Notes under the pieces: generated by a model | What the model saw: only the letters and a program-made list of their open reading frames with translations | Database searches by the model: none | What the model was told of the DNA's origin: nothing | In this document: in pieces, positions 1 through 64,000 of the stretch | How the letters are laid out: every line of letters begins with the position of its first letter | Position numbering within the stretch: position 1 is the stretch's first letter | Program-made: the position numbers and the translations under genes | Source of the DNA: Candidatus Omnitrophota bacterium | GTDB lineage: Bacteria; Omnitrophota; Omnitrophia; Omnitrophales; Aquincolibacteriaceae | DNA length: 64,000 bases | Direction of reading: 5' to 3' | Assembly: GCA_035368605.1 (NCBI GenBank) | Contig: DAOSLF010000003.1 | Coordinates: 64,889-128,888, forward strand

Positions 1-380
1 ACGCCTTCTTGTTCAGATCCGCGTCTTCCGAAACCAGCCGGAACTCGAGGAAGGCCGTCTTGCCGACGATCTCTTTGGCGCGCTCACGGTCCGTCATCCC
101 CGGAAGCTTCACCACGACCTGGGAACTTCCCTGCTTGGAGATCTCAGGCTCCTTCACACCGAAGGAATCGATACGGTTGCGGACGATCTCGACCACGCGA
201 TCCGCCACGTCTTTCTTGGCGGCTTCCGGCACCTTGTCCATATCGACCTGCAGCAGGAGCTGCATGCCGCCCTGGAGATCGAGACCGAGATTGATCTTCT
301 CCTGGAGCGGATACGCCTTCCAGATACAGAACACCGTGGCGATGATGATCGCAAGAACCTTCCACTTGTAATATTTGTCC
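1..380 (-). CDS. secD: Protein translocase subunit SecD. Only the N-terminal ~126 aa are in the window; the gene runs off the left edge.
   Basis: Minus-strand translation starts MDKYYKWKVLAIIIATVF and continues LDLQGGMQLLLQVD and VEIVRNRIDSFGV, a typical SecD N-terminus. It lies directly downstream of yajC and tgt in the conserved tgt-yajC-secD order. Confidence 0.8.
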
Positions 381-464
381 ATTCTCAAACCTTTCTGGCG
401 TTTAGCGAATAGCGTGGAGCGTAGGGGAATGTCTGCCTGTACGCTGAACGTTCTGCGCTGTCTG

Positions 465-776
465 TTATTGTCTCAATCCTGAAATCGCGCTTTTCAACAC
501 TTCGATCTTGGCTCCGGAATCGCCCACACTCAACACCACATAATCCTGCTGAACGCTCGAAACCTCACCGAGAATCCCGCCGGACGTGACGACCCTGTCG
601 CCCTTCTTGAGGGCGGTAAGCATCTCCTGATGCTTCTTCTGCTGCTTCTGCTGGGGACGGATCATGAAGAAATAAAAGACCACGAAAACGGCAATGAACG
701 GGAAGAACTGGATGAGCGGGTTGGGCTGCTGGGCGGTCTGGGCCGTGTCCGCAGCGTACGCGATGGATTCGAGCAT
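465..776 (-). CDS. yajC: Preprotein translocase subunit YajC
   Basis: 103 aa with one TM segment and the motifs IRPQQKQQKKHQEMLTALKKGDRVVTSGGILGEV. It sits between tgt and secD. Confidence 0.85.
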   Translation of the reverse strand: MLESIAYAADTAQTAQQPNPLIQFFPFIAVFVVFYFFMIRPQQKQQKKHQEMLTALKKGDRVVTSGGILGEVSSVQQDYVVLSVGDSGAKIEVLKSAISGLRQ

Positions 777-851
777 GATTTCCTTTCAGCTTTCGGTTTT
801 CAGTCCTCAGTTGTCAGTCTTTACTGAAAACTGATAATTGATAACTGCAAG

Positions 852-1973
852 CTATCTTGAGTCAGGATCAAACCTGTTGAAGAACCGTTTTTTGAAAGCG
901 AGGAAGCTTCCTTTCCGGATATGCTCCCTCATGGATTTAACCAAGTTTACGAAAAAATGAACATTATGCAAGGTAATCAATTGAGCGCCGAGGATCTCAT
1001 GGCTGTTCACGAGATGTCTGAGATACGCCCGTGAAAACTCCCGGCAAGCATAGCAATCACAGTCCTTTTGGATCGGTTTCGGATCTTTTTGATACTTTCC
1101 GTTCCTCACGACCACAAGGCCGTCCGATGTGAACGCCGTTCCGTTCCTGCCGTAGCGCGTCGGGTTCACGCAGTCGAACATATCCGCTCCGCGCTCGATC
1201 GCTTCGAAAAAATCAACCGGCGTGCCGACCCCCATCAGATACCTCGGCTTATCATCCGGCATCCGGGGAAGGATTTCTTCCAGAATCTTCAGCATCTCGG
1301 GCTTTGGCTCGCCCACGCTCAAACCTCCGAGCGCGTAACCGTCAAAACCGATCGCGAGCGTTTCCTCGAGCGACCGTTTCCTGAGATCGAGAAAGGTCCC
1401 GCCCTGCACGATGCCAAAGAGCGCCTGGGACCGGCGCTTGTGATGCTTTTTCGCGCGTTTCGCCCAGCGCAGGGTTATATTAACGGCCTTTTCGATCAGA
1501 TGTTTATCCTTGGACGCGGCCGGGCATTCATCGAAGATCATCGCGATGTCGCTTCCGAGGGTTTCCTGGATTTCGACCACTTTTTCCGGTGTGAGATGGA
1601 TCTCGCGGCCGTCGAAGTGGGAATTGAACGTGACGCCATCTTCCGAAATCTTCCGGAGTTTACTCAGGGAAAACACCTGGTAGCCACCGCTGTCGGTGAG
1701 GATCGGCCGGTCCCAGCCCATGAACTTGTGGAGCCCGCCGAGTTTCCTGATGACCTCCGTTCCCGGACGGATGTAGAGATGGTAGGCGTTCGAAAGGATG
1801 ATCTCGCTTCCCGCTTCCTTGACATCGCGCGGCGTAAGCGCTTTCACACTCCCCTGCGTGCCGACCGGCATAAAAACGGGCGTCTCGATCTTCCCGTGCG
1901 GCGTCGTGATATGCCCGACCCTCGCGTTGCACTTTTTGTCCGTTCCCAGCAGTTTAAATCCGAACTTCTTCAT
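852..1973 (-). CDS. tgt: Queuine tRNA-ribosyltransferase (tRNA-guanine transglycosylase)
   Basis: 373 aa. The N-terminus TPHGKIETPVFMPVGTQGSVKALTP and C-terminal zinc-site cysteines (CDCYACREFSRAYLRHL) are typical of Tgt. Confidence 0.9.
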   Translation of the reverse strand: MKKFGFKLLGTDKKCNARVGHITTPHGKIETPVFMPVGTQGSVKALTPRDVKEAGSEIILSNAYHLYIRPGTEVIRKLGGLHKFMGWDRPILTDSGGYQVFSLSKLRKISEDGVTFNSHFDGREIHLTPEKVVEIQETLGSDIAMIFDECPAASKDKHLIEKAVNITLRWAKRAKKHHKRRSQALFGIVQGGTFLDLRKRSLEETLAIGFDGYALGGLSVGEPKPEMLKILEEILPRMPDDKPRYLMGVGTPVDFFEAIERGADMFDCVNPTRYGRNGTAFTSDGLVVVRNGKYQKDPKPIQKDCDCYACREFSRAYLRHLVNSHEILGAQLITLHNVHFFVNLVKSMREHIRKGSFLAFKKRFFNRFDPDSR

Positions 1974-2075
1974 TGAAAGCCGCTCCCAGGTCAGCGGCGT
2001 ATTATATGTATTTGGGCTTTCTTCGGAACATAAAAACTGGACGCTCCCGGGTCACGGTGTGATACAATTCCCGTC

Positions 2076-3398
2076 ATGATTTCGAAAGTTCGGAAATTCC
2101 TTCAGCACGACATCTGGCGCATCCGGGCGCGGGAAGCAAAGGGCTTCCGCGGGAAAGGCATTCGCCTCCTTCGGATTTTCCTGCTTTCCTTCCGCCAGTT
2201 TTCAGGCGACATGTGTTCGTTCAGGGCGTCGGCTCTCACCTTCTATTCTCTTCTTTCGGTCGTTCCCGTGCTCGCGATGTCATTCGGGATCGCAAAGGGT
2301 TTCGGCCTCGACAGGCTTTTGCGTGAAAAGCTCATGGAGGGCATACAGGGGCAGCAGGAAATCCTGACGCGGCTGATCACGTTCGCGGAGACCCTGCTTG
2401 AGAACACGAAGGGGGGTGTCATCGCGGGGGTCGGCGTCGCAGTCCTGCTCTGGTCGGTAATCGGGGTCCTCGGGAACATCGAAACGTCGTTCAACAACAT
2501 CTGGGGGATCAAGAAACAGCGGAGCCTGGGGCGCAAGTTCACGGATTACCTCTCGATGATGCTGATCGCCCCGGTCCTCTACGTCGTCGCGGCCAGCGCG
2601 ACCGTCTTCGCGGCCGCCAAGATCACGGCGGTCGCCCGGAAGATCGCGATCCTGGGCGCCGTGGCGCCGCTCATCGCCGCGGGGCTCAAACTCCTCCCCT
2701 TCCTGGTATTCGCGGCTCTCCTGACCTACCTTTACATCGCGATGCCGAACGGAAAAATCCATTTCAGGTCCGCGTTGCTTGGCGGTATCGTCGCGGGCGC
2801 GCTGTACCAGATCGTTCAATGGGTTTATATCCGGTTTCAGATCGGCGTTTCAAACGCGGGCGCGATCTACGGAAGTTTCGCGGCCCTTCCGCTTTTTCTG
2901 ATCTGGCTGCAGATGAGCTGGCGCATCGTGCTTTACGGCGCGGAGCTCGCCTTTTCGCATCAGAACGAACTCACATTCGAATTCGAACACGATTGCCTTA
3001 ACGCCAATTATTCGGTTAAAAAACTCCTCGCTCTCCGGATCACCCATCTATGCGTGTCACGATTCGCCGCCGGGAAACCGCCCCTCTCCGCCGAGGAGAT
3101 CGCGGCCCAGCTTGAGATGCCGATCCGCCTCGCGCGGGATCTGATCTTCCGTCTGACGGCAGCGAACATCCTGGCCATCGCCCAGGGCGAGAACGACCGG
3201 GACCGTCTTTATCAGCCAGCCCGCGACGTTGGGGACATGACGGTGCAGTTCGTGATCGACCAGATGGAAAAAGCCGGGTCGAGCGAAGTTCCTTCAGCGA
3301 AATCGCCGGTGCTCGAAAAACTGCGGGATTCGCTCGCGGCTTTTGACCAGGCCCTCCGCAAACTCCCCGAGAACAGGCTCCTCAAGGACCTGTCCTAG
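2076..3398 (+). CDS. YihY/BrkB-family inner-membrane protein with a C-terminal soluble extension
   Basis: 440 aa. N-terminal motif FRASALTFYSLLSVVPVL followed by several TM helices, characteristic of the YihY/virulence-factor BrkB family. Confidence 0.7.
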   Translation: MISKVRKFLQHDIWRIRAREAKGFRGKGIRLLRIFLLSFRQFSGDMCSFRASALTFYSLLSVVPVLAMSFGIAKGFGLDRLLREKLMEGIQGQQEILTRLITFAETLLENTKGGVIAGVGVAVLLWSVIGVLGNIETSFNNIWGIKKQRSLGRKFTDYLSMMLIAPVLYVVAASATVFAAAKITAVARKIAILGAVAPLIAAGLKLLPFLVFAALLTYLYIAMPNGKIHFRSALLGGIVAGALYQIVQWVYIRFQIGVSNAGAIYGSFAALPLFLIWLQMSWRIVLYGAELAFSHQNELTFEFEHDCLNANYSVKKLLALRITHLCVSRFAAGKPPLSAEEIAAQLEMPIRLARDLIFRLTAANILAIAQGENDRDRLYQPARDVGDMTVQFVIDQMEKAGSSEVPSAKSPVLEKLRDSLAAFDQALRKLPENRLLKDLS

Positions 3399-3533
3399 CG
3401 TAGAGCGCGGGCAAAAACAGGTTGTGAAATTTTTGGTTTTCCCGACGCTATCCGCCCTGCGCTAAAAAACAAACCTGGCATCGCCTTCCTGATCCTGATT
3501 GCATTTCAGGGAAACCGGAACCGCTCGCCATGT

Positions 3534-4607
3534 TCAACCGATGAACATGGCGTCACCGTAACTCGCGAAACGGTAATCCCCTTCCAGCGCAATCCGGTAC
3601 GCGGCCATCATCTTGTCATATCCGAGAAAAGCCGCGATCATGACAAGCAGTGTACTTCCCGGCATATGAAAGTTTGTGATCAACGCGTCCACTACTTTAA
3701 ACTCATACGGCGGATGGATGAAGATCGAGGTTTTCCGCACACCCGATCCAACCTCGTAGGTTGGATCGGTCTCCTCACCTCCGACGCGGTGTGTTGAATG
3801 AATGACAGCAGATTCAAGCGCGCGAACGCAAGTCGTGCCGCAGGCCACGATCCGCCGACCTTCCCGTCTGGCCCGGTTGATTCTTGTGGCGGCATCTTCC
3901 GTGATCTCGTAGACCTCTTCGAACATCCGGTGATCCCCGATATTCTCGACCGCGATCGGCTGGAAGGTCCCGTAGCTGACATGAAGCGTGATCGGGACCA
4001 CTTCAACGCCTTTCGCGCGAACCCCTTCGAGCAGCGCTTCGTCAAAATGGAGCCCGGCGGTCGGTGACGCCACCGCGCCTTCGTTCTCGGCGAAGACCGT
4101 TTGGTACATGCTCCGGTCGATCGTCTGGTCCGGACGGTCGATATAGGGCGGAAGCGGGATATGCCCGAGAATCCTGATCTTCTCTTTGATGCCTTCGCCA
4201 GGGAACCGGATGAACCGCTGGCCCGAATCGGGAACCGGCCGGTCAATCACCTCCGCCCGCAGTTCGATCCCGTTGACGCCGAAATCGACGATCTGCCCTT
4301 CCTTCACCCGCCCGCCCGGTTTGAGAAGACATTCCCAGATATTCGCATCGACCTCTTTTAAAAGAAGCGCTTCGACTTTTCCGCCCGTCGCTTTTTTCCC
4401 GAAGAGCCGCGCGGGCAAGACCTTGGCATTGTTCAGAACGAGGAGGTCGGTCGGTCTGAGGAGATCGGGAAGATCACGGAAAATACGGTGGACGATCGCG
4501 CCCGTCCCACGGTCGACGCAAAGCAGCTTCGCGTCGGCCCGCTCTTTCGTCGGGAAGAGAGCGATTTTTTCTTTGGGAAGCGGATAGTCGAAATCGGAAA
4601 GTTTCAT
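3534..4607 (-). CDS. queA: S-adenosylmethionine:tRNA ribosyltransferase-isomerase
   Basis: Starts MKLSDFDYPLPKEKIALFP and contains LLVLNNAKVLPARL, a QueA hallmark. The start was chosen at the second Met of the track ORF (ATG at 4605-4607). Confidence 0.9.
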   Translation of the reverse strand: MKLSDFDYPLPKEKIALFPTKERADAKLLCVDRGTGAIVHRIFRDLPDLLRPTDLLVLNNAKVLPARLFGKKATGGKVEALLLKEVDANIWECLLKPGGRVKEGQIVDFGVNGIELRAEVIDRPVPDSGQRFIRFPGEGIKEKIRILGHIPLPPYIDRPDQTIDRSMYQTVFAENEGAVASPTAGLHFDEALLEGVRAKGVEVVPITLHVSYGTFQPIAVENIGDHRMFEEVYEITEDAATRINRARREGRRIVACGTTCVRALESAVIHSTHRVGGEETDPTYEVGSGVRKTSIFIHPPYEFKVVDALITNFHMPGSTLLVMIAAFLGYDKMMAAYRIALEGDYRFASYGDAMFIG

Positions 4608-4645
4608 GGCGTGGAGCGCGCGAAGCGTTTGGCGCAAGGCCCCTC

Positions 4646-5203
4646 TCAGCGCCCTGCGCCAAGCAGTTTAATGGTTTGGTCAACCGAAGAAACCAGGTAA
4701 AAGCTCTCCGGAATCTTGAGGGCCGGATCTTTCTTTAAAAATTTCACGAGTTTCTGGAGCCGCTTGCCAAGAAGAAGGACGGGCTTCGTGTGGAGTTTCC
4801 TGTTCGCCATTTCCCAAACAAGAAAAAGCTCATTCAGCGTCCCCGTGGCCCCGTCGAGGAAAACATAGGCCTCGCCCGTCTCGATCAACTTCAGGAGCCT
4901 CCCTTCCCAGGAAGGCATTCTGATCTCGGCATCGGCCCACTGATTCACCCGGGTCAAAGCCCGGCCTGGATAACTTTTGAAACCCGGCATTTTCCGGGCC
5001 TCGACCGTAATACCCGTATTCGTCCCGCCCGCAGCCCGGCACCCCTTCGCGACCGCTTCCATCACCCCGCCGTAACCGCCATGATAGACTGAAAAACCCG
5101 CCCGCGCGAGCGCCAGACCGAGTTTTACGGCCTGCCGGTAGACCGGAGAACCTTCCCGGATCGTCCCGCTGCCAAAGACCGAAACTCTCCTGATCTTACC
5201 CAT
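4646..5203 (-). CDS. LOG-family (TIGR00730) Rossmann-fold nucleotide-binding protein
   Basis: Motifs VSVFGSG, GGYGGVMEA and TGTLNELF of the LOG / cytokinin riboside 5'-monophosphate phosphoribohydrolase family. The start is ambiguous (5224 or 5203). Confidence 0.75.
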   Translation of the reverse strand: MGKIRRVSVFGSGTIREGSPVYRQAVKLGLALARAGFSVYHGGYGGVMEAVAKGCRAAGGTNTGITVEARKMPGFKSYPGRALTRVNQWADAEIRMPSWEGRLLKLIETGEAYVFLDGATGTLNELFLVWEMANRKLHTKPVLLLGKRLQKLVKFLKKDPALKIPESFYLVSSVDQTIKLLGAGR

Positions 5204-5963
5204 CGACCTTACGGATCCCGTCATCGGGCGTCAAAGTCCCGGACGCGACTTTCTCCCCTTTCAGGATCTCGGGAACGGGCTGCGCGTCGATGCGAATCCC
5301 CCCGTCGTGCTCGATCCTGAGGGTGTAGATCGTTCCGGGAAGAAACATGGAACCGGGCGCTTCGATCTGCGCGTTCTTGATACCGGCCCGGTCACGCTTT
5401 GCGGGATCGAGGGCGTACGTCCAGAAATCCCGCCATAGCCTTTCCTGAAATTCGCCCTGGTTTTTCCCGGACTCGACGTGATAGCCGGCGGGAATCTCGC
5501 CTGCTTTCGTGATGTCAAACTCCCGGGTTTTTGCCCCATCCAGCACAAACGCCTTCATGAAAAGATACGCGCTTTTGCCCCTGAGCCGGTCCCCCGCGCC
5601 CACGAACTTGTCCTGGAAACGGACCACAAGCGACTGAAACTGGATGATGTTACCCGGGAAGGTGAAATATTTCGGGGCGAGCGGCCGGTCTTTGGCATCG
5701 TATTCGAGAAATTTGATCGTGGTCCTGATCTTCTTCGTCGATTCGTCGAATTCGCTTTTCGTGACAAGCACATCCGCGACACGCGTGTCCGCCGAAAGCC
5801 GCTCTATCATCTGGCGGAGCATCCGCTCTTTCCCGATCCAGCGATGAACGCCGTAAACGCCGGCAATCACGGCGACCGCGATAAGCCCGCCGATCACCAT
5901 ATTAAAAATTCTGGAAGCGTTGAGGTTTTTCATTGATCCGTCTCTTGAGGACAACGAGGACAT
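5196..5963 (-). CDS. Hypothetical membrane-anchored protein
   Basis: 255-aa ORF with good coding statistics, a single N-terminal TM segment (IFNMVIGGLIAVAVIAGVYGV) and a soluble C-terminal domain. I recognised no family. Confidence 0.5.
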   Translation of the reverse strand: MSSLSSRDGSMKNLNASRIFNMVIGGLIAVAVIAGVYGVHRWIGKERMLRQMIERLSADTRVADVLVTKSEFDESTKKIRTTIKFLEYDAKDRPLAPKYFTFPGNIIQFQSLVVRFQDKFVGAGDRLRGKSAYLFMKAFVLDGAKTREFDITKAGEIPAGYHVESGKNQGEFQERLWRDFWTYALDPAKRDRAGIKNAQIEAPGSMFLPGTIYTLRIEHDGGIRIDAQPVPEILKGEKVASGTLTPDDGIRKVDG

Positions 5964-6011
5964 TCATCCGCCGCGAAACTTGCCGGACGGACGCCCCCGG
6001 TTTTAAAATCA

Positions 6012-6085
6012 CGCGCCCGGCTGGAATTGAACCAGCAACCTTCACCTTCGGAGGGTGACACTCTATCCAATTGAGCTACGGGCGC
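6012..6085 (-). tRNA. tRNA-Arg (anticodon CCG)
   Basis: The reverse complement GCGCCCGTAGCTCAATTGGATAGAGTGTCACCCTCCGAAGGTGAAGGTTGCTGGTTCAATTCCAGCCGGGCGCG folds as a cloverleaf: 7-bp acceptor stem, D loop AATTGGATAGAG, anticodon loop CTCCGAA, and T loop GGTTCAATTCC. Confidence 0.85.
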
Positions 6086-6291
6086 ACTTGCTTCCAACGA
6101 GCAAGCACCCTATCACCGCGGCATCCTGACCACCGCGCGCGATAAGGCAAATCAACTTTAATTCATTTCAATCGAGCGTTGCGCCAGCCCCGAGGGGCGG
6201 ACACAGAACCGTAAAAGCGGGAAGCAGCGAGGCCGGTATTATAACGGAAGAGAACAGCTTTCCCAAAATGCTTATTATCATCGCGCGGAGC

Positions 6292-7551
6292 TCAGCCTCC
6301 CAGGGCGTCCTCGATCATGCCCATCAGCCCGCCGGCGCTTTTCGATTCTCTCACCGAACTTTGGAGCTTGATAATCGAAGCCCCCGGATAATAGTAACTG
6401 AGAATCTCCCGGTAGCCGTAACCAAGCTCCCCAAGATGCTTCATCCCATACTGACAGATCCCGACCCCGTGGCCCCATCCGCGTCCCCTGAACCTGAACT
6501 TTCCGTCCTCCGTGACGCTGACCCGGGTAATCAGATTGCTCTTCAGTTTTTCGGGTCCCATCCAGACACGGAAGGCATCGGCGTCCACGGATTTTCTCAT
6601 CCAGTCGGAACCGACAGCGATCTCGTGCGCCCGCCCGGACGCATCGATCTTCCCGAGGCGGATGCTTTTAACGGTCTGGACCGGAATTCCTCCTTTCGCG
6701 GCCATTTTTTCCTTGATCTCTTTCGGTGAAAAAACGGTTTCCCATTTATAGTGCGGTGATTTCGCGCAAAACTTGCACTCAACCCCCTTCAGCGGCTCGA
6801 CAGGCTTGACCCGCCATACGAGCTCGACACCCGTGGTCCGGCCGCCGCACGTGGAATGGAAATAACCCGGAAAAACCTTGTTTTTATACAGCAGGATTTC
6901 TCCTCTTGTGTCATCGACCGCCTGGTTCGTTTTGGGGTTCTCGATCTTCTTGCCGGAATAGACCTGGCTGTAGACACCCGAAGAGACATCGTAGTCCTCG
7001 TTGATCCGCTCGATCATTTTGAAGACTGCGTAAGTGCGGGACGCCACCGCCTGGGCCTTGAGCGCCTCGAGCGACCATGCCGGATTCGCCTCAAACGGGA
7101 TGACGCCTTTCAGGTAATCATCCACGGGAATGCGGTTGATCACTTCCACCTTGTTCCCGGAAACCCGCCGGATCGTAACCGTGTCGCCATAGACCCCGAG
7201 GTTTCCGATCCGGATACCGTGTTCGATACTGCGGATCGTAACGGCAGATCCCGGATACAGGCGATCTCCGATCAGAATGCCGTCCGCCGATGCACGGATC
7301 GCCTGGACGGGAAGCACTTCCCCCTGTTGGGTGATCTTTCCGTAAGCGTCGTAAATCTCATAGTGTGCGGAGCTGGAAATCTTGACCTCTGCACGCGGTT
7401 TGACAACCAGAACGCGAATCTTTTGGGAATTCAGGATTTCTTTGGGAATCGGCAACATGACGTTCCGGAGTTCCTGGGCCGCGAAAACCGGAGCCGCCGC
7501 AAGAACAGCCGTAAAACATCCCGTGATTAAACAACGTTTAAAAAATCCCAT
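6292..7551 (-). CDS. SpoIID/LytB-domain protein (amidase enhancer-like), secreted
   Basis: 419 aa with a signal peptide (CFTAVLAAAPVFAAQE). The SpoIID/LytB core is recognisable in AVASRTYAVF ... GYFHSTCGGRT ... GHGVGICQYGMKHLGELGY. Confidence 0.8.
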   Translation of the reverse strand: MGFFKRCLITGCFTAVLAAAPVFAAQELRNVMLPIPKEILNSQKIRVLVVKPRAEVKISSSAHYEIYDAYGKITQQGEVLPVQAIRASADGILIGDRLYPGSAVTIRSIEHGIRIGNLGVYGDTVTIRRVSGNKVEVINRIPVDDYLKGVIPFEANPAWSLEALKAQAVASRTYAVFKMIERINEDYDVSSGVYSQVYSGKKIENPKTNQAVDDTRGEILLYKNKVFPGYFHSTCGGRTTGVELVWRVKPVEPLKGVECKFCAKSPHYKWETVFSPKEIKEKMAAKGGIPVQTVKSIRLGKIDASGRAHEIAVGSDWMRKSVDADAFRVWMGPEKLKSNLITRVSVTEDGKFRFRGRGWGHGVGICQYGMKHLGELGYGYREILSYYYPGASIIKLQSSVRESKSAGGLMGMIEDALGG

Positions 7552-7699
7552 AAGATCCCCGCTCGATTCATGCCCCAGCCAGAACGCTCCAGGGAGAGAC
7601 CGGAAAGTAAAAACCCCCGCGCCTTGCCGTCTGCTTACCGATTAACGGCAAACAAGCGGAACAAGCGCAGGGGTTTTCAGGAGAAACAGACCCTGAGCC

Positions 7700-8200
7700 T
7701 TACTTGATGGACTGGAGGTAGACCTTGAGTTTCGACCAGGTCCTGCTGCCGCAGACACCATCCGCGGCAAGACCGTTGTCCCGCTGGAAAGCACTGATCG
7801 CTTCGCGCGTCGCGGGGCCCACTTTGCCATCAAGGGCGCCGTTATAGTAACCGGCCTTCTTGAGAGCCTTCTGGATGTTGACGGCCGGAAGCTCGAAACC
7901 GGAAGGAGTGCGGTAGATCGATCTGATAACGCCTTCCTCCTCCTGCAACGCACCGATCCGGCTTTCCGTAACGCTCAGTTCGCTTTCAAGCTGCCCCTTG
8001 CGGGATTCAGCGATCGAAAGAGCGGCACGGGTGTCCTGAAGCGACTGATCGAGGCGGACAAGTTCATCCGTCACGGCGCCCATCTGGGCCTGAAGGGTGT
8101 CAACTTTTTTGCCGGTCTTACGCGACGCACAACCGCTCAGCGCGACAAGACCGATCATGATGAAGAGGAACGTGAAACGTGTTGCTTTTCCCATTGTCAT
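7700..8200 (-). CDS. Lipoprotein with a coiled-coil and a C-terminal peptidoglycan-binding domain
   Basis: Lipobox LVALSGC. The C-terminus LKKAGYYNGALDGKVGPATREAISAFQRDNGLAADGVCGSRTW matches the PG_binding_1 motif. Confidence 0.6.
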   Translation of the reverse strand: MTMGKATRFTFLFIMIGLVALSGCASRKTGKKVDTLQAQMGAVTDELVRLDQSLQDTRAALSIAESRKGQLESELSVTESRIGALQEEEGVIRSIYRTPSGFELPAVNIQKALKKAGYYNGALDGKVGPATREAISAFQRDNGLAADGVCGSRTWSKLKVYLQSIK

Positions 8201-8276
8201 TTCTCCTGGTTAGTGATCTTCGGGGTCCGAATAAATGCTTCGAAGGGCTTGAGTCTATCAAAACGGGACCTGAATA

Positions 8277-9164
8277 TCAACGCCGATTCTTTTTTGTGTC
8301 CTGTGCGGCAGGGGCATCGCCGGCCGGGGGCGATTCCCCGGTCGCGGGACCCGGCTGCGGCGTTTCTTCCAGAGGACGAACCGCAAAGAGCATGAATTCC
8401 GTGTGTCCGATCATCCGCTGGACGGGACGTGTCTTGCCGCCGCGCGCAAGAATCTCGCGTTCAAGCAGCTCACGGGCCTCCACAAGAATAAAACCGCCGG
8501 CGCGAAGGGCTTCTGCCATCTTTTCGATCTGGTTGAAGGTAGGGTTCAGACTAACGACACGGCCCCCGCCCCTCAACGCCTTCCTGATCTGCTCCACTTC
8601 ATCCCAGGGCTGAGGAATATCCAGAATCATCGCATCAACACCCGTTTCTTCGAAAGGGTCCATCGCCTGCCGCTGTTTGAACGTCACAAAGGGCGTCAAC
8701 CCCGCGCGGGCGACGTTCCGGCGGGCATTCTTCGGAAGGTCCGTCCGGCGGTCGTACGTGTAAACATGACCGTTCGGCGCAACGGTCTGGGCGAGGGCCA
8801 TCGTAAGGGACCCCGATCCCGTACCGACCTCGATCACTCGCGAGCCGGTCGTAATCCCGGCTTTCATGATCAGAAGCGCGGCGTCTTTCGGGTAGATGAT
8901 GCCGCTTTCGCGGGAGGCCTTCATCATGAAATCTTCAAGCGTCGGCTTGAGAAGATAGCCCGAGCCGTGTTCGCAGACGACTTTCTGACCGAAAGGTTTT
9001 CCGATCCAGTCGTCAACCAGCAACGGGCGACCGCAATGGATCGACGCCCGTTTGCCACGGGTTACTTCGATGAGATAACTTTGTTCGTCCTCAAACCAGA
9101 GAAGAACGGCATCGCCCTCCCGGATGAGGGTGTTATGGATACCGGCAGAAGGGGTGTTTTGCAT
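8277..9164 (-). CDS. trmI: tRNA (adenine58-N1)-methyltransferase, TrmI/GCD14 family
   Basis: SAM-binding motif VIEVGTGSGSLTMALA plus the TrmI-type N-terminal beta domain (LIREGDAVLLWFEDEQSYLIEV). Confidence 0.8.
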   Translation of the reverse strand: MQNTPSAGIHNTLIREGDAVLLWFEDEQSYLIEVTRGKRASIHCGRPLLVDDWIGKPFGQKVVCEHGSGYLLKPTLEDFMMKASRESGIIYPKDAALLIMKAGITTGSRVIEVGTGSGSLTMALAQTVAPNGHVYTYDRRTDLPKNARRNVARAGLTPFVTFKQRQAMDPFEETGVDAMILDIPQPWDEVEQIRKALRGGGRVVSLNPTFNQIEKMAEALRAGGFILVEARELLEREILARGGKTRPVQRMIGHTEFMLFAVRPLEETPQPGPATGESPPAGDAPAAQDTKKNRR

Positions 9165-9296
9165 TTGCGTAAATTAACAGATTTCTTCCGAATTGCCAGC
9201 GATTTGTCAGGCTCCGGATTCCGTGGCGGCCGCGATCATCGTTCAATATCGCTTCATCCCGTCCGGTCTCGCTTCGTCATGTCGGTTTAGCGGATA

Positions 9297-9947
9297 TCAC
9301 CACTGCTTTTCGCGCGCGAGACGAAGGACTTCCTCATAGCTGTGCACCAGATGGTCAGGCGACGCGTCCACAAGCACACTTTCGGGGGTGAAACCGTGGC
9401 TCAGACAGACGATCTCGACCCTGGCGCTCCGTGCCGTCTGGATATCGACGGGACTATCGCCGACAAACAGCGTTTCCTCCGGGCGGGCCTTGACTTCCCC
9501 CATTAAACAGAAAAGCGAGGCGGGATCCGGTTTGAACGGAAGACCATTATCTCCCGCCAGGATATCGATGAAATAATGCGCAACGCCGAGCGCTTCGAGA
9601 ATCTGCGTGGAAAAGGGGTTTGGTTTGTTCGTTATCACGGCCTGTGTCCGGTCCCTGAAGAACTCCAGCATGTCCTTCGCGCCGGGATAAAGTCGGGAGT
9701 GATCGAGCATGTGTTCGACGTAATGCTGCCGGTAAATCTTCGCTCCCCGTTCCGCGAGTTTTTCGTCCTCCGTCCGGAACACCCGGCGGATCAGCGAATG
9801 GAGCCCCGTTCCCACGCATTCCTTGATCTCGTCGTCCGTGAGATGGGGGCCGTTCAGCTCCCGGAGGGCATGGCGGACGCTGTTGATGATATCCTGGCGC
9901 GTATCCACCAGCGTTCCATCGAGGTCATAGATAATGAGTTTTTTCAT
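9297..9947 (-). CDS. HAD-family hydrolase (phosphoglycolate phosphatase-like)
   Basis: Motif I IIYDLDGTLVDT, motif II VITNKP, and motif IV FVGDSPVDI. Confidence 0.75.
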   Translation of the reverse strand: MKKLIIYDLDGTLVDTRQDIINSVRHALRELNGPHLTDDEIKECVGTGLHSLIRRVFRTEDEKLAERGAKIYRQHYVEHMLDHSRLYPGAKDMLEFFRDRTQAVITNKPNPFSTQILEALGVAHYFIDILAGDNGLPFKPDPASLFCLMGEVKARPEETLFVGDSPVDIQTARSARVEIVCLSHGFTPESVLVDASPDHLVHSYEEVLRLAREKQW

Positions 9948-10171
9948 GCAATCTCTCCCGTGATCCTTGCCGCGAATTCGGCGGCAGGAGTTGCAACCAG
10001 GATATTTGTTTTTAAGGAACGCCGCGTGGACACATTCGGCCTACACGCCCCGGGATTGAACCCCCTTCGGTCATCCAACCGATCGGGGCCGCTGTGTTGC
10101 CATCCGTTTCGGGACTTCCGTTCAAAACGATGATCTTTTCCGTGACATGAAGAGAATCCCGCAGAATACGG

Positions 10172-11581
10172 TCAGGAAGCGGCCGATTTCCTTTCCTTCA
10201 GGATCGCGATAAAAATATCCACGATCTGCGGGTCGAACTGGGTGCCGCTGTGTTTGCGAAGCTCCGCGACCGCCGATTCCTGGCTCAGAACCTGGCGGTA
10301 AAGCCGCTTTGAAGTCATGGCATCATAGGCGTCGGCCACGGAAAGGATCCTGGCAAAGACATGGATATCCTCCCCCGCGAGTTTGTCGGGATAACCGTTC
10401 CCGTCATGGCGTTCATGGTGACCGCGGACGGCCGCAAGCATCTCGGGCCCGAGAAGGACCGGCTTCAGGATATCCTCGCCGATCATCGGATGGTTCCTGA
10501 GAAGTTCCCATTCCGCTTCGGTCAGTTTCTCTTTTTTGGAGAGGATCGCCTCATGGATGCCGAGTTTGCCGATATCATGAAGGATCGCCGTCTGTTTCAG
10601 CATCTCCAGCCGTTCGGGAGAGAAGCCGAGCCGTTTCGCGATCTCGACCGCGAATTCCGAAACCCGTTCCGAGTGACCTCTTGTGTAGGGGTCCCTGGCT
10701 TCCACGATCATCACCAGCGTCCGGATGATCCCGTAGAAATAATCCTGGTTTTTCTGATAAGCGTGCGCCAGGTCGGCCGCCATCTGGTTGAACGAGCGGG
10801 ACAATTCCGAGATCTCGTCATGCCCCGTCACCGTGATCCTGTAGCTCAGATCCCCGCCGCTCACACGCCGGATACCGTCGGAAAGCGTCCGGAGTGACGC
10901 CGTCAGCCGGGTCGAGAACCAGATCCCGAGGGGAAGGAAGATCGCCAGACCGGCCACAAAAGCCAGCAGGACGCTCGCATGAATCTTTTTCTGCATCCGG
11001 CTGATGTCCGAAGCAAGTGTGTCGACCCCCACCACGGCGACCGCTTTGCCGCTTTTGTCCCTGACCGGCGCGTAACCGGAGAGCATGGTCCCCCAATCAT
11101 CGGGCTGGACTTTTTTTTCCGCGACCGGTCCGCGAAGCGCCTCGCTGATCTCGGGAAACCGGGTCACATCGTACCGGTCACCCGGATACGCGGTCACTCC
11201 TTTCCGGTATGCCAGATACGGATCCGCGTCGACGACGAATTGCCATTCGAGAGGGTTCTCCGCCGGTTTCAGGACATAGACAAAACCGATCAAGGGATTT
11301 TCCTGCTTCAGCCTCAAAAACCGGTCAAAAAGGGCACGAAACGCGGGCGTCTCGACACCGCTCCGGTCCATCGGGATCGATGCGATCTCGTCGGCATCGA
11401 CCGAGGAGGCTATCGCGCTCGCGGTGGTCATGAGATTCTCGCGAAGTTGTTCGAATTGGGCGCGAAGAGCAATGCGCTGGACCGCGATATCGCTCGCCAC
11501 TCCCATCAGAAAGATGGCGAGGATCAACGCCAGCGTGACGCGGACGCGAAAGCTTTCAAAAAAACGTCTGAGGTTATGCAT
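10172..11581 (-). CDS. HD-GYP domain c-di-GMP phosphodiesterase with N-terminal periplasmic sensor and HAMP domain
   Basis: 469 aa with two TM segments flanking a periplasmic region and a HAMP-like linker. The HD-GYP core is HDIGKLGI ... HHERHDGNGYPDKL. Confidence 0.85.
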   Translation of the reverse strand: MHNLRRFFESFRVRVTLALILAIFLMGVASDIAVQRIALRAQFEQLRENLMTTASAIASSVDADEIASIPMDRSGVETPAFRALFDRFLRLKQENPLIGFVYVLKPAENPLEWQFVVDADPYLAYRKGVTAYPGDRYDVTRFPEISEALRGPVAEKKVQPDDWGTMLSGYAPVRDKSGKAVAVVGVDTLASDISRMQKKIHASVLLAFVAGLAIFLPLGIWFSTRLTASLRTLSDGIRRVSGGDLSYRITVTGHDEISELSRSFNQMAADLAHAYQKNQDYFYGIIRTLVMIVEARDPYTRGHSERVSEFAVEIAKRLGFSPERLEMLKQTAILHDIGKLGIHEAILSKKEKLTEAEWELLRNHPMIGEDILKPVLLGPEMLAAVRGHHERHDGNGYPDKLAGEDIHVFARILSVADAYDAMTSKRLYRQVLSQESAVAELRKHSGTQFDPQIVDIFIAILKERKSAAS

Positions 11582-11584
11582 GTC

Positions 11585-14500
11585 TTAGTGAACCATTTTC
11601 CGGTTACAAAAGTCCAGGATTTTTTGCTGCAAATCACAAATCCGTTTTTCGATACCGTCGAGAACATCAGGGGCCTGAGGAAAGTCCGTGGTCACTTCCG
11701 CGGCATTCTTGAGGTAATAGATCATGCCTGAGCGGACCGGCTCTTTCAGGATCCGGGAGACCGCGAGCGCGTAAATCCCGATCTGCAGGTCATGGCCGCT
11801 CGCTTCCGCAGACGCGCGATCTCCCGCCGCCGTTTTATAATCAAGCACATGCCAGGCGCCGTCGCTTTCACGAAACAGCGCGTCGATCTTTCCGTGGATG
11901 AGCCCCCGTCGACCGTTCAGCGTGAAATCAACCTCACGTTCAACCCGGTCGGCCTTCCGGAGACGCTTAAAAAGAGCCGAACCGAAGAACGCTTTCAAGA
12001 TTTCGCGGCCGTCCCGGATGCCGTCTTTCCCGAACGACCCGAATTCCCGGTCCAGCACGTCCTGCTCCAGATACCGATCGGGATCCGTGAGATCGATCCG
12101 TTCCAAAAGCGAATGCATGGCCGTTCCGAAATCAGAGGCCCGGTAACCCGGCCTTTCCTCTTCTTCGGCTTCTTCCGCGTCCCGGACATCCTCCCGTGTT
12201 TCCTGCCACCCGATCTGGTAGGTCCGCCAGAAGGCCTGCGGGTCTTTCGAAAAAAGAACGTAGGCCGAAACGGGCAGGTCGATGCTCCGGAGTCGCGGGG
12301 CCTCGCGCGCCGGCTCCGGCACCGGTCCGGCTTCTTGCGCCGGCCTCATGGTTTCCAGGGCCTTCCGGATCTTTTCGCGCAGATTCTCCGGTTTCTGTCC
12401 AAAAAACGGGACCGCGCGATCGGTGTCACAAGCGGCAGGGATGCCGGTCTTCCCGGCGATCGCGTCCATCCAGTCCATCCAGGTCAGCATATCGGCGTAC
12501 CGATCTTTTGGCTTTTTCCGGATCTCACGAATCCCGCTCAGGATCAGCCGGGACTTCGCACGGGTACACGCCACGTAGAAAAGCCGCTTCCGCTCCTCCT
12601 TTTCGCGAAGAATCATTTTTTCGTCCAGAATCTGATAGAAACGGGATTTTTCGGGCGCTCGCGTCAGGTCGTTCCGAAGACGGATCGCGAAACCTTCGTT
12701 TGCGTGCGCAATAATGCTCTTTGGATCCGGATTCTTTCCTTCGGAGCCCATCCCCGCGACGATCACGACGGGGAATTCCAGACCTTTCGCCGCGTGAATG
12801 GTCATCATCCGCACCGTTTCCCCGCCCTCTTCGGCCGCCACCTGCGCCTCGGACTCCCGGACCTCCTGTGTTTCAAGCCGCTCCAGCATCACCAGAAACC
12901 GCGCCAGCGGCATCCTTTCTAAAGCCTCCTGTTCCCGCACCATCGCGATCAGTTTTTTGAGGTTCGCGTAGCGGCGATTCCCGCCCCGATCCGCAAGCAC
13001 GGTCAGTTCGTAACCCGTCGCTTCAAGAATCCTGTCGATGAGTTGCGAAAGAGGCATCCGGTCCTTCAGGCTTCTCAGTTCATCCGTGAGGGAGATAAAG
13101 GAGTTCAGGCGACTCTGTTGGTCTTCCGTGATGCTGTGAATGTTACAGGCTTCTTTCAGGGCGCGGCGAAGCGGCGCCGTTTTACTTTCGGATTTCGCGC
13201 GCTTCGAAAGCCAGAAAAGAGTGCTGTCCGTTATATGGAAAAGGGGCGAGCGGAGCGCCGCCGCGAGAGGGATATCCAGGAGCGGCTTTTCGAGATGCGT
13301 GAGATAGCTCACGATGTCCCGGATTTCGGGCTGGTGATAGAAGCCGCGGCCGGACATGATGAAATACGGGATGTCGAAGACCTTCATCGCGTGTTCATAG
13401 ATTCCGCTTTGTTTCATCCCGCGGAAAAGCACCGCGATGTTCCCGTAAGGGACGCCCTCTCTTTCGCGGAGGCTCCTGATCCGCGCCGCGACCGCGATCG
13501 CCTCGCGGATCTTCGCGTGTTCTTTCCCTCCTTCATCTTCCCCGAGGTTCGTCACGAGCATCTCCACGGGCTCCGCGGGCACCGGTCCCGGCCCTTCTTC
13601 CGCCCTGGCCTCCAGCTCCTCGAAAGGGAAATCCCGGTCCTCCCTCCAAAGCTCGCGAAAGATCGCGTTTGTTTTTTCGAGGAGGCGGGCACCGCTTCTG
13701 AAGTTCTCGACAAGCGGGATTCTCACACCCGCTTTTCCGGAACGGAATTTTTCGTCGAGTTCAAGGAAGATCCGCGGCTCAGCGCCCCGAAAACCGTAGA
13801 TCGACTGTTTGTAATCCCCTACCGTGAACACATTCGATCCCGAGGAGAGAAGTCCGATAAATCGCATCTGCAGGTAATTCGTATCCTGGAACTCATCGAC
13901 CAGGATGAACTTGAACCTCCGGCGGTAGCGTTCCCGCATCTTCTGGCACGCGGGACGGGAATCCGCAAAAAGGGCGACAGCACGGCTCTGGAGATCGTCA
14001 AAATCAAGGCGGTTCTCTTCTTTCTTCGCCGCCTCATAGGTCCTCTCGAATTTAAGGGCCAGCGCTTCAAATTTCTCGGCCCACGGTTCGGCGAGCGGTT
14101 CGATCTTCACGGCCGCCAGCGCGTCCGCGAGATTGCGCCACTCTTTCCATCCGTCTTTGTGTTTGCAGGAATATTGTTTTCTCCACTCACGGAAATCACC
14201 GAGGGTCTGCCAGTCCCAAAAGGGCTGATCCTTGAAACGGACCCATGAAGCCTTGTCGAAATCGTCACCGAGTTTCGCCGCCTGCGCCTCAGCCTCGCGG
14301 AGAAGCCTTGATCCGGCTTCCTTCAAAACCGCTTCCTTTTTTTCGCGGCTCTCGGAAAAGAATTCCGTCAGCGTTCTCCCTTCATGGCGTGCGGCGGCAA
14401 ACACCTGATAGAAACCGGAACGGATGGCGTTCTCGCCGTAGACGCGCACCGCATCAAAGGAAGGATCATTGTCGCGGAAGGTCGTCTCAAGGACCCGGGT

Positions 14501-14908
14501 CGCCGCCTCATCCTGAAGAAGATCGGCCTGCTCGGATTCCAGCACCCGGAAATCGGGATCGACCCGCGCTTCGAGCGGATGCTCCTTCAAAAGCCTTGCC
14601 GCGAAAGCGTGAAACGTTCCGATCGCGGCCTGCTCGAGTTCACGGCGTATTTGCTCGAGGCCGAGATTCCGAAGTCCCGCGGAAAGTCGGGTCTTGATCT
14701 CATTGGCCGCTTTATCGGTGAAGGTAAGGATCAGCAGCTCGCCGATCCCGGCTTTGCCGTTCTTGAGGATATGGAGGATGCGTTCAACCAGGACTCTCGT
14801 TTTACCGGTCCCTGCGCCGGCTGAGACAATAAGGTCCGTGGACAGGTGTTGGACCGCTTTTTTTTGTGTCGGCGTCAGTGATATGGGTGCTAGTTTTTGA
14901 TCGTTCAT
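11585..14908 (-). CDS. addA: UvrD-like helicase with C-terminal PD-(D/E)XK nuclease; AddA-type helicase-nuclease subunit A
   Basis: 1107 aa. Walker A AGAGTGKTRVL, UvrD helicase motifs (FILVDEFQDTN, VGDYKQSIYGFRGA), and the C-terminal nuclease motif GKIDALFRE...WHVLDYKT. Confidence 0.8.
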   Translation of the reverse strand: MNDQKLAPISLTPTQKKAVQHLSTDLIVSAGAGTGKTRVLVERILHILKNGKAGIGELLILTFTDKAANEIKTRLSAGLRNLGLEQIRRELEQAAIGTFHAFAARLLKEHPLEARVDPDFRVLESEQADLLQDEAATRVLETTFRDNDPSFDAVRVYGENAIRSGFYQVFAAARHEGRTLTEFFSESREKKEAVLKEAGSRLLREAEAQAAKLGDDFDKASWVRFKDQPFWDWQTLGDFREWRKQYSCKHKDGWKEWRNLADALAAVKIEPLAEPWAEKFEALALKFERTYEAAKKEENRLDFDDLQSRAVALFADSRPACQKMRERYRRRFKFILVDEFQDTNYLQMRFIGLLSSGSNVFTVGDYKQSIYGFRGAEPRIFLELDEKFRSGKAGVRIPLVENFRSGARLLEKTNAIFRELWREDRDFPFEELEARAEEGPGPVPAEPVEMLVTNLGEDEGGKEHAKIREAIAVAARIRSLREREGVPYGNIAVLFRGMKQSGIYEHAMKVFDIPYFIMSGRGFYHQPEIRDIVSYLTHLEKPLLDIPLAAALRSPLFHITDSTLFWLSKRAKSESKTAPLRRALKEACNIHSITEDQQSRLNSFISLTDELRSLKDRMPLSQLIDRILEATGYELTVLADRGGNRRYANLKKLIAMVREQEALERMPLARFLVMLERLETQEVRESEAQVAAEEGGETVRMMTIHAAKGLEFPVVIVAGMGSEGKNPDPKSIIAHANEGFAIRLRNDLTRAPEKSRFYQILDEKMILREKEERKRLFYVACTRAKSRLILSGIREIRKKPKDRYADMLTWMDWMDAIAGKTGIPAACDTDRAVPFFGQKPENLREKIRKALETMRPAQEAGPVPEPAREAPRLRSIDLPVSAYVLFSKDPQAFWRTYQIGWQETREDVRDAEEAEEEERPGYRASDFGTAMHSLLERIDLTDPDRYLEQDVLDREFGSFGKDGIRDGREILKAFFGSALFKRLRKADRVEREVDFTLNGRRGLIHGKIDALFRESDGAWHVLDYKTAAGDRASAEASGHDLQIGIYALAVSRILKEPVRSGMIYYLKNAAEVTTDFPQAPDVLDGIEKRICDLQQKILDFCNRKMVH

Positions 14909-14973
14909 GTTTCCATAAATACCATGGGTGCAAGATGCGTGGGTCCGTATTATACAAAAAAATCAACCGTCCT

Positions 14974-15444
14974 ATGGAAAAAATCCCTCCGGAAGTTATA
15001 CTTCAACCGATGGAGAACAATAAAAGAAAATTTTACAGACACCCGATCAAAGTACCGATTCGGCTGACACAGATCAAAGCGACGGTCGCGGCACCTTCGA
15101 AGTCTGAGGATCTCTCGGAAGGCGGGCTTTCGTTCTACTGGCCCGATGCCCTTCCCGAGGGCGCTCACCTCGAACTGGCGATCCCGGTTGAAAAACACCT
15201 GTTCAGGATGGAAGCCCATGTCGCTTACTCCAAAAGGGACAATGCGATGGGGCTTTACAAGACCGGCGTCTGCTTCAAGGACCCCACAAGCGCTTTCCGC
15301 GCGAAACTCGCCGAAGAAATCATCAAGATTCGCGCGTACCGGGAAAAAATGGAGACACTGCGGGGACAGGCGTTTTCCGAAGAAGAAGCCGCCGCCCGGT
15401 GGATCAGCCGCAACGCCGAGGCTTTCGCGAAGCTTTTCGGTTAA
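14974..15444 (+). CDS. PilZ-domain protein (c-di-GMP effector)
   Basis: RKFYRHPIKVPIRL followed by DLSEGGLSF matches the PilZ RxxxR ... D/NxSxGG pattern. The start was chosen at the internal Met MEKIPPEV and is uncertain. Confidence 0.6.
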   Translation: MEKIPPEVILQPMENNKRKFYRHPIKVPIRLTQIKATVAAPSKSEDLSEGGLSFYWPDALPEGAHLELAIPVEKHLFRMEAHVAYSKRDNAMGLYKTGVCFKDPTSAFRAKLAEEIIKIRAYREKMETLRGQAFSEEEAAARWISRNAEAFAKLFG

Positions 15445-15552
15445 TGGGGCCGTCACACCCGGGTCGTCAGAGTCGTTGAGAGATTTTTGATCCCACCCTC
15501 ATGATCCGAAAAATTTTTGGGCAGGAATCTTCCCCAAGGGCACAGGCTGCGA

Positions 15553-16308
15553 TCAGACCTGAGTGTCTTTGGGAGGCTGCAGGAAAGAAACCGGGTTCCG
15601 GCCGGGTTTTGCGAAATAATATCCCTGACTGTAGCGGATCCCCATATTGCGGACAAAGTCACAGTCTTCCCTGGTCTCCACGCCTTCGGCGATCATTTCC
15701 GAACCGTTCATCCTGCCGAGGTGGACCATTTCGCGGACAATCTGCTGGTTGAGATTATTGTTCGCGATCCCCCGGATCAGATGGAGGTCGATCTTCAGGA
15801 ACTCCGGCCTGAGGGAAGCAAGCTGAAGGGTCTTCGCGCCGATCTCCGTCAGGTCGTCCAGCGCAAGCCGGTAACCGAGGGCACGGATGAACCTGACGCC
15901 TTTTTTGATGAACTCAAAATCCGACCGTTTGACGCTTTCCGTCAGTTCAAAAACGATCCTGTCGGAATATGCCCTGAAGTGCTTCAGAAACATTTCACCT
16001 TCTTTGCCGGCGGCGAAGGCCTCTTTGAGCGTCGGCGGTTCGATATTGAGAAAGAGGTATTGCCCCTCCGGGAACGTGGGGAGCGCTTTGACGGCCGCTT
16101 CCATGCAATAAAAATCAGAAGAAACGATCGTCCCTTTTTTATAGGACTTGTGGAACATCTCGACCGGCGTTTCTTTTTCGCTACGGGCAAGCGCTTCATG
16201 GCCGATCACGTCCCAGGTCGCGACATCGATGATGGGCTGGTAGACGGAATACACGCCCGAAGGCATGTCGGGCTTGTGTTTTTTGAATAAATTCACGAAA
16301 AAATCCAC
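15553..16308 (-). CDS. EAL-domain c-di-GMP phosphodiesterase, stand-alone
   Basis: YQPIIDV ... GHEALAR ... ELTESV ... KIDLHLI ... EGVET ... QGYYFAKP. The DDFGTG loop reads DDLTEIG, which may affect activity. Confidence 0.85.
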   Translation of the reverse strand: MDFFVNLFKKHKPDMPSGVYSVYQPIIDVATWDVIGHEALARSEKETPVEMFHKSYKKGTIVSSDFYCMEAAVKALPTFPEGQYLFLNIEPPTLKEAFAAGKEGEMFLKHFRAYSDRIVFELTESVKRSDFEFIKKGVRFIRALGYRLALDDLTEIGAKTLQLASLRPEFLKIDLHLIRGIANNNLNQQIVREMVHLGRMNGSEMIAEGVETREDCDFVRNMGIRYSQGYYFAKPGRNPVSFLQPPKDTQV

Positions 16309-16638
16309 GTCGTTACTCCTCGATTAAAAAAACGCAGTAAGTGTACACGATGTCTGGTGGATTTACCAGACCGCGAGCCCTTCTCATTCCGGGAAAATCG
16401 CCTTCAGGGCCTGATCGGGGGAGAAACATTTGAATCCGAAACCGGAGCGCACGAGTTTTTCGGGAACAACCTTCTTCCCCGGCGGAAGTATCTCCGCCAT
16501 CTCGCCGGGGAGCAGTTTGACCGCGACCGGAAGGACCTTCAGCCGGGATGGTCGTCCCATGGCGCGGCCACGGGCATTTTACAGAAAACCTCCATCCCCT
16601 GAGGCGCCGGACGCACGATCGCTCTAATCATCTTTACC

Positions 16639-17121
16639 TTAATAGATCTTTTTACTGTCCATCCGCTCCCATTTTTCCAAAAGCGCCCGGCATTCCTTCA
16701 AAAGAAACTTCCCCCGGCTCTTGACGGGACTTTTTCCATACCGTTTCATGCGGGAATTCGGAAGAGACAATTCATTGAAACCGAGACGGGCGACGTCAGC
16801 GATCGCCGTACCCCAGATCACGAGCGGGATACGCGCCCAGTGGATCGCGGAAAAACACATCGGACAGGGTTCGGTCGTGGAGTAGATCACGCAGTCGCTC
16901 AGATCAAACCGGCGGAGCTTACGCGAGGCTTCGCGGATCGCGTTGACCTCGGCATGGCAGGTCGCGTCCTTTTTCAGCAGAACAGTGTTATGGGCAGTCG
17001 CAATGACCCTGCCGTTACGGACAATACAGGCGCCAAAAGGCCCTCCGTCGTTTTTTTTCATTCCTTGCGCGGCTGTCCGGATCGCAAGTTTCATCCATTT
17101 TGACAACGGTTGATGTGTCAT
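16639..17121 (-). CDS. Cytidine/deoxycytidylate-deaminase-fold enzyme, guanine-deaminase (GuaD)-like
   Basis: GGPFGACIV ... CHAEVNAI ... EPCPMCFSAIHWAR closely parallels Bacillus GuaD (GGPFGAVIV ... HAEV ... EPCPMC ... AIYWAR). It could alternatively be a TadA-type tRNA deaminase. Confidence 0.7.
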   Translation of the reverse strand: MTHQPLSKWMKLAIRTAAQGMKKNDGGPFGACIVRNGRVIATAHNTVLLKKDATCHAEVNAIREASRKLRRFDLSDCVIYSTTEPCPMCFSAIHWARIPLVIWGTAIADVARLGFNELSLPNSRMKRYGKSPVKSRGKFLLKECRALLEKWERMDSKKIY

Positions 17122-17132
17122 CTTCTTCCCTC

Positions 17133-18137
17133 CTATTCGCGCAAAGCGGCAACCGCCTCACGGATCGCCTCGAGCATTTGCCCGTGAAAAACGCCGTTCG
17201 TTGCCACGAAGCCGTGGTTGTTCTTCAGGATATTTCCCGTGCCGTAATCGATGGGATCCCCACTCAGGTCCGTCACGCATCCTCCCGCTTCTTCGATCAC
17301 GAACGCCCCCGGCGCCACATCCCAGATCTTTTCGCAGTAGGCCGGATCGCGACGCGGCGGAGTCCGGGAAAAGATCTCCGCGCCTCCCGATGCGAGGGTC
17401 GCATGCTTCGCCTGGCTGTCCATCGCGACCGGTTCGGCGACGATCCCGAGCGTGTTCCTGATGAAAGCGTTCTTTTCCGCGTTCTTGTGCCCCGGGTCAC
17501 AAGAATCCAGGATGCGTGCCCGTGTGATATCACGGCAGGAAGAAACCCGCAGCCGTTCCCATGGACCGTCCTGACATAAAGGAGAAGCCCAGCAACCCCG
17601 TTCCCGGATCGCGAGCAGGATCACGCCCGCCCCAGGCTTTTCATGACCGGGAAGAGCGAGTTCCGGACAGCCCAGCGCGGAGAACTCCACTTTGCCGTTC
17701 CGGATCAGCGCGAGCGCCGTCACATATTGCCCTCCGCGCAAATAACCTTTCGTGCCGTCGATCGGGTCCAGCGTCCAGAAAACCTCCGCGGCCTTCGAAG
17801 TCCCCCGGTCGATCCGGTCGCAAATATCCTCCGGGGAGGCGCCAGGGATGAACTCGCGCGTGAACCTGACGATTTCCCGGAGACGCGCCGCTCCCTCCGG
17901 CCTCCTCAACTCGGTCGCATTTTCTTCCGCAACGAGAGGGACGCCGGGGAAATAGCGGTCGATCAGGCAACCCGCGACCGCCTGGATCGCCATATCGGCA
18001 ATCGTAACAGGTGAATGATCTTCTTTGGAGTGGACAGCGAAAGCGCCCTGCGCTTTGACGCTCACGGCTACTTTGGCCGAGGCCCGAAGCAGTTCGACGG
18101 CAAAAACAGCCTGGGAGGATGAAAGATCAGGACGCAA
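17133..18137 (-). CDS. Inositol-monophosphatase-family enzyme, 3'(2'),5'-bisphosphate nucleotidase (CysQ)-like
   Basis: Metal-binding motifs EENATE ... WTLDPIDGTKGYL ... and the C-terminal WDVAPG motif. Confidence 0.75.
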   Translation of the reverse strand: MRPDLSSSQAVFAVELLRASAKVAVSVKAQGAFAVHSKEDHSPVTIADMAIQAVAGCLIDRYFPGVPLVAEENATELRRPEGAARLREIVRFTREFIPGASPEDICDRIDRGTSKAAEVFWTLDPIDGTKGYLRGGQYVTALALIRNGKVEFSALGCPELALPGHEKPGAGVILLAIRERGCWASPLCQDGPWERLRVSSCRDITRARILDSCDPGHKNAEKNAFIRNTLGIVAEPVAMDSQAKHATLASGGAEIFSRTPPRRDPAYCEKIWDVAPGAFVIEEAGGCVTDLSGDPIDYGTGNILKNNHGFVATNGVFHGQMLEAIREAVAALRE

Positions 18138-18525
18138 TTTTGAAGAACTCCCGAACCTGTTTCAAAAGCTCCCCGGCCTTGACCGGCTTCGGGATGAACC
18201 GGTTCTTGCTCAGCGCGGGATGCGCCGCAGCTTCCTCCGGCGTCATCAGCGACGTGAAGAAAATAACGGGGATCGAGGAAAGATCCGGGGTCATCCGGAG
18301 CTGTTCGGCGATTTCGGTCCCGTCCATGTTCGGCATCACGATATCGAGGAGGATCAGGTCGGGACGCCAGTTTCCGATCATCGTCAGGGCCGTTTCACTT
18401 TTGTTGCAAACCACCACCTCGAAACCGCCTTTTTCGGTCAGGACCATCCGGGCCAGATTCGAAAAAGCCACGTCGTCATCAACGATCAGGATCGATTTCC
18501 TTCCGCTCACGGAAACCTCGCTCAA
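18127..18525 (-). CDS. Stand-alone response-regulator receiver protein (CheY-like)
   Basis: 132 aa. The phospho-acceptor Asp is in DLILLDIVMPNMDG and the conserved Lys in FIPKP. Confidence 0.8.
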   Translation of the reverse strand: MSEVSVSGRKSILIVDDDVAFSNLARMVLTEKGGFEVVVCNKSETALTMIGNWRPDLILLDIVMPNMDGTEIAEQLRMTPDLSSIPVIFFTSLMTPEEAAAHPALSKNRFIPKPVKAGELLKQVREFFKIAS

Positions 18526-18687
18526 GGGTTAAGAATCGCGTTTGTTCCAGCATCTATTTTATCGGCCCGGTTTCATTCTTGTGAACGTAGATTTTCGGAA
18601 TGAAAGTCAGACAGAGCCGTCCCGAAATAACCTCTTCTCAACCGGGGCTGATTTGTCGATAATAGGTCCCTGAAAACCGGAGGCATC

Positions 18688-19395
18688 ATGTTTCTTTTTC
18701 TGAAACTTGTTCTCGCGCACCTGATCGCGGATTTCGTCCTGCAGTTCGAGGAGCTTTACCAGCTGAAGGTCCGCCGTTTCATGGGGCACCTGCTCCATGT
18801 CCTGATTCATGCCGGCGTCACGGCTATTCTCCTTTTCCCTTATCTGAACGAGCCGGTCATCCTTCTTTTCATCGCGTTCCTGACGGGCGAGCATCTCCTG
18901 CAAGACCTGACAAAATACAGCCTGACCCAAAAATTCCCCGCGAAAAAATTCCTGTACTACATAGTCGACCAGATCAGCCACTTCGCCGTTCTTGCCCTGA
19001 TCTTCCTCGTTCCTTTCGCCAATGAAGCGAGGGCGCTGCCGGGTTCCCAGTCGCTGAACTTCCTGTATCGTTATCCGCCCATAACCGGGCTCTTTATCTT
19101 TTTCGTGTTGCTTACCTTCGCGGCCAACTACACCCTGAACTCTTTTTACGTGAGCTACGTGAAGGGCTGCCGCCCGTTCCACTGGATCACATCGCGTGAA
19201 ATGACCGTCGCGATCCTCGAGAGAACCGCGATCGCCGCGGCGGTGATCCTGGGCCGGTCCCCTTTCCTGGTCGCGCTTTCTCTCGCGGCAGGCCTGATCC
19301 GCCTTCCGTTCAAGGACCTGCGGTCCTGGAGGGATTTCCTCCTCAGCGCCGTCTACAGTCTCACACTCAGTTACGGATTCCTCGCATGCCTGTAA
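18688..19395 (+). CDS. DUF3307-family integral membrane protein
   Basis: N-terminus LKLVLAHLIADFVLQ is typical of DUF3307. The protein is polytopic. The long antisense ORF on the minus strand is judged spurious. Confidence 0.55.
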   Translation: MFLFLKLVLAHLIADFVLQFEELYQLKVRRFMGHLLHVLIHAGVTAILLFPYLNEPVILLFIAFLTGEHLLQDLTKYSLTQKFPAKKFLYYIVDQISHFAVLALIFLVPFANEARALPGSQSLNFLYRYPPITGLFIFFVLLTFAANYTLNSFYVSYVKGCRPFHWITSREMTVAILERTAIAAAVILGRSPFLVALSLAAGLIRLPFKDLRSWRDFLLSAVYSLTLSYGFLACL

Positions 19396-20708
19396 AGAAA
19401 ACTCCGAAAAAACCTCACCGCAGGAACAACCTGTCGAAAGAACCGAAAAGCTGCCCGGCAAACAAGGTCCGGAACCTTCAGAAGATTCTGGCCCTCAACA
19501 GCGTCCTCAACTCCACGCTCGAGCTGAATCAGCTTCTCACCGTCATCATGAGAACTTCCGCCGAGGTCATGCGCGCGGAAGCCGCTTCGCTCCTTCTTAT
19601 CGATGAAGGAACCGGCGAGCTTGTCTTCCGGGTGGCGCTTGGCGGCACGGGGTCCTCCCTTGAGGAAAAATTCCGCGTCAAAATGGGCGAAGGGATCGCC
19701 GGCACGGTCGCTAAAACCGGAAAACCTATCGTCGTCAATGACGCCCGAAACGATCCGCGTTTCGCGAAGCGTTTCGATAATTCCACGGGTTTTGTCACGA
19801 AGGCGATACTTTGCGTCCCCCTCAAGGCCAAGGACAAGGTCATCGGCGTCCTCCAGGCCATCAACCCCGTCGGCCGCAAAGGGTTCTGTCTGAGCGACCT
19901 CGACCTTTTCCAGACCTTCGCACACCAGGCTGCGGTCGCGGTCGAGAACGCGAAACTGCATGCCGAAATCGTCAAACAGGAGACGGCCAGGCAGGCCCTC
20001 AAGATCGCCCACGAAATCCAGCAGAATCTCCTTCCCGACCTGAAGAACCACCGTTACGGCACCGATCTTTTCGCGAAGTCCATTCCGGCATTCGATGTGG
20101 GAGGCGATTTCTACGACGTGGCAGTTCTCGATCATGGCAGGATCAGCGTGATCCTGGGCGATGTGTCGGGCAAGGGCGTACCGGCAGCGCTTTACATGGT
20201 ACGCGCGATGTCGGAATACCGGTTTCTCGCGCCACAGGCCAAAGACCCCGCGGAACTCCTGACCCAGCTCAACCGGAAACTCTCCGAGCAAAGCTTTCTC
20301 GGCATGTTCATCACAATGGTCTGTCTTATGATCGACCCGCACACGGGATCGGTCCAGTACTCGTCCGCGGGACACCTTCCGGTCCTCACCCGCCGCGCCG
20401 CGGACCGTTCCACCGAGCTCCTCAAGGGTCCCCAAAGCGTTCCGCTCGGACTCGCGCCGGACGCGCCGTTTTTTCTCAGCACCGTAAAACTTGAAAAACA
20501 CGACGCGCTTTTTCTTTACACGGACGGCATCACGGAAGCCAGGAACCGGAACGGAAAAGAATACACCGTCGAACGCCTCGCGGCCTGCGTCGCGGATCCC
20601 GCGCCCTCCGCCGAAGCCTATCTCGACAGGATCTGCGAGGACCTCAGCCGCTTCTCCAGCGGCGCCGAACAGCACGACGACATCACCGCCCTCGCGGTCA
20701 TACTCTAG
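19386..20708 (+). CDS. GAF-domain PP2C-type serine phosphatase (SpoIIE/RsbU family)
   Basis: GAF region (SLLLIDEGTGELVF ... GEGIAGTVAKTGKPIVVND) followed by PP2C/SpoIIE motifs DVGGDFYD ... ILGDVSGKGVPAAL ... LFLYTDGITEA ... DDITALAV. Confidence 0.85.
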   Translation: MPVKKTPKKPHRRNNLSKEPKSCPANKVRNLQKILALNSVLNSTLELNQLLTVIMRTSAEVMRAEAASLLLIDEGTGELVFRVALGGTGSSLEEKFRVKMGEGIAGTVAKTGKPIVVNDARNDPRFAKRFDNSTGFVTKAILCVPLKAKDKVIGVLQAINPVGRKGFCLSDLDLFQTFAHQAAVAVENAKLHAEIVKQETARQALKIAHEIQQNLLPDLKNHRYGTDLFAKSIPAFDVGGDFYDVAVLDHGRISVILGDVSGKGVPAALYMVRAMSEYRFLAPQAKDPAELLTQLNRKLSEQSFLGMFITMVCLMIDPHTGSVQYSSAGHLPVLTRRAADRSTELLKGPQSVPLGLAPDAPFFLSTVKLEKHDALFLYTDGITEARNRNGKEYTVERLAACVADPAPSAEAYLDRICEDLSRFSSGAEQHDDITALAVIL

Positions 20709-20758
20709 ACCGGCTGAAAAATCATTATTGACCGGTCAGCTGCGGAAAGTTCCTGTTT

Positions 20759-21874
20759 TTATCGGGAAAAGAACCGGGGTAAAACGAGGGTGAATTTCGT
20801 GCCGATGCCAGGCCTGCTTTCAACAGTGACCACCCCTCCGTGCATCTTGACGGTGCGGGAAACGACCATGAGGCCGAGACCGGTCCCGCGCTTCCCTTTC
20901 GTGGAGAAGAACGCCTCAAAAAGGCGCGCCCGGACCTCCTCCGGCATTCCGCACCCGTTATCCTCGACTGTGATCTCATAGGTTTCCGGGCCGGTCACGC
21001 GGGCACGGACCCTGATCCAGGCATCCGGTTTATCTTTAAAAGCCTCGAACGCGTTCTTGACAAGGTTCAGAAGCGCGCGATAAAGCGAGCGACCGTCCCC
21101 GCGGACGACCGGAAAATCCTTTTCAGCGGCACAATCAAGCTTTACGGAGAGCGCCCCCGCGCGTTCCGCGAGGTCCTCGCCCAACTCTTGTAGCAGGGCC
21201 GGGACATCCACATCTTCGGGTTCGAGCTGATAGTCTTTGCTGAGGCCGGCCACTTCCCAGATAAAACCGTCCATATCCTTCAGAGTCTTTTCGAGCTTCC
21301 CGAGGCCGGTCGCGATGAACTTCGGGTTCTTTTCATTAACGCCCATCCGGATCATTTCATCCGAAAATTTCGCGAGCTGGAGAATGTTCTTGATCTCATG
21401 GACCAGCATCGCCGTGGTCTGGCCGATCGCGGCAAGCCGTTCCATCTTGAGGTTTTCTTCGAAAAGAAGGATGTTTTTGAGCGCGCCGGAAAACTCCGAT
21501 GCCAGATTAAAACCGGTCTCCGTCTCCCGCGACGTGAACGCGGCGGCGCGCTCCAGACAGGCAAGTCCGACGGAGGCATTGCCGGCGATAAGGGGAAGGA
21601 AAAGAAGACCTTTTTCCGCGGAGGGTTTCCCGTCATCAAAAGCCGCCTGGGCAGCCCCTAGGAGAACCGCGGACGCTTCTTTGGGAGTAAAGGTCGCGCT
21701 TTCAAGCCACAGCTGTTTATCCGGGCCGGCCAGGAACAGATAGCCGCGCGAGGAAGGGACAAGCTGCAAAAGGGTCTGAAGAAAGAAATCGATCAGGATG
21801 CTTTTGTCCGTGATCGCGTCATAAATCCTGCCGATCTCGTGCGTGGCTTTGTCTGGATTACCGGAATGCGACAT
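20759..21874 (-). CDS. Sensor histidine kinase (GAF-like N-domain, HisKA, HATPase_c)
   Basis: H-box LAAIGQTTAMLVHEIKNIL and ATP-lid motifs DNGCGMPEE ... GTGLGLMVVSRTV. Confidence 0.8.
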   Translation of the reverse strand: MSHSGNPDKATHEIGRIYDAITDKSILIDFFLQTLLQLVPSSRGYLFLAGPDKQLWLESATFTPKEASAVLLGAAQAAFDDGKPSAEKGLLFLPLIAGNASVGLACLERAAAFTSRETETGFNLASEFSGALKNILLFEENLKMERLAAIGQTTAMLVHEIKNILQLAKFSDEMIRMGVNEKNPKFIATGLGKLEKTLKDMDGFIWEVAGLSKDYQLEPEDVDVPALLQELGEDLAERAGALSVKLDCAAEKDFPVVRGDGRSLYRALLNLVKNAFEAFKDKPDAWIRVRARVTGPETYEITVEDNGCGMPEEVRARLFEAFFSTKGKRGTGLGLMVVSRTVKMHGGVVTVESRPGIGTKFTLVLPRFFSR

Positions 21875-22025
21875 GGGGCGATACTAATAAAAGCTTTCGG
21901 TGTTTGCAAGCGTCTGAATGCCCGACCTCACGCGGGGACCTGGAAATCGCAAATACATTTGGTGAATGAGTCCCGGGAAACCGGTCCCGGATTTCGGGCG
22001 TCGGCAGGCAAGCATTGCACCCTGT

Positions 22026-24032
22026 ATGAAAACAGCTATAATCCCTCCCATGCGGAAGATCATCCCCTATCTCATACCCGCCCTCGTCCTCACCGGCATT
22101 CTTTTCCTCCTTTATCAGTTCCCCGACCAGATCGAGGACTTCCGCATCATGGTCTTCGACAATTATCAACGCATCCGTCCCCGCATCTACAAGGACACTC
22201 CGGTCCGCATCATCGATATCGATGATAAAAGCCTCGAAAGGTTCGGTCAGTGGCCGTGGCCGCGCACGGTACTCGCCAAACTCGTCACGCGACTCTCTAA
22301 GGCCGGCGCTCAAACGATCGCCTTCGACGTCGTGTTCGCCGAACCCGATCGCACCTCACCGAAGAACGTGATCAGATCATGGCCTGACGTACCGGCCCTG
22401 CAGGCGGTGCGGTCCCAGATCGACGTGATGCCGGACCACGACCTGCTTTTCGCGGAAGCCGCGGACAAAGCCAGGGTCGTTTTCGCTTTCGGTCTGATCG
22501 CCGCGCCCGACAGGAACATCCCGGCCGTCAAATACGGTGGTTTCCTGGAACACGGTGCTCCGGGAGATCGGACCATTGATTATATCGGCCCCGCTTACAA
22601 GGGCGCGGTCACGAATATCCCCTCTCTCGAAAAAGCGGCCAGGGGCCTCGGCGGATTCAATATCAGCTCCGATGAAAAAGGGATGATCCGTCGCGCGCCC
22701 GCTCTCTTCCGTCTGAGGGACACGATCTATCCGTCGCTGTCGCTTGAGGCCATGCGGGTTTTTCAGGAGGTGAACGTGTTCAAGGTCTCGCTCGCAGGTA
22801 CGGAAACGAACGCCTCGTTCGGCGAGAAGACCGGCATCGTCTCCGTCAAAACGGGATTTCTCGACATCCCGACCGACAAACGCGGACGGATCTGGCTCTA
22901 TGACACGGGGCACCGCCCCGAGCGGTTCATCCCGGCCTGGAAGGTCTTCTCCGACGATTTTGATGCGGCATCCATCGATGGCAAGCTGCTCTTCGTCGGG
23001 ACGAGCGCGACCGGCCTGAAGGACATCCGCCCCACCCCGCTCAACACCTTCGCGCCCGGCGTCGAGGTCCACGCCCAGATCGCGGAGCAGATGTTCACGG
23101 GCGATTACCTGCGCCGTCCCGACTGGACCGAAGGCGCGGAATTCCTTTATATCTGCGTGCTCGGAATCCTCCTGATCGCGCTTCTCCCGAGCGTCGGCGC
23201 GGTATGGTGTGCTTTCCTCGGCGCCGCGGCGATCGGCTTCGCGGTATGGTATTCCTGGAAGCTGTACGTGGACGAAAACCTTTTAATCGACCCCCTCGTC
23301 CCTTCGCTTTCGATCCTCCTGATTTACCTCGTCTCCTCGTTCCTCAGGTTCCTCAAGACAGAGACCGAGCGGGGGCAGATCCGCGGTGCGTTCGCCCGTT
23401 ATCTTTCGCCCGAGCTCGTGACGCAGCTTGCGAAAAACCCGAAACAGCTGAAGCTGGGCGGCGAAACGCGTGAAATGACCTTTCTTTTTACCGATATCCG
23501 CGGATTCACCACGCTTGCGGAAGGGCTAAACGCGCAGGAGCTTACGGTCTTCATGAACTCCTTCATGACCCCCATGACGGAGATCATCCTCAAGCACAAG
23601 GGCACGATTGACAAATACATCGGGGACTGCATCATGGCGTTCTGGAACGCACCCCTCAGCGACGCGGATCACGCGAGGAACGCCTGTCACGCGGCGCTTG
23701 AAATGCGGGAATTCCTCTCGGTATTCAATGAGAGGCGGAAAAAGGAAGCGGAGGCACAGGGCAGACCCTTCCGCGAAATCAAGATCGGGATCGGGATCAA
23801 TACGGGCCTCGCGGCGGTCGGTAATATGGGTTCGGAATACCGGTTCGACTACACGGTCCTCGGAGATGAGGTGAACCTCGCATCGCGGCTGGAAGGTCTC
23901 ACGAAACAATATGAGACGACCATCATTATCGGCCCCAACACCGCGAACCGCATACCCGAACTCAAACCTCAGGAACTCGGGACCATACAAATCCGCGGCA
24001 TGACCGTTCCCAAACAGATCTTCAGCTTATAA
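22026..24032 (+). CDS. CHASE2-sensor class III adenylate/guanylate cyclase
   Basis: N-terminal TM, periplasmic CHASE2 region (RIIDIDDKSLERFGQWPWPR), a cluster of TM helices, and the cyclase core TFLFTDIRGFTTLAE ... GDCIMAFWNAP ... IGINTGLAAVGNMGS ... YTVLGDEVNLASRLE. The start was chosen at an internal Met and is uncertain (21966 or 22050 also possible). Confidence 0.85.
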   Translation: MKTAIIPPMRKIIPYLIPALVLTGILFLLYQFPDQIEDFRIMVFDNYQRIRPRIYKDTPVRIIDIDDKSLERFGQWPWPRTVLAKLVTRLSKAGAQTIAFDVVFAEPDRTSPKNVIRSWPDVPALQAVRSQIDVMPDHDLLFAEAADKARVVFAFGLIAAPDRNIPAVKYGGFLEHGAPGDRTIDYIGPAYKGAVTNIPSLEKAARGLGGFNISSDEKGMIRRAPALFRLRDTIYPSLSLEAMRVFQEVNVFKVSLAGTETNASFGEKTGIVSVKTGFLDIPTDKRGRIWLYDTGHRPERFIPAWKVFSDDFDAASIDGKLLFVGTSATGLKDIRPTPLNTFAPGVEVHAQIAEQMFTGDYLRRPDWTEGAEFLYICVLGILLIALLPSVGAVWCAFLGAAAIGFAVWYSWKLYVDENLLIDPLVPSLSILLIYLVSSFLRFLKTETERGQIRGAFARYLSPELVTQLAKNPKQLKLGGETREMTFLFTDIRGFTTLAEGLNAQELTVFMNSFMTPMTEIILKHKGTIDKYIGDCIMAFWNAPLSDADHARNACHAALEMREFLSVFNERRKKEAEAQGRPFREIKIGIGINTGLAAVGNMGSEYRFDYTVLGDEVNLASRLEGLTKQYETTIIIGPNTANRIPELKPQELGTIQIRGMTVPKQIFSL

Positions 24033-24081
24033 AAAACGGGGTCAGTCACCGTTTTAGAGAAATGGTGACTGACCCCGTTTT
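24033..24081. repeat. Palindromic repeat copy 1 (bidirectional terminator-like hairpin)
   Basis: AAAACGGGGTCAGTCACC-GTTTTAGAGAA-ATGGTGACTGACCCCGTTTTT: a 14-bp perfect stem flanked by an A-run and a T-run, sitting between convergent genes. Confidence 0.85.
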
Positions 24082-24082
24082 T

Positions 24083-25000
24083 CTAGCCGCCGGACGAGGA
24101 ATTTCCGCTGTCGCTGCCATCATCACTGCCGCGACCGGCGGCGGGCGCCCCCGGCATCACGGGCTGCGGCAATGACATCATCCCTCCCTGCGTCGCGCGG
24201 TGGCCGTATTCCTCCATTTGCGACATGAGCGACAACGTCCGGGTCATATCATCAATATCTTTAGCGGACGCCCCAAAGGTCGCAGCGTTTGGAACCGTCG
24301 CGGCATAACCGTTCGAGGAAAGATTCAGTTCGTCCATCAGCCCGTTCAGATCCGCTTCAGGAACCCGGAAAACGGGCGCCGGCGTGGTACCGGGGCCTTC
24401 AATAACGGTCCCAAAACCAATCTGCGAAATCTCCACGCCGGCCTGGGCCCCGCCTATATCATTGGACACAAAAATGCGGCCCGGCGGCGTCACGTCATCC
24501 CCCGCCGGCCCCAAAAGCACAACGAGAGAGCGGAACCCTTCCGATCTGCCCGCCACCACGGTCCCGCGGATACCGATACTTCCGGCGGGAAGGCCCACGG
24601 ACATGTTTTCCGGTTTCTTGTGTGCGATCTTCCCCGAAATAAACCGGAACACGCCCCGGAGGATATCCGTGTTCAGGATTCCGTCCTGGGTCACCGGATC
24701 ATAAGCGAAGTCATCGAGCCTGATCGCACTCGACGGACCGAGTGTAAAAACAGTTTCATCCATCAGCAAAATCTGGAGTCGCCCGTCATCTTTTGTCACC
24801 ACCTGTTCATCGAGAAATACGGGATCTCCGGCTTTCAGCTCTTTCACGGTGCCGTCCGGTGACACAGACTCCGCCGCACCGTGAACCACACCGACCACTC
24901 CGACCTGTATTTCCTGAGCCAGCACCGGGGGCATGGCAAACAGCGCCGTCAGGATAGCCACAAAAACAAAGATCTGTCCCCGTCGTTCAAGGTTTGTCAT
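24083..25000 (-). CDS. Secreted FecR-domain protein (paralogue 1) with Gly/Ser/Asp-rich C-terminal tail
   Basis: Signal peptide FVFVAILTALFAMPPVLAQE. FecR-like beta core VKELKAGDPVFLDEQVVTKDDGRLQILLMDETVFTLGPSSAIRLDDF. It is paralogous to the next gene, with long colinear identity (e.g. FRFISGKIA+KKPENMSV LPAG IGIRGT VAG). Confidence 0.7.
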   Translation of the reverse strand: MTNLERRGQIFVFVAILTALFAMPPVLAQEIQVGVVGVVHGAAESVSPDGTVKELKAGDPVFLDEQVVTKDDGRLQILLMDETVFTLGPSSAIRLDDFAYDPVTQDGILNTDILRGVFRFISGKIAHKKPENMSVGLPAGSIGIRGTVVAGRSEGFRSLVVLLGPAGDDVTPPGRIFVSNDIGGAQAGVEISQIGFGTVIEGPGTTPAPVFRVPEADLNGLMDELNLSSNGYAATVPNAATFGASAKDIDDMTRTLSLMSQMEEYGHRATQGGMMSLPQPVMPGAPAAGRGSDDGSDSGNSSSGG

Positions 25001-25096
25001 TTTTTCGCCTCTCGTATAAAAAGGCATGACCGGTTTTTCACCGGATTCGTCTTCGTGAATATTGCTCATTTGGGCCGGAACCTGGAACCAGTCTGA

Positions 25097-26029
25097 TTAT
25101 GGGGTGGTCCCGGAGCCGGTCGAATTACTACTCCCGCCGGAATACTCTTCGTGCGAAGCCGCCTGCTGTGCCGCATCATCGGCCGCGTCCTGTGCCGCGG
25201 TCCGGGACTGCTGATTCAGATAATCCAGTGCCGTCAGACCATTCATGATGGCATCAAGATCCGGTGTCTCTGAACCTGAAGGGACGTCGCCGGCCGTATC
25301 GCCTCCGAGCGTTTCCGCGGCACCATCCGACTGCCCGCCCCGGCCAACCTGCTGCCCAAGCGCGTTCGCAAGCTTCATGAGATCCTGTGGCGGCACGAGG
25401 AACGGGTCGAGCGGCGCCACATTCGGTCCCCCGATCACCGTCCCGAACCCGCTTTGGCTGATATTCACCCCGACCAGCTGGCCGTTCACCGTGTTACTCA
25501 CGTTAATCGCGCCGGAGCTCTGTCCGTTCGGTCCGCCGAGCAGAACGACCAGGGATTGCTGCCCCTGGCTTTGGCCCGCGACGAACGTCCCGCGAATCCC
25601 GATATGCCCCGCGGGGAGATCGACCGACATATTCTCGGGCTTTTTGCGGGCGATCTTCCCCGAGATGAAACGGAACGCCCCGGTCACGATATCGGCGTTC
25701 AGCTTCCCTTCGTCGGTCTTCGGGTCATAAACAAACTCGTCAAGCTTGATGCTTGAAGACGCACCGATCGTGAAAACGGTCTGATCGACAAGAAGGATCT
25801 GCATCCTTGAATCCGGGCTTGTCGTGACCGTGTCGCCCCGGAAGAGCGGATCTCCGCCTTTCAGCACACGCGTTTCACCGGCCGAAGTGGTCGCTTTCAC
25901 CTCCCCGGTAATCCCCGCCGCGACACCGATTTTCGCCGAAGTATCCGGCAAGGCCGCGACCAAGCTGCCGCAAATCAAAAACCCCGCCACGCACAAACAA
26001 GCCACCAGACTCCACGATTTGTTTTTCAT
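25097..26029 (-). CDS. Secreted FecR-domain protein (paralogue 2)
   Basis: Signal peptide SLVACLCVAGFLICGSLVAALP. FecR-like core VLKGGDPLFRGDTVTTSPDSRMQILLVDQTVFTIGASSSIKLDEF. The C-terminus is Ser/Gly-rich. Confidence 0.7.
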   Translation of the reverse strand: MKNKSWSLVACLCVAGFLICGSLVAALPDTSAKIGVAAGITGEVKATTSAGETRVLKGGDPLFRGDTVTTSPDSRMQILLVDQTVFTIGASSSIKLDEFVYDPKTDEGKLNADIVTGAFRFISGKIARKKPENMSVDLPAGHIGIRGTFVAGQSQGQQSLVVLLGGPNGQSSGAINVSNTVNGQLVGVNISQSGFGTVIGGPNVAPLDPFLVPPQDLMKLANALGQQVGRGGQSDGAAETLGGDTAGDVPSGSETPDLDAIMNGLTALDYLNQQSRTAAQDAADDAAQQAASHEEYSGGSSNSTGSGTTP

Positions 26030-26288
26030 TTTCCCCTCTCCTCAGCTTCAAAACTGAACCAACGTTGGATTAGCAAAGAAAACGGAACCCGCTTCGCGCA
26101 TAGTATAGCTGCGGGGGATTGTTTGAGATAGATGAAAATTCCGCAGGACAACGCTTCCTCTTCAAGCAACCGGAACAAGATCTGAAGAGTTCTCAATGTC
26201 AACCGTCAACGGCAACGGGAGGCTGCGGCGCTTGAGCTAATTGACGGCGCGCGGGAGACATCGGGGCGTAACCCCGATTCCGATCTCC

Positions 26289-27716
26289 CTAGAATTCCCA
26301 GCGCTTGGTGAACAGGCCTTCAATCTTGTTATTCGTGTAGGCGTAATTCGTGATGTTGGAGAGCGAGCGGTAATACTCGTAGGAAAGTGTGAACACAATA
26401 TCCTCCATCTGCCTGGGGAGGATCCTGGAGAGAAAAGCGGAAAGCGGGGTCCCAACCGTCACGCGGTAGCGGAATATCTTATCGTGACGGAAACGGCTCG
26501 CGACATCCGTTTCGGGTTCGTTATAACGGTCGAAATAAAGGTTCGCGGCATTGATCAGGAACGAACCCCGCCAGAGCGCCCACGTGTGGATCAGGTTCAT
26601 ATTGAACCGGTCGTAGCCATTGAACCCGGACTTGGCGTTCTTGTTCATATAGCCGATGCTCGGCGTGATCCGCATCGTCGCGACCGGCGCGTACGTGACA
26701 CCCCACAGGTAATCATATTCCGGGCCTTTGCGCTGCGCCCCGGTCGTGTTCTCCGAGACGCCGGAATAATTCTGGTACTCGTAACGGAAGTTCATGAAAC
26801 CGTTCAGTTTTCTCGTGAGCTGGCGATCGAACTGAAGGTTCAGCCCCAGCGTCCGGAGGTAGGTTTCGCGGGAAAGCAGGATATTGCTCGCGATAAAGGA
26901 CGGCGAAATATTAACCCACTTGGTCTTGTACCGCCCGCCGATCTCCCCCTGGTAGGTGCTGAGGTCGAGCGAATCGACCATAGTCTGTTCCTGCAGGAAA
27001 TACGTAAAAGACCCGAAAATCTCGTGGCCGGCCCGCATGCCGAGGTCGTGCGTGAAGTCCACGGTCGTAATGTTCGTGAAGTGCGTGTCGTCGCGCTTGC
27101 GGTTCGTGCCTTCGAGACCTTGTGCCACATCGTTCACGAGCTGGAACTTGGAGGAAGGCGCCGCGTTGCGGTTCGTGTCATAGCCCCAGCCCACGGTCTC
27201 CCGGAGACCGAAATGCGTCCGGCGCTTGCGGCGTTCGATACGTTTCCTGTATTCCCTGACCTGTTCCTCGATGTTCTTCGGAAGCGGCATGCCCTTCAGG
27301 GTCTCGAGCTCTTTTTGGGCCTCATTGAGGTTATCGAGACGATACAGCACGACGGCATAAAGGAGGCGGACGTCCGCGAGATTCGGATTGACGAGGAGGA
27401 TCCGCTCGAGGGTGGCGGCCGAGCCGAGGAGCTCGTTGTTGGCGATCTGTTGCTGAGCGAACCGGAAGTTCAGCGGAAGGTTATCGGGATCCTTGAGGAT
27501 ATCTTCATAGGTCACGCCGGTCCGGTATTTTTTCTCCTCTTCGAGCTTTCCGGATTTTTCAGCGACAGCGGCGGAATATTTTTCCGAACGGAGTTCCCGC
27601 TCGACAGCCTTGACCTCCTGCCCGACATCTTCGGCACGGGCCTGCGTGACGGGGAAAAGAAACGGGAGGACGGTGAAAAAAGCAATGAGGACCGGAGCGA
27701 ATCTGGAAGCGCGCAT
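26289..27716 (-). CDS. Outer-membrane beta-barrel protein with N-terminal TPR-like domain (Slam/DUF560-like architecture)
   Basis: Signal peptide VLIAFFTVLPFLFPVTQARAED, a TPR-like helical N-terminal third, then alternating amphipathic beta-strands. The protein ends in a C-terminal Phe (KRWEF), the beta-barrel signature. Confidence 0.55.
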   Translation of the reverse strand: MRASRFAPVLIAFFTVLPFLFPVTQARAEDVGQEVKAVERELRSEKYSAAVAEKSGKLEEEKKYRTGVTYEDILKDPDNLPLNFRFAQQQIANNELLGSAATLERILLVNPNLADVRLLYAVVLYRLDNLNEAQKELETLKGMPLPKNIEEQVREYRKRIERRKRRTHFGLRETVGWGYDTNRNAAPSSKFQLVNDVAQGLEGTNRKRDDTHFTNITTVDFTHDLGMRAGHEIFGSFTYFLQEQTMVDSLDLSTYQGEIGGRYKTKWVNISPSFIASNILLSRETYLRTLGLNLQFDRQLTRKLNGFMNFRYEYQNYSGVSENTTGAQRKGPEYDYLWGVTYAPVATMRITPSIGYMNKNAKSGFNGYDRFNMNLIHTWALWRGSFLINAANLYFDRYNEPETDVASRFRHDKIFRYRVTVGTPLSAFLSRILPRQMEDIVFTLSYEYYRSLSNITNYAYTNNKIEGLFTKRWEF

Positions 27717-27871
27717 GAGAGCCCTTTCTTTAACGGGTTCGGATTTGTGACAGTGTACTATAGGAACACCCTAAAAATCAAAAAGAGATTACCGCTTCCT
27801 TTTTTAGCGTCCGCTATCCGGAAAACCGCTCCAAATAACGGCTTTGTCGCTTTTGAAATCAAGATATACTA

Positions 27872-29827
27872 GTGCCCATGGAATTCCAGCTTGATCCTTT
27901 CCAGCAGCAAGCCGTTGAGTGGATTGAAAAAGACCACTCTCTCCTCATTTCGGCCCCGACCGGTTCCGGCAAGACCCTCATCGCGGAAAAGGCCGTCGAA
28001 AAGGCCTTCGCTCAGGGGAAGGGCGTTATCTACACGGCCCCGATCAAAGCCCTGAGTAATCAGAAGTTCCGCGATTTCCAGCAGAGGTTCGGCGCGGCCA
28101 ATGTCGGCATCCTGACCGGCGACGTCGCGATCAACGCGGGCGCCCGGCTGCTCATCATGACGACCGAGATTTACCGGAACTCCCTTTTCGAGAACAGTGA
28201 GCGCATCCGGAGTACGGGTTGGGTCATTTTCGACGAGGTCCATTACCTGGATGACCACGAGCGCGGGACGGTCTGGGAGGAGGCCCTTCTTTTCACGCCG
28301 CCTGAGATCAGGATTCTCGCGCTCAGCGCGACTATTCCGAACGTGCGGGAACTTGCATCGTGGATGCAGATCGTGCATGACCGGCCGGTTGCGGTGATCG
28401 AAGAAACAAAACGGCCGGTTCCGCTCCATTTCTTCTACCAATGCCAGGGGCATTTCTTCACGAACCTGAAATCGCTGCGCAAGGACGGCTACTATTCCCG
28501 CGATAACTGGGAACTTTCCGTGCGTGAGCGGCGGCGCGGGTTCAAACAAATGCGCGCGAAACCGAACCGCCTGAGTGAACTGCTCGATCACCTGATCCGC
28601 GAGGACCGCCTCCCCGCTATTTATTTTGCCTTCAGCCGGAAACGCACGGTCTACCTCGCCTGGGAGATCGCGCACTACGACCTGCTGAACAAGGCCGAGC
28701 GCGCGAAAGTCACGGAACTCTTCGACGAACTCTGCAAAAAATACGACCTCGCGGAAGAACGCTCCGCGCAGGACATGAAACCCCTGATCGAACACGGCAT
28801 CGCCTACCACCACGCGGGCATGCTTCCAACGCTCAAGGAAGTGGTCGAACGCCTTTTCACGAGCCGCCTGATCAAGCTGATCTTCACAACCGAAACCTTC
28901 GCGCTCGGAATCAATATGCCGGCGCGAACGGTCATCTTCGACGAACTTGAAAAATTCTACGGGACGGGCTTCAAGGCCCTCACGACCCGCGATTTCTACC
29001 AGATGGCGGGTCGCGCGGGGCGACGGGGCATGGACGCGAAAGGGTTCGTCTATTGCCGCATCCTGCCGCATGACATCCCCTTCCCGCAGGTCGAGCGCAT
29101 CATTTTCGGCCATCCCGAACCCGTCCGCAGCCAGTTCAACGCCGCTTACGCGACCGTTCTCAACCTCTACCGTGATTTCGGGGAGGATCTCCTTGATGTT
29201 TATCCGAGGTCCTTCCATTATTTCCAGTCCTCGCGGCGAATGCGCGATGACGGTTTCGACCTGATCCGCAGCAAGCTGAATCTGTTAAAAGAGCTGGGAT
29301 ACATCCGCGACGGGAAACTTTCGGAAAAGGGGGAATTCGCGTCCTCAATTTTCGGCTATGAACTGTTGCTCACGGAAATGTACCAGGACAAGGTCTTCGA
29401 GAGCTTCGACGAGGCGCGGCTCAACGTATTCCTCGCGGGCCTCGTGTTTGAGCCCCGTAAAGGGCTTGATGAGCCGCCCAGGCTTTCGCATCAAAACGAA
29501 CAACTGCTCAAGGTCACCCAGCAGTACCACCGGAACATCCACAAAAAGGAGCGGGCCCACCGGATCCGCCCTTACACGAAGCCGCCGCATTTCCATCTCG
29601 CGAAGGCGATCGAGGCGTGGACACGGGGGGAAGCGTTCGACAAGGTCATGCGGGACACTTCGGAGGATGAAGGAACGCTGGTCCGTTATTTCCGGATGGT
29701 GACCCAGCTCCTGCGCGAGATCGAGCACGCGCCTCACGCCCCGGAGGCACTCCGTCAGATGGCATTGAGGGCGCGCGGGACGATCGATCGCGACGTCGTC
29801 GACGCAGAAAAACAGCTCCGGGCCTAA
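27872..29827 (+). CDS. Ski2-like superfamily-2 DEAD/DEAH-box helicase
   Basis: Walker A APTGSGKT, DEVH box (VIFDEVHYL), SAT motif (LSATIPN), and motif VI QMAGRAGRRG. Confidence 0.8.
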   Translation: MPMEFQLDPFQQQAVEWIEKDHSLLISAPTGSGKTLIAEKAVEKAFAQGKGVIYTAPIKALSNQKFRDFQQRFGAANVGILTGDVAINAGARLLIMTTEIYRNSLFENSERIRSTGWVIFDEVHYLDDHERGTVWEEALLFTPPEIRILALSATIPNVRELASWMQIVHDRPVAVIEETKRPVPLHFFYQCQGHFFTNLKSLRKDGYYSRDNWELSVRERRRGFKQMRAKPNRLSELLDHLIREDRLPAIYFAFSRKRTVYLAWEIAHYDLLNKAERAKVTELFDELCKKYDLAEERSAQDMKPLIEHGIAYHHAGMLPTLKEVVERLFTSRLIKLIFTTETFALGINMPARTVIFDELEKFYGTGFKALTTRDFYQMAGRAGRRGMDAKGFVYCRILPHDIPFPQVERIIFGHPEPVRSQFNAAYATVLNLYRDFGEDLLDVYPRSFHYFQSSRRMRDDGFDLIRSKLNLLKELGYIRDGKLSEKGEFASSIFGYELLLTEMYQDKVFESFDEARLNVFLAGLVFEPRKGLDEPPRLSHQNEQLLKVTQQYHRNIHKKERAHRIRPYTKPPHFHLAKAIEAWTRGEAFDKVMRDTSEDEGTLVRYFRMVTQLLREIEHAPHAPEALRQMALRARGTIDRDVVDAEKQLRA

Positions 29828-29875
29828 AAACGGGGTCAGTCACCATTTCCCTAAAATGGTGACTGACCCCGTTTC
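29826..29875. repeat. Palindromic repeat copy 2
   Basis: AAAACGGGGTCAGTCACC-ATTTCCCTAAAA-TGGTGACTGACCCCGTTT, between the convergent helicase gene and addB. Confidence 0.85.
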
Positions 29876-32800
29876 TTGTCTTCCTCGAGAATCTCCTGCA
29901 AGATAACGGGCAGACGCCACTTTTCGATCCGGCAGAGGGCGGGATAAGGACAGAATTTTTCGCAGTCCCGCGGACGGACAAGAATCTTCAGGTCCTTGAT
30001 CTCCACCGTGAACCGTTTCACGAACTCGACGGTCCGCGCGAGGACATGGCGGAAATCCGCGTCTTCGAGAAGCGCCACCTTGCTTGAAATACCGAGACTG
30101 AATTTCCCGGCCGACTCCTTACGGTAAAATCCGCTCCGCGAACCTTCCTTCAACGAATAGAGCTCGCCGCCCACGGGTTCCAGCTTGAGAAGTTCTTCCA
30201 CCGCCAACACATAGAGCGGCAGTTGCAGCGAGGTGCCGATCGCGAGGGCCTCGCGGTCCAGTTTCGCCGTTCGCTTGTAATCCACGACCAGGCCCGCCTT
30301 CCCTTCCCCATCCGTGTCGATCCGATCGATTCGGCCCCGAATCCGGATTTCCTTTTCGCCGTCCCGGATCCGGAACGCCGGAGACCGGTAGTCCTTTCCC
30401 GTCCCGAAACCGTATTCGACATACGCCGGACGGAGTTGGCGGACCGAAAGTTTCTCGATCTCCTTTTCGAGGACCGAAAGGAGCATCTCCTTCACGTCGG
30501 CCCGGTCCAGATCCTCCCGGAATTTCTGTTCCGCCGTGAGGGGGTATCTCTGAAAAGCCTCTTTCAGTTTTTCCTCGACAAACTTTTCAGGCGCCGCGTG
30601 GTGATTTCCCGTCCGGATGAAGTCTCGGAAATATTCCTCGAGCACCCAATGCAGGATGTTCCCCTTCTGCCGGGAAGTAATGTCTTCCGTCGGGTCCTGG
30701 AGATTGAGGATGTGATGCGCGAAATAACGGTAAGGACATTTCGCGAATTCCTCGAGGCGGGTCGGGCTGGCCTCTCCGACATCAAAAAAACCGCCGTTCC
30801 GGATTCCGGGGTCCCCGATCACGGCCTCGATGGGGGTGATCGCCCGCAGGAGCTTGTCGAGAGGAACGCGCGCGGGCGGACCTTCCGCGGGAATCTTGCC
30901 GCCGGACTCAACGCGCTCGCGTAACTCTCCGAGAAAAGCGACCTCGCGTTCGCGGCCCGTGATCGCCTCCTCCGCCCCGGGATAGGGCCTCGCGAGCTTC
31001 TGCTTCACGACGGGGACCTTCCCGTCAAAAAGCCTCTGGACCTCCTCGAGATAAAAGGACCGGAGCGATTCCTTGCCTTCGAGGTCGATGTGAGGGTACG
31101 AGAAATAAAGGCGCTCGCTCGCCCGCGTCACGGCGAGGTAGAAAAGATATCGCTCAAGACTCTGCCGGGGCAGGCGTTCCTGCAACGGGTGTTCGAGCCC
31201 TGCGTTCATGATCGCGCGTTCCCAGTCCGAAAGAAGCGGATCCTCGCGAATCTGCACGGGAAAAACCCGCTCGAGCATCCCGGCCACGAAAACAACTCGG
31301 TATTCTTTTTGACGAGCAAGCGACACGTCGTAGATCTGGACCCGGTTCTTGTCGCGCTCGTGGAGTGAATACACATCGAGTTCGACAAGCCCGAGGAACT
31401 GATCGGCGAAGGAATCGAACAAAACGGCGTGCGCGCCGACTCTGGAGGCGTTCATCCGGATCTCTTCAAGCAGTGTCGTGAAACGCCGCGCGGCCGAGGC
31501 GTCGCTCCGCGTGAACGGCGTGTAATCGTCCGAGATTTCGAGGATGCCGAAGGTGTGGCCGACCGCGTGCGTGAGAAGACGGATATGATCGGCCGCGGTT
31601 TCCGCCGCGAGAAAAGCGGCCTCTAGCTCAAGCAGGACCCCGAGGAATTTGTCCTTGCCCGCCCCTCCGTTCTCCGCAAGCGCCGTCTCATTAACCCAGG
31701 GGGCTGTCCACGCTTCGCGGCCTTCGAGGACACCGTTCTCGAAGCTCCCCGCCTCGAATTTCGAGAGCCAGTCGTTGTCCCTCGCGAGATCGCCGAATTT
31801 CCGCACGTATCCGGATTTGACGAACGCGAGAACATCCTCCCGTCTCCAACCGTTCCGGAATATCGAAAGAAGCGCCGCCACCGCACCGATCCAGGGCGAG
31901 AGCTTGAGGCGGTCGCGTTCATGGACCTCGACCGGAATCCCGTAGCGTTCGAAGATCGGGGGAACAACCCGTCCGTAATCGCGGACCTGACGAAACAGCA
32001 CCGCGAAATCGCTGTAACGGTAGTTCCCCGACGCGTAAAGCCCGTGGATCTCGCGTGCGATCAGCTCGATCTCGCCTTCGATTCCGACTGCATCAAGAAA
32101 AGTGATCCCCTCCGGGGGTCTGGCTCCGTTGCGGTCCCCTGAAATGGTGCCTGACCCCGTTTTTATATTTTGGCCGAACAGATTCCGCTGAAGATGTAAA
32201 AGCGCCGGTTCCCTCGTCCGGTGACAAACGGGTTTCATCTTTTCCACCTTGAAACCGGCTTCCTCGAGCATCGCACGGGTGGAACGGATGGTCTCGAAAG
32301 CGTCCTCACGAACCGGGCCCTCTTCCGCCGTCAGTGTCACGATCATCTCATCCGACAGGGCGGCGAGTGCCCGGACATATTCGGCCTGGAGGTTGGAGAA
32401 ATCGAAAAAGCCATCGAGCCAGAGCGCTTTGAACCGGACCGGCGGCTGCCCGCCTTTGCGGGTCCGCTCCCGCCAGATCCGGAGCGTGTCCTGGAGATCC
32501 CTGAGACCGCGCTCCTTCAGCTCCGACTCATATCCTTCATAGACCGCGGCAAGCGCCTCGTATTTGGGGCCGAAGGCTGGTTCATATTTTTTGAGGGCGT
32601 TCATCCTCTCGCGGAATTCCGCGGGCGTCACGCAGGCTTCCTTGAGCTCCGAAATCCCGCCCAGGAGAAGTCCGACGAATCCCGGCAGGTCTTTCACGTC
32701 CCGAAAATATTCCCAGTCGTTCTTGCCGAGGAGATCGCGGACGATAATGGCCCGCGTAAGGCTTGAAACGACCGGAATCTCCGGGACCCGGAAGACATCG

Positions 32801-33021
32801 GTGATAAGGCGGGAAAGGGTCGTGACGCGTTTATGAAAAAAACCCGGAAGTCCCCGCTGGATGAGGAGTGAAACCACCCGTTCGGTGTGCTCGGCAGAGG
32901 GGACGATCAGGAAAGTGTCGGGCTCGAGCGGATTCGACGTCCGGAGGCTTTTTTCGAAGGCCTCCAGCAACGCGCGGGTCTTCCCGCATCCCGCCGGGCC
33001 GATCAGGAGAGTCTTCGTCAT
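29851..33021 (-). CDS. addB: AddB-type helicase-nuclease subunit B (inactive-helicase/PD-(D/E)XK nuclease, Fe-S)
   Basis: 1056 aa. N-terminal Walker A GPAGCGKT, C-terminal nuclease motif VVDYKRT, and a Cys cluster (CPYRYF ... CEKFCPYPALC) as in AddB Fe-S staples. Confidence 0.7.
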   Translation of the reverse strand: MTKTLLIGPAGCGKTRALLEAFEKSLRTSNPLEPDTFLIVPSAEHTERVVSLLIQRGLPGFFHKRVTTLSRLITDVFRVPEIPVVSSLTRAIIVRDLLGKNDWEYFRDVKDLPGFVGLLLGGISELKEACVTPAEFRERMNALKKYEPAFGPKYEALAAVYEGYESELKERGLRDLQDTLRIWRERTRKGGQPPVRFKALWLDGFFDFSNLQAEYVRALAALSDEMIVTLTAEEGPVREDAFETIRSTRAMLEEAGFKVEKMKPVCHRTREPALLHLQRNLFGQNIKTGSGTISGDRNGARPPEGITFLDAVGIEGEIELIAREIHGLYASGNYRYSDFAVLFRQVRDYGRVVPPIFERYGIPVEVHERDRLKLSPWIGAVAALLSIFRNGWRREDVLAFVKSGYVRKFGDLARDNDWLSKFEAGSFENGVLEGREAWTAPWVNETALAENGGAGKDKFLGVLLELEAAFLAAETAADHIRLLTHAVGHTFGILEISDDYTPFTRSDASAARRFTTLLEEIRMNASRVGAHAVLFDSFADQFLGLVELDVYSLHERDKNRVQIYDVSLARQKEYRVVFVAGMLERVFPVQIREDPLLSDWERAIMNAGLEHPLQERLPRQSLERYLFYLAVTRASERLYFSYPHIDLEGKESLRSFYLEEVQRLFDGKVPVVKQKLARPYPGAEEAITGREREVAFLGELRERVESGGKIPAEGPPARVPLDKLLRAITPIEAVIGDPGIRNGGFFDVGEASPTRLEEFAKCPYRYFAHHILNLQDPTEDITSRQKGNILHWVLEEYFRDFIRTGNHHAAPEKFVEEKLKEAFQRYPLTAEQKFREDLDRADVKEMLLSVLEKEIEKLSVRQLRPAYVEYGFGTGKDYRSPAFRIRDGEKEIRIRGRIDRIDTDGEGKAGLVVDYKRTAKLDREALAIGTSLQLPLYVLAVEELLKLEPVGGELYSLKEGSRSGFYRKESAGKFSLGISSKVALLEDADFRHVLARTVEFVKRFTVEIKDLKILVRPRDCEKFCPYPALCRIEKWRLPVILQEILEEDKKRGQSPF
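32111..32166. repeat. Diverged copy of the palindromic repeat, embedded in frame inside addB
   Basis: CGGGGGTCTGGCTCC-GTTGCGGTCCCCTGAAA-TGGTGCCTGACCCCGTTTT aligns to the intergenic repeat. The right arm has 1 mismatch; the left arm has 3 mismatches and 1 indel. It encodes the AddB segment NIKTGSGTISGDRNGARPPEG. Confidence 0.6.
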
Positions 33022-33146
33022 GGCAAAAGCTCAAACCCGAATTTCCGGATCCGGAGTCCGGATGCCGGGCTCCGGGAGAATTTCGGACAGGGATCGATTT
33101 TGTTTTTTAAACGTCCGGGCCTGGATCATTGTTTTGTCATCTGAAA

Positions 33147-33644
33147 TCAGGATTTCGGATTTGCCGAATAAACCGCCATACTGTCGCCGCTCTCCCAGAG
33201 GGCAACCTCCACAACCGGCAGTTTCATGCGGCGGGCTTCCCTGAAAATCCATTCGGCAATGGCTTCCGCGGTCGGGTTCCCCTTGAAGAGAATGACCGGT
33301 TCCCCCGCTTTTTTGAGGATCGGGGCGAGCGGATCCCTGGAGTTCAGGATCATCTTGTGGTCCAGCGTGCGGTCGATCCAGTCGCCGATCGTGCGTTTGA
33401 TATCGTAAAAATCCACGACCATACCCCGCCGGTTCAGCTTCGGCGTCTGCATCACGATGCGGACCTTGGCGCTGTGGCCGTGAAGGTGCGAGCACTTGTG
33501 CTGTCCTCCGTTTTCTTCCGCGAAAAGGTTGCCAGCGCCAGTCCCACGAATCTTTGAGTTTTTCGATGGAGACCGGGACTTGTCATGGCCCCCGAGCAAC
33601 CGGTGTCCGTAATTGAAATAAAGTGTTTTTGCGACTTTAAACAT
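33147..33644 (-). CDS. queD: 6-carboxy-5,6,7,8-tetrahydropterin synthase
   Basis: QueD/PTPS fold motifs YFNYGHRL ... HKCSHLHGHS ... E-W. An extra ~18-aa loop sits between the first His and the Cys-x-x-x-His-Gly-His motif. Confidence 0.75.
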   Translation of the reverse strand: MFKVAKTLYFNYGHRLLGGHDKSRSPSKNSKIRGTGAGNLFAEENGGQHKCSHLHGHSAKVRIVMQTPKLNRRGMVVDFYDIKRTIGDWIDRTLDHKMILNSRDPLAPILKKAGEPVILFKGNPTAEAIAEWIFREARRMKLPVVEVALWESGDSMAVYSANPKS

Positions 33645-33647
33645 GAT

Positions 33648-34862
33648 TTACCCCGTTATCTTGACCAAGCGTTCAATGACTTCCTCGACGACCCGGTTGG
33701 GGGTCGAGGCCCCCGCGGTGATGCCGATCCTCACCGGTCCCGCCGGAAGCCAGTCCACCGTCTCGGTGATGACGTGCGTGTCAATGCCGCGGTGGCTGAT
33801 CTTCTCCGCGGAAAGAAGACAGTCGGCATCCTCGATATGGAAGGACCTGGCGTACCCGGAAGCGATCCCCGCAAGATGGCCCGTGTTGCTCGATTTATAA
33901 CCGCCGATCACGAGGATCAGGTCCATTCCCTTCTCGCCGAGCTCGCGGATCGCGTCCTGGCGGTCCTGCGTGGCGGAACAGATCGTGTCGAAATGGCGGA
34001 ACCTGTCCTCCGCTTCGGCTTCCCCATACCGGGTCGCGAGCGCGGCCCGCAGCATGCCCGAGATCTCGACGGACTCGCTCATCAGCATCGTCGTCTGGTT
34101 CGCGAAACCGATCTTCCCGAGATCCTGTTCGGGATCGAACCCCGCCGAGCAAACGTCCCCGAACTTGCCGGGAAACGAATCCCGGTTCCCCGGTCCCCGG
34201 ATCTGTTCGCAAACCAGTTTCGCCTGTTCCGTGTCCTTGATAACGATGTACTTCCCCGCCCGCGAGCACGTCGCGCGCGTCTCTTCATGATCGTATTTAC
34301 CGTGGATCACGGAGGTGAACCCGTCCCGCGCATAGGATTCCACGCGGCGCCAGACGCTCATGACCGACCCGCAGGTCGTGTCCACGATCACACAGCCGCG
34401 TTCCTGATATTTCTTGAGCGCTTCGACCGGAAGCCCGAAGGCCGGCATGACCACGATGTCCTTCGCCGTCAGGTCCGCCGTCGAAACTCCGCAAGCCGCC
34501 GCGCCCGACAGGAACTGAATGCCGAGCTCGCGAAGTTCCTTGTTCACGCGCGGGTTGTGGATGATCTCATCGGTGAGAAAGATACGCCGGTCCGGAAATT
34601 TTGCGCGGGTCTCATAAGCATAGGTCACGGCGCGCTCCACACCGTAGCAGAACCCGAACTCGCGCGCGAGGAAGATCTCGACCCGCCCCTGCTTGATCCG
34701 GAAATCATTCCCCCGGATCCGCTCGATCAGAAGGCTCGCGTTATTCACCTCAGGATGTTCGTTCCCGGTCGCTTTCCCTTTATCTCTCATAATGGTTCGC
34801 CCGTTGCAATCGTGGCCCAGGATCGTTTGTTGAATGCTTGTCACGAGGTCGGCCGAAAACAC
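33648..34862 (-). CDS. ispH: 4-hydroxy-3-methylbut-2-enyl diphosphate reductase (long, cyanobacterial/plant-type IspH)
   Basis: Fe-S Cys motifs GFCYGV, DTTCG and ICSAT, with a ~50-70-aa N-terminal extension typical of the long IspH form. The start would be GTG at 34862, with an ATG alternative at 34790. Confidence 0.85.
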   Translation of the reverse strand: MFSADLVTSIQQTILGHDCNGRTIMRDKGKATGNEHPEVNNASLLIERIRGNDFRIKQGRVEIFLAREFGFCYGVERAVTYAYETRAKFPDRRIFLTDEIIHNPRVNKELRELGIQFLSGAAACGVSTADLTAKDIVVMPAFGLPVEALKKYQERGCVIVDTTCGSVMSVWRRVESYARDGFTSVIHGKYDHEETRATCSRAGKYIVIKDTEQAKLVCEQIRGPGNRDSFPGKFGDVCSAGFDPEQDLGKIGFANQTTMLMSESVEISGMLRAALATRYGEAEAEDRFRHFDTICSATQDRQDAIRELGEKGMDLILVIGGYKSSNTGHLAGIASGYARSFHIEDADCLLSAEKISHRGIDTHVITETVDWLPAGPVRIGITAGASTPNRVVEEVIERLVKITG

Positions 34863-34901
34863 CCGCTCTCCACGTCCGGGGCACCGAAGACCCCATCGGG
34901 A

Positions 34902-35900
34902 TCAGGCGGCGAGCTGACGGATCGTAACCCCGGCCTGCTGGAGAAGCTTGAAGGAAATATCGGAGAGCGGATAAGTCGCCTGGTAAACGACCTCGCTGAT
35001 CCCGGCGTTGATGATCATCTTCGTGCACATCAGGCACGGTGAAAAGGTCGTGTACAGGGTCGCTCCCTTCAGCGCGACACCATGATAGGCCGCCTGGACG
35101 ATCGCGTTCTCCTCGCCGTGAGAACAGAGGCATTCTCCCAGATCCTTCCCCGATGTCTCGATGCTCAGGCACCGCGGACAGCCGCCTTCATTACAATTTG
35201 TAATACCGCGCGGCGTGCCGTTGTAACCGGTGGAAATGATCCGCTTGTCCTTCACGATCACGGCCGCGACCTTGCGTTTCATGCAGTTCGACCGAAGCGC
35301 CGCGACCTTCGCGATATTCATGAAATACTCGTCCCAACCGGGGCGCGGCTGGCTTTGCGCCAGTTTCACGAGAATCTGTTTCACCTTATCATGCAGCTCT
35401 TTCAGGGGGCCGTTATTGTCGACCTGGATATCCGCGAGCATCAGCGCCTGGTCGAGCTGCTGGTCGGTCCGGTTCTCGCTTTTGGCCTCTTTCGCCTCGA
35501 TGGCCTGAAAATCCTCCCAGACCCCGGGATCGTTCTCGCGGCCGCGCTGACGGAGCCGCTCGAAACGAAGCCGTTCGGGCGCCCGGACGCAAAGAAATGT
35601 GAAATTCGGACGGCGGCGGAACACCCGGACCTCGGAAGGATGGCGGATGGAATCGATCACGTAATGTTTTTCGGGATCCAGCTTCGCGAAGATGCGCTCG
35701 GCCAGGCATCCGGGGCCTTCTTTTTCGCGCAGCTCGTTGCCGAGCGCGATCAGGGTATCGCGACTGATCTCAACCCCGCGTTTTTTCGCCTCCTCGCGAA
35801 TGGCGTCCGAAAGCGAATAGTAATGGAAGCCGCGCTCTTTCAGAAAATTCGCGACCTCGCCTTTTCCCGAGCCATTCTTTCCCGTCAGTCCGATGATCAT
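34902..35900 (-). CDS. Fusion protein: N-terminal P-loop nucleotide/nucleoside kinase-like domain plus C-terminal dCMP/CMP deaminase (ComEB-like) domain
   Basis: N-terminus IIGLTGKNGSGKGEVANFL (Walker A, dephospho-CoA-kinase/dNMP-kinase-like). C-terminal half has CSHGEENAI ... SPCLMCTKMI, the zinc-binding CDA motifs HxE and PCxxC. Confidence 0.7.
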   Translation of the reverse strand: MIIGLTGKNGSGKGEVANFLKERGFHYYSLSDAIREEAKKRGVEISRDTLIALGNELREKEGPGCLAERIFAKLDPEKHYVIDSIRHPSEVRVFRRRPNFTFLCVRAPERLRFERLRQRGRENDPGVWEDFQAIEAKEAKSENRTDQQLDQALMLADIQVDNNGPLKELHDKVKQILVKLAQSQPRPGWDEYFMNIAKVAALRSNCMKRKVAAVIVKDKRIISTGYNGTPRGITNCNEGGCPRCLSIETSGKDLGECLCSHGEENAIVQAAYHGVALKGATLYTTFSPCLMCTKMIINAGISEVVYQATYPLSDISFKLLQQAGVTIRQLAA

Positions 35901-35931
35901 GTGAAATCTCCAAATGCTAAAGTGACACGCT

Positions 35932-36546
35932 TCAGGCCTTGTTCCAGAAATCCGGGGCGTAATAACTCATATTCCCGGCATGGCGCTCCGCCAGGACCAG
36001 CACCGTTGAAGCGCGGCCATTCCGGGGAAAAGGCATCGCCGCGATCGCGCGGACCTCTTCTCCGGACTTGCCCGCGCCCGGCCGGAGGAACTGCACAGCT
36101 TGCTTCTCGAGATGAAAGGTCGACTCCTCGATATCGTCGACCCGGACCGCCATCACGTAAGGCGCGCTGTCCCCGAATTCCTCGACCCACTCCAGGGAAT
36201 TCCTGTCTTGCGCCTCCTCAATGAGAACGGCGGGAAGACATCGGCAACGATAGACGGAAACGGCGTTTTTCGGATGACCGAGAACTATGGCGGAGGAATC
36301 TTTCTCGTAACCGAGCGCGGTGAACTCCAGGACACGCTCCGCGGGCTGCCGGGTCCGGAAGAGGAAATGGTCCAGGATGGGCCTGACGCCGACCCCGATG
36401 ACCGTGATCCCGCGAAAAATCGCTTTCGCGGCAGGGTTGCTGACGGCAAAATCCTGCGCGTACTTTTTGAGGATCCGTTCAAGCTCACCGATATCGGGAT
36501 GGGACACCGCTCGCGACATGCCGGGACCTTTCACATTGGAAAACAA
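35932..36546 (-). CDS. Hypothetical protein
   Basis: 204-aa ORF with good codon usage. No motif I can name confidently, and the start is uncertain. Confidence 0.4.
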   Translation of the reverse strand: MFSNVKGPGMSRAVSHPDIGELERILKKYAQDFAVSNPAAKAIFRGITVIGVGVRPILDHFLFRTRQPAERVLEFTALGYEKDSSAIVLGHPKNAVSVYRCRCLPAVLIEEAQDRNSLEWVEEFGDSAPYVMAVRVDDIEESTFHLEKQAVQFLRPGAGKSGEEVRAIAAMPFPRNGRASTVLVLAERHAGNMSYYAPDFWNKA

Positions 36547-36593
36547 GAAGCCCGCCCGGCGGTTCCCGGGCGGGCCTTCATTCGGACAACCGC

Positions 36594-36905
36594 TTATTTC
36601 AGCTTGTTCGTGGCGTTTTTCGGAGCTTCATCCCTGGATCGCGGCGTGACCTTCGGATTCGCCTTGAACTGGGGCGCAAGCTCCGCGTTGATCCTGGCCC
36701 AGGTGGGGTCCATATCCTCCGACTCCACGATCGAACCGACCGGGCATTCCGCCGCACACGCGCCGCACGAAATACAGACCGTCGGGTCGATGACCATGAA
36801 ATCCTTCCCCTGGTAGGTCCCCGGGGAAATCGCCTCGACCGGACAAACGGTCGCGCAGATACCATACCGTTCGCCGTGACACTTCTCAGTGATGACGTAA
36901 GCCAT
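36594..36905 (-). CDS. Ferredoxin (7Fe/8Fe type; 3Fe-4S plus 4Fe-4S clusters)
   Basis: MAYVITEKCHGERYGICATVCPVEAI ... CISCGACAAECP: the classic two-cluster ferredoxin pattern. Confidence 0.8.
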   Translation of the reverse strand: MAYVITEKCHGERYGICATVCPVEAISPGTYQGKDFMVIDPTVCISCGACAAECPVGSIVESEDMDPTWARINAELAPQFKANPKVTPRSRDEAPKNATNKLK

Positions 36906-37060
36906 TGTTCATTTTCTCCTCTTGGTTAGTTTCCCGAATGGGGCGTATTCTAGCTTTCATCCCCCTCCATCGTCAATGTTTTCGGCCGGCCGTTCATTCG
37001 CGGGAACACAAGGAATCGAGACACGTCTGACTCAAATCTTTCGGGTATGCGCTAAAAAAA

Positions 37061-37939
37061 TCACCCCTCTGGACATTGTTTTCTTATGGAACACCGGGAC
37101 TGATCCTCCAGACGGGCAATACGGTCCCCGACCGGCGGATGCGTGCTGAAAAGGGCCGACCATCCCTTTCCCGAAAGCGGGTTCATGATGAAAAGATGCG
37201 CCGTGGCGGGCTGGGCGTCCCTTAGCGGTGTTCGGGCCGAAGCGGCCTCGATCTTCCTGAGAGCGCTCGCGAGGTAGAGCGGATTCCCGCAAAGCTCACC
37301 TCCCCTTTTGTCCGCCTCGTATTCCCGCGACCGCGAGATCGCGAGCTGGATAAGCGTCGCGGCAAGCGGCATGAGGATCGAGAACAGAAGCAGCATGATC
37401 GGATGCATCTGGCTCCTTTCATCCCGTTCCCCGCCGCTCCAGTGCAGGGACCAGCGGAACATGCCGGCAATCATACCAAGAGCCCCCGCGAGCGTCGCAA
37501 CGACCGTGGAAAGAAGAATGTCGCGGTTCAGGATATGCGACATCTCATGACCGAGCACGCCCTCAAGCTCTTCCTGGTTGAGAAGCGTCACAATGCCATG
37601 TGTCACGGCTATCGCCGCGTGCCGGGGGCCGCGTCCTGTCGCGAACGCGTTGGCGGAAGCGGACGGCAGGAGACATATCCTCGGCGGCGGGATCCCCGCC
37701 TTATCCGCGAGACGCCGGACGATCTCATGGACCTCGGGGGCCTCCTCCTCCGAAAGCGGCTGCGCCCGGTAAAGGGAAAGAACCATTCTGTCGCTGAACC
37801 AATAGGCGCCAAAATTCATCGCGACAGCCGCGAAAAAGGCGAACAGCATTCCTTCCCTTCCGCCGAGCAGGCTGCCGCACCAGATCAAAAGCAGGGTCAG
37901 GAGAACGAGAAGGAAAGTAGTCTTAAGAAAGTTCGTCAT
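37061..37939 (-). CDS. htpX: Zinc metalloprotease HtpX (M48 family)
   Basis: HEMSH zinc motif, a downstream EYEAD glutamate, and four TM segments. Confidence 0.85.
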   Translation of the reverse strand: MTNFLKTTFLLVLLTLLLIWCGSLLGGREGMLFAFFAAVAMNFGAYWFSDRMVLSLYRAQPLSEEEAPEVHEIVRRLADKAGIPPPRICLLPSASANAFATGRGPRHAAIAVTHGIVTLLNQEELEGVLGHEMSHILNRDILLSTVVATLAGALGMIAGMFRWSLHWSGGERDERSQMHPIMLLLFSILMPLAATLIQLAISRSREYEADKRGGELCGNPLYLASALRKIEAASARTPLRDAQPATAHLFIMNPLSGKGWSALFSTHPPVGDRIARLEDQSRCSIRKQCPEG

Positions 37940-38026
37940 AAACGGTCTGAACTGCCGGGACGGAATCAGCGGTCACATTCGTCGACATCGGGGTCACCTC
38001 GCGAAGTTGTCCCGCAGCCGCTTGTG

Positions 38027-38290
38027 TCAAAGATGAAATTTATCCTTCTTGCGCTCCAGCGTGCGATGAAACCTGTCCTCAACATCGGCGAGCGCTTCCT
38101 TGAGCGCCGAAAAAATCTTCGCCACCTGGTCGCCGTTATAGGAATACTGGGACGTCGCGAGGTTGCCGATCAAACGGATCTTGTCGAGCGTCGCCGCGAC
38201 CCGCTGCTCCGCGAGACGCCTGAACCGTTCTTCTTTTGTTTCCCCGGGCCGGCTTCCGGCGGTTTCATCGGGATTCCCTGTGTTTTCCAC
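38027..38290 (-). CDS. Small acidic hypothetical protein
   Basis: 87-aa ORF in an otherwise unassigned gap between htpX and a HAD hydrolase. Supported by coding potential only. Confidence 0.35.
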   Translation of the reverse strand: MENTGNPDETAGSRPGETKEERFRRLAEQRVAATLDKIRLIGNLATSQYSYNGDQVAKIFSALKEALADVEDRFHRTLERKKDKFHL

Positions 38291-38315
38291 GACACTCTCC
38301 TTTTGTTTTTTTCGG

Positions 38316-38936
38316 TCAGAAACGGACCTTCAGTTTCCGGAGTGCTTTTTTGAGGCGGTCGGGACCGCGAAAGCGGATAGCGTGCATCCCGGCCTTACGC
38401 GCCCCGGCAACGAAACTTTTCATATCGTCGATAAAGACGGTCTCTTCGGGCCTGAGACCGATCTTCTTCAGGACACGCCGGTAAATCTTGAGGTCGGGCT
38501 TGCGGGCCCCCACCTCATGGGACGGGAACATCCGACAAAAATGCCTCAGGATCCGGAATTCTTTCTTGATGTGCGTGAAATGAAGCGCGTTCGTGTTCGA
38601 GATGAGATAAAGCGGATAATGCTTCCCGATCCTCGCGAGCAATTTGTCCATGCCGGGGTTTTCCCAGAAGATGTCATTCCAGTAACGTTTGAAGGTCATG
38701 AACGGGACCGGCTTTTTAAAGACCCGGCAGGCCTCCCGGTAGAATTCCCGGGTCGAGATCTCCCCCCGCGTGTAGGCCTGTTCGAATCTGGAAAGAAAAA
38801 AGTGCGCCCAGATCCGCGCCTGGGAGATGCCGCCCGCCTCGGAGAAGCGACGTGCGGCTTTTTTAACGTCATAATTCACGAGGACGTTGCCAAGATCGAA
38901 GATCACAGCCTTGATTTCAGGGGGTTTCTTTTTCAT
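38316..38936 (-). CDS. HAD-family hydrolase
   Basis: Motif I AVIFDLGNVLV, a conserved S/T in ISNTN, and motif IV VFIDDMKSFV. The start is the internal Met MKKKPPEIK. Confidence 0.7.
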   Translation of the reverse strand: MKKKPPEIKAVIFDLGNVLVNYDVKKAARRFSEAGGISQARIWAHFFLSRFEQAYTRGEISTREFYREACRVFKKPVPFMTFKRYWNDIFWENPGMDKLLARIGKHYPLYLISNTNALHFTHIKKEFRILRHFCRMFPSHEVGARKPDLKIYRRVLKKIGLRPEETVFIDDMKSFVAGARKAGMHAIRFRGPDRLKKALRKLKVRF

Positions 38937-38989
38937 GGGCAAAGGATTGTAACATCGCAAGCCACCCGCCACAAGACACACGACTCGGT

Positions 38990-39351
38990 TTTATACGGGA
39001 GCGTATCCCGCCACGGCAGTCCGCAAATACTCGCGATACTTGTCCATTCATCGGTTGCCCTCTGTGCAGTTGCTTGTTTTTCGAAAACACAATCCACCAG
39101 ATTTCCCGGGATAATCTTTTTTTCTTACCCTTTATCCCTTCACTAGTTACAGCTTTTTATCAGCACTAAGCACTAAAGAACAACTATCTTTTTTAAAAAC
39201 TATAAAATGATTAAAAAAATAATAATAAATAAATCTATGCTATGTCTTGCTTCTTTTTGCGTGTTGCATTTAATCCAGAAACAAATTACAATTATAGCAG
39301 GGTCGACATGAACTAATAGCGTCTTGGCGGAAGGAGCGAGGAGAAAAACAA
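38990..39351 (+). promoter_or_regulatory. Very AT-rich (~25-30 % GC) leader upstream of the pseudopilin operon; probable promoter region and left boundary of the island
   Basis: Runs such as aaaaactataaaatgattaaaaaaataataataaataaatct, in a genome that is otherwise >60 % GC. I did not recognise a sigma-54 or other specific consensus. Confidence 0.3.
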
Positions 39352-39771
39352 ATGGGACCTCTTCCTGACAAACGTGGTTTTCGAGGGTTCACGCTCATCG
39401 AGGTAATGGTTGCCTTGTTCGTGACCACAATTGCCATTGCGGGATATGTCGGATCTAACATTGCGACCCAACGACAGGCCGCAGAGTTACATGAGCGAAC
39501 CATCGCAGTACAAGAGGCTCAGCGTGTCATTGAACAAATGCGTGATAAAGCCAGAACAAACAATTTTCCCGGAGATGTCGTGGCCGCCTTCCCTGATGGC
39601 GGAACCGTTGCCGGAATGAATGCCCTGCCCGATGAACGGGTTCAGGTCGATTATGTAAATCCGGCGGCTACTCCTCTGGATACCACTGTCACCGTGACAT
39701 GGCAATCCTACACCTCCCGCCGGCAAACGGCGGCCCTGAGGGCTTATATTGCAAAGAGGAAAACGCCATGA
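39352..39771 (+). CDS. Type IV pilin-like minor pseudopilin (prepilin-type N-terminal cleavage/methylation domain)
   Basis: Leader MGPLPDKRGFRG followed by FTLIEVMVALFV: G-1, F+1, E+5 and a hydrophobic helix. 139 aa. Confidence 0.75.
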   Translation: MGPLPDKRGFRGFTLIEVMVALFVTTIAIAGYVGSNIATQRQAAELHERTIAVQEAQRVIEQMRDKARTNNFPGDVVAAFPDGGTVAGMNALPDERVQVDYVNPAATPLDTTVTVTWQSYTSRRQTAALRAYIAKRKTP

Positions 39772-40316
39772 GAAAACTCACATCACAAAAAGGATTTAAT
39801 CTCATGGAAGCGATGCTCGCCGTGGCGCTGTCCAGCATTGTGGTTTTCGGAGTCTTTTTGCTTTTTCGGGTCGGCAGCGAACAATCTCAAATAAACCAGT
39901 CCCTCATGGATCTCAAAGACTCCTCTCGCGAAGCCATTTATAAAATGGTCCAGGAGATTCGCCAATCTGCTCCCGGTCACGTGATCATTGAAGCCAACGG
40001 TCAGTCAATCCGTTTTAAAATTCCTCATCCGGATCACTTGACAGGTCCTGGTTTTGACGTCGACTGGGATTCCGCACACACCATCACCTACGCTCTCGGC
40101 GGGGCTAACTCCCGGCAAATCATACGAACCGATACCACAACCGGGATGACCTCCATCATCGCCAACGATATCACGGCTCTGCGGTTCTCTGAAAATTCCT
40201 CGCCGTCCAGGATTGTGACGATAACTTTAAATGCCCAGAAAACGCCACCCGGCGGGCGAGCGGTTCCATCCACTCCCCTGCAAATAACGGCTCAAGCGGA
40301 TGTGAGAAACCCATGA
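39768..40316 (+). CDS. Type IV pilin-like minor pseudopilin (GspJ/PilW-like size)
   Basis: Leader MRKLTSQKG followed by FNLMEAMLAVALSSIVVFGV (E+5). Its start codon overlaps the previous stop (ATGA). Confidence 0.75.
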   Translation: MRKLTSQKGFNLMEAMLAVALSSIVVFGVFLLFRVGSEQSQINQSLMDLKDSSREAIYKMVQEIRQSAPGHVIIEANGQSIRFKIPHPDHLTGPGFDVDWDSAHTITYALGGANSRQIIRTDTTTGMTSIIANDITALRFSENSSPSRIVTITLNAQKTPPGGRAVPSTPLQITAQADVRNP

Positions 40317-41521
40317 AAACTCATCCTTTCTCCCAAATCGGAAATCAGAGGGGGTTCGTATTGACTGTGGTTTATCTTATCCTCGCGCTCGTAGCCGTTT
40401 TTTCGGTCGCTTATTTCTCCCGCTGCGTTGCATTTGTCCAGGCTAATGAGCGCAATATTCACAAAACCGTGGCATTTAACATGGCTGAATCGGGCATTGA
40501 TTGGGCCATCAGCCAGTTAGCATCAAACACCGAATACACCGGAACCTCCGCCTACGTCCCCCTGGACACCGATTACATGAGGGGCGGATTCACGGTCTCG
40601 GTCATCACGGATGACTCCGATCCCAAAATCCGGATTATCCGGGCAAGCGGATTCGCCCCTTCCAATGACCCTACCCAGCGAGGGTATCAAACATCAAGTC
40701 TTCTTGCTTACGTTCAATCCGGATCCAGTAGCGCTTTTCGCGCCGGAATTTTCGCGACAGATTCCATTCAAATGTCGGGAAACGCCCAAACGGACTCTTA
40801 CGACTCTCGGAACGGGGCTTATGGTGGAAGCAATGTCGCCTATAACGGTGGCATTGAGACCAATACAACGGGCCCCCAGGAAGTCACGCTAAGTGGAAAC
40901 GTCATGATCCAGGGGGGCATCACCGTCGGCCCGACAGAATCGCCCTCTTCGGTGGTATCAGTACGCGGCAATGCCATGATTACGGGAAGTATTTTATCCA
41001 ATTCGGCTCCCGTCACCTTCTCTGATGCCGTGGCTCCGGTCAGCGCGAGCGGCGAGCTCAAAATCAGCGGAAACACAACGTACTATCTCATGCCCGGAAC
41101 CTATCACTTTACGTCCATGAGTATAACGGGAAACGCCAAACTTGTTCCGACCGGCCCCGTGTCCATTTATGTCGATGGAACTATCAAGATAGCGGGAAAC
41201 GGTATCGCAACTGCCGACAACCGTCCACCCAACCTTCTCCTGTATGCGACCGGCAACTCAAGCGTAAGTTTTTCCGGAAACGCGTCTTTCTACGGAGCTA
41301 TCTACGCGCCGAACTCGACCGTCTCCGTATCCGGGAACGGCAGATGCTATGGGGCCATTATTGCCAAAGATTATAAAAATACGGGAAATGGCCAGATCCA
41401 TTTTGACGAAGCGTTGAAAGAAATCCAGGGCGGCAGCTCCGGCGGAATAACCATCCTGGCCTGGCAAGAACAAAACACCCTGCTGTGGGGAACGGGAACA
41501 GCGGCAGATACGGAAACCTGA
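40313..41521 (+). CDS. PilX/GspK-like tip pseudopilin lacking Glu+5, with periodic SGN-repeat (predicted beta-helix) domain
   Basis: N-terminus QRGFVLTVVYLILALVAVFS has a prepilin-like hydrophobic helix with no E+5, as in GspK/PilX. An (S/T/A/R)GN motif recurs every ~20-25 aa (SGNAQ, SGNVM, RGNAM, SGNTT, TGNAK, AGNGI, SGNAS, SGNGR, TGNGQ). The start is ATGA-coupled to the upstream gene. Confidence 0.6.
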   Translation: MKTHPFSQIGNQRGFVLTVVYLILALVAVFSVAYFSRCVAFVQANERNIHKTVAFNMAESGIDWAISQLASNTEYTGTSAYVPLDTDYMRGGFTVSVITDDSDPKIRIIRASGFAPSNDPTQRGYQTSSLLAYVQSGSSSAFRAGIFATDSIQMSGNAQTDSYDSRNGAYGGSNVAYNGGIETNTTGPQEVTLSGNVMIQGGITVGPTESPSSVVSVRGNAMITGSILSNSAPVTFSDAVAPVSASGELKISGNTTYYLMPGTYHFTSMSITGNAKLVPTGPVSIYVDGTIKIAGNGIATADNRPPNLLLYATGNSSVSFSGNASFYGAIYAPNSTVSVSGNGRCYGAIIAKDYKNTGNGQIHFDEALKEIQGGSSGGITILAWQEQNTLLWGTGTAADTET

Positions 41522-42081
41522 CGGAACTTGGCGAAGGATGTTTAGAACGCAGGGGTTGAAAATCTTTATCCTCCAAACCCCGAACCCGCTCCCCGTCGCG
41601 TCTCTTCCCTCGCGCACAATTCCGGAATCTGCAAAACCCCCGGTATTGAAGGTAAGCCACGCCCAAATATTTCTTTTGGGTTGAGTTATCCTTGACAAGC
41701 TCCGCTGGTGAAGTCGTGCGTTCTTGTATACCCATCTCCCCCCCCCGCAACCTTTTCCATCGGGATGGAAGGGTCCCCCTTGTGATCACGGCAGACCTCA
41801 CTTCGGGAACAATCCCGGGAACGACCGTCATATCCGTCCGAAAGGGCCGAGGCCGGCTCCCGGACGCGCGCCAGATTCTTGCGGGGGCTTTTTGATCACG
41901 GACAATCTCATGACGGACTGGTGTTTCTCCCCTCTTGAAGTTATACTGGCGCGAGTTCATCCCGATTTCGACAAGGGAATCGTCCGGCGGCCAAAAACGT
42001 TTTTCTTTATTTCAAAACCCGCACGATCAAGATCCAATAATCGCGCGAACCGCGCCCAACGAAAGGCATTGTCCCGAATCC

Positions 42082-43272
42082 ATGAAAACTCTTAAAGGCA
42101 ACGCGATCATCGCCCAATCCGGCGGCTGCACGGCCGTCATCAACCAGAGCCTGGCCGGAGCGGCCATGGCGGCCCGCGCGTCAAAAACGATCACCGGCGT
42201 CTGGGGGGCCCGTAACGGGGTTGAGGGGATTCTGAAAGATTCCCTGATCGATCTTTCCGCGCAGCCGGCTGTCCTTCTCCGGAAGATCGCAGAGACGCCT
42301 TCGGCGGCGCTCGGGTCCTCCCGTCATAAATTGAAGCCCGGCGACGACAAAAAGATCCTCGCGAACCTGAAACGGCGGAACATCCGTTATCTGTTCCTGA
42401 TTGGCGGCAATGACACTGCGAACACGAGTCTCCGGATCGCCAGGACCGCGCGTGAGAACCGCTATGAACTTCGCGTGATCCATATCCCCAAAACGATCGA
42501 CAACGACCTGATGGAGACCGACCATTGCCCCGGCTACGGCTCGGTCGCGCGGTTCGCGGCGATCACCACGCAGGAAGCCGCCCTCGACACGCGGGCCATG
42601 AAGAACGTGGACCCGATCAAGATCATTGAGCTCATGGGACGCAACTCGGGCTGGATCGTCGCCGCGGCCGCGCTCCTGAAACGTTCCGCCGCCGATGCCC
42701 CGCACATCCTGCTCATCCCGGAAATCCCGCTCGACGAGACCGCCCTGATCAAGCGCACGGAGGCCGTCATGCAATCGGTCGGTTACTGTATCATTGTCAT
42801 TTCGGAGACGATCCGCGATCACGGCGGAAACCGGATCGGGCAGAAAACAGAAGGCGTAACATCGGACCCGTTCGGCCACAAATACGTGGAAGGGACCGCG
42901 GCGCGGCTTGCCTCGATCCTTGAAAAGAACCTCGGCGTGCGCGCGCGCTTCGACAAACCGGGCACGATCCAGCGCATGTCCATGCCCTATATTTCGACGG
43001 TTGACCAGAAAGAAGCCTGTCAGGCGGGAGCTCGGGCGGTCGCGTGGGCTCTGAAAGGGATGTCAGAGGTCATGGTGGGGTTCGCGCGGAAATCCGGGAA
43101 ACGCTACGCGATCGAATACCGGCCGGTGCCGCTCGGAAGAATCCCGAACAACGAACGCTACCTCCCCGCGGAGTTTTTCGACGCGAAACACTCCATGATC
43201 ACACCGGCCTTTGCCGAGTACGCGCTTCCGCTTCTCGGTCCCGGTCTTCCGGAGTTCCCGGTATTCAAATAA
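42082..43272 (+). CDS. pfk: 6-phosphofructokinase (GGNDT motif; possibly PPi-dependent type)
   Basis: QSGGCTAVINQSL ... LFLIGGNDTANTS ... IHIPKTIDNDL ... LMGRNSGW. The start was chosen at the internal Met MKTLKG. Confidence 0.85.
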   Translation: MKTLKGNAIIAQSGGCTAVINQSLAGAAMAARASKTITGVWGARNGVEGILKDSLIDLSAQPAVLLRKIAETPSAALGSSRHKLKPGDDKKILANLKRRNIRYLFLIGGNDTANTSLRIARTARENRYELRVIHIPKTIDNDLMETDHCPGYGSVARFAAITTQEAALDTRAMKNVDPIKIIELMGRNSGWIVAAAALLKRSAADAPHILLIPEIPLDETALIKRTEAVMQSVGYCIIVISETIRDHGGNRIGQKTEGVTSDPFGHKYVEGTAARLASILEKNLGVRARFDKPGTIQRMSMPYISTVDQKEACQAGARAVAWALKGMSEVMVGFARKSGKRYAIEYRPVPLGRIPNNERYLPAEFFDAKHSMITPAFAEYALPLLGPGLPEFPVFK

Positions 43273-43280
43273 CGGAGCTG

Positions 43281-43661
43281 TCAGCCGGCGGTATCGGCAG
43301 CGCGGTAACGGTCGGTCACTTCGCGCGCCTTCGGCCGGATCGCGAGCTTTCCATTCACATCCACGACCGGGATGAGGAAATAATCCGTTTGAAGACCCGC
43401 GGTCTCCATTCGGGAAACCAGTTCCCGTTTGATGCCGGGATCGCTGATATCCTTATCGAGATAGTCCGTCCCCTTTCGGGCCAGGTCTTTTTTAAGGTCA
43501 GCGCAGGCCGGACACCCCTCTTTCCCATAGACCGCGACATAGGGCTTTTGAGATAGCGGTCCCGAGGGAACGGCAACAAAGCGGGCAGAGGAGGCGCAGC
43601 CGTTCAAAAAAACCGCGAGAAGAACGCCCGCGGCCGCGCAAATAACGGTTTTTTGTCTCAT
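43281..43661 (-). CDS. Glutaredoxin/thioredoxin-fold lipoprotein
   Basis: Lipobox AVFLNGC, then YGKEGCPACADLKKDL (CPxC redox motif). Start MRQKTV with SD AAGGGG. The track ORF extends upstream only because it reads through the palindromic repeat. Confidence 0.6.
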   Translation of the reverse strand: MRQKTVICAAAGVLLAVFLNGCASSARFVAVPSGPLSQKPYVAVYGKEGCPACADLKKDLARKGTDYLDKDISDPGIKRELVSRMETAGLQTDYFLIPVVDVNGKLAIRPKAREVTDRYRAADTAG

Positions 43662-43866
43662 GCTGTCTTTCCCCTTGAGGTTCCCGTTGTCGTCCATGAA
43701 CACCTTTCGGCTTTTCTGATCGACGGGCTCAGGAACGCGTTCACGGGCGTCGGGACCTTGTGCTTTTTCCCGAGCCGCACGACCATCCCGTTGATCGCGT
43801 CGATCCCGGTACGTTTCTCCTTCTCGAGGTCCTGGAGCATAGAGGCGTGATAGCCACAGGTCCGCC

Positions 43867-43915
43867 AAAACGGGGTCAGTCACCATTTCCCTAAAACGGT
43901 GACTGACCCCGTTTT
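43867..43915. repeat. Palindromic repeat copy 3
   Basis: AAAACGGGGTCAGTCACC-ATTTCCCTAAAA-CGGTGACTGACCCCGTTTTT, immediately downstream of the era stop codon. Confidence 0.85.
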
Positions 43916-44838
43916 TACCCGCGGATTTTCCGGAGGAAGGAGGTGTTCTCCTTCCAGCCGGCCATGACCTTGACCCAAAGTTCAAGGAACACCTTCCGCC
44001 CGATCAGTTTCTCGATCTCAAGACGCGCGGTACGGCCAATCTCGCGGATCTTCAGACCTCCTTTACCGATCACGATCGCCTTCTGCGAGTCGCGGCTTAC
44101 GATGATCGTCGCGCTGATACGGGTGATTTTCTCCTCGTCCCTGTAACTATCGATCCGCACCGTCGCGTCATACGGCAGTTCGTCTTCGAGCTCGTGATAG
44201 AGCTTTTCACGAATCAGCTCCTGCGCGTGGAATCGCTCGTTCTGGTCGGAGATCTGATCCTCGGGATAAATAAATTCGCCTTCCGGAAGGCAATCGAGCG
44301 TTTTCCGGATCAGGGTGTCGATATTCTCCCCCGTCGCCGCGCTGATCGGAATGAACTCCCTGAAAGGATACACCTTTTGATAGGAATCGATCGTCGGGAG
44401 AATCTGAAGCTTGGGGAACTTGTCGATCTGATTCACGAGCAGGAAGACCGGTTTCTGACAGCCCTTGAACCAGCCAAGCATCCGCTCCTCCGTTTCCCCG
44501 ATCTCGCGAGGATAGACCATCCAGTAAAGGACATCCGCGTCATCAAGGGAATGACGCACGTCGTGGACCATTTCCTCCCCAAGCTTGTCGTGCGGCTGAT
44601 GGACCCCCGGCGTGTCGAGAAACACAATCTGCCCCCGGCAGGAACTGCCGACCTTTTTCCCGTTCGTTACGGTCAGAATCCCGCGGATGACATCGCGCGT
44701 TGTCTGCGGTTTCGGAGAAATACCCGCGAGTTTTTCGCCGACGAGGTAATTCAAAAGTGTGGACTTGCCGACGTTCGGCCGGCCGACGATGGCCACATAC
44801 CCGGCCTTGGTCTTAGGCTGGTTCTTCGTTTTTTCCAT
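43915..44838 (-). CDS. era: GTPase Era
   Basis: G1 GRPNVGKST, G3 DTPG, G4 NQID, and a C-terminal KH domain (IVSRDSQKAIVIGKGG). Confidence 0.9.
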   Translation of the reverse strand: MEKTKNQPKTKAGYVAIVGRPNVGKSTLLNYLVGEKLAGISPKPQTTRDVIRGILTVTNGKKVGSSCRGQIVFLDTPGVHQPHDKLGEEMVHDVRHSLDDADVLYWMVYPREIGETEERMLGWFKGCQKPVFLLVNQIDKFPKLQILPTIDSYQKVYPFREFIPISAATGENIDTLIRKTLDCLPEGEFIYPEDQISDQNERFHAQELIREKLYHELEDELPYDATVRIDSYRDEEKITRISATIIVSRDSQKAIVIGKGGLKIREIGRTARLEIEKLIGRKVFLELWVKVMAGWKENTSFLRKIRG

Positions 44839-46081
44839 TTTCGATCTCTCCCGGGAGCGTGAGCGGATTGAGCGTGTTAAAGGCGCTGTTTAAAAAATTA
44901 CCGATCTGTCCGACGCCGTTGCGGACCTGGGCCGGAGCGGCCGTCGCTACCCTGGAGGTCCCCTTTTTCAACTCGCTCAGGATCGCCTTGGCCTTATACG
45001 CCAGGGCCTTCTGGAAAGCCTTGGTGAACGCCGGGAAGAAGTGGAACTTCGGGTCGCCTATATAGCCGTTCACATTCACTTCCAACTCGATGCTTTTCTG
45101 GTTCTCGAGCGCCCAGAGTACCGTCCCGAAGGGATATTTCAGAAGCTTCTGGGCCATCGTCGGGGTCGAAAGTTTCATGGAGCGAAGGGTCAGCACATGC
45201 TCGGATTTGAGATCGCTTTCCAGGCATAACAGATGGGACACCAGATCAAACGCCCCCCCCTTTACCTCGCCCGGAAGCCCTTCCAGGAGAAAATCGTACT
45301 CGGCGATCCCGCCGCCCGTGATCGAGGCATGGATGTCAAAGTTATTACCGTCCGCGAACTGGCACTTCCCTTCCCCCTTGAATCGGGCCGGAGGGTTTTT
45401 CCCGAAGGTGCCTTCCAGCTTGATGTATTCCCGGAACGAAGGGCTCGTGTATCCGGAAATAAAATCGAACCCCTCCCAGAACCCCTTCAGATTCTTGAAT
45501 AGCCAGTGGCGTTCGCCGCCCGGGATTCGCCGGTCATCAAAAAGGAACGTGCCGTCCTCAAGTTCGAGCCGGTCGATCATGACACGCCATTTCCCCTTCG
45601 CGGCCGCTGCGGCCACCGCTTCATCGAGGCTCGGAGTGTCGGATTTCGGGAAGTTCATGGACGGTGAATCTTCTTCATCCAGTCCCATATGGTGGTACCA
45701 GACATAAGTATTCGTGTGCGTCTCCCCTCCGGTCATGTGCGTCTCGACCGCAAAAAGGAATTTTTTGAAGTGAGCCTTTTTGATGCGGATGCATTTCTGT
45801 CTGAGCGTCTTGAGATCGATCCAGAAGGTAACTTCTTCACCCGCAAAATGTTCGCGCCGTTTGAACTCCTTCGGGTTCAGGCATTCGATCTTCCTGAAAT
45901 AGATCTTGCCGGGCGGCCACAGACGGACCCGGAGGCCGTCAATATTGAACGGCATGTTGAAGGCCTCGGCGAGCTGCTTTTCGAGAACAGGTTGCAGGGA
46001 AACACCGACCCAGTAGTCGTGGAAGAGGACCAGCGCGGTCGAAAGAAGGATAACGACAAGGGCGATCTTGAGCGGCTTCAT
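44813..46081 (-). CDS. Hypothetical membrane-anchored protein (possibly AsmA-like)
   Basis: N-terminal TM ALVVILLSTALVLF then a 400-aa soluble region. No confident family. It contains a G8 homopolymer (C8 on the + strand, 45253..45260) encoding KGGAF. Confidence 0.45.
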   Translation of the reverse strand: MKPLKIALVVILLSTALVLFHDYWVGVSLQPVLEKQLAEAFNMPFNIDGLRVRLWPPGKIYFRKIECLNPKEFKRREHFAGEEVTFWIDLKTLRQKCIRIKKAHFKKFLFAVETHMTGGETHTNTYVWYHHMGLDEEDSPSMNFPKSDTPSLDEAVAAAAAKGKWRVMIDRLELEDGTFLFDDRRIPGGERHWLFKNLKGFWEGFDFISGYTSPSFREYIKLEGTFGKNPPARFKGEGKCQFADGNNFDIHASITGGGIAEYDFLLEGLPGEVKGGAFDLVSHLLCLESDLKSEHVLTLRSMKLSTPTMAQKLLKYPFGTVLWALENQKSIELEVNVNGYIGDPKFHFFPAFTKAFQKALAYKAKAILSELKKGTSRVATAAPAQVRNGVGQIGNFLNSAFNTLNPLTLPGEIENGKNEEPA

Positions 46082-47040
46082 CGGGGCAGAAGCCCTTTCC
46101 GGAAAACAGCGTTGTCGGCGTAAATTTTTTTCAGGAGCGTGATATCATCCACGGCAAGCCGTGGGGAGAAAGAAGCGCGCAGACCGGCCGTGATCTGTTC
46201 TTTTGTTTTTGCGCCCGGAATCGCAGAGGACACTTCACTGAACGAAAGCACAAACTCAAGCGCGCCCTGGACCAGCGCGTCGTTACTCCATCCCGTCGCC
46301 TTTCGGAGGATCTGGACTTTTTCCCAGTCCCATTCCCGTTTTTCCGCGTCCCAGCGGCGACGGTGATCGTTCTTCGGGAATTCATGGCCCGGAGGATATT
46401 TCCCCGTCAGAAGTCCGCTCGCGAGCGGTTCACGAACGATGAGCCCCGTGCTCCGCCTTGCCGCCCCGGCGAAGACGTTCGCGGCCATGCGCTGGTCGAG
46501 GATATTAAAAATCAGCTGAAGGGAGCCAACGCGTTCATCAGCAAGCGCCGCCAGAGCTTCGGCCTCGGTATGGACCGAGATCCCGATCGCACGGACCTTC
46601 CCTTCTTTCTTCAGCCTTTCGACAGTGGAAACGGCGTCGCCGGAACGGATAAGTTCCAGGGAGGGGTTGTGGAGCTGGTAGAGATCGACATGATCCGTAC
46701 CGAGGCGTTCCAGGCTTTGCTCACAGGCCCGGCGGAGATAGTCCGGAGAAAAATTCTTGCGGTGGGCGCCGGACGTAAAATCCCATCCTCCCTTGGTCGC
46801 GAGAACGATCCCGTCTCTCGGTTTGTCTTTGAGGAATCGACCGAGAAGGAGCTCGCTGTGGCCTTCCCCGTAGACATCTGCCGTATCAAAAAGATTAACG
46901 CCGGCGGCATAGGAAGCTTCCAGCGCTCCGAGGGAATCTTCATCGCGGACAGGGCCATACGCGTTCCCTCCGATCGCCCAACACCCGAATCCGATCTCGG
47001 AGACCTTGAGCCCTGTCCTGCCGAGTATCCGGAATCTCAT
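46078..47040 (-). CDS. Aldo/keto reductase
   Basis: FDTADVYGEG and LATKGG, with a catalytic tetrad consistent with the AKR superfamily. Confidence 0.85.
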   Translation of the reverse strand: MRFRILGRTGLKVSEIGFGCWAIGGNAYGPVRDEDSLGALEASYAAGVNLFDTADVYGEGHSELLLGRFLKDKPRDGIVLATKGGWDFTSGAHRKNFSPDYLRRACEQSLERLGTDHVDLYQLHNPSLELIRSGDAVSTVERLKKEGKVRAIGISVHTEAEALAALADERVGSLQLIFNILDQRMAANVFAGAARRSTGLIVREPLASGLLTGKYPPGHEFPKNDHRRRWDAEKREWDWEKVQILRKATGWSNDALVQGALEFVLSFSEVSSAIPGAKTKEQITAGLRASFSPRLAVDDITLLKKIYADNAVFRKGLLPR

Positions 47041-47076
47041 GGAGATGGTCTTCGGATTGTCGCCGCGGAAGGACCT

Positions 47077-47406
47077 TTAGCGGGGCGCGATCTCGTCGAT
47101 GGCCTTCTGGATCTTGTCCTGCGACTGGTAGCCGACGAGTTGTCCGGCGGGCTGGCCGTTCTGGAAGAGGATTATCGTCGGGATACCCTGGATGCCATAC
47201 TGGGCCGGCGTGTTCGGGTTCTCATCGACGTTCATTTTTCCGACGACAATACGACCGGCGTTCGCCTCAGCGATCCGCTCAACCACCGGACCAAGCATCC
47301 GGCAGGGACCGCACCATTCGGCCCAGAAATCAACAAGGACCGGCTGCTTGGAAGCGAGCACTTCATTTTGGAAATTGGCGTCCGTAAAAACCTTTTCTTT
47401 GCTCAT
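47077..47406 (-). CDS. trxA: Thioredoxin
   Basis: WAEWCGPCRMLGP active site; 109 aa. Confidence 0.9.
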   Translation of the reverse strand: MSKEKVFTDANFQNEVLASKQPVLVDFWAEWCGPCRMLGPVVERIAEANAGRIVVGKMNVDENPNTPAQYGIQGIPTIILFQNGQPAGQLVGYQSQDKIQKAIDEIAPR

Positions 47407-47629
47407 AGTCCCCCCCGTTCAGGATAAGACCCGCTTCCGGGCGGGTTCCCAATGGTTCAATAAGACTGTGGTTAAAATTGATCTCTCAGACTCTCCGGAT
47501 CCGGACCGTACCCATGAAACTCCAGCGGAATGATTCCCTGAAAAGAACCGGAATGGTCCGAAAGGTTCGAGGGCGTACTATAACATCGAAGGCGCTGGGC
47601 TGTCCAGCAAAGGGGCTGGCATTCCAGCC

Positions 47630-47995
47630 TCAGGCCGTCATGCCGGCCACGATTTCGAGTAATTGATCCACATGGGGTTTCTGAATCACCTTCGCCGCGC
47701 CTGCCTCTTCCGCACACTGAGCCAGATTGTCATCATGGGACGCGGTGAAAAGGGCCACAGGGATGTCCTTTGTTTCCGGGATCGCCTTGAGCCGCCGGCA
47801 GGTCTCGAAGCCATCAAGGCCCGGCATGATAACGTCCAGAAGGATCACGTCCGGGCGCCATTCCTTCGCCTTCACGATGCCTTCCATCCCGCTCGCGGCA
47901 GTCTCCACCCGGAATGTTTGCGACTCGAGACGTGTTTTCATCAATTTCAGCACGATCGGTTCATCGTCCACGAAAAGAATCTTCTTCGACTCCAT
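47630..47995 (-). CDS. Stand-alone response-regulator receiver protein
   Basis: KILFVDDEP ... DVILLDVIMPGLDG ... KVIQKP; 121 aa. It sits immediately upstream of the CHASE2-GGDEF gene. Confidence 0.8.
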   Translation of the reverse strand: MESKKILFVDDEPIVLKLMKTRLESQTFRVETAASGMEGIVKAKEWRPDVILLDVIMPGLDGFETCRRLKAIPETKDIPVALFTASHDDNLAQCAEEAGAAKVIQKPHVDQLLEIVAGMTA

Positions 47996-48015
47996 TATTC
48001 CTCCCGCGTTCGCGG

Positions 48016-49782
48016 TTATTCCCTTCCGATCTCCAGCTCAACACAGGTGCGATTGCGTCCTTCCGTCTTGGCCCGATAAAGCGCTTCATCGGCCCTGTGC
48101 ACCATCATGTCAGGCACCGTCTCTCCCGGCCGGAGGGTTGCGACGCCCAGGCTGATCGTCAGAGGGATGACCTTATCCTCGTGAATAAAAACTTCCTGCT
48201 CGACCCGTTTCCTCAGTTTCTCTCCAAAACCAAACGCGGTTTCGACAAGCGTGCATCCCCGGAGCATGATGATGAACTCTTCCCCGCCGTAACGTCCGAC
48301 GACGTATTTCCCTTTTTTCTTTTTCTCTTCGGGAAAAATCTCCTGCATGATCTGGGCCAGTTTTTTGAGCACCGCATCTCCCGCCAGGTGGCCATGAGTA
48401 TCATTGATGGTCTTGAAGCGGTCAAGGTCCAAAAGGATGATGGAGAGCGCGGTCTGTTTCTTGCAGGCTTCGACAACGGCGCTGTTAAGAAGCACGCGGA
48501 AATGGCGGATCACATAAAGTCCGGTCAGGCCATCGCGGGTGGCAAGCGCGAAGAGCCGCTCCTGTTCGCGACGTCCGACCGTCATCGAGAAAATAGACGA
48601 AAAAACAAAAAGCGAGAAGATCAAAAGAAGGGGGTTCAGGACGAAAACCCACATCCCCCGGCTGACGAACATCGCGAAGGCCGTCGCAACCCACACACCC
48701 CCCCACGCAAGCCCCGCCACGAACGAAATGATCTGCCGGAAGAAAATAAAGGTCGCCGACGCAAAAAGTCCGACCATCAGAAGGCAAAGAAGGTTCGCGC
48801 GGCGGGAGGCGGGATAAACAAACTGCTTCGTCAGGATGCTGTTCATGAGATTCGTCTGAACACCCACAGCCGGATAGGTCTCCTCCAGCGGATTGGCTTT
48901 GATATCCGTCAGACCAACCGCGGTGAGACCCACAATGCAGATCTTTCCTTTGACATCCTGGGGGGTAATGGCGGATTTCCCGCCCTGTTTCAGGACGCTG
49001 TAACTTTTGACCAGATCCACAAAAGAGATATGGCGAAAGGTGTCCTTCCATTTTCCGGCCCAGTTGATCACGATCTTCCCCTCTCCATCGGTCCGGAATG
49101 GCAACTTCCCCTCGGGGAGCGGCTGGCCCAGGTAATCATAGGCCACCCTCAACGCGAGATACGGATGTTCCTCCCCGCCGTAATCGAGATAAGGGATAAC
49201 GCGCCGCAGCGCGCCGTCCGGGTCCGGGAAAATATTGACATGCCCAGTCCCTTTCGCGAACTTCTCAAATTCCGGGAGGGAATGGATCCACACTCTTTCA
49301 TTGCCGAGCGGCTCAAGCATATTCGGCAGGTAGATGTTGTCAGATTCCTTCAAGGCCTCCAGAAGCGATTCATCGTCGAACGTGGTGCTCGGTTCGCTGA
49401 AGATCACGTCAAAGACGATCGCCTTTGCGCCCCACTCCTTGAGGATGCGGATCAGGGCGGCATGGTTGTGCCGGGCCCAGGGCCACCGGCCGATCACGCG
49501 AAGGCTGTCCTCGGCCATGTCGATATGCACGATCGCGGGATGCTGATAGATCGGAGGTCTTTGGCGGAAGAAAAAATCCAAGAACACGTACTCGAACCGG
49601 TTCATGAGAGGCGACGACATGAGCATCGTATGAACGCCGATGATCAAAAGACAAAACAGGAAATGGACTGCGTGAAGCCGGAAAGCGGTGCTGAAATAGA
49701 AACTGATCTCCCGCTGCTTTCTCCGAAAAAAGCTTCCCGGATGCTGCACAAGCCCCGAGGGCGGATTTTTCATTGTACCCAT
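48016..49782 (-). CDS. CHASE2-sensor diguanylate cyclase (GGDEF)
   Basis: N-terminal TM, CHASE2 region (IVHIDMAEDSLRVIGRWPWAR), a cluster of TM helices, and the GGDEF core RDGLTGLYVIRHF ... LDLDRFKTINDTHGH ... RYGGEEFIIML. Confidence 0.85.
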   Translation of the reverse strand: MGTMKNPPSGLVQHPGSFFRRKQREISFYFSTAFRLHAVHFLFCLLIIGVHTMLMSSPLMNRFEYVFLDFFFRQRPPIYQHPAIVHIDMAEDSLRVIGRWPWARHNHAALIRILKEWGAKAIVFDVIFSEPSTTFDDESLLEALKESDNIYLPNMLEPLGNERVWIHSLPEFEKFAKGTGHVNIFPDPDGALRRVIPYLDYGGEEHPYLALRVAYDYLGQPLPEGKLPFRTDGEGKIVINWAGKWKDTFRHISFVDLVKSYSVLKQGGKSAITPQDVKGKICIVGLTAVGLTDIKANPLEETYPAVGVQTNLMNSILTKQFVYPASRRANLLCLLMVGLFASATFIFFRQIISFVAGLAWGGVWVATAFAMFVSRGMWVFVLNPLLLIFSLFVFSSIFSMTVGRREQERLFALATRDGLTGLYVIRHFRVLLNSAVVEACKKQTALSIILLDLDRFKTINDTHGHLAGDAVLKKLAQIMQEIFPEEKKKKGKYVVGRYGGEEFIIMLRGCTLVETAFGFGEKLRKRVEQEVFIHEDKVIPLTISLGVATLRPGETVPDMMVHRADEALYRAKTEGRNRTCVELEIGRE

Positions 49783-49840
49783 CTCAAACCTTTTCCTCTA
49801 TTGGACGTGCGGACCTCTCTATAGTTACGGATATCCTCTC

Positions 49841-50491
49841 TCAAACTTTAAGGAACGCCGAGGGACAAAGACCGGAGATCTCGCACCCCGCGCAATCGGG
49901 CTTTCTCGCAAAGCAGCGGACGCGGCCATGGCGGATGATCAGGCCCGAGAACTCCGTCCAGCATTTTTCAGGAACGACCTTCCGGAGGTCAAACTCGATC
50001 TTGACGGGATCCGCATGCACCGTAAAACCGAGTCGGCGGTTGAGGCGGATCATGTGCGTGTCCACCGAGATCGACGGGACACCGAAAGCGTTCCCGAGCA
50101 CCACATTCGCGGTCTTCCTTCCGACCCCCGGCAGCGTCACCAGCTCCTCAAGGGTTGACGGTACCCGTCCGGCAAACCTTTCACAGACGGCCCGTGCGGC
50201 ACCAATGATATTCCTGGCCTTGTTCCGGAAAAACCCCGTACTCCGGATGAGACGTTCCAGGTCTCCCGGTCGTGCGACGGCGTAATCGTGGACCCGGGCA
50301 TAGCTTCGGAAAAGAGCCGGCGTGACCATGTTGACCCTTTGATCGGTACACTGCGCCGAAAGGATGGTCGCGACCAGAAGTTCCCACGGATTTGAAAAGT
50401 GGATCGGGCAGCGGATTTCGGGGTAAGCCTTCCGGAGTCTTCGGATCACTTTCAGAACGCGCTTTTTCCTCGCGGGGAGCGATTCTTTCAT
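49841..50491 (-). CDS. nth: Endonuclease III
   Basis: HhH-GPD motif LVTLPGVGRKTANVVL, catalytic Lys/Asp, and the C-terminal 4Fe-4S cluster CFARKPDCAGCEISGLC. Confidence 0.85.
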   Translation of the reverse strand: MKESLPARKKRVLKVIRRLRKAYPEIRCPIHFSNPWELLVATILSAQCTDQRVNMVTPALFRSYARVHDYAVARPGDLERLIRSTGFFRNKARNIIGAARAVCERFAGRVPSTLEELVTLPGVGRKTANVVLGNAFGVPSISVDTHMIRLNRRLGFTVHADPVKIEFDLRKVVPEKCWTEFSGLIIRHGRVRCFARKPDCAGCEISGLCPSAFLKV

Positions 50492-50608
50492 GAGTTCATT
50501 ATAGCCGAATCATGTGCGGCTCCGGGAACGGAATTTTTCATACGAAGCGGCCTTTCCCGTTTTTTTTCCCGGTTTTTTTTGTTATAGTGAATTCATCTCG
50601 GGGAGAAC

Positions 50609-51154
50609 TTGTTTGTGAATAGAATGAGAGCGGTGATCTTCAGAAAACACGACGGAACGGAAGCGCTGGATCAGGCCTACGTGCCGGTCCCCCAGCCGGG
50701 CGCGCACGAGGTGCTGGTCAGGGTATACGCGGCGGGAAGCGGGATCGGGAGCGCCGCAATCCAGATCGCAAAACTCATGGGATGCCGGGTCATCACGACC
50801 GTCGGCGGCGCAGAGAAAGCCGCCGGGCACGGCGCGGACGTCATCTTCGAGCATATCGGCGGCAACACCTTCACAAAGAGCGTGACCTGCCTGAACAAAA
50901 AAGGCCGTCTTCTCACTTGCGGTGCGACGGCGGGACGGAACGTAACGCTCGATCTCCGGTACCTTTACAGCAAACAGCTTTCCGTGATCGGTTCTTATAT
51001 GGGCGGCCTGGCGGAGCTGAAACGGATCATCCGCAGGATGGAGGACGAAAGACTGCGCCCGGTCGCGGACAGAATCTATCCCCTCGCCCAGACCAAACAA
51101 GCCTTTCAACGGATGGTTCGCCGCGAAAATTTCGGCAAGATCATCAAACCCTAG
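50609..51154 (+). pseudogene. Internally deleted zinc-type alcohol dehydrogenase / quinone oxidoreductase remnant
   Basis: N-terminus MRAVIFRKHDGTEALDQAYVPVPQPGAHEVLVRVYAAG is the start of an MDR GroES-like domain. It jumps after ~35 aa straight into the Rossmann segment GSGIGSAAIQIAKLMGCRVITTVGG. About 120-140 aa are missing relative to ~325-aa family members. Confidence 0.5.
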
Positions 51155-51193
51155 GTAACAATCACCTCACGCCCCGGAACTTCCCGAAGAAAC

Positions 51194-52090
51194 ATGAACC
51201 GGTCAAAAGCTTATTCATCCGGCATTCGCTCCATGAGCCTGAGCGCCGTCGCGTTCGCGTTGATGGCCCTCTGCGTCAAGCTGGTGACGGAGCGGCTTCC
51301 GTCGATCGAGATCGTTTTTTTTCGCAGTTTTTTCGGGATGCTCATCACGCTTTTTTTTCTCATCAAAAGCGGCGCCTCCGTCTGGGGGCGTGAGCGGCTG
51401 AAGCTCGTCGCGCGGGGCGCAAGCGGCTTCCTCGCCCTGATCCTTCACTTTTACACCATCTCGAAACTCGGACTCGGACTGGCGGTCATGCTGAACTATA
51501 CGGCTCCTATCTTTGCCGTCATTCTCGCGGTCTTTTTCCTGAAGGAGAAACCGGGCTTCCTCGTGTGGTTCCTGATCTTCCTCGCGTTCGGGGGAATCAT
51601 CCTTCTGAATTCATCCGCGATAACGGGTTGGCGGCCGGAAGTTTGGCTTGCGATCCTTTCATCCGTCTTCGCGGCCCTGGCTTACGTGTCGATCCGGACA
51701 ATCAAGCACCGGGAATCGCCTCTCACAATCATTTTTTATTTCACGTGGATTTCAACGGTTGGCTCGGCGTTTTTCTTCAAAAGCTGGATCTGGCCGGATG
51801 TCCGGGAGTGGTTCCTGATCGCGGGGGTCGTGATCTTTTCATTCTACGGGCAGTTGTGGATGACGTCGTCACTGCAGCAGGCGCCTGCCTACGTGGTCAC
51901 GCCGTTTCAGTACCTGCACCCCGTGATCTCTTTTTTGATCGGCTGGATCCTGTGGAAAGATCCTCTGACACCGGCCACCCTCGCAGGGATCTTTCTGATC
52001 GTCCTGAGCGGATCACTGATCTCCTACCTCGAAACCAGGGTCAGGACCCGCGAGGAGGTCTCCGCCCTTCCCGGCGAAACTTCCCTCTGA
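51194..52090 (+). CDS. EamA/DMT-family transporter
   Basis: Ten predicted TM helices in two EamA-like halves. Confidence 0.75.
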   Translation: MNRSKAYSSGIRSMSLSAVAFALMALCVKLVTERLPSIEIVFFRSFFGMLITLFFLIKSGASVWGRERLKLVARGASGFLALILHFYTISKLGLGLAVMLNYTAPIFAVILAVFFLKEKPGFLVWFLIFLAFGGIILLNSSAITGWRPEVWLAILSSVFAALAYVSIRTIKHRESPLTIIFYFTWISTVGSAFFFKSWIWPDVREWFLIAGVVIFSFYGQLWMTSSLQQAPAYVVTPFQYLHPVISFLIGWILWKDPLTPATLAGIFLIVLSGSLISYLETRVRTREEVSALPGETSL

Positions 52091-52092
52091 CG

Positions 52093-52944
52093 TTATGCGC
52101 CGGTTTTCACGGACGGTCCCTCTTCCTTTTTCGGACCCGCGACCTTGACCGCGAAGAACAGATAACCCAGATTGATCAAGAAGACAACCACCACGGGAAT
52201 GGGGATCGAGCGCAAGAACGGCAACATGTTAAACCAGGTGACCGTAAATCCGGTACTCATGGAAAAACAGGACAGGTTGAAGAGGGCCCCATAGCCGAGA
52301 TCGCTTTTCCGGATCGAGTCGAAAACAAGCGCCGCGATGGAATGCAAAAGCGCCAATACAATGAAGAACAGGTATAATCCGACCAGGAGCACGCCCAGCA
52401 GCATCGGTGCCATCACAGACCGGAGATTGTTGTAGAACTTGAGAACAACATCACCGGTAATGCGGACACGCTTCGGAAGCTCGCTGCCCGGCCGAGGTGT
52501 CGTTTTGAGGCTTCGGACTTCGACACCGTCCTTCGCCGCGGCGTTCCTGGCGTAAAACTTATCCGCCGTAACAAAGGCATAAGCGTCCCCCATATCTTCG
52601 ACCCTGACCGGCTCGATCCTTTTTGTGTCAATGATCGCGATCGCGCCAAACTCGGGATGTTCCAAAAGAAACGGTTGGGGTGTTTGATCGCTTTCCATCG
52701 ACAACCCCGCTTCGGGGGTCCAGATCATCGGCGGAAGATTTTCACCCATCCACTTGGCGAAGCCATCCGCTTTCGGCATCAGAGTGGCGCCCAAAGCGAC
52801 GGCAGCTACAAGGACAACGAGACCGGTAAGATAGAGTTGATAAAGGAGCCCGCGCGCGGGCGAACTCTTGGCGGCATTGCGATAGACCGCCGGCATAAAG
52901 AACGCGGTCAAGGGAGCGGCGAAAAAGGTCAGGACTTTATCCAT
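52093..52944 (-). CDS. Hypothetical polytopic membrane protein
   Basis: 283 aa with TM helices at both ends and a central soluble segment. I recognised no family. Confidence 0.45.
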   Translation of the reverse strand: MDKVLTFFAAPLTAFFMPAVYRNAAKSSPARGLLYQLYLTGLVVLVAAVALGATLMPKADGFAKWMGENLPPMIWTPEAGLSMESDQTPQPFLLEHPEFGAIAIIDTKRIEPVRVEDMGDAYAFVTADKFYARNAAAKDGVEVRSLKTTPRPGSELPKRVRITGDVVLKFYNNLRSVMAPMLLGVLLVGLYLFFIVLALLHSIAALVFDSIRKSDLGYGALFNLSCFSMSTGFTVTWFNMLPFLRSIPIPVVVVFLINLGYLFFAVKVAGPKKEEGPSVKTGA

Positions 52945-53413
52945 AGGTAATCTCCATGATTTTGAGTTTGATCGTTCTGGCGGGAGCCTGGATGGCCGCC
53001 TCTTCGTTCAGGACTTTCCCCAGCAGACCTTTCCCGATCGGCGAGGTGACCGAAATCTTGCCCTCATCAAAATTGGCCTCGTCCTGGGGAACCAGCGTGT
53101 ACCGGAAAATTTCCTTGTTGTCGAGGTCCTGGACCTTGACCGTGGCGCCGAGATAAACCTTGTCCTTCGGGATGTCGTTCAGGTCCACGACCCTCGCGTG
53201 CGCGATCTTCCGCTCAAGCTCCCCGATCCGGATCTCAAGCTGGTGCTTGGCTTCTTTGGCGGTTTCGTATTCCGCGTTCTCGCTCAGATCCCCGAATGCC
53301 CGGGCCTTCTCAAGCTGGTCCGCGACCTCGCGGCGTTTCGTGGTCTTGAGGGCGTTGAGGTCCTCAATCATTTTTTCGTAGCCCTGCCTGGTGACAATCA
53401 CTTTTTCCGACAT
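52937..53413 (-). CDS. greA: Transcription elongation factor GreA
   Basis: Starts MSEKVIVTRQGYEKMIEDL and contains DLSENAEYETAKE (acidic coiled-coil tip) plus the C-terminal FKBP-like domain. 158 aa; start taken at the internal Met. Confidence 0.85.
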   Translation of the reverse strand: MSEKVIVTRQGYEKMIEDLNALKTTKRREVADQLEKARAFGDLSENAEYETAKEAKHQLEIRIGELERKIAHARVVDLNDIPKDKVYLGATVKVQDLDNKEIFRYTLVPQDEANFDEGKISVTSPIGKGLLGKVLNEEAAIQAPARTIKLKIMEITYG

Positions 53414-53530
53414 AATCCACTCCGCCGGAGATGTTTTTCCGCTTTGAAGTCGAAACCGTCCATTGTTCGAGAATTCCTGGCTACACCGTCGATACGCCCG
53501 CAAAAACCATCCCGTCCGCCCTCCGGATTC

Positions 53531-54628
53531 TTACCGGAGCTCGAAGGAACTGTCCGCGAGAAACGGTTCATAGTCCGCTTCCCTGATACATCGGACGAGG
53601 TCCCCGGAACTTAAGCCCGCCGGGGCGAGACTTCCCGCTTCCCGCATGACACGCTCATGAAGATTTGTTCCTCCGATGTCATCCGCGCCGAACGACAGCG
53701 CGGCCAAGGCAAACTTGAAATCCGTCGCAGGCCAGTGGACCTTAAGGTGCGGGATATTATCCAACAGAAGCCGCGCAATCGAAAGCACTTTTAAGTCTGT
53801 AAACCCGCTGCTCATCGTAACACTCGTCGCGCCGTTCCCCGCGCGATCTTGCGCGTTCAAACCCGGCCGGCAATAAGGAAACGGGACGAACGACCGGAAC
53901 CCATGGGTCTCGTCCTGAAGCGTCCGGATTCGCATCATGTGGTCCACGCGATCGGCATAGTTTTCGACATGCCCGTAAAGCATCGTGGCATTGGTCGGAA
54001 TCCCGAGACCGTGGGCCGTTTCGTGGACCTTCAGCCATTCTTCACCGGATATTTTTTGCGGACATATTTGTTTGCGGACCTCCGCGGCAAGGATCTCCGC
54101 CCCCCCACCGGGCATTCCCCCTAACCCTGACTTTTTCAACCGTTCCAGCGTCTCTTTTATGGAAAGGCCCGAGCGGGACGCCAGGTCGTGGACCTCGGGC
54201 GCGCTCAACGCCTTGATGAACACCTCCGGAAACCGGGAAGCAACGCGCCGGAAAAGCTCCGTATAATAGTCCAGACCAAGCGCCGGATTATGCCCCCCGA
54301 CCATGTGGACTTCGTTGATGCCCCACCGTTCCACGGCCCTCGCGATCCTTGTCTCCGCCTCATCGATCGAAAGCGTGTACGCGTCGGGGTCGTCGGATGA
54401 ACGGGAGAAAGCGCAGAAACTGCAGCGGGTCACGCAGATATTCGTGGGGTTGAGGTGCAGGTTGACGGAGTAGTGAACGCGTTTTCCGTGCAGGCGGGTG
54501 CGAACGGACTGTGCGAGCCTTCCGATCCCGAGGAGATCGTTGCATTCAAAAAGAGCGATTCCGTCCCCGGCATTCAAACGCTCACCGCGATCAAGTTTGA
54601 ACCCGATATCCCGGAGAGTGCTGTCCAT
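53531..54628 (-). CDS. Radical-SAM menaquinone (futalosine pathway) enzyme, MqnE/MqnC family
   Basis: Cluster motif CVTRCSFCAF plus the conserved GG...G and C-terminal regions of the MqnC/MqnE/CofH-type family. I cannot separate MqnE from MqnC by eye. Confidence 0.7.
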   Translation of the reverse strand: MDSTLRDIGFKLDRGERLNAGDGIALFECNDLLGIGRLAQSVRTRLHGKRVHYSVNLHLNPTNICVTRCSFCAFSRSSDDPDAYTLSIDEAETRIARAVERWGINEVHMVGGHNPALGLDYYTELFRRVASRFPEVFIKALSAPEVHDLASRSGLSIKETLERLKKSGLGGMPGGGAEILAAEVRKQICPQKISGEEWLKVHETAHGLGIPTNATMLYGHVENYADRVDHMMRIRTLQDETHGFRSFVPFPYCRPGLNAQDRAGNGATSVTMSSGFTDLKVLSIARLLLDNIPHLKVHWPATDFKFALAALSFGADDIGGTNLHERVMREAGSLAPAGLSSGDLVRCIREADYEPFLADSSFELR

Positions 54629-54637
54629 CGGAGGATA

Positions 54638-55717
54638 TTATCGGGGAGAACGGCGCTTCCGGATTTCCCGGAAAAGCGCGTCGACAAGTTCTTCTTCGGA
54701 GACCACGCGGACCTGCTCGCCGGCGGCATAGATCATGCCCTGCCCCTTGCCGCCCGTAATCGCAAAATCCGCTCCCTGGGCCTCACCGGGACCGTTCACG
54801 ACACAGCCCATCACCGCGATCGTGAGAGGGCCTTCAAGCTCTGCAACCCGGTCTTCCACCTCACGCGCGAGCTTCGCCGCGTCGATCCCGGAGCGGCCGC
54901 AGGTGGGACAGGAAATGACGCGGACACCTTCCCGGAGTCTGAGCGACTCGAGGATCATCTTCGCGACCTTCACCTCTTCGACGGGGTCGGCCGTGAGCGA
55001 GACACGGATCGTGTCGCCGATCCCGTCCTGAAGGAGAGTCCCGACCCCGATCGCGTTATAAACGCTGCCCCGGATGAGTGTCCCCGCCTCGGTCACGCCA
55101 AGGTGAAGCGGATATTCGAACCGTTGGCTCGCAAGACGGTACGCGGCAATCATCGTCGGAACATCGGTGGCCTTCAGGGAGATCACGATATCGCGGAAGT
55201 CGTGCTTTTCGAGGATCGCCACATGCCGCCGCGCGCTTTCAACGAGCGCTCCCGGCGTGGGACCGAACTTCTGCATGAGGTCCTTTTCAAGGGACCCCGA
55301 GTTCACACCGATCCGGATCGGGATACGCCGGCTCTTCGCCTTTTCCACGACCTCGGCGACGCGCGCCTCGTCCCCGATGTTCCCGGGATTGATACGTAAC
55401 TTGTCCACCCCCTGGTCGATCGCCTCGAGCGCGAACCGGTAATTGAAATGGATGTCGGCCACGAGCGGGATGCGAATCCCCGCGCGGATTCTCCCGAGCG
55501 CTTTCACGTCCTCTTCCGTCGCGCAGGCCACGCGCACAATCTCGCAACCCGCGGCCTCAAGCCTCGCCACCTGATCGATCACGGCCGCGACATCGCGGGT
55601 GTGGACCTTGGTCATCGACTGAATGCGAACCGGTTGCCCGCCTCCCAGCACACAAGGGCCGACCTTGACGGACCGCGTTTTCTTTCTCGGATATAATGTT
55701 TTCGATTCCATAAGCAT
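54638..55717 (-). CDS. ispG: 4-hydroxy-3-methylbut-2-en-1-yl diphosphate synthase (GcpE)
   Basis: IQSMTKVHTRDV ... RVACATEEDV ... C-terminal CPTCGR and MGCVVNGPGE. The start is the internal Met MLMESK. Confidence 0.85.
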   Translation of the reverse strand: MLMESKTLYPRKKTRSVKVGPCVLGGGQPVRIQSMTKVHTRDVAAVIDQVARLEAAGCEIVRVACATEEDVKALGRIRAGIRIPLVADIHFNYRFALEAIDQGVDKLRINPGNIGDEARVAEVVEKAKSRRIPIRIGVNSGSLEKDLMQKFGPTPGALVESARRHVAILEKHDFRDIVISLKATDVPTMIAAYRLASQRFEYPLHLGVTEAGTLIRGSVYNAIGVGTLLQDGIGDTIRVSLTADPVEEVKVAKMILESLRLREGVRVISCPTCGRSGIDAAKLAREVEDRVAELEGPLTIAVMGCVVNGPGEAQGADFAITGGKGQGMIYAAGEQVRVVSEEELVDALFREIRKRRSPR

Positions 55718-55757
55718 TTCGGACCTTATCCAACCTCGCAGGTTGGATACGGGTACC

Positions 55758-57152
<1,395 letters not shown>

Positions 57153-57214
57153 TCAGAATTATTAAAATGACATGTCGTATGCGAGAGGCGGCAGGCGGCA
57201 ACCTGCCACATCAC

Positions 57215-58267
57215 TTACTGTATATTATTTTGAAGCACCGGATCCGCGAGCAGGCGGTTCCGGATCCACCACGCGTCCAATTCCGCCGGGAAATACCGCA
57301 TCGGAACTTTCCGTATCTCCCGCACCAGGGGAATGACGAGATTGGGCCAGCGGCCGATCTTTTCTTCGATCCGGCGAACCAGCACCTCCAGGGCGGCCGG
57401 ATCAGCCGCGCGGATCAGCGTGTAGACCGTGTAGGGAAACTCCGGATATCCGGGCCGCGTGTCCGCGCAAATGACCTCCGGGATCTCCTCAAAACAACCG
57501 GCGATCCTTTTCATCTTCTCACCGGGGACTTGCCACACGACAAGCCGTAGTGTCGATGCCGGCATTGCGGATCTGGCGCGCGTATAGCTCCCGATACGTT
57601 TCAGATGACCTTTTTGGCTCAGACCTTTCAGAAGGTTCAGGATGATCGCCTCGGGGGCATTCATCGCTTCGGCGATCTTGTGGAACGGTTCGTCCGTTTC
57701 CGGAAGATCGTCCTGCATCAGACGTATCAACCGGATTTCATCAAGCGAGAGTTCGGACCGCTCCGGGGATTGTCGCCGCTCCTCCCCTTCATCCACGGCG
57801 GCATACTCCTGTCCCGCCAGCGAAATCAGTGGCCCAGGCCCCTTGAGGACCTTGCGAAGCGGAAGATACAGACTTGGTACCGCCCCCGTTTGTCTCGCGA
57901 GGATCCGGATATGCGTTTCAGGATCGTGCCCGGCCGGCACCACGACAAAACACCAGAAGTTGATCTCATGCGCCCGTTCAACACTATAGAGGATCCCCGG
58001 ATGCCGGTGGATGATCTCCGCTTTTTGATCGAACGTCCCCGCCGGGAAATTCATCGCGGCCCAGGCCCCCCGGCACCGGAAACTCGTCGCATCCCAGAAC
58101 GTCCGGACACCGGCGATAACGCCGCCCCGCTTCAGCCTCTCAAGACGGAGGATCACATCCGCCCCGTCCGTGCCGATCCGGGCACCGAGGGCGTCAAAAG
58201 GACGGCTCACAAAATCCAGGCCTTTCCGGAGACAACTTAAAAAAAGACGGTCTTTTTCATCAATCAT
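57215..58267 (-). CDS. Fused tandem Lrp/AsnC-like protein; siroheme decarboxylase (AhbA/AhbB or NirD/L/G/H)-like
   Basis: Two consecutive HTH plus AsnC-ligand-binding-like halves (LFLSCLRKGLDFVSRPFDALGARIG ... and IRLIRLMQDDLPETDEPFHKIAEAMN ...), the architecture of fused AhbAB/NirDL proteins. Confidence 0.5.
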   Translation of the reverse strand: MIDEKDRLFLSCLRKGLDFVSRPFDALGARIGTDGADVILRLERLKRGGVIAGVRTFWDATSFRCRGAWAAMNFPAGTFDQKAEIIHRHPGILYSVERAHEINFWCFVVVPAGHDPETHIRILARQTGAVPSLYLPLRKVLKGPGPLISLAGQEYAAVDEGEERRQSPERSELSLDEIRLIRLMQDDLPETDEPFHKIAEAMNAPEAIILNLLKGLSQKGHLKRIGSYTRARSAMPASTLRLVVWQVPGEKMKRIAGCFEEIPEVICADTRPGYPEFPYTVYTLIRAADPAALEVLVRRIEEKIGRWPNLVIPLVREIRKVPMRYFPAELDAWWIRNRLLADPVLQNNIQ

Positions 58268-58369
58268 GGCGGTGAGGAAGAATCATACAAGAGGGGGGGG
58301 GGTTTGTCCATACACACGGCCTTAAAGCGAAGCACGGGGCGAAGGTTTTTTCGGGACGGGAGGTCCGGA

Positions 58370-59266
58370 TCAGACTTCGATCCGGAATTCCTTCAGGATT
58401 CGCGTTACAAGAGGATGCGGGATCTTGCGTTCGCGCCGGATCAGGTAGATAGTGTCCGTGATCTTGTACCGCGAATGATCCCGAAGCACGGAAAGTTCAT
58501 CTTTCTCGGGAGAATGGGCCACGGCATAAGAGTTGAGAAGCCCCACTCCCCTCCCCATCGCGACCAGGGCTCGCGCCACTTCAAGGTCCTGGATCTCCGC
58601 GACGATCCGGGGCTTGATCTTGTTCGCGTGGATATAGTTCTGGACCGCGTGATGGGTCTGGTCCGGCGCGGTAGGAAGGATGAGGGGGGTTCCATCAAGC
58701 CCCTGGGGAAGGTCCCGGAGCTTCCGGGCCTTTTTTTTATTCGCGCAAAAAACCATCGGGATCGTCGCGATAAGATGGTTCTGGATATTTTCTTCGAAGG
58801 AAGTGGGATAGGAAAAATCATTGAGGATCAGGTCCAGCTTGTGGACCATAAGGTCTTCGATCATCGTCTCGATCCGGTCTTGGCGAAGGGTCAGGTGAAT
58901 CTGGGGATCCGCTTCAAGGATGAACCGAACGAGGCTGTCCGCAATGGCCTTGGGTACCGCACTGGAAACCCCGAGCTGAATCCTGGACCCGATCCGGTAT
59001 TTCTGTTTTGACATCCCGTCCGCCAATTCCTGCGCCAGATCAAAGATCGCCTTGGCCGAATCGAACACAAGGGCTCCCTCCTCGGTCAGGGAGATCTGGC
59101 GCCCTTCCCGGTCAAGCAGCCGGAAATTCCAATAGCTTTCGAATTGGCGGATCTGGGCGCTCAGGGACGGCTGGGAAATGCAAAGGGCCCGGGCGGCCCT
59201 GGAAAAGGACCGCTCCTTTGCGACCATGTAAAAATAATAGAGGTGGTGAAAATTAAAAGGGATCAT
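58370..59266 (-). CDS. LysR-family transcriptional regulator
   Basis: N-terminal HTH FHHLYYFYMVAKERSFSRAARALCISQPSLSAQIRQFE, followed by a substrate-binding domain. Confidence 0.8.
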   Translation of the reverse strand: MIPFNFHHLYYFYMVAKERSFSRAARALCISQPSLSAQIRQFESYWNFRLLDREGRQISLTEEGALVFDSAKAIFDLAQELADGMSKQKYRIGSRIQLGVSSAVPKAIADSLVRFILEADPQIHLTLRQDRIETMIEDLMVHKLDLILNDFSYPTSFEENIQNHLIATIPMVFCANKKKARKLRDLPQGLDGTPLILPTAPDQTHHAVQNYIHANKIKPRIVAEIQDLEVARALVAMGRGVGLLNSYAVAHSPEKDELSVLRDHSRYKITDTIYLIRRERKIPHPLVTRILKEFRIEV

Positions 59267-59366
59267 AAATATAAGTTATAGGATTCATATAAAGTATATA
59301 TTTTATTTAAGTCCGAAACCAGCGGATAATTTTTCCGCGCTTCACACCCGAGACAAGGAGGGCGTC

Positions 59367-59882
59367 ATGCTGAAGGCGTTCGAGGAGAACCTGAAGAATA
59401 TTGCGGTCATCGACCGGGGGGACTTCCACGCGAAAGTCCGGGAAAGGATCGGGAAAAAAGCAACACCTTCCCTGGAAAAAAGGCTGACGAACATGATCCT
59501 TCTGCTCCCCAAGCTTCTGGCCCGGGCATACCGGCACAACGCCCGCCCGGAGGTCCCTTCCGACACCAAAAGACTGACGGGATACGCTTTAACTTATTTT
59601 TACCATCCCAAAGATTTCATCCCGGAGGACAACCGGCATCTTTTCGGATATCTCGACGATGCGTTCTATATCGGGCTCTTGTACGAACGAATCCTGAAAT
59701 CGCTGATTCACGCGGGCTGCGAACTTCAAGAGTTCGACAAGGCTTTCCTGAAGCAATTCGGTCTCGTGAAGCGGAGCATAAAACTCACGATCCCCCGTGA
59801 AGCATCGCTGATTGAGGGAATGATCGATAACATCCAGGCGGGTGCGGAGGCCGCATTGGCCGAAGCGTTTGCGCAGTCATAG
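59367..59882 (+). CDS. DUF1232 (YkvA-like) domain protein
   Basis: YFYHPKDFIPEDNRHLFGYLDDAFYIGLL resembles the DUF1232 signature (D-x-IPD ... GYxDD). Confidence 0.45.
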   Translation: MLKAFEENLKNIAVIDRGDFHAKVRERIGKKATPSLEKRLTNMILLLPKLLARAYRHNARPEVPSDTKRLTGYALTYFYHPKDFIPEDNRHLFGYLDDAFYIGLLYERILKSLIHAGCELQEFDKAFLKQFGLVKRSIKLTIPREASLIEGMIDNIQAGAEAALAEAFAQS

Positions 59883-59907
59883 CCTCTCCACATAAAGGAG
59901 CCGTACC

Positions 59908-60324
59908 ATGAGCGAAAAAAAGATTTTTATCACGGAAAAAGACGCCTCAAGACTCCGGGATCTGGTCAGGGACGGAACAAATTTCGGCGAGAACGGCCCT
60001 TTTTATCTCAAGCAACTGGTAAGCGAGCTCGAACGGGCCGAAATCGTCGAGTCGCAGAAAATCCCGAGAGATATCGTCACGATGAATTCCCTTGTCCGCT
60101 TCCGCGACCTGGATACCCGCGAGGTCTACGAATACAGCATCGTCTATCCAAGCTCCGCGGATCATCGATTGAACAAGGTCTCGATCCTGGCGCCGATCGG
60201 CATGGCGCTTTTGGGATGTCGCGTTAAGGACATCGTGGAGTGGCCGGTCCCCGCAGGAGTCCGCCGTCTCAGAATCGAGGAGATTCTTTACCAGCCCGAA
60301 GCGGCCGGAGAATTCGACCTTTGA
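59908..60324 (+). CDS. Rnk-like GreA/GreB-family C-terminal-domain protein (paralogue 1)
   Basis: 138 aa, the size and layout of regulator of nucleoside-diphosphate kinase (Rnk): VTMNSLVRFRDLDTREVYEYSIVYP ... ILAPIGMALLGCRVKD ... LYQPEA. Confidence 0.6.
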   Translation: MSEKKIFITEKDASRLRDLVRDGTNFGENGPFYLKQLVSELERAEIVESQKIPRDIVTMNSLVRFRDLDTREVYEYSIVYPSSADHRLNKVSILAPIGMALLGCRVKDIVEWPVPAGVRRLRIEEILYQPEAAGEFDL

Positions 60325-60404
60325 GGTGGGAAATCACATCTTAAACGCCAGCCTTGGGTCCGGCGCGACATCAAGCACAAATCTACAACAAGAAGGAGAA
60401 CCTC

Positions 60405-61856
60405 ATGATGCGATTCGATAAAAAAGTCCTCTGTATTGGATTCGGCTCGGTCGGAAGATGCACCCTTCCCCTCCTGCTCAAGCACATCCAGATCCCTTAC
60501 ACTAACATCACCGTCCTGGACTTCGAAGACAAGCAGAAAGAACTCGCTCCCTGGATCCGGAAAGGCGTCCGCTACGCCCGCGAGCGAATCACCCCGGTGA
60601 ACGTGGCCCGCACCCTTTCCAAATATGTGTCGCCCGGCGGGATGATCCTCGACCTTTCGTGGAACATTGATTCGATCGACATGATTTCCTGGTGCCATGA
60701 AAACAATGTTCTGTACGCGAACACCTCCGTCGAGGAATGGGACCCCTACGCCAATATCGACAAAAAAACACCCCTCGAAAAATCCCTTTATTTCAAGCAG
60801 CTCGAGATCCGCAAAATGACGTCCCGGTGGACCGATGGGGCGACCACCGCCGTTCTCGATCACGGCGCAAACCCCGGGCTTATCTCTCATTTCACAAAAC
60901 AGGGCCTGCTGGACATTGCCAAAAAGGCCATCCGGGACAAGACCACCCTGAAAAAAGACCGGATCATACTGGAACATTTTGTCCGCGAGGAAGAGTTCTC
61001 GCATCTCGCGATGAAACTCGGCGTCAAGACAATCCACATCAGCGAACGGGACACCCAGATCACCCGCCGCCCGAAAGAAGTGGATGAGTTCGTCGGCACC
61101 TGGTCGATAGAAGGGCTCCGCGAAGAAGCCATCTCTCCGGCCGAAATGGGCTGGGGCACCCACGAGCCGGAACTGCCACCGCTGGCTTACGTCCCGGAAT
61201 ACGGTCCCAAAAACCAGATCTTCCTTTCACAAATGGGAATGAACACCTGGGTCCGTTCCTGGGTCCCGAATTTTGAGATCGTCGGCATGGTCATCCGTCA
61301 CGCCGAAGCGTTCACGCTTTCGGAGCGGCTCACGGTATGGAAGAACAACAGGCCGATCTATCGCCCGACCGTCCACTACGCGTACATGCCCTGCAACGAA
61401 ACGCTTGCCTCGATCCACGAACTTCGCTGCCGGAATTATGAGCTGCAGCCCAAATGCCGCATCATGTCGGACGAGATCATCTCGGGAACGGATATCCTGG
61501 GGGCCCTCATCATGGGGCATAAATACAACTCCTGGTGGACCGGAAGCATGCTCTCGATCGGGGAATCGCGGCGTCTTGTGCCCCACCAGAACGCTACTAC
61601 CATTCAGGTCGCGATTGGGGTTGTCGCCGCAGCGATGTGGATGATCAAAAACCCCAAAAAAGGCGTTTGTGAACCGGAGGACCTGCCCCACGAAGACGTG
61701 CTCGAAACCGCCAAACCCTACTTGGGCACTTTCGTTTCGGAAGCTTCCGATTGGACTCCCTTTACGAACTATCAGGCGTTTTTTCCGGAAAACCCCGAAA
61801 CGATCCTGGACAAAAAGAATCCGTGGGGATTCAAGAACTTCCTCTTCAAACCCTGA
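60405..61856 (+). CDS. hss: Homospermidine synthase
   Basis: Colinear matches to bacterial HSS: LCIGFGSVGRCTLPLL (NAD-binding), HISERDTQ, TWSIEG, AEMGWGTHE, VHYAYMPCNE, QNATTIQV, DWTP. A strong SD AAGGAG sits 7 nt upstream of the chosen ATG. Confidence 0.8.
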   Translation: MMRFDKKVLCIGFGSVGRCTLPLLLKHIQIPYTNITVLDFEDKQKELAPWIRKGVRYARERITPVNVARTLSKYVSPGGMILDLSWNIDSIDMISWCHENNVLYANTSVEEWDPYANIDKKTPLEKSLYFKQLEIRKMTSRWTDGATTAVLDHGANPGLISHFTKQGLLDIAKKAIRDKTTLKKDRIILEHFVREEEFSHLAMKLGVKTIHISERDTQITRRPKEVDEFVGTWSIEGLREEAISPAEMGWGTHEPELPPLAYVPEYGPKNQIFLSQMGMNTWVRSWVPNFEIVGMVIRHAEAFTLSERLTVWKNNRPIYRPTVHYAYMPCNETLASIHELRCRNYELQPKCRIMSDEIISGTDILGALIMGHKYNSWWTGSMLSIGESRRLVPHQNATTIQVAIGVVAAAMWMIKNPKKGVCEPEDLPHEDVLETAKPYLGTFVSEASDWTPFTNYQAFFPENPETILDKKNPWGFKNFLFKP

Positions 61857-61885
61857 ACGCGAACCAGTCTGGACGGAAGGGCTCT

Positions 61886-62302
61886 ATGGTCCCGGAAAAA
61901 CTCCACCTTCCCAAGAGTGATTTTGAGCGTCTGAACGAGGCGATAACGGTCGCCCGGGAGATGGGCGACGGACGGGATATCATTCTTGGGAAGCTCAAGA
62001 AAAAGCTCAAGTCCGCCGAGGTGGTCTTATCCGATAAAATGCCGAAAAACACCGTCACGATGAACTCCGCCGGGAAGCTCCTCTGGCTCGACACGAAAGA
62101 GGTTCGTTTGTTCTGGCTGGGGTTCCCTTCCGCAGTGGATCATGACGGGAACAAGGTCTCGGTTTTTTCATCACTCGGCATTGCCCTTTTGGGCGCCCGG
62201 GTCGGCGAAGCCACCGCTCAGGAGGTCCCGACAGGCCACCGCATGTTCAAGGTCCTGAAACTGCTCTATCAGCCTGAGGCGATGCGGGACTATCACCTGT
62301 AG
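61886..62302 (+). CDS. Rnk-like GreA/GreB-family C-terminal-domain protein (paralogue 2)
   Basis: 138 aa, colinear with paralogue 1 (VTMNSAGKL ... SSLGIALLGARVGE ... LYQPEA). SD GGAAGG. Confidence 0.6.
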   Translation: MVPEKLHLPKSDFERLNEAITVAREMGDGRDIILGKLKKKLKSAEVVLSDKMPKNTVTMNSAGKLLWLDTKEVRLFWLGFPSAVDHDGNKVSVFSSLGIALLGARVGEATAQEVPTGHRMFKVLKLLYQPEAMRDYHL

Positions 62303-62364
62303 GCGGCGGAGACCGCCTGATAATATTTCTTGACTGGAATATTCCATAAATGGTATGTTCCGGC

Positions 62365-62667
62365 ATGAAAAAGCTTTCCATCGACCCCAAACTGCTTTCC
62401 AGAGCCGCCAGGACGCTGAAGGTGCTGGCGCATCCCGACCGTCTCAAGATCATCGAAGCGTTGCGCGTCAAGGCGCGCTCGGTCGGAGAACTCGTCGCGA
62501 AGCTCAGGATCCCGCAGGCCGCGGTCTCCAAGCACCTGATCCTCCTGAAAAAGGCGGGCATTCTTGCGAGCAAAAGCGAATGCAATTTCCGCTATTATTC
62601 CCTCGCCAACACCAAAGTCCTCGGTGTCCTGAATTGCATCAAGAAAAGTTGTTCCAGGGAGAATTGA
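62365..62667 (+). CDS. ArsR/SmtB-family transcriptional regulator
   Basis: LKVLAHPDRLKIIEALRVKARSVGELVAKLRIPQAAVSKHLILLKKAGIL, the wHTH of ArsR. Confidence 0.7.
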   Translation: MKKLSIDPKLLSRAARTLKVLAHPDRLKIIEALRVKARSVGELVAKLRIPQAAVSKHLILLKKAGILASKSECNFRYYSLANTKVLGVLNCIKKSCSREN

Positions 62668-62671
62668 TGTC

Positions 62672-64000
62672 ATGCGTATTCTTATTGTAGGAGGCGTGGC
62701 CGGCGGCGCGTCCGCTGCGACCCGCGCCCGGAGACTTTCGGAAGAAGCCGAGATCGTGATCTTTGAACGAGGCGAACACATTTCCTTCGCCAATTGCGGA
62801 CTCCCCTATCATATCGGCGGAACCATTCCGGACCGGGACCGTCTGATCATCCAGACTCCCGAGGCCATCCGGAAGACCTACAGGATCGATGTCCGCACTC
62901 GCACTGAAGTTTTACGGATCGACCCCCCCAAAAAGCAGGTCATCACGAAAGATCTCGCCACGGGGACCGAACGGAACGAGCCTTATGACTTCCTCATCCT
63001 GAGCCCCGGCGCCGAACCCGTCCGCCCCCCGCTCTCCGGCATCGATTCGAAACAAATCTTCACGCTCCGGAACCTCGCGGACATGGACGCCATCAAAAAA
63101 GCGGCGGCAAACGCGAAGGAACGCGCGCTCGTTATCGGAGGCGGCTACATCGGACTTGAAATGGCGGAAGCGTTACGCGGGCGACAAATCCCCGTCACGC
63201 TCGTGGAGATGGCCCCGCAGGTCATGGGCCCCGCGGATCCGGAAATGGCGGCACCCCTGCATCAGGAGCTTTTACTTCACGGCGTCGATCTTCGTCTGGG
63301 GACTTCGGTTAAGGCCTTCCGGGACGAAAAAGACGTTCTTTACGCCGACCTCAGCACTGGCGAATCCCTGCCCTTCGACTTTGCCGTCCTCGCAATCGGG
63401 GTCAAGCCCGAAACAAGACTCGCAAAAGACGCCGGCCTCAAACTCGGGACCCGCGGAGGGATCCTGGTCGACCCCGGGATGCGGACGAGCGATCCCTCGA
63501 TCTTCGCCGTCGGCGACGCGATCGAAATCAAGGATTTCATCACGGACGAGTCTTCGCTCATCCCCCTCGCTGGACCCGCAAACCGCCAGGGGCGGATCGC
63601 TGCGGATAATATTTTCGGCCGCAATTCAGTTTACAAAAAAACACAGGGCACCGCGATCTGCAAAGTCTTCGGCCTCGCGATCGGCATGACGGGTGCGAGT
63701 GAAAAGACGCTGAAACGACTGAAAACCCCTTACGAGAAGGTTCATATCCACGCCGCCTCTCACGCGAGCTACTATCCCGGCGCGGCGAAGATCGATCTCA
63801 AGCTGATCTTCGATCCGAAGAGCGGAAGGATTCTCGGCGCGCAGGCCGTCGGAGCAAACGGGGTGGACAAACGGATCGACGTAATCGCTACGGCCATCCG
63901 CGCGGGCCTCACCATCTACGATCTCGAAGATATGGAGCTTTCCTACGCTCCCCCGTTCGGATCCGCCAAGGATCCTGTCAATTACGCGGGATTCGTCGCC
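62672..64000 (+). CDS. CoA-disulfide reductase / NADH oxidase family pyridine-nucleotide-disulfide oxidoreductase (3' end beyond the window)
   Basis: MRILIVGGVAGGASAATRARRL (FAD GxGxxG) ... FANCGLPYHIGG (redox-active Cys) ... IGGGYIGLEMAEAL (NAD site). It runs to the window edge and is not in the ORF track because no stop codon is present. Confidence 0.8.
   Translation, partial: MRILIVGGVAGGASAATRARRLSEEAEIVIFERGEHISFANCGLPYHIGGTIPDRDRLIIQTPEAIRKTYRIDVRTRTEVLRIDPPKKQVITKDLATGTERNEPYDFLILSPGAEPVRPPLSGIDSKQIFTLRNLADMDAIKKAAANAKERALVIGGGYIGLEMAEALRGRQIPVTLVEMAPQVMGPADPEMAAPLHQELLLHGVDLRLGTSVKAFRDEKDVLYADLSTGESLPFDFAVLAIGVKPETRLAKDAGLKLGTRGGILVDPGMRTSDPSIFAVGDAIEIKDFITDESSLIPLAGPANRQGRIAADNIFGRNSVYKKTQGTAICKVFGLAIGMTGASEKTLKRLKTPYEKVHIHAASHASYYPGAAKIDLKLIFDPKSGRILGAQAVGANGVDKRIDVIATAIRAGLTIYDLEDMELSYAPPFGSAKDPVNYAGFVA

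Follow-up and report, generated by a model that had tools for sequence, protein, structure and literature searches.

A horizontally acquired, putative tip-complex operon of a type IV filament in an Omnitrophota genome

Between the genes for a HAD-family hydrolase and a phosphofructokinase, a 64-kb stretch of an Omnitrophota genome (the window) contains a GC-poor island, which raises the questions of what this island encodes and how it came to be there. The original prediction placed three consecutive plus-strand genes in the interval, and the corresponding ORFs were indeed found at 39352-41521, with stop and start codons overlapping as ATGA exactly at 39768-39771 and 40313-40316, as had been claimed. 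The genes and their neighbors are as follows.

38316..38936, minus strand: HAD-family hydrolase gene, host-type left flank (Pfam Hydrolase/HAD_2)
39352..39771, plus strand: P1, predicted minor pilin gene, 139 aa
39768..40316, plus strand: P2, putative minor pilin gene, 182 aa, start overlapping the P1 stop (ATGA)
40313..41521, plus strand: P3, predicted tip pilin gene, 402 aa, start overlapping the P2 stop (ATGA)
42082..43272, plus strand: PPi-dependent phosphofructokinase gene (pfk), host-type right flank (NF010675 423.9 bits, PF00365)

The true start of pfk is likely the ATG at 42082 and not the TTG at 41935, because orthologue alignments begin at ~42090. The prepilin motifs GFTLIEVMVALFV and GFNLMEAMLAVAL are both present as predicted, as is GFVLTVVYLILALVA, which has no Glu at +5. 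A six-frame scan of the whole window revealed only two G-F-x-x-x-E prepilin leaders, those of P1 and P2. Base composition had been part of the earlier description, and the proposed GC dip is real (52.5% for the three genes together vs. 57.0% for the window, which falls in the lowest 3% of equal-sized windows), but the figures attached to it had been too extreme: the P1, P2, and P3 genes have 53.3, 51.0, and 52.7% GC rather than 48-50%, the flanks measure 53-62% (HAD 54.4%, pfk 59.8%) rather than all exceeding 60%, and the intergenic leader (370-415 bp) is at 38-40% overall rather than 25-30%, with only its core as low as 23% over 150 bp and 16% over 50 bp. Nowhere in the window is GC lower than in this leader, although other AT-rich intergenic stretches are found near 700, 14600, and 59000. 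At four-fold sites the dip is clearer than in total GC, with 0.50-0.71 for the cassette vs. 0.72-0.89 for neighboring housekeeping genes. The island is atypical by both GC and GC4, but low GC was rejected as sufficient proof of foreignness, as a similar offset exists in the probable donor clade described below (four-fold GC of 0.52-0.60 for the cassette vs. 0.66-0.71 for housekeeping genes). Composition alone is weak evidence because the cassette of that clade is also GC-poorer at synonymous sites.

The HMM search that had been suggested as a check placed P1 above the N_methyl cutoff (PF07963, 32.1 bits, cutoff 21.2) and above that of TIGR02532 (25.5 bits, cutoff 16.3). Both profiles mark class III signal peptides, in which a short basic leader, Gly-1, Phe+1, and Glu+5 are joined to ~20 hydrophobic helical residues. 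Sub-threshold matches of P1 included PilV (31.3 bits, cutoff 52.2), GspI (25.3, cutoff 44.35), XpsI (28.9, cutoff 150, spanning residues 11-122), and also ComGE, while G12, F13, and E17 are invariant across 8 homologues. P1 is predicted to be a prepilin-type minor pilin of the GspI/PilV-like subtype, as suggested by its size, Glu5, gene order, and weak similarity. P2 alone falls below the cutoff for PF07963 and TIGR02532 (14.5 and 14.0 bits), yet its homologues P0125 and P0127 pass PF07963, and no member of its family departs from G9, F10, and E14. P2 has a weak match to PRK10557 (E 8.8e-7, 28.4 bits vs. a cutoff of 120) and none to the GspJ HMM. Its AF2 model (pLDDT 83, from only 8 sequences) has a helix of 54 residues at the N terminus and then a beta domain of 8 strands. 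Because a Foldseek search of this model against the PDB returned nothing significant (best E 0.03, unrelated proteins), the J/W subtype is assigned from size and gene order, and P2 is putatively a GspJ/PilW-like prepilin-type minor pilin. Profile searches of the PDB with P1 and P2 found similarity to pilins limited to the N-terminal helix. The pilin fold itself was recovered, in which a long N-terminal alpha-helix (~53 residues) lies against an antiparallel beta-sheet. All cassette scores against the equivalog HMMs for GspI, GspJ, GspK, and PilV were far below cutoff, and a Verru_Chthon cassette (TIGR02599) was rejected on an insignificant E of 0.018.

P3 matches DUF7305 (PF23981) with 80.6 bits vs. 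a gathering threshold of 27 and pAdhesive_15 (PF20597) with 34.8 vs. 23.8, and PF23981 is carried by 120/120 of the P3 homologues among the matches listed. In the P3 family alignment of 102 members, G-1 is present in 95 and position +5 is T, V, A, S, L, I, M, or F, never E. Together with the P1 matches to N_methyl and TIGR02532 and the invariant G, F, and E5 of the P2 family, this bears out the earlier proposal of a minor-pilin/tip module. PilX_N (PF14341) has no match on P3 and occurs in only a few distant homologues, and T2SS_GspK (NF037980) reaches 24.5 bits vs. a cutoff of 130, over residues 12-74 only. The pilin domain of the P3 model superposes on GspK, its closest solved pilin-domain match, and P3 has both a GspK-like pilin topology and the last place in the I-J-K gene order. 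Inserted in the pilin fold before the last beta-strand is a triangular beta-solenoid of the ice-binding-protein type (~220 residues). The best whole-chain structural match to P3 is ComZ, at 12% identity, and a profile of the 102 sequences run with hmmsearch against all PDB sequences returned nothing below E 0.1 and did not find ComZ. From its model, P3 would be a Glu5-less tip pilin of the ComZ/PilX type, which combines a GspK-like pilin module with a DUF7305/ice-binding-like beta-helix head, the likeness being one of fold only. A search for literature on DUF7305 found none, and the domain gains its first functional reading here, i.e., in Omnitrophota, as the head domain of a Glu5-less tip pilin.

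Nine Omnitrophota genomes share the order IspH-dCMP deaminase-Fdx-M48-HAD, then a membrane-protein and an epimerase gene, then PFK-Era-DUF748-AKR-Trx, all without the cassette, and the HAD protein of the window is 74-89% identical to its orthologue upstream of pfk in the 9 relatives. The segment 39026-41796 stands in place of their membrane-protein and epimerase genes, and the proposed synteny comparison identifies the cassette as an insertion. Its borders and scars, mapped against a host-type relative (L025) and a cassette-bearing genome (L007, GCA_040767405.1), are as follows.

38998..39026: left junction of the transferred segment, L007 homology starting at 39026 (blastn) or possibly at ~39001 by eye
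41454..41500, plus strand: probable recombination joint marking loss of a fourth gene, matching the 3' ends of gene 3 and gene 4 in L007
41599..41796, minus strand: pseudogene fragment of the donor's neighboring 112-aa gene, covering residues 46-112 and disrupted by a stop and a frameshift
41775..41980, minus strand: remnant (5' part) of the host epimerase-like gene, with an internal deletion and a stop, right junction at ~41796

On the left, host-type nucleotide homology to L025 ends at 38955, and a 14-nt imperfect direct repeat (12/14) is present at both borders, its left copy CACGGCAGTCCGCA lying at 39012-39025. At the joint within P3, the L007 gene 3 match runs to 9935 and the gene 4 match starts at 11187, the AWQEKNTLLWGTGT motif is encoded there by both DUF7305 paralogues (genes 3 and 4), and the P3 tail GTGTAADTET resembles the tail of gene 4. 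The fourth gene, a second DUF7305 paralogue, was probably lost by recombination between the conserved 3' ends of the two paralogues. From here to the right border (window 41454-41796 vs. L007 11187-11533) nucleotide identity is 79%, and tblastn with the L007 112-aa protein matches the pseudogene fragment at E 3e-22 and 59% identity across an internal stop. The epimerase remnant is recognized by the epimerase-like proteins of L025 and L029 (tblastn, residues 2-45 and ~122-172, E 1e-5 to 3e-7) and is 75% identical to L025 7864-7981 in nucleotides. At the right crossover, ATCACGGC is common to the donor-type (L007) and host-type (L025) sequences, an 8-9 nt microhomology. No integrase, transposase, or tRNA was found at the island borders, and with only an imperfect repeat and microhomology there, illegitimate recombination is a better fit than the action of a dedicated element. 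A contig assembled or binned from two organisms has to be considered, given that the window was assembled from a metagenome and that L009, a related lower-GC organism with a similar cassette, was recovered from a different JGI metagenome whose accession number is close by. The chance of such a chimera is close to nil and we reject it: the sequence recurs at 99.7-100% identity in five additional assemblies, made from different samples with different pipelines (JGI, NCBI MAG, ENA), with the left junction spanned by four of the five and the right junction by L005 plus the source contig L001. Moreover, the cassette is merely 86-92% identical in nucleotides to L007/L010 and hence is not DNA of those organisms, and the host-gene remnant abuts the donor-gene fragment as in real recombination.

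The divergence of the cassette was compared with that of its genome. Four-fold-site identity of the cassette is 74-79% to L007 and 65-68% to CAYULU, whereas housekeeping genes of the window genome and CAYULU are only 34-49% identical at such sites, near saturation, a genome-pair comparison which assumes that L010 and L029 are correctly binned in one MAG. In the control pairs L007-L010 and L007-L012, cassette and flanks diverge in step, as in vertical inheritance. Cassette dN/dS is 0.13-0.18 (P1 0.13-0.17). The family is essentially confined to Omnitrophota and occupies at least four genomic contexts, and at a fixed site P3 identity is 48% while neighboring housekeeping proteins keep ~77-86%. 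In the donor clade, a PTP phosphatase/AsmA pair lies on one side of the cassette, and a small gene and then a TrpB-like PALP gene lie on the other. A cassette inherited vertically and relocated in the same genome, leaving the PTP-AsmA/PALP site for the HAD/pfk site, with its lower GC and its similarity to L007/L010 due to codon usage or constraint, would fit the narrow distribution and the multiple contexts, which make relocation common, and the fact that the CAYULU cassette is likewise GC4-poorer than housekeeping genes. A metagenome scan with the PALP protein for the window organism's own PTP-AsmA/PALP site also gave no contig from the window's sample; so conserved a protein drew hits mainly from unrelated phyla. 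We nevertheless consider relocation without transfer very unlikely, since housekeeping genes of the same genome pair reach only 34-49% four-fold identity where the cassette has 65-79%, the control pairs are concordant, and the leader, trailer, and dead donor-gene fragment are 78-80% identical to L007, which constraint cannot explain. Horizontal acquisition, as originally proposed, is strongly supported by the other genes in this slot of 9 relatives, the mapped junctions, the scars, and the low synonymous divergence. The donor was probably another Omnitrophota lineage, from the lower-GC L007/L010 clade, and not a distant source. The original prediction had mentioned neither the DUF7305 beta-helix of P3 nor the lost fourth gene or the gene remnants downstream of the cassette.

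The transferred segment also includes the AT-rich leader, which suggests the following elements.

39026..39351, plus strand: AT-rich leader of the transferred segment (putative promoter region plus 5' UTR), with 78% identity to its L007 counterpart
39247..39274, plus strand: candidate sigma-70-type promoter (TTGCTT, 16 nt spacer, TTTAAT), a conserved block in the leader alignment

The 78% identity of the leader equals the neutral divergence at four-fold sites. Its core at 39190-39300 is conserved even vs. L012, where coding four-fold sites are saturated, and has 16-23% GC at every locus having this cassette type. We infer that 39247..39274 acts as a sigma-70 promoter. A consensus sigma-70 scan of the leader reported one weak site only, on the minus strand, and missed this candidate because position 2 of its -10 hexamer is T in the window, TTTAAT being weaker than the TATAAT of L007, L010, and L012. 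Rfam searches of the whole window (gathering thresholds) and of 38850-42150 (E<=5) found nothing relevant in the leader or the 560-bp trailer, which led us to reject a riboswitch or known RNA in either. A sigma-54 promoter was likewise rejected, with no correctly spaced GG-N10-GC seen by eye in the leader.

In agreement with the original prediction, the annotated ORFs of the 64-kb window include no domains of pilus or secretion machinery (major pilin, prepilin peptidase, ATPase, platform, or secretin). The cassette has no GspH/FimU-type adapter gene. Among its other contexts it is never inside a pilus locus, the nearest approach being a T2SSE-type ATPase found in L175 alone, at a distance of 4.6 kb. 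The partner machine, a T4aP or T2SS, would be encoded elsewhere in the genome. We consider it likely that the island at ~39026-41796 is a transferred, promoter-bearing operon for the priming/tip complex of a type IV filament with P3 as its beta-helix cap. The filament would most likely be the type IVa pilus, encoded by nearly all Omnitrophota. P1 (GspI/PilV-like) and P2 (GspJ/PilW-like), which keep Glu5, would dock beneath P3, whereas P3 has no Glu5 and therefore the tip would be its only possible place. Its beta-helix would extend in line with the filament axis and act as cap, plug, or adhesin, a role also proposed for Thermus ComZ and cyanobacterial PilX, and the ATGA overlaps would couple translation of P1, P2, and P3 at near-stoichiometric levels. 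On arrival, the cassette would have replaced the membrane-protein gene and most of the epimerase-like gene, probably by microhomology-mediated illegitimate recombination. The second DUF7305 paralogue would have been lost, and purifying selection would have acted on the cassette since its arrival.

P1-P2-P3 could instead be the GspI/J/K pseudopilin tip of a T2SS, its beta-helix acting atop the piston-like pseudopilus, for example in substrate or secretin contact. T2SS families are indeed among the best sequence matches, XpsI and GspI for P1 and T2SS_GspK at the N terminus of P3, and GspK is the closest solved pilin-domain match. The sequence matches are far below family cutoffs, however, and T4P minor pilins proper also most resemble T2SS pseudopilins (PMC6561018). 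The cassette is also like gspIJK in having no PilY1-like gene. We judge a T2SS tip unlikely, as the only solved or characterized proteins joining a pilin to an ice-binding-type solenoid (ComZ and cyanobacterial PilX) are T4aP components, a survey of Omnitrophota reports T4aP and Tad with type II secretion mentioned 0 times, and a bulky axial solenoid of ~220 residues suits an exposed pilus tip over a periplasmic pseudopilus. The best whole-chain structural match raises another alternative, in which the module is the tip of a competence (DNA-uptake) pilus and P3 is not an adhesin but a DNA receptor like ComZ, which binds DNA (PMC6561018). One cyanobacterial PilX/PilV subfamily is also competence-specific (bioRxiv 10.64898/2026.02.12.705559). 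This role for P3 is doubtful given a fold-level likeness at 12% identity and a solenoid of ~220 residues vs. ~380 with extra loops in ComZ. The same fold also serves in adhesins (tapirins, ice-binding adhesins, PilX-EPS), and comEA, comEC, and dprA were not seen beside any cassette examined.

A pilus tip with an exposed beta-helix is of interest for the biology of the phylum. Omnitrophota are uncultured, ultra-small (nanobacteria), and probably host-dependent, they are suspected of predatory or parasitic lifestyles, and type IV pili have been proposed as their attachment device. The tip complex is the part of the pilus most likely to touch a partner cell. It is possible, and offered tentatively, that the tip cassette is an exchangeable host- or prey-recognition module, whose DUF7305 beta-helix sets which cell or surface is grabbed and which habitat-sharing lineages swap, promoter included, like phage tail-fiber genes. 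If true, this would explain why the cassette occurs in so many contexts, why its paralogues stand in tandem, and why P3 diverges so fast, as well as the present transfer, and if tip cassettes are routinely exchanged, it would bear on the evolution of host range in Omnitrophota. The locus is an unusually clean cassette transfer between divergent uncultured lineages, in which junctions, donor and host scars, and the synonymous-site clock agree. As an event, such a transfer is well documented yet of an ordinary kind.

Thermus and cyanobacteria already provide examples of minor-pilin tip complexes whose cap bears a solenoid; in Omnitrophota, the DUF7305 tip-pilin module is conserved, self-contained, and made up of three or four genes. 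ComZ is the competence-pilus tip pilin of Thermus thermophilus HB27 (PDB 6QVI; PMC6561018). It has no detectable sequence homology to P3 (12% identity in the structural alignment), and its solenoid of ~380 residues has long loops that are missing from the ~220-residue solenoid of P3, which, unlike ComZ, is encoded in a compact operon of three genes, far from any pilus locus. Cyanobacterial PilX (PilX-Com/PilX-EPS) is, like P3, a Glu5-less terminal minor pilin with a bulky ice-binding-like beta-solenoid on its pilin fold; it has a dedicated PilV partner, is proposed to substitute for PilY1 as tip plug and adhesin, and occurs in multiple alternative sets per genome (bioRxiv 10.64898/2026.02.12.705559). 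It is from another phylum and was likened to P3 by description, whereas in Omnitrophota P1, P2, and P3 form a fixed triad, to which a second DUF7305 paralogue is often added in tandem. The GspI-GspJ-GspK tip complex of T2SS (PDB 3CI0, 5VTM) is the equivalent of PilV-PilW-PilX in T4aP, but the domain inserted in GspK is alpha-helical and at another position, while the P3 insert is a beta-helix. The cassette further differs from GspI-GspJ-GspK in HMM scores far below cutoffs and includes neither a GspH/FimU adapter nor PilY1. As for exchange, Giltner et al. reportedly treated the minor-pilin operons of Pseudomonas aeruginosa as an exchangeable island in 2011. Divergent alleles of this operon (fimU-pilVWXY1E; PAO1-type vs. 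PA14-type) are spread across strains independent of core-genome relatedness (PMC4628258). In P. aeruginosa, alleles replace one another at a fixed locus inside a single species, whereas the Omnitrophota cassette entered a new locus, between much more divergent genomes, with the loss of two resident genes.

Three + strand genes with ATGA stop/start overlaps had been described between a HAD hydrolase gene and pfk. All three ORFs (P1, P2, and P3) were found, with the overlaps at precisely the positions originally given:

38316-38936, - strand: HAD hydrolase gene, left flank
39352-39771, + strand: P1, 139-aa ORF
39768-40316, + strand: P2, 182-aa ORF
40313-41521, + strand: P3, 402-aa ORF
right flank of the cassette: pfk, PPi-type phosphofructokinase gene

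P3 is 100% identical to NCBI proteins named Candidatus Omnitrophota and is also present on JGI contig Ga0116243_10000152 (158 kb). The low GC content originally described for this segment was correct in direction, but the figures were exaggerated. With a window mean of 57.0% and flanks of 53-62%, P1, P2, and P3 have 53.3, 51.0, and 52.7% GC (the lowest 3% of equal-sized windows), while the leader upstream of P1 averages 38-40% and drops in its core to 23% over 150 bp and to 16% over 50 bp. The contrast is larger at four-fold degenerate sites, where GC (GC4) is 0.50-0.71 in the cassette vs. 0.72-0.89 in the adjoining housekeeping genes, although the cassette of CAYULU, a relative, is also GC4-poorer than its own housekeeping genes. 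The annotated N-terminus of pfk is probably wrong, since the called start codon of the gene is a TTG at 41935 (445 aa), while orthologue alignments begin at ~42090 and an ATG is present at 42082; the 49 extra codons overlap an epimerase remnant.

The triad recurs in other Omnitrophota with near-constant lengths (136-145, 169-183, and 365-419 aa), often with a second paralogue of the DUF7305 (PF23981) gene in tandem. Its neighborhoods are of at least four kinds:

PTP phosphatase-AsmA, cassette, 112-aa gene-PALP: loci L007, L010, L012, and L096
IspH-Grx-MFS, cassette, adh_short-PTPS-AddB: loci L175 and L177
giant ORF, cassette, citrate synthase: locus L176
HAD, cassette, pfk: the window

At L176 (positions 1-8909; Ga0209515_10000063), the cassette lies directly downstream of the giant ORF (>7375 aa, faint TPR/HEAT matches); giant genes of Omnitrophota have been tied to predation in published work. 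Between L007 and L012, which share a fixed site, the cassette proteins are 47-65% identical vs. 77-86% for the adjoining PALP, FolD, and GGDEF proteins; the tip proteins evolve much faster there than their neighbors.

Synteny shows that the cassette is an insertion between HAD and pfk. Among 19 Omnitrophota loci retrieved by searching for pfk orthologues, nine include HAD as well as pfk, and each of these has the order IspH-dCMP deaminase-hyp-Fdx-M48-HAD ... PFK-Era-DUF748-AKR-Trx. In these relatives, a membrane-protein gene (~383 aa) and a gene for an epimerase-like protein (~360 aa) fill the HAD-pfk gap, joined in some by two extra genes; in none of the nine does the gap hold a homologue of P1-P3. 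CAYULU and JAKJDL, two of the nine, do carry the cassette, at the PTP-AsmA/PALP site of a different contig. Host-type sequence in the window stops at 38955, and homology to L007 (genome GCA_040767405.1), a locus of the donor-type clade, spans 39026-41500 at 88% nucleotide identity and resumes across 41454-41796 at 79%, where it matches DNA downstream of the fourth gene of L007. The overlap at 41454-41500 corresponds to a conserved 3' end (AWQEKNTLLWGTGT) common to genes 3 and 4, which indicates that the fourth gene was lost by recombination between paralogues; the last residues of P3 are of the gene-4 type. The island borders contain the following features:

39012-39025 and 41787-41800: imperfect 14-nt direct repeat (12/14), CACGGCAGTCCGCA / CACGGCAGACCTCA, at both borders
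41599-41796, - strand: dead fragment of the donor's neighboring 112-aa gene (residues 46-112; disrupted by a stop and a frameshift)
41775-41980: broken host epimerase remnant adjoining the donor-gene fragment

ATCACGGC is common to donor-type and host-type sequences at the crossover. The border repeat (CACGGCAG...) was equalled in 5 of 2000 local shuffles in a post hoc test, and could reflect either integration microhomology or chance. No integrase, transposase, or tRNA was found at the island, and the segment most likely entered by illegitimate recombination assisted by microhomology. A 200-aa ORF at 41358-41960 (- strand) is a mosaic across the remnants of the donor 112-aa gene and the host epimerase and overlaps the 3' end of P3; that it represents a genuine gene is very improbable. 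At L020 (CAISGE010000015.1), two tandem major-pilin-like genes (2921-3451 and 3847-4362; 176 and 171 aa; leader MKKGFTLVE...) adjoin the HAD orthologue. This pair occupies the same slot, so pilin-type genes may have landed there repeatedly.

The decisive test of horizontal acquisition was neutral divergence, in which four-fold sites of the cassette and of housekeeping genes were compared within the same genome pair. Between the window and CAYULU (contigs of L010 and the host-type locus L029 taken as one MAG), four-fold identity is 65-68% for the cassette (334 sites) vs. 34-49%, near saturation, for HAD, PFK, Era, and DUF748 (371 sites). Between the window and L007, it is 74-79% for the cassette, and the non-coding leader and trailer are 78% and 79-80% identical, which fits a single segment of one age. 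The controls behave as vertical inheritance predicts: L007-L010 flanks (76-77%) and cassettes (57-73%) are similar at four-fold sites, and for L007-L012 both are saturated. From this discordance and the concordant controls, we can conclude that the window cassette nests inside the L007/L010 clade, from which the window genome is as distant as JAKJDL; this bears out the proposed horizontal acquisition. The window lineage is the recipient, because the context of L007, L010, L012, and L096 is older and the window holds a piece of that context's neighboring gene. In the donor clade, GC is 48-50% locally around the cassette and 47-55% within it, so the 52.5% of the island is near the donor value. 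The same sequence occurs in five further assemblies at ≥99.7% identity, with the left junction spanned four times and the right junction twice (counting the source contig); such independent assemblies spanning both junctions exclude an assembly chimera. The dN/dS of the cassette since the split is 0.13-0.18, indicating that its genes are still under purifying selection.

The AT-rich core upstream of P1 accompanies cassettes of the PTP-AsmA/PALP type and is alignable with that of L012 despite saturation at the coding four-fold sites of these cassettes. Candidate regulatory elements are as follows:

L007, L010, and L012: candidate promoter hexamers TTGCTT, 16 nt, TATAAT
39269-39274: candidate -10 hexamer of the window, TTTAAT
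39286-39298: ATTACAATTATAG box just downstream of the candidate -10, conserved in L007, L010, and L012

The ATTACAATTATAG box, kept across cassettes with saturated synonymous sites, may serve as an operator or as a start-site element. A search of the leader against Rfam detected no known RNA, and we infer a predicted promoter with an A+T-rich upstream element and a 5' UTR of ~70 nt, with a putative transcription start near 39281.

Both P1 and P2 are prepilin-like, as originally proposed. P1 exceeds the curated thresholds of the N-terminal prepilin methylation domain, its residues G12, F13, and E17 are invariant among eight homologues, and it has sub-threshold similarity to PilV, GspI, ComGE, and XpsI (the last over almost its full length). 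The P2 score is under the N_methyl cutoff, but G9, F10, and E14 are invariant in its family and two homologues exceed the cutoff. Apart from those of P1 and P2, the window contains no G-F-x-x-x-E leader. The AlphaFold model of P2 (pLDDT 83) has an N-terminal helix of 54 residues followed by an eight-stranded beta domain for which Foldseek returned no significant match in the PDB; the GspJ/PilW label thus derives from its size, its place between P1 and P3, and a weak PRK10557 match.

No ATPase, platform, secretin, peptidase, or major pilin is present among the remaining annotated ORFs of the window, which encode housekeeping functions (AddAB, IspH, GcpE, ThiC, and others) and an abundance of signaling proteins. 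The latter (EAL, GAF-SpoIIE phosphatase, histidine kinase, CHASE2-adenylate/guanylate cyclase, and CHASE2-GGDEF) are encoded at 15553-16308 (-), 19386-20708 (+), 20759-21874 (-), 21966-24032 (+), and ~48016-49782 (-). At E≤1e-4, Pfam gave no match for the sizeable ORFs 26241-27872, 27869-29218, 18607-19461, 62293-62793, and 63156-63689. Type IVa pilus genes occur in most genomes of every Omnitrophota class (PMC10066038), which makes a partner machine elsewhere in the genome plausible. At other loci, the L175 cassette has an MshEN+T2SSE ATPase gene (L175:1850-3277) 4.6 kb upstream, and a Response_reg-GGDEF-MshEN gene lies ~6 kb from the cassettes of L007 (17317-18774) and L012 (17139-18614); these MshEN genes are possibly a sign that c-di-GMP regulates the filament system.

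P3 is a pilin combined with a DUF7305 beta-helix, the solenoid covering residues ~140-370. Its reported lack of E+5 holds across the family, as the +5 residue is never Glu in 102 members, while Gly-1 is kept in 95 of them; this is the hallmark of a terminal subunit. By analogy with what is established for these pilin families, P3 would, after prepilin peptidase cleavage, nucleate assembly at the inner-membrane platform, and P1 and P2 would bind below it, using N-terminal helices and salt bridges of Glu5 in the manner of GspI-J-K and PilV-W-X. The major pilin would then polymerize underneath, pushing the solenoid of P3 outward to the far end of the fiber; there the solenoid could act as a cap and bind a ligand (cell surface, polysaccharide, or DNA). 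The ATGA overlaps would favor equimolar synthesis of all three proteins.

The cassette reveals no new mechanism. Its transfer history is unusually well resolved, and the cassette points to pilus tips being exchangeable in a phylum whose members are suspected of depending on hosts. We found no mention of DUF7305 in the literature searched, and the reading of P3 gives this domain a plausible role. A profile search with 102 homologues found no sequence-level link between P3 and ComZ or any solved protein. The reference structures that the authors of ComZ give for its two domains, GspK and FfIBP (PMC6561018), are the same two as for the domains of P3. The same architecture is described for cyanobacterial PilX in a 2026 preprint, in which the solenoid is proposed to substitute for PilY1 as tip plug and adhesin (bioRxiv 10.64898/2026.02.12.705559). 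The original reading of a minor-pilin tip module is supported and sharpened to one with a ComZ/PilX-type solenoid cap, a known kind of system.

Follow-up and report, generated by a model that had tools for sequence, protein, structure and literature searches.

The locus analyzed here raises a simple question: what kind of protein begins like a pilin, continues into a long domain studded with a recurrent SGN-like motif, and ends a small gene cassette, and what would such a protein do for the cell that makes it? The gene lies in a 64-kb window, the whole stretch of Candidatus Omnitrophota DNA that we analyzed, and its product, which we call the cap, is identical to a protein deposited as a hypothetical protein from a Candidatus Omnitrophota MAG. 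We approach the question through the genes that accompany the cap, the sequence and predicted structure of its domains, the family to which it belongs, and the recurrence of its cassette in other genomes.

RESULTS

The cap gene closes a cassette of minor prepilins

The cap gene stands last in a cassette of three translationally coupled genes, in which a PilV/GspI-like and a PilW/GspJ-like gene precede it (Table 1), both partners being assigned from sub-threshold matches together with position. The first matches Pfam N_methyl above threshold (E=7.5e-8), and its NCBIfam matches, all under the curated cut-offs, are to PilV (2.5e-7), XpsI (9.3e-7, nearly full length), and GspI (1.6e-5). The second, for which public gene calls place the start at 39768, has two NCBIfam matches, both below cut-off, to the PRK10557 prepilin peptidase-dependent protein (E=7.5e-7) and to IV_pilin_GFxxxE (0.033), and its stop and the cap gene's start share nucleotides (ATGA). 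The cassette has no fourth minor pilin of the FimU/GspH kind. The tract upstream of the cassette is AT-rich, and GGAGCGAGGAG precedes the ATG at 39352; a sigma-70 consensus scan of this upstream region returned no site on the plus strand.

Table 1. Features of the cassette and of the cap protein, in positions of the window; a slash within a residue string marks the cleavage point
Positions	Strand	Feature	Basis
39100..39351	+	AT-rich intergenic region, probable promoter and ribosome-binding region (inferred)	read from sequence
39352..39771	+	minor prepilin 1, PilV/GspI-like, 139 aa, RG/FTLIEV (Glu5 present)	Pfam N_methyl
39765..40316	+	minor prepilin 2, PilW/GspJ-like by position and size, 182-183 aa, KG/FNLMEA (Glu5 present)	motif by regex
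40313..41521	+	cap minor pilin (PilX/GspK class) with beta-solenoid domain	ORF of 402 aa
40313..40525	+	cap alpha-1 region, residues 1-71: short leader, predicted cleavage after Gly14, hydrophobic-to-amphipathic helix	model helix 10-71
40526..40729	+	cap pilin head beta-sheet, residues 72-139	DSSP of model: strands 92-99, 106-115, 126-136
40730..41428	+	cap beta-solenoid (DUF7305 / pAdhesive_15), residues 140-372, ~9-10 coils	short strands 146-365, Foldseek
41429..41518	+	cap linker, final strand, and disordered tail, residues 373-402	DSSP strand 379-387

The N-terminus of the cap, ...NQRG/FVLTVVYLILALVAVFSVAYF, takes the form of a class III signal, with a leader that ends in Gly and a hydrophobic segment behind it; written onward from the predicted cleavage it reads ...NQRG/FVLTVVYLILAL. 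Prepilin cleavage is predicted after Gly14 (QRG/FVLTV), a residue at least 90% conserved among cap relatives, and position +5 is held by Val rather than Glu. None of the 65 relatives in our alignment has Glu at +5. Absence of Glu5 is a hallmark of PilX/GspK-type caps. The same point is restated in a recent study of cyanobacterial pili (bioRxiv 10.64898/2026.02.12.705559). The cap gave no match at E<=1 to the N_methyl and GFxxxE models (PF07963, TIGR02532), which both upstream prepilins match; this is the expected outcome for a cap type that lacks Glu5. It does not reach PilX_N (PF14341), and the GspK equivalog (NF037980) aligns with the N-terminal helix only (residues 12-74, E=1.7e-5), at 24.5 bits against a cut-off of 130. 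Judged by its sequence, the cap resembles a PilX/GspK-class tip pilin, an assignment already suggested in a preliminary description of this DNA and supported here by the Gly-Phe site, the missing Glu5, and the two prepilin genes directly upstream.

A conserved corner motif marks a predicted beta-solenoid

The same description had reported nine (S/T/A/R)-G-N motifs in this open reading frame, and all nine are present, far above chance, and kept in relatives. They fall at cap residues 155, 194, 218, 252, 272, 294, 321, 340, and 357, and a tenth, ATGNSS, falls at residue 313. The cap contains 11 GN dipeptides, against 2.9 +/- 1.6 in 20,000 composition-preserving shuffles of the protein, not one of which reached 11. 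A longer pattern, hydrophobic-x-hydrophobic-[STAR]-G-N, which was composed post hoc, once the data had been seen, occurs 9 times in the cap, whereas shuffled versions of the solenoid region contain it 0.08 times on average and never more than twice. Across the 65-member alignment, the nine motifs retain their G in 34 to 62 sequences and their N in 35 to 54, along with the flanking hydrophobic positions; ATGNSS shows no conservation in that alignment and is probably incidental.

The proposed recurrence of the motif every 20 to 25 residues holds only in part. Recurrence itself exceeds the shuffles, but successive motifs are separated by 39, 24, 34, 20, 22, 27, 19, and 17 residues (range, 17-39), so that the spacing is approximate, the longer gaps holding loops or a motif-less coil. 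A profile self-alignment of the cap family, which served as a stand-in for HHrepID, gave a single off-diagonal match, and a weak one (E=0.0019, probability 14%), and we therefore reject a sequence repeat of whole units and retain the corner motif alone. A weak self-alignment together with a kept motif points to a structural repeat that is degenerate, keeping a single conserved motif at the corner, rather than to cleanly repeating sequence.

The predicted structure gives the motif its place. An AlphaFold2 model built from the 65-sequence alignment has a mean pLDDT of 89.9 (at least 90 for 305 residues) and was used instead of a poor single-sequence model (pLDDT, 56.8), which was set aside. The N-terminal helix and globular region that had been read from the sequence reappear in it as a helix at residues 10-71 and a beta-sheet at residues 92-136. 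The solenoid that follows is built of strands of 3 to 5 residues each, spanning residues 146-365 (about 220 residues). All nine motifs start exactly one residue past the end of a predicted strand, so that in the model the motif forms the turn at one and the same corner from coil to coil; its role there is structural. The final strand has a pLDDT of ~84 over residues 381-390 and includes Trp384, invariant in the family alignment; by analogy with ComZ, a solenoid-bearing pilin compared with the cap below, it probably pairs back with the pilin sheet.

Searched against the PDB with Foldseek, the model finds ComZ (6qvi) as its best match (E=5.7e-7, probability 1.0), in an alignment that runs along the whole chain and through both domains, at an overall TM-score that is low (0.28). 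More than 20 structures of DUF3494-type ice-binding proteins follow, at target-normalized TM-scores of 0.5 to 0.63. The model and these matches, to ComZ and to ice-binding solenoids, uphold the suggestion that the periodicity reflects a beta-solenoid, and they support a fold of the triangular, ice-binding-protein type. The particular folds that had been suggested fared less well: pectate-lyase-like, bactofilin, and PilY1 structures are all absent from the 50 best PDB matches, as are other enzymatic beta-helices. We rejected the pectate-lyase-like, bactofilin-like, and PilY-like readings; the bactofilin HMM matches 2 of 65 relatives at E ~0.005 and not the cap itself. Sequence searches did not recover ComZ 6qvi, whether the family profile was run against the PDB at E<=1 or the single sequence at E<=10, and a search of the PDB with the family profile and all three cassette proteins returned noise only.

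The cap belongs to a named and very large family

The preliminary description could place the protein in no named family by eye. Profile searches can: the cap matches Pfam DUF7305 (PF23981) in two stretches at 80.6 bits (E=1.8e-22; gathering threshold, 27) and pAdhesive_15, or choice-of-anchor A (PF20597), at 34.8 bits (E=2.2e-8; threshold, 23.8), the second match running over cap residues 147-364 and positions 28-254 of the 254-position profile. With a profile of the cap family as query, 32,420 cluster representatives (clusters at 50% identity) are recovered at E<=1e-3, a number that falls to 3,019 at E<=1e-30; most of the 150 best matches align across nearly the whole profile. The Pfam matches and a family of tens of thousands thus make the cap placeable in a named and very large family. 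A 90%-identical NCBI protein is already labelled "DUF7305 domain-containing protein," and some cap relatives carry the JGI annotation "Tfp pilus assembly protein PilX." DUF7305 is found in all 65 aligned relatives, PilX_N in 4, and pAdhesive_15 in 22, the last count making that relationship peripheral. The description of pAdhesive_15 calls it a putative adhesive domain of ice-binding-like type; its members often are surface proteins other than pilins, BA_0871 of B. anthracis and the trail adhesins of diatoms among them. NCBIfam adhesin models gave no match to the cap at E<=1, and a literature search on DUF7305 found no papers.

Within the family, conservation is greatest in the solenoid (mean pairwise identity, 41%) and least in the pilin head (28%). 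The most conserved block is DSYDSRNGAY at residues 161-170, and DSYDS..G.Y is near-invariant across the family. The solenoid of the cap is acidic (pI 5.2), as are those of most relatives, with a family median pI of 4.3 and net charge of -11; only 7 of 65 carry a net positive charge.

The cassette recurs across the Omnitrophota

A genome scan for cassette loci, with 18 closer cap relatives as the query, returned 15 loci: 12 titled Omnitrophota or Omnitrophica, 1 from Candidatus Taenariivivens baikalensis, and 2 titled "uncultured bacterium," which match the cap at 84% and 38% identity. The order prepilin-prepilin-cap, with overlapping stop and start codons, is kept in every well-matched locus (L001-L020). 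A further locus (L021), at the end of a contig, has two caps and nothing upstream of them, and one partial cap match comes from an Elusimicrobiota locus. Caps also occur in tandem, two in some loci and three in one (L011). One genome, UR.bin134, has two separate cassettes.

In the 64-kb window, the neighbors of the cassette are housekeeping genes. The window contains no pilus or secretion assembly genes (PilB/C/D/M-Q, Gsp), no major pilin, no prepilin peptidase gene, and neither a second cap copy nor any other pilin-like gene beyond the cassette. Type IVa pili are reported to be common across the Omnitrophota (PMC10066038).

DISCUSSION

A probable distal subunit of a type IV filament tip complex

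The fold, the family membership, the absence of Glu5, and the conserved cassette, all computed here, lead us to consider it likely, with a probability of roughly 0.7, that the cap is the distal PilX/GspK-class subunit of a type IV filament tip complex and that its solenoid provides a contact surface. The composition best supported for this complex is a minimal PilV-PilW-PilX-like (equivalently, GspI-J-K-like) priming unit. The mechanism we envisage is modelled on the GspI-J-K, PilVWX, and ComZ precedents, from which we infer the tip location, the priming role, the adhesive or plug function, and the nature of the ligand. The cap would be co-transcribed and translationally coupled with its PilV/GspI-like and PilW/GspJ-like partners and cut by prepilin peptidase after Gly14; the three N-terminal helices would then associate as a bundle within the inner membrane, where they would prime the assembly of the filament, and major pilins would polymerize below the cap. 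We propose that a subunit that lacks Glu5 and bears so bulky a domain could occupy only the very tip. There the solenoid would most likely act as a terminal plug and as a contact surface toward surfaces, polysaccharide, or partner and host cells, and would replace a PilY1-type tip protein. Because the solenoid is more conserved than the head, a plug or a conserved ligand fits better than a diversifying adhesin. Its conservation and acidity lean, though not decisively, toward a conserved module for plugging or contact, and speak slightly against a DNA receptor of the ComZ kind. Weighing against the tip-complex reading as a whole are the lack of assembly genes and of a major pilin in the 64-kb window, the missing fourth minor pilin, scores of the cap that do not reach the N_methyl, PilX_N, and GspK models, the low overall TM-score to ComZ, and the absence of sequence-level similarity to PDB chains.

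That DNA receptor is an alternative in its own right, in which the cap would be the tip of a competence pilus, with a solenoid that binds extracellular DNA for natural transformation. ComZ, the top structural match, does bind DNA, alone and with the adjacent pilin PilA2 (PMC6561018), and one cyanobacterial PilX subfamily is tied to competence (bioRxiv 10.64898/2026.02.12.705559). The cap, however, has no detectable sequence similarity to ComZ, its solenoid is acidic, as are those of most relatives, and no competence genes were seen in the 64-kb window. This contrary evidence is weak, since ComZ itself has no obvious positive patch (PMC6561018), and we regard the DNA receptor as improbable overall.

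A low probability also attaches to the proposal that the three genes are the equivalents of GspI, GspJ, and GspK, so that the solenoid would sit at the end of a short pseudopilus in the periplasm, which drives substrates through the secretin of a type II secretion system. The I-J-K gene order is identical, the weak NCBIfam matches include GspI, XpsI, and the GspK N-terminus, and the pilin domain of ComZ is nearest to GspK (PMC6561018). Against this, the Gsp-type matches fall far under the curated cut-offs, the alpha-helical insert of GspK is absent from the cap, no GspH-like or gsp genes lie nearby, and some cap relatives have PilX_N matches or PilX names. Type IVa pili, moreover, are the system reported to be common in the phylum (PMC10066038).

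We find it very unlikely that the cap works outside any filament, as a membrane-anchored surface adhesin whose N-terminal helix would merely be the signal anchor for a solenoid of the choice-of-anchor-A type. Such a role would suit the occurrence of pAdhesive_15 on non-pilin surface proteins such as BA_0871 and the diatom trail adhesins, and the failure of the cap to match N_methyl models. It fits poorly with the conserved Gly-Phe cleavage-type site, with the pilin-like head sheet predicted in the model, with a ComZ match that spans both domains, and with a translational coupling to two prepilin genes that is strict in all well-matched loci. Two further roles, that of an ice-binding (antifreeze) protein and that of a beta-helical enzyme, for example a pectate-lyase-like depolymerase of glycans, are scarcely credible: the DUF3494-like fold (target-normalized TM up to 0.63) recalls the former, but the Pfam ice-binding families are unmatched, the long FfIBP-type helix is absent in DSSP, and the same fold occurs in non-ice-binders, namely, the thermophile protein ComZ (PMC6561018) and diatom adhesins, while no enzymatic beta-helix is among the 50 best PDB matches.

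Implications

The gain is mainly one of annotation. Read as a filament tip subunit, a "hypothetical protein" from an uncultured Omnitrophota genome would become the cap in a tip complex of minor pilins, and DUF7305 the solenoid module of PilX/ComZ-type caps. This reading would also support the view that caps with solenoids are widespread and an alternative to tip proteins of the PilY1 type. The Omnitrophota are mostly ultra-small, putatively host-dependent bacteria. A tip ligand in this phylum would bear on how these tiny cells attach to their partners. It is conceivable, though we think it unlikely, that the orphan cassettes of the Omnitrophota are interchangeable pilus-tip kits, with several cassettes possible per genome and one to three alternative caps in tandem per cassette; each cap would offer a different contact surface for attachment to host or prey cells, and the DSYDS..G.Y block would form a shared ligand or metal site. 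Were this true, the phylum would possess its own tip-switching system, which goes beyond one more PilX.

Comparison with known systems

The closest known counterpart of the cap is ComZ of Thermus thermophilus (PDB 6QVI; Salleh et al. 2019), a pilin resembling GspK into which a solenoid like that of ice-binding proteins is inserted, and for which a tip location was argued on steric grounds, as it fits the filament tip only (PMC6561018). Its pilin domain is closest to GspK, and PilA2, the adjacent pilin with which it binds DNA, is also bound (PMC6561018). Like the cap, ComZ unites in one chain a GspK-like pilin module and a large triangular beta-solenoid of the ice-binding-protein type, and like the cap gene, its gene adjoins those of other minor pilins. 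The ComZ solenoid lies as an insertion in the pilin fold, after the penultimate and before the last strand (PMC6561018), a topology with which the order predicted for the cap, sheet, solenoid, and last strand, is consistent. The preliminary description had pictured a solenoid stalk fused to a pilin helix; the solenoid stands, but in the precedents it is inserted into the pilin fold and not appended to it. The two proteins differ in that sequence similarity between them is not detectable, and in that the solenoid, ~380 residues long in ComZ, is shorter (~230), more regular, and acidic in the cap, which belongs to a three-gene cassette as opposed to the pilA1-3/comZ arrangement.

The type II secretion and type IV pilus complexes GspI-J-K and PilV-W-X offer a comparison at the level of the pilin module. 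GspK and PilX lack Glu5, as the cap does, and stand last in an ordered cassette, and GspK resembles the cap in the N-terminal helix. In GspK, by contrast, the sheet is interrupted elsewhere, by an alpha-helical insert (PMC6561018), and the PilX of proteobacteria is a small protein without a solenoid (bioRxiv 10.64898/2026.02.12.705559). For the solenoid, the comparison is with DUF3494 ice-binding proteins (FfIBP, 4NU2; ColAFP, 3WP9), which share the triangular beta-solenoid fold at 10 to 15% identity but have no pilin module; in FfIBP a long helix packs on the solenoid, and the model of the cap has no long helix in residues 140-372. Nothing in the cap leads us to expect that it binds ice. DUF7305 and pAdhesive_15, whose thresholds the cap exceeds, are domain families without assigned function.

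The cyanobacterial PilX proteins bring the two modules together once more. Every PilX homologue of cyanobacteria is reported to bear this insert, in the position it has in ComZ, the insert is proposed to replace PilY1 as a tip plug or adhesin, and the proteins co-occur with a dedicated PilV partner (bioRxiv 10.64898/2026.02.12.705559). They include PilX-Com and PilX-EPS, and genetic support exists for their cassettes and for a functional split between competence and motility (bioRxiv 10.64898/2026.02.12.705559). Our likening of them to the cap draws on that published description and on the PilX identity of some cap relatives, seen in PilX_N matches and PilX annotations. They belong to another phylum, and the genetic support is on the cyanobacterial side, whereas the Omnitrophota systems are known from their genes. 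The architecture of the cap, which had at first seemed unusual, is thus already known: the same design has been solved in ComZ (PMC6561018), is described for cyanobacterial PilX (bioRxiv 10.64898/2026.02.12.705559), so that two other phyla are represented, and has entries in Pfam.

Cap genes in related loci

The cap gene, which encodes the PilX/GspK-class minor pilin with the beta-solenoid, stands alone in the window, whereas it occurs as two or three tandem paralogues in some of the related loci fetched for comparison. Locus comparison revealed that the two prepilin genes are followed by two tandem cap paralogues in the related Omnitrophota loci L001, L010, L017, and L020 and that L011 carries three. 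L021, where the caps sit at a contig end with nothing upstream, also has two. These tandem paralogues share about 28 to 54% identity with the window cap, and they may represent alternative pilus tips. The second cap copy of a further related locus (L008:7281-8452) matches as two pieces, 7281-7520 and 7514-8452, that overlap by a few bases, and this split suggests a frameshift, so that the copy would be a pseudogene or else misassembled.

The three-gene cassette is also found twice within a single genome, MAG UR.bin134, at separate places (L009, contig JAKJDL010000006.1; L012, contig JAKJDL010000001.1), and the caps encoded there share 88% and 48% identity with the window protein. Since UR.bin134 carries two cassettes, the genome from which the window derives may, by analogy, harbor others elsewhere. 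Over the window's own cassette and the intergenic region upstream (38001-42000), GC content falls to 0.51 to 0.54, against about 0.57 to 0.60 on both sides, the stretch from about 39100 to 39340 being very AT-rich.

The conserved block of the cap

Positioned at the beginning of the solenoid, the DSYDSRNGAY block is the most highly conserved of any block across the entire cap family, with D161 and S165 invariant and S162, Y163, G168, and Y170 conserved in at least 90% of sequences. It may cap the solenoid or else serve to bind a ligand or a metal.

Features of the window and of related loci (L coordinates run within each locus)
Feature	Location	Strand	Remark
CHASE2-adenylate/guanylate cyclase gene	window 21966-24032	+	
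FecR-domain gene	window 24083-25069	-	first of two consecutive
FecR-domain gene	window 25097-26029	-	second of two consecutive
ORF without Pfam match	window 26241-27872	+	543 aa; overlapped by 26289-27716 (-)
ORF without Pfam match	window 27869-29218	-	
DEAD/DSHCT helicase gene	window 27872-29827	+	
DSYDSRNGAY	window 40793-40822		cap residues 161-170
CHASE2-GGDEF gene	window about 48016-49773	-	
ORF without Pfam match	window 59367-59882		
ORF without Pfam match	window 62293-62793		
ORF without Pfam match	window 63156-63689		
Tandem caps	L001:6748-9254		
Tandem caps	L010:6001-8502		
Tandem caps	L011:3646-7191		three paralogues
Tandem caps	L017:6001-8553		
Tandem caps	L020:6001-8817		
Tandem caps	L021:4-1601		

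Other genes of the window

No Pfam match at E ≤ 1e-5 was found for several sizeable window ORFs, some of which may be noncoding shadows of opposite-strand genes; the DEAD/DSHCT helicase gene is an example of such an opposite-strand gene. The CHASE2-cyclase gene adjoins the FecR-domain pair on the opposite strand (21966-26029); this arrangement and the CHASE2-GGDEF gene suggest several CHASE2-type signaling modules in the window. Two GreA/GreB-family genes lie within 9 kb (52937-53503 and 61751-62302), the match of the second being confined to the C-terminal domain. AddA-like and AddB-like genes, the former combining a UvrD helicase with a PD-(D/E)XK nuclease, occupy 11585-14908 and 29851-33021 on the same strand, about 15 kb apart; AddA and AddB genes are usually adjacent.
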